This document shows, piece after piece, positions 1 through 64,000 of a stretch of 64,000 nt of DNA (its first letter is position 1; each line of letters begins with the position of its first letter). The stretch spans positions 1,888,001 to 1,952,000 of the forward strand of contig CP068257.2 of the NCBI GenBank assembly GCA_009914755.4. The letters run 5' to 3'. The notes below the pieces were generated by a model, which did not search any database, was not told where the DNA came from, and was given only the letters and a program-made list of their open reading frames with translations. A program made the translations under genes and the position numbers. This stretch comes from the human T2T-CHM13v2.0 reference genome, Homo sapiens.

Positions 1-3000
1 AAATTACATCAAATATATATTATATTAGGTACATAAAATATGAAAGTATATCAAATATAGATTATATACTGTACATAAAATATCAAAGTACCCCAAATAT
101 ATATTATATACTCTACATGAAATATCAAAGTTCACAAACCATATATTATATACTGTACATAAAATAAAGTACCCAAGGTATATATTCTATACTGTAGAAA
201 AGATATCAAAGTACCCAAAGCATGTATTATATACTGTATATAAAATATGAAAGTACATCAAATATATATTTTATTCTGTACATAAAATCTCAAAGTACAC
301 CAGATATATATTCTATAGTGTACATAAAATAACAAAGTACAAAAACTATAAATTATATACTGTACATAAAATATGAAATTACATCAACTATATATTAGGT
401 ACATAAAATATGAAAGTACATCAAATATAGATTATATACTGTACATAAAATATCAATGTACCCCAAATATATATTTTATACTCTGCATGAAATATCAAAG
501 ATCACAAACCATATATTATATACTGTATATAAAATATCAAAGTACCCAAGGTATATATTCTATACTATACAAAAAATATCAAAGTACCCAAAGCATGTAT
601 TATATACTGTACATAAAATATAAAAGTACATCAAATATATATTTTATTCTGTACATAAAATATCAAAGTACACCAGATATATATTCTATAGTGTACATAA
701 AATATCAAAGTACCCAAACTATACATTATATACTGTACATAAAATATGAAATTACATCAAATATATTTTATATTAGGAACATAAAATATGAAAGTACATC
801 AAATATAGATTATATACTGTACATAAAATATCAAAGTACCCCAAGTATATATTATATACTCTACAGGAAATATCAAAGTTCATACACTATATATTATATA
901 CTGTACATAAAATATCAAAGTACCGAAGGTATATATTCTATACTGTACAAAAAATATCAAAGTACCCAAAGCATGTATTATATTCTGTATATAAAATATG
1001 AAAGTACATCAAATATATATTTTATTCTGTACATAAAATATCAAAGTACACCAGATATATATTCTATAGTGTACATAAAATAACAAAGTACACAAACTAT
1101 AAATTATATACTGTACATAAAATATGAGATTACATCAAATATATATTATATTAGGTACATAAAATATGAAAGTACATCAAATATAGATTATATACTGTAC
1201 ATAAAATATCAAAGTACCCCAAATATATATTATATACTCTACATGAAATATCAAAGTTCACAAACTATATATTATATACTGTACATAAAATATCAAAATA
1301 CCCAAGGTATATATTCTATACTGTACAAAAAATATCAAAGTACCCAAAGCATGTATTATATACTGTACATAAAATATGAAAGTACATCAAATATATATTT
1401 TATTCTGTACATAAAATATCAAAGTACACCAGATATATATTCTATAGTGTAAATAAAATAACAAAGTACACAACTATACATTATATACTGTACAGAAAAT
1501 ATGAAATTACATCAAATATATATTAGGTACATAAAATATGAAAGTACATCAAATATAGATTATATACTGTACATAAAATATCAAAGTACCCCAAATATAT
1601 ATTATATACTCTACATGAAATATCAAAGTTCACAAACTATATTTTATATACTGTACATAAAATATCAAAGTACCCAAGGTATATATTCTATACTGTACAA
1701 AAAATATCAAAGTACCCAAAGCATGTATTATATACTGTATATAAAATATGAAAGTACATCAAATATATATTTTATTCTGTACATAAAATATCAAAGTACA
1801 CCAGATATATATTCTATAGTGTACATAAAATAACAAAGTACACAAACTATAAATTATATACTGTACATAAAATATGAAATTACATCAAACATATATTAGG
1901 TACATAAAATATGAAAGTACATCAAATATAGATTATATACTGTACATATAATATCAATGTACCCGAAATATATATTTTATACTCTACATGAAATATCAAA
2001 GTTCACAAACCATATATTATATACTGTACATAAAATATCAAAGTACCCAAGGTATATATTCTATACTGTACAAAAAATATCAAAGTACCCAAAGCATGTA
2101 TTATATACTGTACATAAAATATGAAATTACATCAAATATATATTTTATTCTGTACATAAAATATCAAAGTACACCAGATATATATTCTATAGTGTACATA
2201 AAATATCAAAGTACCCTAACTATACATTATATACTGTACATAAAATATGAAATTACATCAAATATAGACTATATACTGTACATTAAATACCAAAGTACCA
2301 CAAATATATATTTTATACTGTACATGAAATATCAAAGTACACACACTATATATTATATACTGTACATAAAATATCAAAATACCCAACTTATATATTCTAT
2401 ACTGTACAAAAAACATCAAAGTACCCAAAGCATGTATTATATACTGTACATAAAATATGAAAGTACATCAAATATATCTTTTATTCTGTACATAATATAT
2501 CAAAGTACACCAGATATATATTCTATAGTGTACATAAAATAACAAAGTACAAAAAATATAAATTCTATACTGTACCTAAAATATGAAATTACATCAAACA
2601 CATATTAGGTACATAAAATATGAAAGTACATCAAATATAGATTATATACTGTACATAAAATATCAATGTACCCCAAATATATATTTTATACTCTACATGA
2701 AATATCAAATTTCACAAAACATATATTATATACTGTACATAAAATATCAAAGTACCCAAGGTATATATTCTATACTGTACAAAAAATATCAAAGTACCCA
2801 AAGCATGTATTTTATACTGTACATAAAATATGAAAGTACATCAAATATATATTTTATTCTGTACATAAAATATCAAAGTACACCAGATATATATTCTATA
2901 GTGTACATAAAATATCAAAGTACCCAAACTATACATTATATACTATACATAAAATATGAAATTACATCAAATATATATTATATTAGGTACATAAAATACG

Positions 3001-6000
3001 AAAGTACATCAAATATAGATTATATACTCTACATTAAATACCAAAGTACCCCAAATATATATTTTATGCTGTACATGAAATATCAAAGTTCACAAACTAT
3101 ATATTATATACTGTACATAAAATATCAAAGTACCCAACGTATATATTCTATACTGTACAAAAAATATCAAAGTACCCAAAGCATGTATTATATACTGTAC
3201 CTAAAATATGAAAGTACATCAAATATATATTTTATTCTGTACATAAAATATCAAAGTACACCAGATATATATTCTATAGTGTACATAAAATATCAAAGTA
3301 CCCAAACTATACATTATATACTGTACATAAAATATGAAATTACATCAAATATATATTATATTAGGTACATAAAATATGAAAGTATATCAAATATAGATTA
3401 TATACTGTACATAAAATATCAAAGTACCCCAAATATATATTATATACTCTACATGAAATATCAAAGTTCACAAACCATATATTATATACTGTACATAAAA
3501 TAAAGTACCCAAGGTATATATTCTATACTGTAGAAAAAATATCAAAGTACCCAAAGCATGTATTATATACTGTATATAAAATATGAAAGTACATCAAATA
3601 TATATTTTATTCTGTACATAAAATCTCAAAGTACACCAGATATATATTCTATAGTGTACATAAAATAACAAAGTACAAAAACTATAAATTATATACTGTA
3701 CATAAAATATGAAATTACATCAACTATATATTAGGTACATAAAATATGAAAGTACACCAAATATAGATTATATACTGTACATAAAATATCAATGTACCCC
3801 AAATATATATTTTATACTCTGCATGAAATATCAAAGATCACAAACCATATATTATATACTGTATATAGAATATCAAAGTACCCAAGGTATATATTCTATA
3901 CTGTACAAAAAATAACAAAGTACCAAAAGCATGTATTATATACTGTACATAAAATATGAAAGTACATCAAATATAGATTTTATTCTGTTCATAAATTATC
4001 AAAGTACAACAGATATATATTCTATAGTGTACATAAAATATCAAAGTACCCAAACTATACATTATATACTGTACATAAAACATGAAATTACATAAAATAT
4101 ATATTATATTAGGTACATAAAATATTAAAGTACATCAAATATAGATTATATACTGTACATTAAATAGCAAAGTACCCCAAATATATATTTTATACTGTCC
4201 CTGAAATATCAAAGTTCACAAACTATATATTATATACTATACATAAAATATCAAAGTACCCAAGGTATATATTCTATACTGTACAAAAAATATCAAAGTA
4301 CCCAAAGCACGTATTATATACTGTACATAAAATATGAAAGTACATCAAATATATATTTTCTTCTGTACATAGAATATCAAAGTACACCAGATATATATTC
4401 TATAGTGTACATAAAATATCAAAGTACCCAAACTATACATTATATACTGTACATAAAATATGAAATTACATCAAATTTATATTAGGTACATAAAATATGA
4501 AAGTACATCAAATATAGATTATATACTGTACATAAAATATCAAAGTACCCCAAATATATATTATATACTCTACATGAAATATCAAAGTTCACAAACTATA
4601 TATTATATACTGCACATAAAATATCAAAGTATCCAAGGTATGTATTCTATACTGTACAAAAAATATCAAAGTACCCAAAGCATGTATTATATACTGTATA
4701 TAAAATATGAAAGTACATCAAATATATATTTTATTCTGTACATAAAATATCAAAGTACACCAGATATATATTCTATAGTGTACATAAAATATCAAAGTAC
4801 CCAAACTATACATTATATACTGTACATAAAATATGAAATTACATCAAATATATATTATATTAGGTACATAAAATATGAAAGTACATCAAATATAGACTAT
4901 ATACTGTACATTAAATACCAAAGTACCACAAATATATATTTTATACTGTACATGAAATATCAAAGTACACACACTATATATTATATACTGTACATAAAAT
5001 ATCAAAGTACCCAACTTATATATTCTATACTGTACAAAAAACATCAAAGTACCTAAAGCATGTATTATATACTGTACATAAAATATGAAAGTACATCAAA
5101 TATATCTTTTATTCTGTACATAATATATCAAAGTACACCAGATATATATTCTATAGTGTACATAAAATAACAAAGTACAAAAAATATAAATTCTATACTG
5201 TACCTAAAATATGAAATTACATCAAACACATATTAGGTACATAAAATATGAAAGTACATCAAACATAGATTATATACTGTACATAAAATATCAATGTACC
5301 CCAAATATATATTTTATAATCTACATGAAATATCAAATTTCACAAAACATATATTATATACTGTACATAAAATATCAAAGTATCCATGGTATATATTCTA
5401 TACTGTACAAAAAATATCAAAGTACCCAAAGCATGTATTTTATACTGTACATAAAATATGAAAGTACATCAAATATATATTTTATTCTGTACATGAAATA
5501 TCAAACTACCCAAAACATGTATTATATACTGTACATAAAATATGAAAGTACATCAAATATATATTTTATTCTGTACATAAAATATTAAAGTACACCAGAT
5601 ATATATTCTATAGTGTACATAAAATAACAAAGTACACAAACTATAAATTATATACTGTACATAAAATATGAAATTACATCAAATATATATTAGGTACATA
5701 AAATATGAAAGTACATCAAACATAGATTATATACTGTACATAAAATTTCAATGTACCCCAAATATATATTTTATACTCTACATGAAATATCAAAGTTCAC
5801 AAACAATATATTATATACTGTACATAAAATATCAAAGTACCCAAGGTATATATTCTATACTATACAAAAAATATCAAAGTACCCAAAGCATGTATTATAT
5901 ACTGTACCTAAAATATGAAAGTACATCAAATATATATTTTATTCTGTACATAAAATATCAAAGTACACCAGATATATATTCTATAGTGTACATAAAATAT

Positions 6001-7162
6001 CAAAGTACCCAAACTATACATTATATACTGTACATAAAATATGAAATTACATCAAATATATTTTATATTAGGTACATAAAATATGAAGGTACATCAAATA
6101 TAGATTATATACTGTACATTAAATACCAAAGTACCCCAAATATATATTTTATACTGTACATGAAATATCAAAGTTCACAAACTATATATTATATACTGTA
6201 CATATAATATCAAAGTACCCAAGGTATATATTCTATACTGTACAAAAAATAACAAAGTACCAAAAGCATGTATAATACACTGTACATAAAATATGAAAGT
6301 ACATCAAATATATATTTTATTCTGTACATAAAATATCAAAGTACACCAGATATATATTCTATAGTGTACATAAAATATCAAAGTACCCAAACTATACATT
6401 ATATACTGTAAATAAAATATGAAATTACATCAAATATATTTTATATTAGGTACACAAAATATGAAAGTACATCAAATATAGATTATATACTGTACATTAA
6501 ATACCAAAGTACCCCAAATATATATTTTATACTGTACATGAAATATCAAAGTTCACAAACTATATATTATATGCTGTTCATAATATATCAAAGTCCCCAA
6601 GGTATATATTCTATACTGTACAAAAAATATCAAAGTACCCAAAGCATGTATAATACACTGTACATAAAATATGAAAGTACATCAAATATATATTTTATTC
6701 TGTACATAAAATATCAAAGTACACCAGATATATATTCTATAGTGTGCATAAAATATCAAAGTACCCAAACTATACATTATATACTGTAAATAAAATATGA
6801 AATTACATCAAATATATTTTATATTAGGTACACAAAATATGAAAGTACATCAAATATAGATTATATACTGTACATTAAATACCAAAGTACCCCAAATATA
6901 TATTTTATACTGTACATGAAATATCAAAGTTCACAAACTATATATTATATACTGTTCATAAAATATCAAAGTCCCCAAGGTATATATTCTATACTGTACA
7001 AAAAATATCAAAGTACCCAAAGCATGTATTATATACTGTAAATAAAATATGAAAGTACATCAAATATATATTTTATTCTGTACATAATATATCAAAGTAC
7101 ACCAGATATATATTCTATAGTGTACATAAAATAACAAAGTACACAAACTATACATTATATAC

Positions 7163-7535
7163 TGTACATAAAATATGAAATTACATCAAATATATATTAG
7201 GTACATAAAATATGAAAGTACATCAAATATAGATTATATACTGTACATAAAATATCAATGTACCCCAAATATATATTTTATACTATACATGAAATATCAA
7301 AGTTCACAAACCATATATTGTATACTGCACATAAAATATCAAAGTACCCAAGGTATATGTCCTATACTGTACAAAAAATATCAAAGTACCCAAAGCATGT
7401 ATTATATACTGTACCTAAAATATGAAAGTACATCAAATATATATTTTATTCCGTACATAAAATATCAAAGTACACCAGATATATATTCTATAGTGTACAT
7501 AAAATATGAAAGTACACAAACTATACATTATATAC
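7163..7535. repeat. Representative beta-type HOR unit (373 bp, 9 monomers): M1 has the short 39-bp form ending ...atatattagg, and the preceding M9 carries aaaataacaaagtac (TAA)
   Basis: Counted from TGTACA at 7163 to the next M1 TGTACA at 7536; monomer lengths are 39+40+7x42. Confidence 0.8.
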
Positions 7536-7913
7536 TGTACATAATATATGAAATTACATCAAATATATATTATATAAGGTACATAAAATATGAAAGTACA
7601 TCAAATATAGATTATATACTGTACATTAAATACCAAAGAACAACAAATATATATTATATACTCTACATGAAATATCAAAGTTCACAAACTATATATTATA
7701 TACTGTACATAAAATATCAAAGTACCCAAGGTATATATTCTATACTGTACAAAAAATATCAAAGTACCCAAAGCATGTATTATATACTGTATATAAAATA
7801 TGAAAGTACATCAAATATATATTTTATTCTGTACATAAAATGTCAAAGTACACCAGATATATATTCTATAGTGTACATAAAATAACAAAGTACAAAAACT
7901 ATAAATTATATAC
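7536..7913. repeat. Representative alpha-type HOR unit (378 bp, 9 monomers): M1 has the long 44-bp form ...atatattatataagg
   Basis: Counted from TGTACA at 7536 to the next M1 TGTACA at 7914; 378 = 3x126, so the reading frame is preserved across alpha units. Confidence 0.8.
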
Positions 7914-10900
7914 TGTACATAAAATATGAAATTACATCAAATATATATTAGGCACATAAAATATGAAAGCACATCAAATATAGATTATATACTGTACATA
8001 AAATATCAAAGTACCCCAAATATATATTATATACTCTACATGAAATATCAAAGTTCACAAACTATATATTATATACTGTACATAAAATATCAAAGTACCC
8101 AAGGTATATATTCTATAATGTACAAAAAATATCAAAGTACCCAAAGCGTGTATTATATACTGTATATAAAATATGAAATTACATCAAATATATATTTTAT
8201 TCTGTACATAAAATATCAAAGTACACCAGATATATATTCTGTAGTGTACATAAAATATCAAAGTACCCAAACTATACATTATATACTGTACATAAAATAT
8301 GAAATTACATCAAATATATATTATATTAGGTACATAAAATATGAAAGTACATCAAATATAGATTATATACTGTACATTAAATACCAAAGTACCCCAAATA
8401 TATATTTTATACTGTACATGAAATATCAAAGTTCACAAACTATATATTATATACTGTACATAAAATATCAAAGTACCCAAGGTATATATTCTATACTGTA
8501 CAAAAAATATCAAAGTACCCAAAGCATGTATTATATACTGTACCTAAAATATGAAAGTACATCAAATATATATTTTATTCTGTACATAAAATATCAAAGT
8601 ACACCAGATATATATTCTATAGTGTACATAAAATATCAAAGTACCCAAACTATACATTATATACTCTATATAAAATATGAGATTACATCAAATATATATT
8701 ATATTAGGTACATAAAATATGAAAGTACATCAAATATAGACTATATACTGTACATTAAATACCAAAGTACCACAAATATATATTTTATACTGTACATGAA
8801 ATATCAAAGTACACACACTATATATTATATACTGTACATAAAATATCAAAGTACCCAACTTATATATTCTATACTGTACAAAAAACATCAAAGTACCCAA
8901 AGCATGTATTATATACTGTACATAAAATATGAAAGTACATCAAATATATCTTTTATTCTGTACATAATATATCAAAGTACACCAGATATATATTCTATAG
9001 TGTACATAAAATAACAAAGTACAAAAAATATAAATTCTATACTGTACCTAAAATATGAAATTACATCAAACACATATTAGGTACATAAAATATGAAAGTA
9101 CATGAAATATAGATTATATACTGTACATAAAATATCAATGTACCCCAAATATATATTTTATACTCTACATGAAATATGAAATTTCACAAACTATATATTA
9201 TATACTGTACATAAAATATCAAAGTACCCAAGGTATATATTCTATACTGTACAAAAAATATCAAAGTACCCAAAGCATGTATTTTATACTGTACATAAAA
9301 TATGAAAGTACATCAAATATATATTTTATTCTGTACATGAAATATCAAACTACCCAAAACATGTATTATATACTGTACATAAAATATCAAAGTATCCATG
9401 GTATATATTCTATACTGTACATGAAATATCAAAGTTCAAAAACTATATATTATATACTGTACATAAAATATCAAAGTACCCATGGTATATATTCTATACT
9501 GTACAAAAAATACCAAAGTACCCAAAGCATGTATTATATACTGTACATAAAATATGAAAGTACATCAAATATATATTTTATTCTGTACATAAAATATTAA
9601 AGTACACCAGATATATATTCTATAGTGTACATAAAATAACAAAGTACACAAACTATAAATTATATACTGTACATAAAATATGAAATTACATCAAATATAT
9701 ATTAGGTACATAAAATATGAAAGTACATCAAACATAGATTATATACTGTACATAAAATTTCAATGTACCCCAAATATATATTTTATACTCTACATGAAAT
9801 ATCAAAGTTCACAAACCATATATTATATACTGTACATAAAATATCAAAGTACCCAAGGTATATATTCTATACTATACAAAAAATATCAAAGTACCCAAAG
9901 CATGTATTATATACTGTACCTAAAATATGAAAGTACATCAAATATATATTTTATTCTGTACATAAAATATCAAAGTACACCAGATATATATTCTATAGTG
10001 TACATAAAATATCAAAGTACCCAAACTATACATCATATACTGTACATAAAATATGAAATTACATCAAATATATTTTATATTAGGTACATAAAATATGAAG
10101 GTACATCAAATATAGATTATATACTGTACATTAAATACCAAAGTACCCCAAATATATATTTTATACTGTACATGAAATATCAAAGTTCACAAACTATATA
10201 TTATATACTGTACATATAATATCAAAGTACCCAAGGTATATATTCTATACTGTACAAAAAATAACAAAGTACCAAAAGCATGTATAATACACTGTACATA
10301 AAATATGAAAGTACATCAAATATATATTTTATTCTGTACATAAAATATCAAAGTACACCAGATATATATTCTATAGTGTACATAAAATATCAAAGTACCC
10401 AAACTATACATTATATACTGTAAATAAAATATGAAATTACATCAAATATATTTTATATTAGGTACACAAAATATGAAAGTACATCAAATATAGATTATAT
10501 ACTGTACATTAAATACCAAAGTACCCCAAATATATATTTTATACTGTACATGAAATATCAAAGTTCACAAACTATATATTATATGCTGTTCATAATATAT
10601 CAAAGTCCCCAAGGTATATATTCTATACTGTACAAAAAATATCAAAGTACCCAAAGCATGTATAATACACTGTACATAAAATATGAAAGTACATCAAATA
10701 TATATTTTATTCTGTACATAAAATATCAAAGTACACCAGATATATATTCTATAGTGTGCATAAAATATCAAAGTACCCAAACTATACATTATATACTGTA
10801 AATAAAATATGAAATTACATCAAATATATTTTATATTAGGTACACAAAATATGAAAGTACATCAAATATAGATTATATACTGTACATTAAATACCAAAGT

Positions 10901-13900
10901 ACCCCAAATATATATTTTATACTGTACATGAAATATCAAAGTTCACAAACTATATATTATATACTGTTCATAAAATATCAAAGTCCCCAAGGTATATATT
11001 CTATACTGTACAAAAAATATCAAAGTACCCAAAGCATGTATTATATACTGTAAATAAAATATGAAAGTACATCAAATATATATTTTATTCTGTACATAAT
11101 ATATCAAAGTACACCAGATATATATTCTATAGTGTACATAAAATAACAAAGTACACAAACTATACATTATATACTGTACATAAAATATGAAATTACATCA
11201 AATATATATTAGGTACATAAAATATGAAAGTACATCAAATATAGATTATATACTGTACATAAAATATCAATGTACCCCAAATATATATTTTATACTATAC
11301 ATGAAATATCAAAGTTCACAAACCATATATTGTATACTGCACATAAAATATCAAAGTACCCAAGGTATATGTCCTATACTGTACAAAAAATATCAAAGTA
11401 CCCAAAGCATGTATTATATACTGTACCTAAAATATGAAAGTACATCAAATATATATTTTATTCCGTACATAAAATATCAAAGTACACCAGATATATATTC
11501 TATAGTGTACATAAAATATGAAAGTACACAAACTATACATTATATACTGTACATAATATATGAAATTACATCAAATATATATTATATAAGGTACATAAAA
11601 TATGAAAGTACATCAAATATAGATTATATACTGTACATTAAATACCAAAGAACAACAAATATATATTATATACTCTACATGAAATATCAAAGTTCACAAA
11701 CTATATATTATATACTGTACATAAAATATCAAAGTACCCAAGGTATATATTCTATACTGTACAAAAAATATCAAAGTACCCAAAGCATGTATTATATACT
11801 GTATATAAAATATGAAAGTACATCAAATATATATTTTATTCTGTACATAAAATATCAAAGTACACCAGATATATATTCTATAGTGTACATAAAATAACAA
11901 AGTACAAAAACTATAAATTATATACTGTACATAAAATATGAAATTACATCAAATATATATTAGGCACATAAAATATGAAAGTACATCAAATATAGATTAT
12001 ATACTGTACATAAAATATCAAAGTACCCCAAATATATATTATATACTCTACATGAAATATCAAAGTTCACAAACTATATATTATATACTGTACATAAAAT
12101 ATCAAAGTACCCAAGGTATATATTCTATAATGTACAAAAAATATCAAAGTACCCAAAGCGTGTATTATATACTGTATATAAAATATGAAATTACATCAAA
12201 TATATATTTTATTCTGTACATAAAATATCAAAGTACACCAGATATATATTCTGTAGTGTACATAAAATATCAAAGTACCCAAACTATACATTATATACTG
12301 TACATAAAATATGAAATTACATCAAATATATATTATATTAGGTACATAAAATATGAAAGTACATCAAATATAGATTATATACTGTACATTAAATACCAAA
12401 GTACCCCAAATATATATTTTATACTGTACATGAAATATCAAAGTTCACAAACTATATATTATATACTGTACATAAAATATCAAAGTACCCAAGGTATATA
12501 TTCTATACTGTACAAAAAATATCAAAGTACCCAAAGCATGTATTATATACTGTACCTAAAATATGAAAGTACATCAAATATATATTTTATTCTGTACATA
12601 AAATATCAAAGTACACCAGATATATATTCTATAGTGTACATAAAATATCAAAGTACCCAAACTATACATTATATACTGTACATAAAATATGAAATTACAT
12701 CAAACATATATTATATTAGGTACATAAAATATGAAAGTACATCAAATATAGATTATACACTGTACATAAAATATCAAAGTACCCCAAATATATATTTTAT
12801 ACTGTACATGAAATATCAAAGTTCACAAACTATATATTATATACTGTACATAAAATAAAGTCCCCAAGGTATATATTCTATACTGTACAAAAATATCAAA
12901 GTACCCAAAGCATGTATTATATACACTACATAAAATATGAAATTACATCAAATATATATTTTATTCTGTACATAAAATATCAAAGTACACCAGATATATA
13001 TTCTATAGTGTACATAAAATAACAAAGTACACAAACTATAAATTATATACTGTACATAAAATATGAAATTACATCAAATATATATTAGGTACATAAAATA
13101 TGAAAGTACATCAAACATAGATTATATACTGTACATAAAATTTCAATGTACCCCAAATATATATTTTATACTCTACATGAAATATCAAAGTTCACAAACC
13201 ATATATTATATACTGTACATAAAATATCAAAGTACCCAAGGTATATATTCTATACTATACAAAAAATATCAAAGTACCCAAAGCATGTATTATATACTGT
13301 ACCTAAAATATGAAAGTACATCAAATATATATTTTATTCTGTACATAAAATATCAAAGTACACCAGATATATATTCTATAGTGTACATAAAATATCAAAG
13401 TACCCAAACTATACATTATATACTGTACATAAAATATGAAATTACATCAAATATATTTTATATTAGGTACATAAAATATGAAGGTACATCAAATATAGAT
13501 TATATACTGTACATTAAATACCAAAGTACCCCAAATATATATTTTATACTGTACATGAAATATCAAAGTTCACAAACTATATATTATATACTGTACATAT
13601 AATATCAAAGTACCCAAGGTATATATTCTATACTGTACAAAAAATAACAAAGTACCAAAAGCATGTATAATACACTGTACATAAAATATGAAAGTACATC
13701 AAATATATATTTTATTCTGTACATAAAATATCAAAGTACACCAGATATATATTCTATAGTGTACATAAAATATCAAAGTACCCAAACTATACATTATATA
13801 CTGTAAATAAAATATGAAATTACATCAAATATATTTTATATTAGGTACACAAAATATGAAAGTACATCAAATATAGATTATATACTGTACATTAAATACC

Positions 13901-16900
13901 AAAGTACCCCAAATATATATTTTATACTGTACATGAAATATCAAAGTTCACAAACTATATATTATATGCTGTTCATAATATATCAAAGTCCCCAAGGTAT
14001 ATATTCTATACTGTACAAAAAATATCAAAGTACCCAAAGCATGTATAATACACTGTACATAAAATATGAAAGTACATCAAATATATATTTTCTTCTGTAC
14101 ATAAAATATCAAAGTACACCAGATATATATTCTATAGTGTGCATAAAATATCAAAGTACCCAAACTATACATTATATACTGTAAATAAAATATGAAATTA
14201 CATCAAATATATTTTATATTAGGTACACAAAATATGAAAGTACATCAAATATAGATTATATACTGTACATTAAATACCAAAGTACCCCAAATATATATTT
14301 TATACTGTACATGAAATATCAAAGTTCACAAACTATATATTATATACTGTTCATAAAATATCAAAGTCCCCAAGGTATATATTCTATACTGTACAAAAAA
14401 TATCAAAGTACCCAAAGCATGTATTATATACTGTAAATAAAATATGAAAGTACATCAAATATATATTTTATTCTGTACATAATATATCAAAGTACACCAG
14501 ATATATATTCTATAGTGTACATAAAATAACAAAGTACACAAACTATACATTATATACTGTACATAAAATATGAAATTACATCAAATATATATTAGGTACA
14601 TAAAATATGAAAGTACATCAAATATAGATTATATACTGTACATAAAATATCAATATACCCCAAATATATATTTTATACTGTACATGAAATATCAAAGTTC
14701 ACAAACTATATATTATATGCTGTTCATAATATATCAAAGTCCCCAAGGTATATATTCTATACTGTACAAAAAATATCAAAGTACCCAAAGCATGTATTAT
14801 ATACTGTACATAAAATATGAAAGTACATCAAATATATATTTTATTCTGTACATAAAATATCAAAGTACACCAGATATATATTCTATAGTGTACATAAAAT
14901 ATCAAAGTACACAAAATATACATTATATACTGTACATAAAATATGAAATTACATCAAATATATATTATATAAAGTACATAAAATATGAAAGTACATCAAA
15001 TATAGATTATATACTGTACATTAAATACCAAAGAACCCCAAATATATATTATATACTCTACATGAAATATCAAAGTTCACAAACTATATATTATATACTG
15101 TACATAAAATATCAAAGTACCCAAGGTATATATTCTATACTGTACAAAAAATATCAAAGTACCCAAAGCATGTATTATATACTGTATATAAAATATGAAA
15201 GTACATCAAATATATATTTTATTCTGTACATAAAATATCAAAGTACACCAGATATATATTCTATAGTGTACATAAAATAACAAAGTACAAAAACTATAAA
15301 TTATATACTGTACATAAAATATGAAATTACATCAAATATATATTAGGCACATAAAATATGAAAGTACATCAAATATAGATTATATACTGTACATAAAATA
15401 TCAAAGTACACCAAATACATATTATATACTCTACATGAAATATCAAAGTTCACAAACTATATATTATATACTGTACATAAAATATCAAAGTACCCAAGGT
15501 ATATATTCTATAATGTACAAAAAATATCAAAGTACCCAAAGCGTGTATTATATACTGTATATAAAATATGAAATTACATCAGATATATATTTTATTCTGT
15601 ACATAAAATATCAAAGTACACCAGATATATATTCTGTAGTGTACATAAAATATCAAAGTACCCAAACTATACATTACATACTGTACATAAAATATGAGAT
15701 TACATCACATATATATTATATTAGGTACATAAAATATGAAAGTACATCAAATATAGATTATATACTGTACATTAAATACCAAAGTACCCCAAATATATAT
15801 TTTATACTGTACATGAAATATCAAAGTTCACAAACTATATATTATATACTGTACATAAAATATCAAAGTACCCAAGGTATATATTCTATACTGTACAAAA
15901 AATATCAAAGTACCCAAAGCATGTATTATATACTGTACCTAAAATATGAAAGTACATCAAATATATATTTTATTCTGTACATAAAATATCAAAGTACACC
16001 AGATATATATTCTATAGTGTACATAAAATAACAAAGTTCAAAAACTATAAATTATAAACTGTACATAAAATATGAAATTACATCAAATATATATTAGGTA
16101 CATAAAATATGAAAGTACATCAAATATAGATTATATACTGTACATAAAATATCAATGTACCCCAAATATATATTTTATACTCTACATGAAATATCAAAGT
16201 TCACAAACCATATATTATATACTGTACATAAAATATCAAAGTGCCCAAGGTATATATTCTATACTATACAGAAAATATCAAAGTGCCCAAAGCATGTATT
16301 ATATACTGTACCTAAAATATGAAAGTACATCAAATATATATTTTATTCTGTACTTAAAATATCAAAGTACACCAGATATATATTCTATAGTGTACATAAA
16401 ATATCAAAGTACCCAAACTATACATTATATACTGTACATAAAATATGAAATTACATCAAATATATATTATATTAGGTACATAAAATATGAAAGTACATCA
16501 AATATAGATTATATACTGTACACTAAATACCAAAGTACCCCAAATATATATTTTATACTGTATATGAAATATCAAAGTTCACAAACTATATATTATATAC
16601 TGTACATAAAATATCAAAGTACCCAAGGTATATATTCTATACTGTACAAAAAATATCAAAGTACCCAAAGCATGTATTATATACTGTACCTAAAATATGA
16701 AAGTACATCAAATATATATTTTATTCTGTACATAAAATATCAAAGTACACCAGATATATATTCTATAGTGTACATAAAATATCAAAGTACCCAAACTATA
16801 CATTATATACTGTACATAAAATATGAAATTACATCAAATATATATTATATTAGGTACATAAAATATGAAAGCACATCAAATATAGATTATACACTGTACA

Positions 16901-19825
16901 TAAAATATCAAAGTACCCCAAATATATATTTTATACTGTACATGAAATATCAAAGTTCACAAACTATATATTATATACTGTAAATAAAATAAAGTCCCCA
17001 AGGTATATATTCTATACTGTACAAAAATATCAAAGTACCCAAAGCATGTATTATATACAGTACATAAAATATGAAAGTACATCAAATATATATTTTATTC
17101 TGTACATAAAATATCAAAGAACACCAGATATATATTCTATAGTGTACATAAAATAACAAAGTACACAAACTATAAATTATATACTGTACATAAAATATGA
17201 AATTACATCAAATATATATTAGGTACATAAAATATGAAAGTACATCAAACATAGATTATATACTGTACATAAAATTTCAATGTACCCCAAATATATATTT
17301 TATACTCTACATGAAATATCAAAGTTCACAAACCATATATTATATACTGTACATAAAATATCAAAGTACCCAAGGTATATATTCTATACTATACAAAAAA
17401 TATCAAAGTACCCAAAGCATGTATTATATACTGTACCTAAAATATGAAAGTACATCAAATATATATTTTATTCTGTACATAAAATATCAAATACACCAGA
17501 TATATATTCTATAGTGTACATAAAATATCAAAGTACCCAAACTATACATTATATACTGTACATAAAATATGAAATTACATCAAATATATTTTATATTAGG
17601 TATATAAAATATGAAAGTACATCAAATATAGATTATATACTGTACATTAAATACCAAAGTACCCCAAATATATATTTTATACTGTACATGAAATATCAAA
17701 GTTCACAAACTCTATAATATATACTGTACATATAATATCAAAGTACCCAAGGTATATATTCTATAGTGTACAAAAAATAACAAAGTACCAAAAGCATGTA
17801 TAATACACTGTACATAAAATATGAAAGTACATCAAATATATATTTTATTCTGTACATAAAATATCAAAGTACACCAGATATATATTCTATAGTGTACATA
17901 AACTATCAAAGTACCCAAACTATACGTTATATACTGTAAATAAAATATGAAATTACATCAAATATATTTTATATTAGGTACACAAAATATGAAAGTACAT
18001 CAAATATAGATTATATACTGTACACTAAATACCAAAGTACCCCAAATATATATTTTATACTGTACATGAAATATCAAAGTTCACAAACTATATATTATAT
18101 ACTGTACATAAAATATCAAAGTACCCAAGGTATATATTCTATACTGTACAAAAAATATCAAAGTACCCAAAGCATGTATTATATACTGTACCTAAAATAT
18201 GAAAGTACATCAAATATATATTTTATTCTGTACATAAAATATCAAAGTACACCAGATATATATTCTATAGTGTACATAAAATATCAAAGTACCCAAACTA
18301 TACATTATATACTGTACATAAAATATGAAATTACATCAAATATATATTATATAAGGTACATAAAATATGAAAGTACATCAAATATAGATTATATACTGTA
18401 CATTAAATACCAAAGTACCCCAAATATATATTTTATACTGTACATGAAATATCAAAGTTCACAAACTATATATTATATACTGTACATAAAATATCAAAGT
18501 ACCCAAGGTATATATTGTATACTGTACAAAAAATATCAAAGTACCCAAAGCATGTATTATATACTGGACCTAAAATATGAAAGTACATCAAATATATATT
18601 TTATTCTGTACATAAAATATCAAAATACACCAAATGTATATTCTATACTGTACATAAAATATCAAAGTACCCAAACTATACATTATATACTGTACATAAA
18701 ATATGAAATTACATCAAATATATATTATATTAGGTACATAAAATATGAACGTACATCAAATATAGATTATACACTGTACATAAAATATCAAAGTACCGCA
18801 AATATATATTATATACTCTACATGAAATATCAAAGTTCACAAACTATATATTATATACTGTACATAAAATAAAGTCCCCAAGGTATATATTCTATACTGT
18901 AGAAAAAATATCAAAGTACGCAAAGCATGTATTATATACTGTATATAAAATATGAAAGTACATCAAATATATATTTTATTCTGTACATAAAATATCAAAG
19001 TACACCAGATATATATTCTATAGTGTACATAAAATAACAAAGTTCAAAAACTATAAATTATAAACTGTACATAAAATATGAAATTACATCAAATATATAT
19101 TAGGTACATAAAATATGATAGTACATCAAATATAGATTATATACTGTACATAAAATATCAATGTACCCCAAATATATATTTTATACTCTACATGAAATAT
19201 CAAAGTTCACAAACCATATATTATATACTGTACATAAAATATCAAAGTACCCAAGGTATATATTCTATACTATACAAAAAATATCAAAGTACCCAAAGCA
19301 TGTATTATATACTGTACCTAAAATATGAAAGTACATCAAATATATATTTTATTCTGTACATAAAATATCAAAGTACACCAGATATATATTCTATAGTGTA
19401 CATAAAATATCAAAGTACCCAAACTATACATTATATACTGTACATAAAATATGAAATTACATCAAATATATATTATATTAGGTACATAAAATATGAAAGT
19501 ACATCAAATATAGATTATACACTGTACATAAAATATCAAAGTACCCCAAATATATATTATATACTCTACATGAAATATCAAAGTTTGCAAACTATATATT
19601 ATATACTGTACATAAAATAAAGTCCCCAAGGTATATATTCTATACTGTAGAAAAAATATCAAAGTACCCAAAGCATGTATTATATACTGTATATAAAATA
19701 TGAAAGTACATCAAATGTATATTTTATTCTGTACATAAAATATCAAAGTACACCAGATATATATTCTATAGTGTACATAAAATAACAAAGTACACAAACT
19801 ATAAATTATATACTGTACATAAAAT

Positions 19826-22800
19826 ATGAAATTACATCAAATATATATTAGGTACATAAAATATGAAAGTACATCAAATATAGATTATATACTGTACATA
19901 TATTATCAATGTACCCCAAATATATATTTTATACTCTACATGAAATATCAAAGTTCACAAACCATATATTATATACTGTACATAAAATATCAAAGTACCC
20001 AAGGTATATATTCTATACTATACAAAAAATATCAAAGTACCCAAAGCATGTATTATATACTGTACCTAAAATATGAAAGTACATCAAATATATATTTTAT
20101 TCTGTACATAAAATATCAAAGTACACCAGATATATATTCTATAGTGTACATAAAATATCAAAGTACCCAAACTATACATTATATACTGTACATAAAATAT
20201 GTAATTACATCAAATATATATTATATTAGGTACATAAAATATGAAAGTACATCAAATATAGATTATACACTGTACATAAAATATCAATGTACCCCAAATA
20301 TATATCATATACTCTACATGAAATATCAAAGTTTGCAAACTATATATTATATACTGTACATAAAATAAAGTCCCCAAGGTATATATTCTATACTGTAGAA
20401 AAAATATCAAAGTACGCAAAGCATGTATTATATACTGTATATAAAATATGAAAGTACATCAAATGTATATTTTATTCTGTACATAAAATATCAAAGTACA
20501 CCAGATATATATTCTATAGTGTACATAAAATAACAAAGTACACAAACTATAAATTATATACTGTACATAAAATATGAAATTACATCAAATATATATTAGG
20601 TACATAAAATATGAAAGTACATCAAATATAGATTATATACTGTACATATATTATCAATGTACCCCAAATATGTATTTTATACTCTACATGAAATATCAAA
20701 GTTCACAAACCTTATATTATATACTGTACATAAAATATCAAAGTACCCAAGGTATATATTCTATACTGTACAAAAAATATCAAAGTACCCAAAGCATGTT
20801 TTATATACTGTACATAAAATATGAAAGTACATCAAATATATATTTTATTCTGTACATAAAATATCAAAGTACACCAGATATATATTCTATAGTGTACATA
20901 AAATATCAAAGTACCCAAACTATACATTATATACTGTACATAAAATATGAAATTACATCAAATATATATTATATTAGGTACACAAAATATGAAAGTACAT
21001 CAAACATAGATTATATACTGTACATTAAATATCAAAGTACCCCAAATATATATTTTATACTGTACATGAAATATCAAAGTTCACAAACTATATATTATAT
21101 ACTGTACATAAAATATCAAAGTACCCAAGGTATATATTATATACTGTACAAAAAATATCAAAGTACCCAAAGCATGTATTATATACTGTATATAAAATAT
21201 GAAAGTACATCAAATATATATTTTATTCTGTACATAAAATATCAAAGTACACCAGATATATATTCTATAGTGTACATAAAATATCAAAGTACCCAAACTA
21301 TACATTATATACTGTACATAAAATATGAAATTACATCAAATATATATTATATTAGGTACATAAAATATGAAAGTACATCAAATATAGATTATATACTGTA
21401 CACTAAATACCAAAGTACCCCAAATATATATTTTATACTGTACATGAAATATCAAAGTTCACAAACTATATATTATATACTGTACATAAAATATCAAAGT
21501 ACCCAACTTATATATTCTATACTGTACAAAAAATATCAAAGTACCCAAATCATGTATTATATACTGTACCTAAAATATGAAAGTACATCAAATATATATT
21601 TTATTCTGTACATAAAATATCAAAGTACACCAGATATATATTCTATAGTGTACATAAAATATCAAAGTACCCAAACTATACATTATATACTGTACATAAA
21701 ATATGAAATTACATCAAATATATATTATATTAGGTACATAAAATATGAAAGTACATCAAATATAGATTATATACTGTACATAAAATATCAAAGTACCCCA
21801 AATATATATTATATACTCTACATGAAATATCAAAGTTCACAAACCATATATTATATACTGTACATAAAATAAAGTACCCAAGGTATATATTCTATACTGT
21901 AGAAAAAATATCAAAGGACCCAAAGCATGTATTATATACTGTATATAAAATATGAAAGTACATCAAATATATAATTTATTCTGTACATAAAATATCAAAG
22001 TACACCAGACATATATTCTATAGGGTACATAAAATAACAAAGTACAAAAACTATAAATTATATACTGTACATAAAATATGAAATTACATCAAATATATAT
22101 TAGGTACATAAAATATGAAAGTACATCAAATATAGATTATATACTGTACATAAAATTTCAATGTACCCCAAATATATATTTTATACTCTACATGAAATAT
22201 CAAAGTTCACAAACCATATATTATATACTGTACATAAAATATCAAAGTACCCAAGGTATATATTCTATACTATACAAAAAATATCAAAGTACCCAAAGCA
22301 TGTATTATATACTGTACCTAAAATATGAAAGTACATCAAATATATATTTTATTCTGTACATAAAATATCAAAGTACACCAGATATATATTCTATAGTGTA
22401 CATAAAATATCAAAGTACCCAAACTATACATTATATACTGTACATAAAATATGAAATTACATCAAATATATTTTATATTAGGTACATAAAATATGAAAGT
22501 ACATCAAATATAGATTATATACTGTACATTAAATACCAAAGTACCCCAAATATATATTTTATACTGTACATGAAATATCAAAGTTCACAAACTATATATT
22601 ATATACTGTACATATAATATCAAAGTACCCAAGGTATATATTCTATACTGTACAAAAAATAACAAAGTACCAAAAGCATGTATAATATACTGTACATAAA
22701 ATATGAAAGTACATCAAATATATATTTTATTCTGTACATAAAATATCAAAGTACACCAGATATATATTCTATAGTGTACATAAAATATCAAAATACCCAA

Positions 22801-25800
22801 ACTATACATTATATACTGTATATAAAATATGAAATTACATCAAATATATTTTATATTAGGTACACAAAATATGAAAGTACATCAAATATAGATTATATAC
22901 TGTACATTAAATACCAAAGTACCCCAAATATATATTTTATACTGTACATGAAATATGAAAGTTCACAAACTATATATTATATACTGTACATAAAATATCA
23001 AAGTAACCAAGATATATATTCTATACTGTACAAAAAATATCAAAGTACCAAAAGCATGTATTATATACTGTACATTAAATATGAAAGTACATCAAATATA
23101 TATTTCATTCTGTACATAATATATCAAAGTACACCAGATATATATTCTATAGTGTACATAAAATAACAAAGTACACAAACTATAAATTATATACTGTACA
23201 TAAAATATGAAATTACATCAAATATATATTAGGTACATAAAATATGAAAGTACATCAAATATAGATTATATACTGTACATAAAATATCAATGTACCCCAA
23301 ATATATATTTTATACTATACATGAAATATCAAAGTTCACAAACCATATATTGTATACTGTACATAAAATATCAAAGTACCCAAGGTATATATTCTATACT
23401 GTACAAAAAATATCAAAGTACCCAAAGCATGTATTATATACTGTACATAAAATATGAAAGTACATCAAATATATATTTTATTCTGTACATAATATATCAA
23501 AGTACACCAGATATATATTCTATAGTGTACATAAAATATCAAAGTACCCAAACTATACATTATATACTGTACATAAAATATGAAATTACATCAAATATAT
23601 ATTAAATTAGGTACATAAAATACGAGAGTACATCAAATATAGATTATATACTGTACATTAAATACCAAAGTACCCCAAATATATATTTTATACTGTACAT
23701 GAAATATCAAAGTTCACAAACTATATATTATATACTGTACATAAAATATCAAAGTACCCAAGGTATATATTATATACTGTACAAAAAATATCAAAGTACC
23801 CAAAGCATGTATTATATACTGCATATAAAATATGAAAGTACATCAAATATATATTTTATTCTGTACATAAAATATCAAAGTACACCAGATATATATTCTA
23901 TAGTGTACATAAAATATCAAAGTACCCAAACTATACATTATATACTGTACATAAAATATGAAATTACATCAAATATATATTATATTAGGTACATAAAATA
24001 TGAAAGTACATCAAATATAGATTATATACTGTACATAAAATATCAAAGTACCCCAAATATATATTATATACTCTACATGAAATATCAAAGTTCACAAACC
24101 ATATATTATATACTGTACATAAAATAAAGTACCCAAGGTATATATTCTATACTGTAGAAAAAATATCAAAGGACCCAAAGCATGTATTATATACTGTATA
24201 TAAAATATGAAAGTACATCAAATATATAATTTATTCTGTACATAAAATATCAAAGTACACCAGACATATATTCTATAGTGTACATAAAATAACAAAGTAC
24301 ACAAACTATAAATTATATACTGTACATAAAATATGAAATTACATCTAATATATATTAGGTACATAAAATATGAAAGTACATCAAATATAGATTATATACT
24401 GTACATAAAATATCAATGTACCCCAAATATATATTTTATACTCTAAATGAAATATCAAAGTTCACAAACCATATATTATATACTGTACATAAAATATCAA
24501 AGTACCCAAGGTATATATTCTATACTATACAAAAAATATCAAAATACCCAAAGCATGTATTATATACTGTACCTAAAATATGAAAGTACATCAAATATAT
24601 ATTTTATTCTGTACATAAAATATCAAAGTACACCAGATATATATTCTATAGTGTACATAAAATATCAAAGTACCCAAACTATACATTATATACTGTACAT
24701 AAAATATGAAATTACATCAAATATATATTATATTAGGTACATAAAATATGTAAGTACATCAAATATAGATTATACACTGTACATAAAATATCAAAGTACC
24801 CCAAATATATATTATATACTCTACATGAAATATCAAAGTTTGCAAACTATATATTATATACTGTACATAAAATAAAGTCCCCAAGGTATATATTCTATAC
24901 TGTAGAAAAAATATCAAAGTACCCAAAGCATGTATTATATACTGTATATAAAATATGAAAGTACATCAAATGTATATTTTATTCTGTACATAAAATATCA
25001 AAGTACACCAGATATATATTCTATAGTGTACATAAAATAACAAAGTACACAAACTATAAATTATATACTGTACATAAAATATGAAATTACATCAAATATA
25101 TATTAGGTACATAAAATATGAAAGTACATCAAATATAGATTATATACTGTACATATATTATCAATGTACCCCAAATATGTATTTTATACTCTACATGAAA
25201 TATCAAAGTTCACAAACCATATATTATATACTGTACATAAAATATCAAAGTACCCAAGGTATATATTCTATACTGTACAAAAAATATCAAAGTACCCAAA
25301 GCATGTTTTATATACTGTACATAAAATATGAAAGTACATCAAATATATATTTTATTCTGTACATAAAATATCAAAGTACACCAGATATATATTCTATAGT
25401 GTACATAAAATATCAAAGTACCCAAACTATACATTATATACTGTACATAAAATATGAAATTACATCAAATATATATTATATTAGGTACATAAAATATGAA
25501 AGTACATCAAACATAGATTATATACTGTACATTAAATATCAAAGTACCCCAAATATATATTTTATACTGTACATGAAATATCAAAGTTCACAAACTATAT
25601 ATTATATACTGTACATAAAATATCAAAGTACCCAAGGTATATATTATATACTGTACAAAAAATATCAAAGTACCCAAAGCATGTATTATATACTGCATAT
25701 AAAATATGAAAGTACATCAAATATATATTTTATTCTGTACATAAAATATCAAAGTACACCAGATATATATTCTATAGTGTACATAAAATATCAAAGTACC

Positions 25801-26584
25801 CAAACTATACATTATATACTGTACATAAAATATGAAATTACATCAAATATATATTATATTAGGTTCATAAAATATGAAAGTACATCAAATATAGATTATA
25901 TACTGTACACTAAATACCTAAGTACCCCAAATATATATTTTATACTGTACATGAAATATCAAAGTTCACAAACTATATATTATATACTGTACATAAAATA
26001 TCAAAGTACCCAACGTATATATTCTATACTGTACAAAAAATATCAAAGTACCCAAATCATGTATTATATACTGTACCTAAAATATGAAAGTACATCAAAT
26101 ATATATTTTATTCTGTACATAAAATATCAAAGTACACCAGATATATATTCTATAGTGTACATAAAATATCAAAGTACCCAAACTATACATTATATACTGT
26201 ACATAAAATATGAAATTACATCAAATATATATTATATTAGGTACATAAAATATGAAAGTACATCAAATATAGATTATATACTGTACATAAAATATCAAAG
26301 TACCCCAAATATATATTATATACTCTACATGAAATATCAAAGTTCACAAACCATATATTATATACTGTACATAAAATAAAGTACCCAAGGTATATATTCT
26401 ATACTGTAGAAAAAATATCAAAGGACCCAAAGCATGTATTATATACTGTATATAAAATATGAAAGTACATCAAATATATAATTTATTCTGTACATATAAT
26501 ATCAAAGTACACCAGACATATATTCTATAGTGTACATAAAATAACAAAGTACAAAAACTATAAATTATATACTGTACATAAAAT
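19826..26584. repeat. Segmental duplication pair at offset 4507: about 19826-22077 matches about 24333-26584 (~2.25 kb, roughly 99.5% identical)
   Basis: The 432-aa pseudo-ORFs at 20574 and 25081 differ at about 6 residues; the units at 22078 and 26585 both open with the IKFQCT variant aaaatttcaatgtacc. Confidence 0.7.
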
Positions 26585-29500
26585 ATGAAATTACATCTAA
26601 TATATATTAGGTACATAAAATATGAAAGTACATCAAATATAGATTATATACTGTACATAAAATTTCAATGTACCCCAAATATATATTTTATACTCTACGT
26701 GAAATATCAAAGTTCACAAACCATATATTGTATACTGTACATAAAATATCAAAGTACCCAAGGTATATGTTCTATACTGTACAAAAAATATCAAAGTACC
26801 CAAAGCATGTATTATATACTGTACATAAAATATGAAAGTACATCATATATATATTTAATTCCGTACATAAAATATCAAAGTACACCAGATATATATTCTA
26901 TTGTGTACATAAAATATCAAAGTACACAAACTATACATTATATACTGTACATAAAATATGAAATTACATCAAATATATATTATATAAGGTACATAAAATA
27001 TGAAAGTACATCAAATATAGATTATATACTGTACAATAAATACCAAAGAACCCCAAATATATATTATATACTGTACATTAAATACCAAAGATCCCCAAAT
27101 ATATATTATATACTCTACATGAAATATCAAAGTTCACAAACAATATATTATATACTGTACATAAAATATCAAAGAACCCAAGGTATATATTCTATACTGT
27201 ACAAAAAATATCAAAGTACCCAAAGCATGTATTATATACTGTATATAAAATATGAAAGTACATCAAATATATATTTTATTCTGTACATAAAATATCAAAG
27301 TACACCAGATATATATTCTATAGTGTACATAAAATAACAAAGTACAAAAACTATAAATTATATACTGTACATAAAATATGAAATTACATCAAATATATAT
27401 TAGTTACATAAAATATGAAAGTACATCAAATATAGATTATATACTGTACATAAAATATGAATGTACCCCAAATATATATTTTATACTCGACATGAAATAT
27501 CAAAGTTCACAAACCATATAATATATACTATACATAAAATATCAAAGTACCCAAGGTATATATTCTATACTGTACAAAAAATATCAAAGTACCCAAAGCA
27601 TGTATTATATACTGTACATAAAATATGAAAGTACATCAAATATATATTTTATTCTGTACATAAAATATCAAAGTACACCAGATATATATTCTATAGTGTA
27701 CATAAAATATCAAAGTACCCAAACTATACATTATATACTGTACATAAAATATGAAATTACCTCAAATATATATTATATTAGGTACATAAAATATGAAAGT
27801 ACATCAAATATAGATTATATACTGTACATTAAATACCAAAGTACCCCAAATATATATTTTATAGTGTACATGAAATATCACAGTTCACAAACTATATATT
27901 ATATACTGTACATATAATATCAAAGTACCCAAGGTATATATTCTATACTGTACAAAAAATATCAAAGTACCCAAAGCATGTATTATATACAGTACATAAA
28001 ATATGAAAGTACATCAAATATATATTTTATTCTGTACATAAAATATCAAAGTACACCAGATATATATTCTATAGTGTACATAAAATAACAAAGTACACAA
28101 ACTATAAATTATATACTGTACATAAAATATGAAATTACATCAAATATATATTAGGTATATAAATTATGAAAGTACATCAAATATAGATTTTATACTGTAC
28201 ATAAAATATCAATGTACCCCAAATATATATTTTATACTCTACATGAAATACCAAAGTTCACAAACCATATATTATATACTGTACATAAAATATCAAAGTA
28301 CCCAAGGTATATATTCTATACTGTACAAAAAATATCAAAGTACCCAAAGCATGTATTATATACTGTACATAAAATATGAAAGTACATCAAATATGTATTT
28401 TATTCTGTACATAAAATATCAAAGTACACCAGATATATATTCTATAGTGTACATAAAATATCAAAGTACCCAAACTATACATTATATACTGTACATAAAA
28501 TATGAAATTACATCAAATATATATTATATTAGGTACATAAAATATGAAAGTACATCAAATATAGATTATATACTGTACATAAAATATCAAAGTACCCCAA
28601 ATATATATTATATACTCTACATGAAATATCAAAGTTCACAAACTATATATTATATACTGTACATAAAATATCAAAGTACCCAAGGTATATATTCTATAAT
28701 GTACAAAAAATATCAAAGTACCCAAAGCGTGTATTATATACTGTATATAAAATGTGAAATTACATCAGATATATATTTTATTCTGTACATAAAATATCAA
28801 AGTACACCAGATATATATTCTATAGTGTACATAAAATATCAAAGTACCCAAACTATACATTATATACTGTACATAAAATATGAAATTACATCAAATATAT
28901 ATTATATTAGGTACATAAAATATGAAAGTACACCAAATATAGATTATATACTGTACATTAAATACCAAAGTACCCCAAATCTATATTTTATACTGTACAT
29001 GAAATATCAAAGTTCACAAACTGTATATTATATACTGTACATAAAATATCAAAGTACCCAAGGTATATATTCTATACTGTACAAAAAATATCAAAGTAAC
29101 CAAAGCATGTATTATATACTGTACCTAAAATATGAAAGTTCATCAAATATATATTTTATTCTGTACATAAAATATCAAAGTACACTAGATATATATTCTA
29201 TAGTGTACATAAAATACCAAAGTACCCAAACTATACATTATATACTGTACATAAAATATGAAATGACATCAAATATATATTATCTTAGGTATATAAAATA
29301 TGAAAGTACATCAAATATAGATTATACACTGTACATAAAATATCAAAGTACCCCAAATATATATTATATACTCTACATGAAATATCAAAGTTCACAAACT
29401 TTATATTATATACTGTACATAAAATAAAGTCCCCAAGGTATATATTCTATACTGTAGAAAAAATATCAAAGTACCCAAAGCATGTATTATATACTGTATA

Positions 29501-29632
29501 TAAAATATGAAAGTACATCAAATATATATTTTATTCTGTACATAATATATCAAAGTACACCAGATATATATTCTATAGTGTACATAAAATAACAAAGTAC
29601 AAAAACTATAAATTATATACTGTACATAAAAT
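26585..29632. repeat. Block X copy 1 (3048 bp); it recurs at 33435 and 37238
   Basis: Identical 250-aa (26585/33435/37238), 105-aa (27600/34450/38253) and 432-aa (28129/38782) pseudo-ORF translations. Confidence 0.75.
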
Positions 29633-32600
29633 ATGGTATTACATCAAATATATATTAGCTACATAAAATATGAAAGTACATCAAATATAGATTATATACT
29701 GTACATAAAATTTCAATGTACCCCAAATATATATTTTATACTCTACATGAAATATCAAAGTTCACAAACCATATATTATATACTGTACATAAAATATCAA
29801 AGTACCCAAGGTATATATTCTATACTATACAAAAAATATCAAAGTACCCAAAGCATGTATTATATACTGTACCTAAAATATGAAAGTACATCAAATATAT
29901 ATTTTATTCTGTACATAAAATATCAAAGTACACCAGATATACATTCTATAGTGTACATAAAATATCAAAGTACCCAAACTATACATTATATACTGTACAT
30001 AAAATATGAAATTACATCAAATATATTTTATATTAGGTACATAAAATATGAAAGTACATCAAATATAGATTATATACTGTACATTAAATACCAAAGTACC
30101 CCAAATATATATTTTATACTGTACATGAAATATCAAAGTTCACAAACTATATATTATATACTGTACATATAATATCAAAGTACCCAAGGTATATATTCTA
30201 TACTGTACAAAAAATAACAAAGTACCAAAAGCATGTATAATATACTGTACATAAAATATGAAAGTACATCAAATATATATTTTATTCTGTACATAAAATA
30301 TCAAAGTACACCAGATATATATTCTATAGTGTACATAAAATATCAAAGTACCCAAACTATACATTATATACTGTACATAAAATATGAAATTACATCAAAT
30401 ATATATTATATTAGGTACATAAAATATGAAAGTACATCAAGTATAGATTATATACTGTACATTAAATACCAAAGTACCCCAAATATATATTTTATACTGT
30501 ACATGAAATATCAAAGTTCACAAACTATATATTATATACTGTACATAAATTATCAAAGTACCCAAGGTATATATTCTATACTGTACAAAAAATATCAAAG
30601 TACCCAAAGCATGTATTATATACTGTACATAAAATATGAAAGTACATCAAATATATATTTTATTCTGTACATAATATATCAAAGTACACCAGATATATAT
30701 TCTATAGTGTACATAAAATAACAAAGAACACAAACTATACATTATATACTGTACATAAAATATGAAATTACATCAAATATATATTAGGTGCATAAAATAT
30801 GAAAGTACATCAAATATAGATTATATACTGTACATAAAATATCAATGTACCCCAAATATATATTTTATACTATATATGAAATATCAAAGTTCACAAACCA
30901 TATATTGTATACTGTACATAAAATATCAAAGTACCCAAGGTATATGTTCTATACTGTACAAAAAATATCAAAGTACCCAAAGCATGTATTATATACTGTA
31001 CATAAAATATGAAAGTACATCAAATATATATTTTATTCCGTACATAAAATATCAAAGTACACCAGATATATATTCTATAGTGTACATAAAATATCAAAGT
31101 ACACAAACTATACATTATATACTGTACATAAAATATGAAATTACATCAAATATATATTATATAAGGTACATAAAATATGAAAGTACATCAAATATAGATT
31201 ATATACTGTACAATAAATACCAAAGAACCCCAAATATATATTATATACTGTACATTAAATACCAAAGAACCCAAAATATATATTATATACTCTACATGAA
31301 ATATCAAAGTTCACAAACTATATATTATATACTGTACATATAATATCAAAGTACCCAAGGTATATATTCTATACTGTACAAAAAATATCAAAGTACCCAA
31401 AGCATGTATTATATACAGTACATAAAATATGAAAGTACATCAAATATATATTTTATTCTGTACATAAAATATCAAAGTACACCAGATATATATTCTATAG
31501 TGTACATAAAATAACAAAGTACACAAACTATACATTATATACTGTACATAAAATATGAAATTACATCAAATATATATTAGGTACATAAAATATGAAAGTA
31601 CATCAAATATAGATTATATACTGTACATGAAATATCAAAGTACCCCAATATATATTTTATACTCTACATGAAATACCAAAGTTCACAAACCATATATTAT
31701 ATACTGTACATAAAATATCAAAGTACCCAAGGTATATATTCTATACTGTACAAAAAATATCAAAGTACCCAAAGCATGTATTATATACTGTACATAAAAT
31801 ATGAAAGTACATCAAATATGTATTTTATTCTGTACATAAAATATCAAAGTACACCAGATATATATTCTATAGTGTACATAAAATATCAAAGTACCCAAAC
31901 TATACATTATATACTGTACATAAAATATGAAATTACATCAAATATATATTATATTAGGTACATAAAATATGAAAGTACATCAAATATAGATTATATACTG
32001 TACATAAAATATCAAAGTACCCCAAATATATATTATATACTCTACAAGAAATATCAAAGTTCACAAACTATATATTATATACTGTACATAAAATATCAAA
32101 GTACCCAAGGTATATATTCTATAATGTACAAAAAATATCAAAGTACCCAAAGCGTGTATTATATACTGTATATAAAATGTGAAATTACATCAGATATATA
32201 TTTTATTCTGTACATAAAATATCAAAGTACACCAGATATATATTCTATAGTGTACATAAAATATCAAAGAACCCAAACTATACATTATATACTGTACATA
32301 AAATATGAAATTACATCAAATATATATTATATTAGGTACATAAAATATGAAAGTACATCAAATATAGATTATATACTGTACATTAAATACCAAAGTACCC
32401 CAAATATATATTTTATACTCTACATGAAATATCAAAGTTCACAAACTATATATTATATACTGTACATAAAATATCAAAGTACCCAAGGTATATATTCTAT
32501 ACTGTAAAAAAATATCAAAGTACCCAAAGCATGTATTATATACTGTACCTAAAATATGAAAGTACATCAAATATATATTTTATTCTGTACATAAAATATC

Positions 32601-32700
32601 AAAGTACACCAGATATATATTCTATAGTGTAAATAAAATATCAAAGTACCCAAACTATACATTATATACTGTACATAAAATATGAAATTACATCAAATAT
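29633..32700. repeat. Block Y copy 1 (about 3.1 kb), duplicated at 40286-43350 (offset 10653)
   Basis: Identical pseudo-ORFs 29633/40286 (179 aa, MVLHQIYISY variant), 30233/40886, 30762/41415 and 31668/42321 (279 aa). The match is lost around 32.7 kb versus 43.35 kb. Confidence 0.7.
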
Positions 32701-33434
32701 ATATTATATTAGGTTCATAAAATATGAAAGTACATCAAATATAGATTATATACTGTACACTAAATACCTAAGTACCCCAAATATATATTTTATACTGTAC
32801 ATGAAATATCAAAGTTCACAAACTATATATTATATACTGTACATAAAATATCAAAGTACCCAACGTATATATTCTATACTGTACAAAAAATATCAAAGTA
32901 CCCAAATCATGTATTATATACTGTACCTAAAATATGAAAGTACATCAAATATATATTTTATTCTGTACATAAAATATCAAAGTACACCAGATATATATTC
33001 TATAGTGTACATAAAATATCAAAGTACCCAAACTATACATTATATACTGTACATAAAATATGAAATTACATCAAATATATATTATATTAGGTACATAAAA
33101 TATGAAAGTACATCAAATATAGATTATATACTGTACATAAAATATCAAAGTACCCCAAATATATATTATATACTCTACATGAAATATCAAAGTTCACAAA
33201 CCATATATTATATACTGTACATAAAATAAAGTACCCAAGGTATATATTCTATACTGTAGAAAAAATATCAAAGGACCCAAAGCATGTATTATATACTGTA
33301 TATAAAATATGAGAGTACATCAAATATATAATTTATTCTGTACATATAATATCAAAGTACACCAGACATATATTCTATAGTGTACATAAAATAACAAAGT
33401 ACAAAAACTATAAATTATATACTGTACATAAAAT

Positions 33435-36253
33435 ATGAAATTACATCTAATATATATTAGGTACATAAAATATGAAAGTACATCAAATATAGATTATATA
33501 CTGTACATAAAATTTCAATGTACCCCAAATATATATTTTATACTCTACGTGAAATATCAAAGTTCACAAACCATATATTGTATACTGTACATAAAATATC
33601 AAAGTACCCAAGGTATATGTTCTATACTGTACAAAAAATATCAAAGTACCCAAAGCATGTATTATATACTGTACATAAAATATGAAAGTACATCATATAT
33701 ATATTTAATTCCGTACATAAAATATCAAAGTACACCAGATATATATTCTATTGTGTACATAAAATATCAAAGTACACAAACTATACATTATATACTGTAC
33801 ATAAAATATGAAATTACATCAAATATATATTATATAAGGTACATAAAATATGAAAGTACATCAAATATAGATTATATACTGTACAATAAATACCAAAGAA
33901 CCCCAAATATATATTATATACTGTACATTAAATACCAAAGATCCCCAAATATATATTATATACTCTACATGAAATATCAAAGTTCACAAACAATATATTA
34001 TATACTGTACATAAAATATCAAAGAACCCAAGGTATATATTCTATACTGTACAAAAAATATCAAAGTACCCAAAGCATGTATTATATACTGTATATAAAA
34101 TATGAAAGTACATCAAATATATATTTTATTCTGTACATAAAATATCAAAGTACACCAGATATATATTCTATAGTGTACATAAAATAACAAAGTACAAAAA
34201 CTATAAATTATATACTGTACATAAAATATGAAATTACATCAAATATATATTAGTTACATAAAATATGAAAGTACATCAAATATAGATTATATACTGTACA
34301 TAAAATATGAATGTACCCCAAATATATATTTTATACTCGACATGAAATATCAAAGTTCACAAACCATATAATGTATACTATACATAAAATATCAAAGTAC
34401 CCAAGGTATATATTCTATACTGTACAAAAAATATCAAAGTACCCAAAGCATGTATTATATACTGTACATAAAATATGAAAGTACATCAAATATATATTTT
34501 ATTCTGTACATAAAATATCAAAGTACACCAGATATATATTCTATAGTGTACATAAAATATCAAAGTACCCAAACTATACATTATATACTGTACATAAAAT
34601 ATGAAATTACCTCAAATATATATTATATTAGGTACATAAAATATGAAAGTACATCAAATATAGATTATATACTGTACATTAAATACCAAAGTACCCCAAA
34701 TATATATTTTATAGTGTACATGAAATATCACAGTTCACAAACTATATATTATATACTGTACATATAATATCAAAGTACCCAAGGTATATATTCTATACTG
34801 TACAAAAAATATCAAAGTACCCAAAGCATGTATTATATACAGTACATAAAATATGAAAGTACATCAAATATATATTTTATTCTGTACATAAAATATCAAA
34901 GTACACCAGATATATATTCTATAGTGTACATAAAATAACAAAGTACACAAACTATAAATTATATACTGTACATAAAATATGAAATTACATCAAATATATA
35001 TTAGGTATATAAATTATGAAAGTACATCAAATATAGATTTTATACTGTACATAAAATATCAATGTACCCCAAATATATATTTTATACTCTACATGAAATA
35101 CCAAAGTTCACAAACCATATATTATATACTGTACATAAAATATCAAAGTACCCAAGGTATATATTCTATACTGTACAAAAAATATCAAAGTACCCAAAGC
35201 ATGTATTATATACTGTACATAAAATATGAAAGTACATCAAATATGTATTTTATTCTGTACATAAAATATCAAAGTACACCAGATATATATTCTATAGTGT
35301 ACATAAAATATCAAAGTACCCAAACTATACATTATATACTGTACATAAAATATGAAATTACATCAAATATATATTATATTAGGTACATAAAATATGAAAG
35401 TACATCAAATATAGATTATATACTGTACATAAAATATCAAAGTACCCCAAATATATATTATATACTCTACATGAAATATCAAAGTTCACAAACTATATAT
35501 TATATACTGTACATAAAATATCAAAGTACCCAAGGTATATATTCTATAATGTACAAAAAATATCAAAGTACCCAAAGCGTGTATTATATACTGTATATAA
35601 AATGTGAAATTACATCAGATATATATTTTATTCTGTACATAAAATATCAAAGTACACCAGATATATATTCTATAGTGTACATAAAATATCAAAGTACCCA
35701 AACTATACATTATATACTGTACATAAAATATGAAATTACATCAAATATATATTATATTAGGTACATAAAATATGAAAGTACACCAAATATAGATTATATA
35801 CTGTACATTAAATACCAAAGTACCCCAAATCTATATTTTATACTGTACATGAAATATCAAAGTTCACAAACTGTATATTATATACTGTACATAAAATATC
35901 AAAGTACCCAAGGTATATATTCTATACTGTACAAAAAATATCAAAGTAACCAAAGCATGTATTATATACTGTACCTAAAATATGAAAGTTCATCAAATAT
36001 ATATTTTATTCTGTACATAAAATATCAAAGTACACTAGATATATATTCTATAGTGTACATAAAATACCAAAGTACCCAAACTATACATTATATACTGTAC
36101 ATAAAATATGAAATGACATCAAATATATATTATCTTAGGTATATAAAATATGAAAGTACATCAAATATAGATTATACACTGTACATAAAATATCAAAGTA
36201 CCCCAAATATATATTATATACTCTACATGAAATATCAAAGTTCACAAACTATA
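33435..36253. repeat. Block X copy 2 (truncated at about 2.82 kb); it sits inside a tandem 3803-bp duplication (approximately 32451-36253 and 36254-40056)
   Basis: Offset 6850 relative to X1 up to about 36253, where the 443-aa pseudo-ORF 34979..36310 diverges from the 28129 ORF. Offset 3803 matches are 32801/36604, 33435/37238, 34450/38253 and 34979/38782. Confidence 0.7.
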
Positions 36254-37237
36254 TATTATATACTGTACATAAAATATCAAAGTACCCAAGGTATATATTC
36301 TATACTGTAAAAAAATATCAAAGTACCCAAAGCATGTATTATATACTGTACCTAAAATATGAAAGTACATCAAATATATATTTTATTCTGTACATAAAAT
36401 ATCAAAGTACACCAGATATATATTCTATAGTGTAAATAAAATATCAAAGTACCCAAACTATACATTATATACTGTACATAAAATATGAAATTACATCAAA
36501 TATATATTATATTAGGTTCATAAAATATGAAAGTACATCAAATATAGATTATATACTGTACACTAAATACCTAAGTACCCCAAATATATATTTTATACTG
36601 TACATGAAATATCAAAGTTCACAAACTATATATTATATACTGTACATAAAATATCAAAGTACCCAACGTATATATTCTATACTGTACAAAAAATATCAAA
36701 GTACCCAAATCATGTATTATATACTGTACCTAAAATATGAAAGTACATCAAATATATATTTTATTCTGTACATAAAATATCAAAGTACACCAGATATATA
36801 TTCTATAGTGTACATAAAATATCAAAGTACCCAAACTATACATTATATACTGTACATAAAATATGAAATTACATAAAATATATATTATATTAGGTACATA
36901 AAATATGAAAGTACATCAAATATAGATTATATACTGTACATAAAATATCAAAGTACCCCAAATATATATTATATACTCTACATGAAATATCAAAGTTCAC
37001 AAACCATATATTATATACTGTACATAAAATAAAGTACCCAAGGTATATATTCTATACTGTAGAAAAAATATCAAAGGACCCAAAGCATGTATTATATACT
37101 GTATATAAAATATGAAAGTACATCAAATATATAATTTATTCTGTACATATAATATCAAAGTACACCAGACATATATTCTATAGTGTACATAAAATAACAA
37201 AGTACAAAAACTATAAATTATATACTGTACATAAAAT

Positions 37238-40200
37238 ATGAAATTACATCTAATATATATTAGGTACATAAAATATGAAAGTACATCAAATATAGATTAT
37301 ATACTGTACATAAAATTTCAATGTACCCCAAATATATATTTTATACTCTACGTGAAATATCAAAGTTCACAAACCATATATTGTATACTGTACATAAAAT
37401 ATCAAAGTACCCAAGGTATATGTTCTATACTGTACAAAAAATATCAAAGTACCCAAAGCATGTATTATATACTGTACATAAAATATGAAAGTACATCATA
37501 TATATATTTAATTCCGTACATAAAATATCAAAGTACACCAGATATATATTCTATTGTGTACATAAAATATCAAAGTACACAAACTATACATTATATACTG
37601 TACATAAAATATGAAATTACATCAAATATATATTATATAAGGTACATAAAATATGAAAGTACATCAAATATAGATTATATACTGTACAATAAATACCAAA
37701 GAACCCCAAATATATATTATATACTGTACATTAAATACCAAAGATCCCCAAATATATATTATATACTCTACATGAAATATCAAAGTTCACAAACAATATA
37801 TTATATACTGTACATAAAATATCAAAGAACCCAAGGTATATATTCTATACTGTACAAAAAATATCAAAGTACCCAAAGCATGTATTATATACTGTATATA
37901 AAATATGAAAGTACATCAAATATATATTTTATTCTGTACATAAAATATCAAAGTACACCAGATATATATTCTATAGTGTACATAAAATAACAAAGTACAA
38001 AAACTATAAATTATATACTGTACATAAAATATGAAATTACATCAAATATATATTAGTTACATAAAATATGAAAGTACATCAAATATAGATTATATACTGT
38101 ACATAAAATATGAATGTACCCCAAATATATATTTTATACTCGACATGAAATATCAAAGTTCACAAACCATATAATATATACTATACATAAAATATCAAAG
38201 TACCCAAGGTATATATTCTATACTGTACAAAAAATATCAAAGTACCCAAAGCATGTATTATATACTGTACATAAAATATGAAAGTACATCAAATATATAT
38301 TTTATTCTGTACATAAAATATCAAAGTACACCAGATATATATTCTATAGTGTACATAAAATATCAAAGTACCCAAACTATACATTATATACTGTACATAA
38401 AATATGAAATTACCTCAAATATATATTATATTAGGTACATAAAATATGAAAGTACATCAAATATAGATTATATACTGTACATTAAATACCAAAGTACCCC
38501 AAATATATATTTTATAGTGTACATGAAATATCACAGTTCACAAACTATATATTATATACTGTACATATAATATCAAAGTACCCAAGGTATATATTCTATA
38601 CTGTACAAAAAATATCAAAGTACCCAAAGCATGTATTATATACAGTACATAAAATATGAAAGTACATCAAATATATATTTTATTCTGTACATAAAATATC
38701 AAAGTACACCAGATATATATTCTATAGTGTACATAAAATAACAAAGTACACAAACTATAAATTATATACTGTACATAAAATATGAAATTACATCAAATAT
38801 ATATTAGGTATATAAATTATGAAAGTACATCAAATATAGATTTTATACTGTACATAAAATATCAATGTACCCCAAATATATATTTTATACTCTACATGAA
38901 ATACCAAAGTTCACAAACCATATATTATATACTGTACATAAAATATCAAAGTACCCAAGGTATATATTCTATACTGTACAAAAAATATCAAAGTACCCAA
39001 AGCATGTATTATATACTGTACATAAAATATGAAAGTACATCAAATATGTATTTTATTCTGTACATAAAATATCAAAGTACACCAGATATATATTCTATAG
39101 TGTACATAAAATATCAAAGTACCCAAACTATACATTATATACTGTACATAAAATATGAAATTACATCAAATATATATTATATTAGGTACATAAAATATGA
39201 AAGTACATCAAATATAGATTATATACTGTACATAAAATATCAAAGTACCCCAAATATATATTATATACTCTACATGAAATATCAAAGTTCACAAACTATA
39301 TATTATATACTGTACATAAAATATCAAAGTACCCAAGGTATATATTCTATAATGTACAAAAAATATCAAAGTACCCAAAGCGTGTATTATATACTGTATA
39401 TAAAATGTGAAATTACATCAGATATATATTTTATTCTGTACATAAAATATCAAAGTACACCAGATATATATTCTATAGTGTACATAAAATATCAAAGTAC
39501 CCAAACTATACATTATATACTGTACATAAAATATGAAATTACATCAAATATATATTATATTAGGTACATAAAATATGAAAGTACACCAAATATAGATTAT
39601 ATACTGTACATTAAATACCAAAGTACCCCAAATCTATATTTTATACTGTACATGAAATATCAAAGTTCACAAACTGTATATTATATACTGTACATAAAAT
39701 ATCAAAGTACCCAAGGTATATATTCTATACTGTACAAAAAATATCAAAGTAACCAAAGCATGTATTATATACTGTACCTAAAATATGAAAGTTCATCAAA
39801 TATATATTTTATTCTGTACATAAAATATCAAAGTACACTAGATATATATTCTATAGTGTACATAAAATACCAAAGTACCCAAACTATACATTATATACTG
39901 TACATAAAATATGAAATGACATCAAATATATATTATCTTAGGTATATAAAATATGAAAGTACATCAAATATAGATTATACACTGTACATAAAATATCAAA
40001 GTACCCCAAATATATATTATATACTCTACATGAAATATCAAAGTTCACAAACTTTATATTATATACTGTACATAAAATAAAGTCCCCAAGGTATATATTC
40101 TATACTGTAGAAAAAATATCAAAGTACCCAAAGCATGTATTATATACTGTATATAAAATATGAAAGTACATCAAATATATATTTTATTCTGTACATAATA

Positions 40201-40285
40201 TATCAAAGTACACCAGATATATATTCTATAGTGTACATAAAATAACAAAGTACAAAAACTATAAATTATATACTGTACATAAAAT
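37238..40285. repeat. Block X copy 3 (3048 bp, full length, essentially identical to copy 1)
   Basis: Offset 10653 from copy 1; the 432-aa pseudo-ORF 38782..40080 is identical to 28129..29427, including the derived QTLYY variant. Confidence 0.75.
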
Positions 40286-43200
40286 ATGGTATTACATCAA
40301 ATATATATTAGCTACATAAAATATGAAAGTACATCAAATATAGATTATATACTGTACATAAAATTTCAATGTACCCCAAATATATATTTTATACTCTACA
40401 TGAAATATCAAAGTTCACAAACCATATATTATATACTGTACATAAAATATCAAAGTACCCAAGGTATATATTCTATACTATACAAAAAATATCAAAGTAC
40501 CCAAAGCATGTATTATATACTGTACCTAAAATATGAAAGTACATCAAATATATATTTTATTCTGTACATAAAATATCAAAGTACACCAGATATACATTCT
40601 ATAGTGTACATAAAATATCAAAGTACCCAAACTATACATTATATACTGTACATAAAATATGAAATTACATCAAATATATTTTATATTAGGTACATAAAAT
40701 ATGAAAGTACATCAAATATAGATTATATACTGTACATTAAATACCAAAGTACCCCAAATATATATTTTATACTGTACATGAAATATCAAAGTTCACAAAC
40801 TATATATTATATACTGTACATATAATATCAAAGTACCCAAGGTATATATTCTATACTGTACAAAAAATAACAAAGTACCAAAAGCATGTATAATATACTG
40901 TACATAAAATATGAAAGTACATCAAATATATATTTTATTCTGTACATAAAATATCAAAGTACACCAGATATATATTCTATAGTGTACATAAAATATCAAA
41001 GTACCCAAACTATACATTATATACTGTACATAAAATATGAAATTACATCAAATATATATTATATTAGGTACATAAAATATGAAAGTACATCAAATATAGA
41101 TTATATACTGTACATTAAATACCAAAGTACCCCAAATATATATTTTATACTGTACATGAAATATCAAAGTTCACAAACTATATATTATATACTGTACATA
41201 AATTATCAAAGTACCCAAGGTATATATTCTATACTGTACAAAAAATATCAAAGTACCCAAAGCATGTATTATATACTGTACATAAAATATGAAAGTACAT
41301 CAAATATATATTTTATTCTGTACATAATATATCAAAGTACACCAGATATATATTCTATAGTGTACATAAAATAACAAAGAACACAAACTATACATTATAT
41401 ACTGTACATAAAATATGAAATTACATCAAATATATATTAGGTGCATAAAATATGAAAGTACATCAAATATAGATTATATACTGTACATAAAATATCAATG
41501 TACCCCAAATATATATTTTATACTATATATGAAATATCAAAGTTCACAAACCATATATTGTATACTGTACATAAAATATCAAAGTACCCAAGGTATATGT
41601 TCTATACTGTACAAAAAATATCAAAGTACCCAAAGCATGTATTATATACTGTACATAAAATATGAAAGTACATCAAATATATATTTTATTCCGTACATAA
41701 AATATCAAAGTACACCAGATATATATTCTATAGTGTACATAAAATATCAAAGTACACAAACTATACATTATATACTGTACATAAAATATGAAATTACATC
41801 AAATATATATTATATAAGGTACATAAAATATGAAAGTACATCAAATATAGATTATATACTGTACAATAAATACCAAAGAACCCCAAATATATATTATATA
41901 CTGTACATTAAATACCAAAGAACCCAAAATATATATTATATACTCTACATGAAATATCAAAGTTCACAAACTATATATTATATACTGTACATATAATATC
42001 AAAGTACCCAAGGTATATATTCTATACTGTACAAAAAATATCAAAGTACCCAAAGCATGTATTATATACAGTACATAAAATATGAAAGTACATCAAATAT
42101 ATATTTTATTCTGTACATAAAATATCAAAGTACACCAGATATATATTCTATAGTGTACATAAAATAACAAAGTACACAAACTATACATTATATACTGTAC
42201 ATAAAATATGAAATTACATCAAATATATATTAGGTACATAAAATATGAAAGTACATCAAATATAGATTATATACTGTACATGAAATATCAAAGTACCCCA
42301 ATATATATTTTATACTCTACATGAAATACCAAAGTTCACAAACCATATATTATATACTGTACATAAAATATCAAAGTACCCAAGGTATATATTCTATACT
42401 GTACAAAAAATATCAAAGTACCCAAAGCATGTATTATATACTGTACATAAAATATGAAAGTACATCAAATATGTATTTTATTCTGTACATAAAATATCAA
42501 AGTACACCAGATATATATTCTATAGTGTACATAAAATATCAAAGTACCCAAACTATACATTATATACTGTACATAAAATATGAAATTACATCAAATATAT
42601 ATTATATTAGGTACATAAAATATGAAAGTACATCAAATATAGATTATATACTGTACATAAAATATCAAAGTACCCCAAATATATATTATATACTCTACAA
42701 GAAATATCAAAGTTCACAAACTATATATTATATACTGTACATAAAATATCAAAGTACCCAAGGTATATATTCTATAATGTACAAAAAATATCAAAGTACC
42801 CAAAGCGTGTATTATATACTGTATATAAAATGTGAAATTACATCAGATATATATTTTATTCTGTACATAAAATATCAAAGTACACCAGATATATATTCTA
42901 TAGTGTACATAAAATATCAAAGAACCCAAACTATACATTATATACTGTACATAAAATATGAAATTACATCAAATATATATTATATTAGGTACATAAAATA
43001 TGAAAGTACATCAAATATAGATTATATACTGTACATTAAATACCAAAGTACCCCAAATATATATTTTATACTCTACATGAAATATCAAAGTTCACAAACT
43101 ATATATTATATACTGTACATAAAATATCAAAGTACCCAAGGTATATATTCTATACTGTAAAAAAATATCAAAGTACCCAAAGCATGTATTATATACTGTA

Positions 43201-43350
43201 CCTAAAATATGAAAGTACATCAAATATATATTTTATTCTGTACATAAAATATCAAAGTACACCAGATATATATTCTATAGTGTAAATAAAATATCAAAGT
43301 ACCCAAACTATACATTATATACTGTACATAAAATATGAAATTACATCAAA
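40286..43350. repeat. Block Y copy 2
   Basis: See block Y copy 1; the shared rare variants (atggtattacatc, attagctac) exclude an independent origin. Confidence 0.7.
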
Positions 43351-43709
43351 TATATATTATATTAGGTACATAAAATATGAAAGTACATCAAATATAGATT
43401 ATACACTGTACATAAAATATCAAAGTACCCCAAATATATATTATATACTCTACATGAAATATCAAAGTTCACAAACTATATATTATATACTGTACATAAA
43501 ATAAAGTCCCCAAGGTATATATTCTATACTGTAGAAAAAATATCAAAGTACCCAAAGCATGTATTATATACTGTATATAAAATATGAAAGTACATCAAAT
43601 ATATATTTTATTCTGTACATAATATATCAAAGTACACCAGATATATATTCTATAGTGTACATAAAATAACAAAGTACAAAAACTATAAATTATATACTGT
43701 ACATAAAAT

Positions 43710-46700
43710 ATGGAATTACATCAAATATATATTAGGTACATAAAATATGAAAGTACATCAAATATAGATTATATACTGTACATAAAATTTCAATGTACCC
43801 CAAATATATATTTTATACTCTACATGAAATATCAAAGTTCACAAACCATATATTATATACTTTACATAAAATATCAAAGTACCCAAGGTATATATTCTAT
43901 ACTATACAAAAAATATCAAAGTAGCAAAGCATGTATTATATACTGTACCTAAAATATGAAAGTACATCAAATATATATTTTATTCTGTACATAAAATATC
44001 AAAGTACACCAGATATATATTCTATAGTGTACATAAAATATCAAAGTACCCAAACTATACATTATATACTGTACATAAAATATGAAATTACATCAAATAT
44101 ATTTTATATTAGGTACATAAAATATGAAAGTACATCAAATATAGATTATATACTGTACATTAAATACCAAAGTACCACAAATATATATTTTATACTGTAC
44201 ATGAAATATCAAAGTTCACAAACTATATATTATATACTGTACATATAATATCAAAGTACACAAGGTATATATTCTATACTGTACAAAAAATAACAAAGTA
44301 CCAAAAGCATGTATAATATACTGTACATAAAATATGAAAGTACATCAAATATATATTTTATTCTGTACATAAAATATCAAAGTACACCAGATATATATTC
44401 TATAGTGTACATAAAATATCAAAGTACCCAAACTATACATTATATACTGTAAATAAAATATGAAATTACATCAAATATATTTTATATTAGGTACATAAAA
44501 TATGAAAGTACATCAAATATAGATTATATACTGTACATTAAATACCAAAGTACCCCAAATATATATTTTATACTGTACATGAAATATCAAAGTTCACAAA
44601 CTATATATTATATACTGTACATAAATTATCAAAGTACCCAAGGTATATATTCTATACTGTACAAAAAATATCAAAGTACCCAAAGCATGTATTATATACT
44701 GTACATAAAATATGAAAGTACATCAAATATATATTTTATTCTGTACATAATATATCAAAGTACACCAGATATATATTCTATAGTGTACATAAAATAACAA
44801 AGTACACAAACTATACATTATATACTGTACATAAAATATGAAATTACATCAAATATATATTAGGTACATAAAATATGAAAGTACATCAAATATAGATTAT
44901 ATACTGTACATAAAATATCAATGTACCCCAAATATATATTTTATACTATACATGAAATATCAAAGTTCACAAACCATATATTGTATACTGTACATAAAAT
45001 ATCAAAGTACCCAAGGTATATGTTCTATACTGTACAAAAAATATCAAAGTACCCAAAGCATATATTATATACTGTACATAAAATATGAAAGTACATCAAA
45101 TATATATTTTATTCCGTACATAAAAGATCAAAGTACACCAGATATATATTCTATAGTGTACATAAAATATCAAAGTACACAAACTATACATTATATACTG
45201 TACATAAAATATGAAATTACATCAAATATATATTATATTAGGTACATAAAATATGAAAGTACATCAAATATAGATTATATACTGTACATTAAATACCAAA
45301 GAACCCCAAATATATATTATATACTCTACATGAAATATCAAAGTTCACAAACTATATATTATATACTGTACATAAAATATCAAAGTACACAAGGTATATA
45401 TTCTATACTGTACAAAAAATATCAAAGTACCCAAAGCATGTATTATATACTGTATATAAAATATGAAAGTACATCAAATATATATTTTATTCTGTACATA
45501 AAATATCAAAGTACACCAGATATATATTCTATAGTGTACATAAAATAACAAAGTACACAAACTATAAATTATATACTGTACATAAAATATGAAATTACAT
45601 CAAATATATATTAGGTACATAAAATATGAAAGTACATCAAATATAGATTATATACTGTACATAAAATATCAATGTACCCCAAATATATATTTTATACTCG
45701 ACATGAAATATCAAAGTTCACAAACCATATAATATATACTGTACATAAAATATCAAAGTACCCAAGGTATATATTCTATACTGTACAAAAAATATCAAAG
45801 TACCCAAAGCATGTATTATATACTGTACCTAAAATATGAAAGTACATCAAATATATATTTTATTCTGTACATAAAATATCAAAGTACACCAGATATATAT
45901 TCTATAGTGTACATAAAATATCAAAGTACCCAAACTATACATTATATACTGTACATAAAATATGAAATTACATCAAATATATATTATATTAGGTACATAA
46001 AATATGAAAGTACATCAAATATAGATTATATACTGTACATTAAATACCAAAGTACCCCAAATATATATTTTATACTGTACATGAAATATCAAAGTTCACA
46101 AACTATATATTATATACTGTACATATAATATCAAAGTACCCAAGGTATATATTCTATACTGTACAAAAAATATCAAAGTACCTAAAGCATGTATTATATA
46201 CAGTACATAAAATATGAAAGTACATCAAATATATATTTTATTCTGTACATAAAATATCAAAGTACACCAGATATATATTCTATAGTGTACATAAAATAAC
46301 AAAGTACACAAACTATAAATTATATACTGTACATAAAATATGAAATTACATCAAATATATATTAGGTACATAAAATATGAAAGTACATCAAATATAGATT
46401 ATATACTGTACATAAAATATCAATGTACCCCAAATATATATTTTATACTCTACATGAAATACCAAAGTTCACAAACCATATATTATATACTGTACATAAA
46501 ATATCAAAGTACCCAAGGTATATATTCTATACTGTACAAAAAATATCAAAGTACCCAAAGCATGTATTATATACTGTACATAAAATATGAAAGTACATCA
46601 AATATATATTTTATTCTGTACATAAAATATCAAAGTACACCAGATATATATTCTATAGTGTACATAAAATATCAAAGTACCCAAACTATACATTATATAC

Positions 46701-49700
46701 TGTACATAAAATATGAAATTACATCAAATATATATTATATTAGGTACATAAAATATGAAAGTACATCAAATATAGATTATATACTGTACATTAAATACCA
46801 AAGTACCCCAAATATATATTTTATACTGTACATGAAATATCAAAGTTCACAAACTATATATTATATACTGTACATAAAATATCAAAGTACCCAAGGTATA
46901 TATTCTATACTGTACAAAAAATATCAAAGTACCCAAAGCATGTATTATATACTGTACCTAAAATATGAAAGTACATCAAATATATATTTTATTCTGTACA
47001 TAAATTATCAAAGTACACCAGATATATATTCTATAGTGTACATAAAATATCAAAGTACCCAAACTATACATTATATACTGTACATAAAATATGAAATTAC
47101 ATCAAATATATATTATATTAGGTACATAAAATATGAAAGTACATCAAATATAGATTATACACTGTACATAAAATATCAAAGTACCCCAAATATATATTAT
47201 ATACTCTACATGAAATATCAAAGTTCACAAACTATATATTATATACTGTACATAAAATAAAGTCCCCAAGGTATATATTCTATACTGTAGAAAAAATATC
47301 AAAGTACCCAAAGCATGTATTATATACTGTATATAAAATATGAAATTACATCAAATATATATTTTATTCTGTACATAATATATCAAAGTACACCAGATAT
47401 ATATTCTATAGTGTACATAAAATAACAAAGTACAAAAACTATAAATTATATACTGTACATAAAATATGAAATTACATCAAATATATATTAGGTACATAAA
47501 ATATGAAAGTACATCAAATATAGATTATATACTGTACATAAAATTTCAATGTACCCCAAATATATATTTTATACTCTACATGAAATATCAAAGTTCACAA
47601 ACCATATATTATATACTGTACATAAAATATCAAAGTACCCAAGGTATATATTCTATACTATACAAAAAATATCAAAGTACCCAAAGCATGTATTATATAC
47701 TGTACCTAAAATATGAAAGTACATCGAATATATATTTTATTCTGTACATAAAATATCAAAGTACACCAGATATATATTCTATAGTGTACATAAAATATCA
47801 AAGTACCCAAACTATACATTATATACTGTACATAAAATATGAAATTACATCAAATATATTTTATATTAGGTACATAAAATATGAAAGTACATCAAATATA
47901 GATTATATACTGTACATTAAATACCAAAGTACCCCAAATATATATTTTATACTGTACATGAAATATCAAAGTTCACAAACTATATATTATATACTGTACA
48001 TATAATATCAAAGTACCCAAGGTATATATTCTATACTGTACAAAAAATAACAAAGTACCAAAAGCATGTATAATATACTGTACATAAAATATGAAAGTAC
48101 ATCAAATATATATTTTATTCTGTACATAAAATATCAAAGTACACCAGATATATATTCTATAGTGTACATAAAATATCAAAGTACCCAAACTATACATTAT
48201 ATACTGTAAATAAAATATGAAATTACATCAAATATATTTTATATTAGGTACATAAAATATGAAAGTACATCAAATATAGATTATATACTGTACATTAAAT
48301 ACCAAAGTACCCCAAATATATAATTTACACTGTACATGAAATATCAAAGTTCACAAACTATATATTATATACTGTACATAAATTATCAAAGTACCCAAGG
48401 TATATATTCTATACTGTACAAAAAATATGAAAGTACCCAAAGCATGTATTATATACTGTACATAAAATATGTAAGTACATCAAATATATATTTTATTCTG
48501 TACATAATATATCAAAGTACACCAGATATATATTCTATAGTGTACATAAAATAACAAAGTACACAAACTATACATTATATACTGTACATAAAATATGAAA
48601 TTACATCAAATATATATTAGGTACATAAAATATGAAAGAACATCAAATATAGATTATATACTGTACATAAAATATCAATGTACCCCAAATATATATTTTA
48701 TACTATACATGAAATATCAAAGTTCACAAACCATATATTGTATACTGTACATAAAATATCAAAGTACCCAAGGTATATGTTCTATACTGTACAAAAAATA
48801 TCAAAGTACCCAAAGCATGTATTATATACTGTACATAAAATATGAAAGTACATCAAATATATATTTTATTCCGTACATAAAAGATCAAAGTACACCAGAT
48901 ATATATTCTATAGTGTACATAAAATATAAAAGTACACAAACTATACATTATATACTGTACATAAAATATGAAATTACATCAAATATATATTATATTAGGT
49001 ACATAAAATATGAAAGTACATCAAATATAGATTATATACTGTACATTAAATACCAAAGAACCCCAAATATATATTATATACTCTACATGAAATATCAAAG
49101 TTCACAAACTATATATTATATACTGTACATAAAATATCAAAGTACCCAAGGTATATATTCTATACTGTACAAAAAATATCAAAGTACCCAAAGCATGTAT
49201 TATATACTGTATATAAAATATGAAAGTACATCAAATATATATTTTATTCTGTACATAAAATATCAAAGTACACCAGATATATATTCTGTAGTGTACATAA
49301 AATAACAAAGTACACAAACTATAAATTATATACTGTACATAAAATATGAAATTACATCAAATATATATTAGGTACATAAAATATGAAAGTACATCAAATA
49401 TAGATTATATACTGTACATAAAATATCAATGTACCCCAAATATATATTTTATACTCGACATGAAATATCAAAGTTCACAAACCATATAATATATACTGTA
49501 CATAAAATATCAAAGTACCCAAGGTATATATTCTATACTGTACAAAAAATATCAAAGTACCCAAAGCATGTATTATATACTGTACCTAAAATATGAAAGT
49601 ACATCAAATATATATTTTATTCTGTACATAAAATATCAAAGTACACCAGATATATATTCTATAGTGTACATAAAATATCAAAGTACCCAAACTATACATT

Positions 49701-52700
49701 ATATACTGTACATAAAATATGAAATTACATCAAATATATATTATATTAGGTACATAAAATATGAAAGTACATCATATATAGATTATATACTGTACATTAA
49801 ATACCAAAGTACCCCAAATATATATTTTATACTGTACATGAAATATCAAAGTTCACAAACTATATATTATATACTGTACATATAATATCAAAGTACCCAA
49901 GGTATATATTCTATACTGTACAAAAAATATCAAAGTACCTAAAGCATGTATTATATACAGTACATAAAATATGAAAGTACATCAAATATATATTTTATTC
50001 TGTACATAAAATATCAAAGTACACCAGATATATATTCTATAGTGTACATAAAATAACAAAGTACACAAACTATAAATTATATACTGTACATAAAATATGA
50101 AATTACATCAAATATATATTAGGTACATAAAATATGAAAGTACATCAAATATAGATTATATACTGTACATAAAATATCAATGTACCCCAAATATATATTT
50201 TATACTCTACATGAAATACCAAAGTTCACAAACCATATATTATATACTGTACATAAAATATCAAAGTACCCAAGGTATATATTCTATACTGTACAAAAAA
50301 TATCAAAGTACCCAAAGCATGTATTATATACTGTACATAAAATATGAAAGTACATCAAATATATATTTTATTCTGTACATAAAATATCAAAGTACACCAG
50401 ATATATATTCTATAGTGTACATAAAATATCAAAGTACCCAAACTATACATTATATACTGTACATAAAATATGAAATTACATCAAATATATATTATATTAG
50501 GTACATAAAATATGAAAGTACATCAAATATAGATTATATACTGTACATTAAATACCAAAGTACCCCAAATATATATTTTATACTGTACATGAAATATCAA
50601 AGTTCACAAACTATATATTATATACTGTACATAAAATATCAAAGTACCCAAGGTATATATTCTATACTGTACAAAAAATATCAAAGTACCCAAAGCATGT
50701 ATTATATACTGTACCTAAAATATGAAAGTACATCAAATATATATTTTATTCTGTACATAAATTATCAAAGTACACCAGATATATATTCTATAGTGTACAT
50801 AAAATATCAAAGTACCCAAACTATACATTATATACTGTACATAAAATATGAAATTACATCAAATATATATTATATTAGGTACATAAAATATGAAAGTACA
50901 TCAAATATAGATTATACACTGTACATAAAATATCAAAGTACCCCAAATATATATTATATACTCTACATGAAATATCAAAGTTCACAAACTATATATTATA
51001 TACTGTACATAAAATAAAGTCCCCAAGGTATATATTCTATACTGTAGAAAAAATATCAAAGTACCCAAAGCATGTATTATATACTGTATATAAAATATGA
51101 AATTACATCAAATATATATTTTATTCTGTACATAATATATCAAAGTACACCAGATATATATTCTATAGTGTACATAAAATAACAAAGTACAAAAACTATA
51201 AATTATATACTGTACATAAAATATGAAATTACATCAAATATATATTAGGTACATAAAATATGAAAGTACATCAAATATAGATTATATACTGTACATAAAA
51301 TTTCAATGTACCCCAAATATATATTTTATACTCTACATGAAATATCAAAGTTCACAAACCATATATTATATACTGTACATAAAATATCAAAGTACCCAAG
51401 GTATATATTCTATACTATACAAAAAATATCAAAGTACCCAAAGCATGTATTATATACTGTACCTAAAATATGAAAGTACATCGAATATATATTTTATTCT
51501 GTACATAAAATATCAAAGTACACCAGATATATATTCTATAGTGTACATAAAATATCAAAGTACCCAAACTATACATTATATACTGTACATAAAATATGAA
51601 ATTACATCAAATATATTTTATATTAGGTACATAAAATATGAAAGTACATCAAATATAGATTATATACTGTACATTAAATACCAAAGTACCCCAAATATAT
51701 ATTTTATACTGTACATGAAATATCAAAGTTCACAAACTATATATTATATACTGTACATATAATATCAAAGTACCCAAGGTATATATTCTATACTGTACAA
51801 AAAATAACAAAGTACCAAAAGCATGTATAATATACTGTACATAAAATATGAAAGTACATCAAATATATATTTTATTCTGTACATAAAATATCAAAGTACA
51901 CCAGATATATATTCTATAGTGTACATAAAATATCAAAGTACCCAAACTATACATTATATACTGTAAATAAAATATGAAATTACATCAAATATATTTTATA
52001 TTAGGTACATAAAATATGAAAGTACATCAAATATAGATTATATACTGTACATTAAATACCAAAGTACCCCAAATATATAATTTATACTGTACATGAAATA
52101 TCAAAGTTCACAAACTATATATTATATACTGTACATAAATTATCAAAGTACCCAAGGTATATATTCTATACTGTACAAAAAATATGAAAGTACCCAAAGC
52201 ATGTATTATATACTGTACATAAAATATGTAAGTACATCAAATATATATTTTATTCTGTACATAATATATCAAAGTACACCAGATATATATTCTATAGTGT
52301 ACATAAAATAACAAAGTACACAAACTATACATTATATACTGTACATAAAATATGAAATTACATCAAATATATATTAGGTACATAAAATATGAAAGAACAT
52401 CAAATATAGATTATATACTGTACATAAAATATCAATGTACCCCAAATATATATTTTATACTATACATGAAATATCAAAGTTCACAAACCATATATTGTAT
52501 ACTGTACATAAAATATCAAAGTACCCAAGGTATATGTTCTATACTGTACAAAAAATATCAAAGTACCCAAAGCATGTATTATATACTGTACATAAAATAT
52601 GAAAGTACATCAAATATATATTTTATTCCGTACATAAAATATCAAAGTACACCAGATATATATTCTATAGTGTACATAAAATATAAAAGTACACAAACTA

Positions 52701-53500
52701 TACATTATATACTGTACATAAAATATGAAATTACATCAAATATATATTATATAAGGTACATAAAATATGAAAGTATATCAAATATAGATTATATACTGTA
52801 CATTAAATACCAAAGAACCCCAAATATATATTATATACTCTACATGAAATATCAAAGTTCACAAACTATATATTATATACTGTAAATAAAATATCAAAGT
52901 ACCCAAGGTATATATTCTATACTGTACAAAAAATATCAAAGTACCCAAAGCATGTATTATATACTGTATATAAAATATGAAAGTACATCAAATATATATT
53001 TTATTCTGTACATAAAATATCAATGTACACCAGATATATATTCTATAGTGAACATAAAATAACAAAGTACAAAAACTATAAATTATATACTGTACATAAA
53101 ATATGAAATTACATCAAATATATATTAGGTACATAAAATATGAAAGTACATCAAATATAGATTATATACTGTACATAAAATATCAATGTACCCCAAATAT
53201 ATATTTTATACTCGACATGAAATATCAAAGTTCACAAACCATATAATATATACTGTATACAAAATATCAAAGTACCCAAGGTATATATTCTATAGTGTAC
53301 AAAAAATATCAAAGTACCCAAAGCATGTATTATATACTGTACATAAAATATGAAAGTACATCAAATATATATTTTATTCTGTACATAAAATATCAAAGTA
53401 CACCAGATATATATTCTATAGTGTACATAAAATATCAAAGTACCCAAACTATACATTATATACTGTACATAAAATATGAAATTACATCAAATATATATTA
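43710..53500. repeat. About 2.6 tandem copies of a 3757-bp superunit (43710-47465, 47466-51222, 51223-~53500); copies 2 and 3 share derived substitutions that copy 1 lacks
   Basis: Offset 3756/3757 matches at 44579/48336/52093, 44838/48595/52352, 45811/49568, 46340/50097 and 47466/51223. 3757 is about 5 x 751 bp. Confidence 0.75.
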
Positions 53501-55149
53501 TATTAGGTACATAAAATATTAAAGTACATCAAATATAGATTATATACTGTACATTAAATACCAAAGTAATCCAAATATATATTTTATACTGTACATGAAA
53601 TATCAAAGTTCACAAACTATATATTATATACTGTACATATAATATCAAAGTACCCAAGGTATATATTCTATACTGTACAAAAAATATCAAAGTACCCAAA
53701 GCATGTATTATATACAGTACATAAAATAAGAAAGTACATCAAATATATATTTTATTCTGTACATAAAATATCAAAGTACCCAAGGTATATGTTCTATACT
53801 GTACAAAAAATATCAAAGTACCCAAAGCATGTATTATATACTGTACATAAAATATGAAAGTACATCAAATATATATTTTATTCCGTACATAAGATATCAA
53901 AGTACACCAGATATATATTCTATAGTGTACATAAAATATCAAAGTACACAAACTATACATTATATACTGTACATAAAATATGAAATTACATCAAATATAT
54001 ATTATATAAGGTACATAAAATATGAAAGTACATCAAATATAGATTATATACTGTACATTAAATACCAAAGAATACCAAATATATATTATATACTCTACAT
54101 GAAATATCAAAGTTCACAAACTATATATTATATACTGTACATAAAATATCAAAGTACCCAAGGTATATATTCTATACTGTACAAAAAATATCAAAGTACC
54201 CAAAGCATGTATTATATACTGTATATAAAATATGAAAGTACATCAAATATATATTTTATTCTGTACATAAAATATCAAAGTACACCAGATATATATTCTA
54301 TAGTGTACACAAAATAACAAAGTATAAAAACTATAAATTATATACTGTACATAAAATATGAAATTACATCAAATATATATTAGGTACATAAAATATGAAA
54401 GTACATCAAATATAGATTATATACTGTACATAAAATATCAATGTACCCCAAATATATATTTTATACTCTACATGAAATATCAAGGTTCACAAACCATATA
54501 ATATATACTGTACATAAAATATCAAAGTACCCAAGGTATATATTCTATACTGTAAAAAAATATCAAAGTACCCAAAGCATGTATTATATACTGTACATAA
54601 AATATGAAAGTACATCAAATATATATTTTATTCTGTACATAAAATATCAAAGTACACCAGATATATATTCTATAGTGTACATAAAATATCAAAGTACCCA
54701 AACTATACATTATATACTGTACATAAAATATGAAATTACATCAAATATATATTATATTAGGTACATAAAATATGAAAGTACATCAAATATAGATTATATA
54801 CTGTACATTAAATACCAAAGTACCCCAAATATATATTTTATACTGTACATGAAATATCAAAGTTCACAAACTATATATTATATACTGTACATATAATATA
54901 AAAGTACCCAAGGTATATATTCTATACTGTACAAAAAATATCAAAGTACCCAAAGCATGTATTATATACAGTACATAAAATATGAAAGTACATCAAATAT
55001 ATGTTTTATTCTGTACATAAAATATCAAAGTACACCAGATATATATTCTATAGTGTACATAAAATAACAAAGTACACAAACTATAAATTATATACTGTAC
55101 ATAAAATATGAAATTACATCAAATATATATTAGGTACATAAAATATGAA

Positions 55150-58100
55150 AGTACATCAAATATAGATTATATACTGTACATAAAATATCAATGTACCCCA
55201 AATATATATTTTATACTCTACATGAAATACCAAAGTTCACAAACCATATATTATATACTGTACATAAAATATCAAAGTACTCAAGGTATATATTCTATAC
55301 TGTACAAAAAATATCAACGTACCCAAAGCATATATTATATTCTGTACATAAAATATCAAAGTAATCCAAATATATATTCTATAGTGTACATAAAATATGA
55401 AAGTACCCAAACTATACATTATATACTGTACATAAAATATGAAATTACATCAAATATATATTATATTAGGTATAGAAAATATTAAAGTACATCAAATATA
55501 GATTATATACTCTACATAAAATACCAAAGTACCCCAAATATATATTTTATACTGTACATGAAATATCAAAGTTCACAAACTATATATTATATACTGTACA
55601 TAAAATATCAAAGAACTCAAGGTATATATTCTATACTGTATAAAAAATATCAAAGTACCCAAAGCATATATTATATTCTGTACATAAAATATGAAAGTAC
55701 ATCAAATATATATTTTATTCTGTACATAAAATATCAAAGTAAACGAAATATATATTCTATACTGTATATGAAATATCAAAGTACCCATACTATACATTAT
55801 ATACTGTACATAAAATATGAAATTACATCAAATATATATTATATTAGGTACATAAAATATGAAAGTACATCAAATATAGATTATATACTGTACATTAAAT
55901 ACCAAAGTACCCCAAATATATATTTTATACTGTACATGAAATATCAAAGTTCACAAACTATATATTATATACTGTACATAAAATATCAAATTACCCAATG
56001 TATATATTCTATACTGTACAAAAAATATCAATGTACCCAAAGCATGTATTATATACTGTACATGAAATATGAAAGTACATCAAATATATATTTTATTCTG
56101 TACAAAAAATATCAAAGTACACCAAATATATATTCTATAGTGTACATAAAATATCAAAGTACCCAAACTATACATTATATACTGTACATAAAATATGAAA
56201 TTACATCAAATATATATTATATTAGGTACATAAAATATGAAAGTACATCAAAATTGATTATATACTGTACATAAAATATCAAAGTACCCCAAATATATAT
56301 TATATACTGTACATGAAATATCAAAGTTCACAAACAATATATTATATACTGTACAAAAAATATCAAAGTACCCAAAGCATGTATTATATACTGTACATAA
56401 AATATGAAAATACATCAAGTATATATTTTATTCTGTACATAAAATATCAAAGTACACCAAAAATGTATTCTATAGTGTACATAAAATATCAAATTACCCA
56501 AACTATACATTATATACTGTACATAAAAGATGAAATTACATCAAATATATATTATAATAGGTACATAAAATATGAAAGTACGTCTAATATAGATTATATA
56601 CTGTACATAAAATATCAAAGTACTCCAAATATATATTATATTCTGTACATGAAATATCAAAGTTCACAAACTATATATTATATACTGTACATAAAATATC
56701 AATGTACCCAAGGTATATATTCTATACTGTACAAAAAATATAAAAGTACCCAAAGCATGTATTATATACTGTACATAAAATATGAAATTACATCAAATAT
56801 ATATTTTATTCTGTACAAAAAATATCAAAGTACACCAAATATATATTCTATACTGTACATAAAATATCAAAGTACCCAAACTATACATTATATACTGTAC
56901 ATAAAATTTGAAATTACATAAAATATATATTATATTAGGTACATAAAATATGAAAGTACATCAAATATAGATTATATACTGTACATAAAATATCAAAGTA
57001 CCCCAAATATATATTATATAGTGTACATGAAATATCAAAGTTCACAAACTATATATTATATACTGTACATAAAATATCAAAGTACCCAAGGTATATATTC
57101 TGTACTGTACAAAAAATATCAAAGTACCCAAAGCATGTATTATATACTGTACATAAAATATGAAAGTACATCAAATATATATTTTATTCTGTACATAATA
57201 TATCAAAGTACACCAAATATATATTCTATAGTGTACATAAAATATCAAAGTACCCAAACTATACATTATATACTGTACATAAAATATGAAATTACATCAA
57301 ATATATATTATAATAGGTACATAAAATATGAAAGTACATCAAATATACATTATATACTGTACATAAAATATCAAAGTACCCCAAACATATATTATATACT
57401 GTACATGAAATATCAAAGTTCACAAACTATATATTATATACTGTACATAAAATATCAAAGTACCCAAGGTATATATTCTATAATGTACAGAAAATATCAA
57501 AGTACCCAAAGCATGTATTATATTCTGTACATAAAATATGAAAGTACATGAAATATATATTTTATTCTGTACATAAAATATCAAAGTACACCAAATATAT
57601 ATTTTATACTGTACATAAAATATCAAATTACCCAAACTATACATTATATACTGTACATAAAATATGAAATTACATCAAATATATATTATAATAGGTACGT
57701 AAAATATGAAAGTACGTCAAATATAGATTATATACCGTACATAAAATATCAAAGTACTCCAAATATATATTATATTCTGTACATGAAATATCAAAGTTCA
57801 CAAACTATATATTATACACTGTACATAAAATATCAACGTACCCAAGGTATATATTCTATACTGTACAAAAAATATCAAAGTACCCAAAGCATGTATTATA
57901 TACTGTACATAAAATATGAAAGTACATCAAATATATATTTTATTCTGTGCAAAAAATATCAAAGTACGCCAAATATATATTCTATACTGTATATAAAATA
58001 TCAAAGTACCCAAACTATACATTATATACTGTACATAAAATATGAAATTACATCAAATATATATTATATTAGGTAAATAAAATATGAAAGTACATCAAAT

Positions 58101-61100
58101 ATAGATTATATATGTACGTAAAATATCAAAGTACTCCAAATATATATTATATACTGTACATGAAATATCAAAGTTCACAAACTATATATTATATACTGTA
58201 CATAAAATATCAAAATACCCAAGGTATATATTCTATACTGTACAAAAAATATCAAAGTTCCCAAAGCATGTATTATATACTGTACATAAAATGTGAAAGT
58301 ACATCAAATATATATTTTATTCTGCACATAAAATATCAAAGTACACCAAATATATATTCTATAGTGTACATAAAATATCAAAGTACCCAAACTATACATT
58401 ATATACTGTACATAAAATATGAAATTACATCAAATATATATTATATTAGGTACAGAAAATATGAAAGTACATCAAATATAGATTATATACTGTCCATAAA
58501 ATACCAAAGTACACCAAATATATATTTTATACTGTACTTGAAATATCAAAAATCACAAACTATATATTATATACTCTACATAAAATATCAAAGTACTCAA
58601 GGTATATATTCTATACTTTACAAAAAATATCAAAGAACCCAAGGCATGTATTATATACTGTACATAAAATGTGAAAGGACATCAAATATATATTTTATTC
58701 TGTACATAAGATATCAAAGTAAACCAAATATATATTCTATACTGTTCATAAAATATCAAAGTACCAAACTATACATTGTATACTGTACATAAAATATGAA
58801 ATTACATAAAATATATATTATACTAGGTACATAAAATATGAAAGTACATCAAAATTGATTATATACTGTACATAAAATATCAAAGTACCCCAAATATATA
58901 TTATATACTGTACATGAAATATCAAAGTTCACAAACTATATATTATATACTGTACAAAAAATATCAAAGTACCCAAAGCATGTATTATATACTGTACATA
59001 AAATATGAAAGTGCATAAAATATATATTTTATTCTGTACATAGAATATCAAAGTACACCAAATATATATTCTATACTGTACATAAAATATCAAAGTACCC
59101 ATACTATACATTATATACTGTACAAAAAATATGAAATTACATCAAATATATATTATATTAGGTACATAAAATATGAAAGTACATCAAATATAGATTATAT
59201 ACTGTACATAAAATACCAAAGTACCCCAAATATATATTTTATACTGTACATGAAATATCAAAGTTCACAAACTATATATTATATACTGTACAAAAAATAT
59301 CAAACTACCCAAGGTATATATTCTGTACTGTACAGAAAATATCAAAGTACCCAAAGCATGTATTATATACTGTACATAAAATATGAAAGTACATCAAATA
59401 TATATTTTATTCTGTACATAAAATATCAAAGTACACCAAATATATATTCTACACTGTACATAAAATATCAAAGTACCCAAACTATACATTATATACTGTA
59501 CATAAAATATGAAATTACATCAAATATATATTATATTAGGTACATAAAATATGAAAGTACATCAAATATAGATTATATACTGTCCATAAAATACCAAAGT
59601 ACCCCAAATATATATTATACACTGTAGATGAAATATCAAAGTTCACAAACTATATATTATAGACTGTACATAAAATATCAAAGTACCCAAGGTATATATT
59701 GTATACTGTATAAAAAATATCAAAGTACCCAAAGCATGTATTATATACTGTACATAAAATGTGAAAGTACATCAAATATATATTTTATTCTGTACATAAA
59801 TTATCAAAGTACACCACATATATATTCTGTAGTGTACATAAAATATCAAAGTACTCAAAGTATACATTATATACTGTACATAAAATATGAAATTACATCA
59901 ATTATATACTATATTAGGTACATAAAATATGAAAGTACATCAAATATAGATTATATACTGTACATAAAATATCAACGTACCCCAAATATATATTATATAC
60001 TGTACATGAAATACCAAAGTTCACAAACTATATATTATATGCTGTACATAAAATATCAATGTACCCAAGTTATATATTCTATACTGTACAAAAAATATCA
60101 AAGTACCCAAAGCATGTAGTATATACTGTACATAAAATATCAAAGTACATCAAATATATATTTCATTCCGTACAAAAAATATCAAAGTCCACCAAATATA
60201 TATTCTATAGTGTGCATAAAATATCAAACTACCCAAACTATACATTATATAGTGTACATAAAATATGAAATTACATGAAATATATATTATATTAGGTACA
60301 TAAAATATGAAAGTACATCAAATATAGATTATATACTGTAGATAAAATATCAAAGTACCCCAAATATATATTATATACTGTACATGAAATATCAAAGTTC
60401 ACAAACTATATATTATATACTGTACATAAAATATAAAAGTACTCAAGGTATATATTCTGTACTGTACAAAAAATATCAAAGTACCCAAAGCATGTATTAA
60501 ATACTGTACATAAAATATGAAAGTACATCAAATATATATTTTATTCTGTAAATAAAATATCAAAGTACACCAAATATATATTCTATACTGTACATAAAAT
60601 ATCAAAGTACCCAAACTATACATTATATACTGTACATAAAATATGAAATTACATCAAATATATATTATATTAGGTACATAAAATATGAAAGTACATCAAA
60701 TATAGATTATATACTGTACATAAAACATCAAAGTACCCCAAATATATATTATAAACTGTACATGAAATATCAAAGTTCACAAACTATATATTATATACTG
60801 TACATAAAATATCAAGGTACTCAAGGTATATATTCTATAATGTACAGAAAATATCAAAGTACCCAAAGCATGTATTATATTCTGTACATAAAATGTGAAA
60901 GTACATGAAATATATATTTTATTCTGTACATAAAATATCAAAGTACTCCAAATATATATTTTATACTGTACAAAAAATATCAAATTACCCAAACTATACA
61001 TTATATACTGTACATAAAATATGAAATTACATCAAATATATATTATAATAGGTACATAAAATATGAAAGTACATCAAATATAGATTATATACTGTACATA

Positions 61101-63330
61101 AAACATCAAAGTACTCCAAATATGTATTATATTCTGTACATGAAATATCAAAGTTCACAAACTATAAATTATATACTGTACATAATATATCAATGTACCC
61201 AAGGTATATATTCTATACTGTACAAAATATATCAAAGTACCAAAAGCATGTATTATATACTGTACATAAAATATGAAAGTATACCAAATATATATTTTAT
61301 TCTGTACATAAAATATCAAATTACACCAAATATATATTCTATACTGTACATAAAATATCAAAGTACCCAAACTATACATTATATACTGTACATAAAATAT
61401 GAAATTACATCAAAAATATATTATATTAGGTACATAAAATATGAAAGTACATCAAATATAGATTATATACTGTACATAAAATATCAAAGTACCCCAAATA
61501 TATATTATATACTGTACATGAAATATCAAAGTTTACAAACTATATATTCTATACTGTACATAAAATATCAAAGTACAAAAGGTATATATTCTATACTGTA
61601 CAAAAAATATCAAAGTACCCAAAGCATGTATTATATACTGTACATAAAATACGAATGTACATCAAATATATATTTTATTCTGTACATAAAATATCAAAGT
61701 ACCACAAATATATATTATATACTGTACATGAAATATCAAAGTTCACAAACTATATATTATATACTGTACATAAAATATCAATGTACCCAAGGTATATATT
61801 CTATACTGTACAAAAAATATCAAAGTACCCAAAGCATGTATTATATACTGTACATAAAATATGAAATTACATCAAATATATATTTCATTCTGTACAAAAA
61901 ATATCAAAGTACTCCAAATATATATTCTATAGTGTACATAAAATATCAAAGTACCCAAACTATACATTATATACTGTACATAGAATATGAAATTACATCA
62001 ATTATATATTATATTAGATACATAAAATATGAAAGTACATCAAATATAGATTATGTACTGTACATAAAATACCAAAGTACTCCAAATATATATTATATTC
62101 TGTACATGAAATATCAAAGTTCACAAACTATATATTATATACTGTACATAAAATATCAATGTACCCAAGGTATATATTCTATACTGTACAAAATATATCA
62201 AAGTACCCAAAGCATGTATTACATACTGTACATAAAATATGAAAGTACACCAAATATATATTTTATTCTGTACATAAAATATCAAAGTACACCAAATATA
62301 TATTCTATACTGTACATAAAATATCAAAGTACCCAAACTATACATTATATACTGTACATAAAATATGAAATTACATCAAAAATATATTATATTAGGTACA
62401 TAAAATATGAAAGTACATCAATTATAGATTATATACTGTACATAAAATATGAAAGTACCCCAAATATATAGTATATACTGTAGATGAAATATCAAAGTTC
62501 ACAAAATATATATTATATACTGTACATAATATATCAAAGTACCCAAGGTATATATTCTATACTGTACAAAAAATATCAAAGTACCCAAAGCATGTATTAT
62601 ATACTGTACATAAAATATGAAAGTACATCAAATATATATTTTATTCTGTACATAAATTATCAAAGTACACCAAATATATATTCTATAGTGTACATAAAAT
62701 ATCAAAGTACCCAAACTATACATTATATACTGTACATAAAATACGAAATTACATCAAATATATATTATAATAGGTACATAAAATATGAAAGTACATCAAA
62801 TATAGATTATATACTGTACATAAAATATCAAAGTACTCCAAATATACATTATATTCTGTACATGAAATATCAAAGTTCACAAACTATATATTGTATACTG
62901 TACATAAAATATCAATGTACCCAAGGTATATATTCTATACTGTACAAAATATATCAAAGTACCCAAAGCATGTATTATATACTGTACATAAAATATGAAA
63001 GTACACCAAATATATATTTTATTCTGTACATAAAATATCAAAGTACACCAAATATATATTCTATACTGTACATAAAATATCAAAGTACCCAAACTATACA
63101 TTATATACTGTACATAAAATATGAAATTACATCAAATATATATTATGTTAGGTACATAAAATATGAAAGTACATCAAATATAGATTATATAGTGTACATA
63201 AAATATCAAAGTACCCCAAATATGTATTGTATACTATACATGAAATATCAAAATACACAAACTATGTATTCTATACTGTACATAAAATATCAAAGTACCC
63301 AAAGCATGTATTATATAATGTACATAAAAT
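55150..63330. repeat. Diverged domain of the same satellite: the ~375-bp HOR periodicity persists but monomers are visibly more variable; the beta-type M1 and the M9 TAAC variant are absent; the M8 segment ccagat is mostly replaced by ccaaat; a new M1 variant attataatagg appears
   Basis: The last beta M1 (atatattaggtac) is at about 55130 and the last aaaataacaaagtac at about 55060. After that, M1 copies occur every ~330-390 bp, with monomer deletions and fusions (for example the 333-bp unit 55108-55441 lacks M7). Minus-strand and frame-shifted ORFs appear only in this part of the window. Confidence 0.7.
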
Positions 63331-63840
63331 ATCAAACTACACAAATATTTATTGTGAACTCGAAATAAAATATCAAATTAACCAAACTATATAATATATA
63401 TTGTACATAAAAAACCAAAGTACCCAAACCATATATTTTATACTGTACATAAAATATCAAAGTACACAAAATGTATATTCTATACTCTACATAAAATATC
63501 AAAGTACCCAAACATGTATTATATACTGTACATAAAATATCAAAGTACACAAATATTTATTGTTCACTCTAAATAAAATATCAAAGTAACCAAACTATAT
63601 ATTATATATTGTACATAAAAAATCAAAGTACCCAAACTATATATTTTATACTGTACATAAAATATCAAAGTACACCAAATATATATTCTATACTGTACAT
63701 AAAATACCGAAGCACATCAAATATATATTCTATACTGTACATAAAATATCAAACTACCCAAATATATATTGTATACTGTACCTAATATATCAAAGTACCC
63801 AAATTATATATTTTATACTGTACATAAACTATCAAAGTGC
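63331..63840. repeat. Divergent sub-variant: two copies of a ~210-bp (5-monomer) unit plus a partial third, containing the novel monomer acaaatatttattgt[g/t][a/c]actc[g/t]aaataaaatatcaaa[tt/gt]aaccaaactata and an aaaaa[a/c]caaagtacccaaac monomer
   Basis: The novel monomer is at 63340-63385 and again at 63550-63595; the flanking monomers are colinear at offset 210. The canonical M1-M2 (atgaacttacatcaaatacatattatattaggtacataaaatatgaaag) resumes at about 63875. Confidence 0.6.
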
Positions 63841-64000
63841 CCAAACTATAAATTATATACTGTACATAAAATATGAACTTACATCAAATACATATTATAT
63901 TAGGTACATAAAATATGAAAGTACATCAAATATAGATTATATACTGTACATAATATATCAGAGTACCCCAAATATATATTATATACTGTACATGAAATAT

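What the first reader, a model, noticed from the sequence alone, without database searches (positions are those of the whole stretch)
7163..7913. Four nested tiers of periodicity: 42-bp monomer, 9-monomer HOR (373/378 bp), alpha/beta dimer (~751 bp), multi-kb superunits
Nine monomer variants always occur in the same order. Two HOR versions alternate. Beta has a 5-bp shorter M1 (attagg versus attatat[t/a]agg) and TATC>TAAC in M9. Some stretches have runs of alpha-alpha-alpha-beta, giving ~1504-bp units at 20574, 25081 and 28129. The IKFQCT marker aaaatttcaatgtacc recurs at 5668, 9680, 13063, 17197, 22078, 26585, 29633, 33435, 37238, 40286, 43710, 47466 and 51223. Those intervals are mostly multiples of ~375 bp. 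42 bp equals four helical turns of 10.5 bp, and 375 bp is about two nucleosome repeats. That suggests phased nucleosome or curvature organisation, as seen in centromeric satellites with HORs.
Basis: partly seen in the sequence, partly recalled or inferred. Interest (0 to 1): 0.6.

Follow-up and report, generated by a model that had tools for sequence, protein, structure and literature searches.

The report
Human satellite 1A higher-order repeat array
The whole 64-kb window is an array of human classical satellite I (HSat1A, also called "SAR"), and its 42-bp, 378-bp and 751-bp repeat lengths are already published, so the pattern is real but ordinary.

Summary
The window (1-64000) is one uninterrupted, single-strand 42-bp satellite of 1,532 monomers. 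Nine monomer types occur in a fixed order in 152 of 166 units, giving 378-bp or 373-bp units. Multi-kb blocks are duplicated at 99.2-99.6% identity.

The "alpha/beta dimer" tier is only local. Short (373-bp) units are separated by 1, 2, 3 or more long units, and they are absent from the last 8.6 kb. The quoted marker coordinates are ORF starts, 74 nt upstream of the motif.

The sequence is classical human satellite I, HSat1A. Four results support this:
- The monomer splits into alternating 17-bp and 25-bp RsaI sub-units, and the sequence is 78% AT.
- It is 90% and 83% identical to published HSat1A transcript reads.
- It shows the published HSat1A repeat lengths of 42, 378 and 751 bp.
- It turns up at 96-99.6% identity as stray low-coverage contigs in unrelated bacterial assemblies, which is the signature of human contamination.

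The tiers are best explained by repeated unequal exchange, seen as divergence of about 18%, then 5.6%, then 0.4-1% going up the tiers. The helical and nucleosome-phasing idea is not supported: there is no excess 10.5-bp AA/TT harmonic. HSat1A is pericentromeric or on acrocentric short arms, and it is not the CENP-A-binding satellite. Already known; low interest.

The parts
1..64000 (+). Uninterrupted HSat1A (classical satellite I / SAR) array: 1,532 monomers of 42 bp, all in one orientation. The + strand is the A-rich strand and the sense strand of published HSat1A poly(A) transcripts.
   Evidence: TRF. Uniform GC 0.21-0.22 and constant skews. In-silico RsaI fragments of 17 bp (40%) and 25 bp (38%) alternate A-B-A-B. 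Alignment to published RACE reads on the + strand only.
7178..7550 (+). Short 9-monomer HOR unit (373 bp; M1 lacks 5 bp, ...ATATATTAGG).
   Evidence: Monomer decomposition and unit table; sequence read.
7551..7928 (+). Long 9-monomer HOR unit (378 bp; M1 ...ATTATATAAGG; M8 ends TAAC at 7879-7886; M9a).
18751..21053 (+). Local true dimer tier: 748-bp (373+375) unit repeated about 3 times at 98.3% identity.
   Evidence: Lag scan; unit table.
43916..53569 (+). 3,757-bp superunit of 10 HOR units (pattern S L S L S L L S L L), about 2.6 tandem copies at 99.4% identity.
25647..43510 (+). Large duplication at lag 10,653 bp (25647-32857 versus 36300-43510, 99.6%), with nested lags of 6,850 bp and 3,803 bp. 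It carries the 10-monomer variant 1233456789 at 26961, 31138, 33811, 37614 and 41791.
5461..12860 (+). 4,012-bp duplicated block (99.1%), followed by a 3,383-bp related copy.
55442..63290 (+). Second array domain with only 378-bp (or structurally variant) units and no short-M1 units. Its identity to domain 1 is 0.934, against 0.943-0.947 within each domain.
63290..63870 (+). Patch of more divergent monomers (0.76-0.95 identity to the HOR monomer centroids) with a 208-bp, 5-monomer internal duplication.

Best explanation
The window is a stretch of human classical satellite I, now called HSat1A (RepeatMasker/Dfam "SAR"). This is the most AT-rich satellite of the human genome. [quoted passage not shown]

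The nested periodicities are what repeated unequal crossing-over and gene conversion leave in a tandem array.
- An old 42-bp (17+25 bp) monomer diverged to about 81.5% identity between monomer types.
- A block of nine monomers was then amplified as a 378-bp HOR, whose copies are now about 94.4% identical.
- One variant junction segment (M8-TAAC + M9a + M1 with a 5-bp deletion) marks some units.
- Blocks of 2, 3, 4, 10 and up to 28 HOR units were then duplicated locally and very recently (99.2-99.6% identical).

Shown here: the structure, the divergence layering and the identity of the family. Inferred: the exchange mechanism (the classical Smith-type model) and the human origin. No sequence-encoded function is needed to explain the pattern.
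For: Structure.

Identity as HSat1A:
- 42 bp = 17 + 25 bp. RsaI (GTAC) fragments of 17 bp (950) and 25 bp (886) alternate strictly: 793 A-B and 637 B-A transitions, and no A-A or B-B among the commonest transitions listed. This matches the classical definition quoted in PMC8125562 and PMC9909926.
- AT content is 78.3%, against a published 77%.
- Published HSat1A 3'RACE reads (PMC9909926, Additional file 6) align to the + strand at 90.2% over 123 columns and 82.9% over 298 columns. Scores are 99 and 192, against 24-40 for shuffled queries.
- The literature states that HSat1A forms 378-, 751-, 3013-, 3474- and 6330-bp longer repeats (PMC9909926). It also states that the chr13 array is organised into 378-bp HORs (Altemose et al., Fig. 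S10E). My NTRprism-like spectrum of the window ranks 378 > 42 > 373, then multiples of 42, with 751 and 748 just behind.

Vertebrate and human origin:
- There are 59 CpG in 64 kb, against about 690 expected from base composition.
- An exact 40-mer from M8 recurs in tiny, low-coverage contigs of at least 15 unrelated bacterial assemblies and in metagenomes. These match the window at 96-99.6% identity, which is the usual signature of human DNA contamination.
Against: I could not compare the window with a human or ape assembly, or with the Dfam SAR consensus, so the chromosome and species are not pinned down. HSat1A also occurs in gorilla, chimpanzee and bonobo. The published RACE clones belong to another HSat1A subfamily and are only 83-90% identical. 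The published larger periods (3013, 3474, 6330 bp) are not the ones seen in this window (3757, 3803, 4012, 4507, 10653 bp). That fits locally varying periodicity but does not confirm anything. The unequal-exchange mechanism is inferred from pattern, not observed.
Confidence: 0.92

Rival explanations
1. One reading: a functional centromeric HOR satellite in which the 42-bp (4 x 10.5) and roughly 375-bp (two nucleosome) periods encode DNA curvature or phased nucleosomes.
For: 42 = 4 x 10.5 and 378 = 2 x 189 are numerically true. The HOR structure is real. HSat1A arrays sit inside or next to the alpha-satellite arrays of chr3 and chr4.
Against: There is no excess 10.5-bp AA/TT harmonic: its share is 0.11-0.13, with shuffle P = 0.38, and the dominant periods are 8.4 bp and 21 bp. 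The literature finds HSat1A associated with inverted and mirror repeats, not A-phased repeats. CENP-A maps to alpha satellite on either side of the chr4 HSat1A array. No CENP-B box is present. Unit length varies (331-752 bp structural variants), which would break strict phasing.
Confidence: 0.04
2. The same satellite family, but from a non-human African ape (gorilla, chimpanzee or bonobo) rather than human.
For: HSat1A is reported on the acrocentric short arms of gorilla, chimpanzee and bonobo as well as human. No assembly comparison was possible.
Against: Stray contigs in many unrelated bacterial isolate assemblies match this exact HOR at up to 99.6% identity. Such ubiquitous contamination is expected from human DNA, not ape DNA. 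The 378/751-bp periods match those published for the human CHM13 genome.
Confidence: 0.08
3. The repeats encode a repetitive protein, read from the long + strand ORFs of up to 449 aa.
For: 90 ORFs of at least 60 aa, nearly all on the + strand. HSat1A is transcribed and polyadenylated from this strand (PMC9909926).
Against: 42 and 378 are multiples of 3, and by my own reading the consensus monomer happens to lack stop codons in 4 of 6 frames. About 26% of frames would be stop-free per frame by composition alone. Every ORF start checked is the ATG 3 nt before a short-M1 unit (42 of 42). There are no Pfam hits. Variation between copies shows no sign of codon-aware constraint, although this was not formally tested.
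Confidence: 0.01
4. The top tier (multi-kb near-identical blocks) is an assembly artefact, meaning falsely duplicated or collapsed repeats, rather than genome structure.
For: 99.2-99.6% identical blocks in a satellite are hard to assemble, and I have no read support.
Against: The copies differ at scattered sites (0.4-0.8%) and have different lengths and nesting. Locally varying periodicity is reported for real T2T satellite arrays.
Confidence: 0.03

Closest known systems
Human satellite 1A (HSat1A; classical satellite I; RepeatMasker/Dfam SAR, DF0001062)
   Same: 42-bp monomer made of 17-bp A and 25-bp B RsaI sub-units. About 77-78% AT. 9-monomer 378-bp HOR with a 751-bp longer repeat. 83-90% identical to published HSat1A transcript reads. 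Same strand asymmetry.
   Different: Nothing in kind. The multi-kb duplications in this window (3.76, 3.80, 4.01, 4.51 and 10.65 kb) are not the larger periods quoted for CHM13 arrays (3013, 3474 and 6330 bp). That fits local, array-specific expansion.
Alpha-satellite higher-order repeats (functional human centromeres)
   Same: Monomers about 20% diverged, arranged in a fixed order as a multi-monomer unit. Unit copies are much more similar than monomers. Structural-variant units and local "macro-repeats" occur. All of this arises by unequal exchange.
   Different: The monomer is 42 bp, not 171 bp. There is no CENP-B box. It is not the site of CENP-A enrichment. HOR copies here are only about 94% identical, where active alpha HORs are usually quoted at 97-100% (from memory).
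Nested tandem repeats of HSat2/HSat3 and HSat1B
   Same: Pericentromeric or acrocentric heterochromatin satellites with kilobase-scale longer periods that vary along an array.
   Different: HSat2/3 derive from (CATTC)n without discrete monomers. HSat1B is a roughly 2.5-kb composite containing an Alu fragment. This window has discrete 42-bp monomers and no transposable-element fragment.

Membership tests
HSat1A / classical human satellite I (SAR) | Tandem 42-bp repeat unit | tested here: met
   TRF: period 42, 1,532 copies over 1-64000. Lag-42 identity 0.784.
HSat1A / classical human satellite I (SAR) | Monomer made of alternating A (17 bp) and B (25 bp) sub-units delimited by RsaI (GTAC) sites | tested here: met
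   In-silico RsaI digest gives 17 bp (950) and 25 bp (886) as the two main fragments. There are 793 A-B and 637 B-A transitions, and no A-A or B-B among the commonest transitions listed. The definition is quoted.
HSat1A / classical human satellite I (SAR) | Extreme AT richness (about 77%) | tested here: met
   AT 78.3%. The published clones average 77%.
HSat1A / classical human satellite I (SAR) | Sequence similarity to bona fide HSat1A sequence | tested here: met
   90.2% over 123 columns and 82.9% over 298 columns to published 3'RACE reads, far above shuffles. The Dfam SAR consensus itself was not available to me.
HSat1A / classical human satellite I (SAR) | Higher-order periods of 378 bp (9-mer) and 751 bp | tested here: met
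   against the literature values.
HSat1A / classical human satellite I (SAR) | Location in pericentromeres of chr3/4 or on acrocentric short arms of a hominine genome | not testable with these tools
   No eukaryotic assembly was searchable. Indirect support comes from the human-contamination signature and CpG depletion.
Functional centromeric HOR satellite (alpha-satellite type) | CENP-B box, or CENP-A/CENH3 occupancy | tested here: not met
   No match to TTCGNNNNANNCGGG with up to 2 mismatches, against 4.95 expected by chance. Published CENP-A maps place the signal on the alpha-satellite arrays on either side of the chr4 HSat1A array. Occupancy itself cannot be tested here.
Intrinsically curved (A-phased) satellite DNA | A-tracts or AA/TT dinucleotides phased at 10-11 bp | tested here: not met
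   The k=4 (10.5-bp) harmonic share is 0.11-0.13, with shuffle P = 0.38. A-tracts in the consensus start at positions 1, 11 and 35. The literature says HSat1A is not in the A-phased class.

The most novel reading that the evidence does not exclude
The short-M1 haplotype block (M8-TAAC + M9a + 5-bp-deleted M1) is almost never adjacent to itself: 4 S-S adjacencies, against 19.6 expected. It also creates the ATG-initiated open frame on the transcribed strand. This could reflect a constraint on unit order or on HSat1A transcripts, rather than just the history of which blocks were amplified.
Probability: 0.04. Interest if true: 0.45.

Novelty: already known. Interest (0 to 1): 0.1.

Why it matters
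It matters little as a discovery. The 42-bp (17+25) monomer has been known since the 1980s. The 378-bp 9-mer HOR and the 751-bp repeat of HSat1A were reported from the T2T-CHM13 genome. The window is a clean worked example of layered satellite evolution: about 18%, then 5.6%, then 0.4-1% divergence from one tier to the next. As a side product, it shows that HSat1A fragments contaminate many deposited bacterial assemblies, some with RefSeq (NZ_) accessions.

Tried and rejected
1. A full-text search for four sequence strings from the monomer found no paper. The family was instead recognised from the 17/25-bp sub-structure and then tested.
2. The final Science paper (PMC9233505) and the Altemose review (doi 10.1016/j.semcdb.2022.04.012) are not held. 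I therefore could not assign the 751-bp period to a chromosome.
3. The TRASH paper gave no HSat1A HOR details.
4. The GC-richer 4.5-kb flank of metagenome contig L003 looked like a possible transposable element or array edge. On reading, it is a noisy copy of the same satellite in a long-read assembly, with no Alu, poly-A or (GGAAT)n.
5. Secondary-structure idea: a 378-nt HOR unit folded as ssDNA is no more stable than shuffles (z = -0.54). Only short AT palindromes are found.
6. Coding idea: the three longest ORFs checked have no Pfam match.
7. Ungapped autocorrelation under-reports the higher tiers because of the 5-bp indel. It was replaced by monomer decomposition.

Full report
**What is there.** The finding's coordinates (7163-7913) are an arbitrary 751-bp sample of something that fills the whole window. 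TRF reports one 42-bp array from 1 to 64000, with 1,532 copies and 80% matches. Composition is uniform at GC 0.21-0.22, and the strand skews are constant, so every monomer has the same orientation.

I decomposed the array into monomers with a wraparound alignment to the consensus. Monomer-to-monomer identity is 0.806-0.818 at lags 1-8. It jumps to 0.928 at lag 9, 0.924 at lag 18 and 0.913 at lag 27. Clustering recovers nine monomer types. They occur in the order 1-9 in 152 of 166 units. Position 9 has two alternative forms, M9a and M9b. The exceptions are ordinary structural variants of 8, 10, 11, 12, 14, 15, 17 and 18 monomers. One of them, the 10-monomer unit 1233456789, recurs five times. 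Unit lengths are 378 bp (78 units), 373 bp (45) and 375 bp (16).

**The dimer tier.** The 373-bp units lack 5 bp in M1. That deletion is almost perfectly linked to TAAC at the end of M8 and to M9a just upstream (53/1/1/106, Fisher P = 2e-40). The two HOR versions therefore differ by one contiguous M8-M9-M1 haplotype block.

They do not alternate along the array. Between successive short units there are 0, 1, 2, 3, 4 or 5 long units, in 4, 23, 15, 8, 2 and 1 cases respectively. This gives S-S spacings of 751, about 1,127, about 1,505 and 793 bp. Short units avoid being adjacent: 4 S-S pairs are seen against 19.6 expected by permutation. HOR-unit identity at lag 2 (0.9462) is hardly above lag 1 (0.9406) or lag 3 (0.9439). 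Real 748/751-bp tandem dimers exist only locally, at 18751-21053 and 45079-46957. After about 55.1 kb the short units disappear.

**The top tier.** A scan of all lags for windows of at least 98.5% identity found these near-identical blocks:

| Lag (bp) | Region(s) | Identity |
|---|---|---|
| 10,653 | 25647-32857 vs 36300-43510 | 99.6% |
| 3,757 | 43916-53569, about 2.6 tandem copies of a ten-unit pattern S L S L S L L S L L | 99.4% |
| 3,803 | 32173-36290 vs 35976-40093 | 99.2% |
| 6,850 | 25647-29440 vs 32497-36290 | 99.2% |
| 4,012 | 5461-8848 vs 9473-12860 | 99.1% |
| 4,507 | 19594-22478 vs 24101-26985 | 98.8% |

These are local duplications of different sizes, not one period.

**The marker.** Those coordinates, and 20574/25081/28129, are the ATG starts of + strand ORFs. 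All 42 ORF starts I checked lie 3 nt before a short-M1 unit.

**What it is.** The monomer splits into a 17-bp and a 25-bp part that share GTACA..AAATAT. An in-silico RsaI digest gives 17-bp (950) and 25-bp (886) fragments in strict A-B-A-B alternation. This is the textbook definition of human classical satellite I, as quoted in PMC8125562 and PMC9909926. [quoted passage not shown]

- AT content is 78.3%, against the published 77%.
- Published HSat1A 3'RACE reads (PMC9909926, Additional file 6) align to the + strand at 90.2% over 123 columns and 82.9% over 298 columns. Scores are 99 and 192, against 24-40 for shuffled queries and about 26-33 on the minus strand.
- Altemose et al., Fig. S10E, shows the 4.9-Mb chr13 array organised into 378-bp HORs.
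- My NTRprism-style spectrum of the window ranks 378, 42, 373, then multiples of 42, then 751/748, then 3757 and 3803.

**Origin.** CpG is about 12-fold depleted, with 59 observed against about 690 expected from base composition, as in methylated vertebrate DNA.

An exact 40-mer from M8 occurs in 16 stretches of DNA from metagenome contigs. It also occurs in 18 tiny, mostly low-coverage contigs of unrelated bacterial assemblies, including Thiocystis, Mycobacterium, Photobacterium, Streptomyces and Mariprofundus. These contigs match the window at 96-99.6% identity over their full length. That distribution is the hallmark of human DNA contamination, so a human origin is likely.

HSat1A also exists in gorilla, chimpanzee and bonobo, but not on orangutan short arms. 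I could not align the window to any eukaryotic assembly. The species is therefore about 90% certain, and the chromosome is undetermined.

**How it works.** The three levels of divergence are:
- about 18.5% between monomer types;
- about 5.6% between HOR copies;
- 0.4-1% between copies of the multi-kb blocks.

This is the expected record of successive rounds of unequal crossing-over or gene conversion. Each round amplifies a block of whatever size happened to be exchanged. The scarcity of adjacent short units follows naturally if the amplified blocks were SL, SLL, SLLL and larger. The structure and the layering are shown. The mechanism is inferred from the classical model of tandem-repeat evolution. 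No sequence-encoded function is required.

- If 42 = 4 x 10.5 bp mattered for curvature, AA/TT or A-tracts should be phased at 10.5 bp. The 10.5-bp harmonic carries only 0.10-0.13 of the power, which is the chance level (shuffle P = 0.38). The strongest harmonics are 8.4 bp (AA/TT) and 21 bp (W versus S-containing steps).
- An independent T2T survey finds that HSat1/HSat1A overlaps inverted and mirror repeats, whereas A-phased repeats characterise HSat2/3 (PMC11661062).
- A HOR unit folded as single-stranded DNA is not unusually stable (z = -0.54).
- There is no CENP-B box.
- Published CENP-A maps put the kinetochore signal on alpha satellite, on both sides of the chr4 HSat1A array.
- Nucleosome phasing cannot be tested from sequence. 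The many off-size units (331-752 bp) would disturb any strict register.

**Verdict.** The description is accurate, with three corrections: no array-wide alternation, marker coordinates offset by 74 nt, and a top tier that is a patchwork. The object is an already described human satellite with already described 42/378/751-bp periodicities. Interest is low.

Noticed in passing
window, + strand, e.g. 61122-62471, 20574-21872, 7926-9014: There are 90 ORFs of at least 60 aa, up to 449 aa, in 78% AT DNA. 42 and 378 are multiples of 3, and the consensus monomer is stop-free in two + frames. The three longest ORFs checked have no Pfam hits.
   Followed up: partly
window 55100-63290: The array changes domain here. 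Short-M1 units stop, and only 378-bp units and their structural variants follow. HOR identity between the two domains is 0.934, against 0.943-0.947 within each.
   Followed up: partly
window 63290-63870: A patch of more divergent monomers (0.76-0.95 identity to the HOR monomer types) with a 208-bp, five-monomer internal duplication. Lag-208 identity is 0.73, against 0.32-0.45 at lags 209-212. The cloned HSat1A unit in PMC9909926 is listed as 210 bp, so this may be a different HSat1A subfamily embedded in the array.
   Followed up: partly
L017-L034 (e.g. NZ_NRRF01000279.1 Thiocystis violacea, NZ_RJLM01000164.1 Photobacterium, LZSE01000128.1 Mycobacterium): Contigs of 300-540 bp in deposited assemblies of unrelated bacteria, several with RefSeq (NZ_) accessions, are this satellite at 96-99.6% identity. 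Where the contig name gives coverage, it is about 1-4x. This is human contamination left in public microbial genomes.
   Followed up: partly
L002 (Ga0115841_10218), L007/L022 (Gemella MAG contig ERZ773024.738), L003 1-4500 (BNJS01002444.1): L002 carries the satellite head-to-head in both orientations, which is probably an amplification or assembly chimera. The 11.7-kb Gemella MAG contig ends in 128 bp of the satellite, which is a chimeric join. L003 1-4500 (GC 0.39) is a noisy, error-laden copy of the same satellite in a long-read metagenome contig, not a flanking element.
   Followed up: partly
window, whole: There are only 59 CpG dinucleotides in 64 kb, about 12-fold fewer than base composition predicts. 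Several recur at superunit spacing (e.g. 26698/33548/37351 and 26862/33712/37515), so they are inherited variants of duplicated blocks.
   Followed up: no
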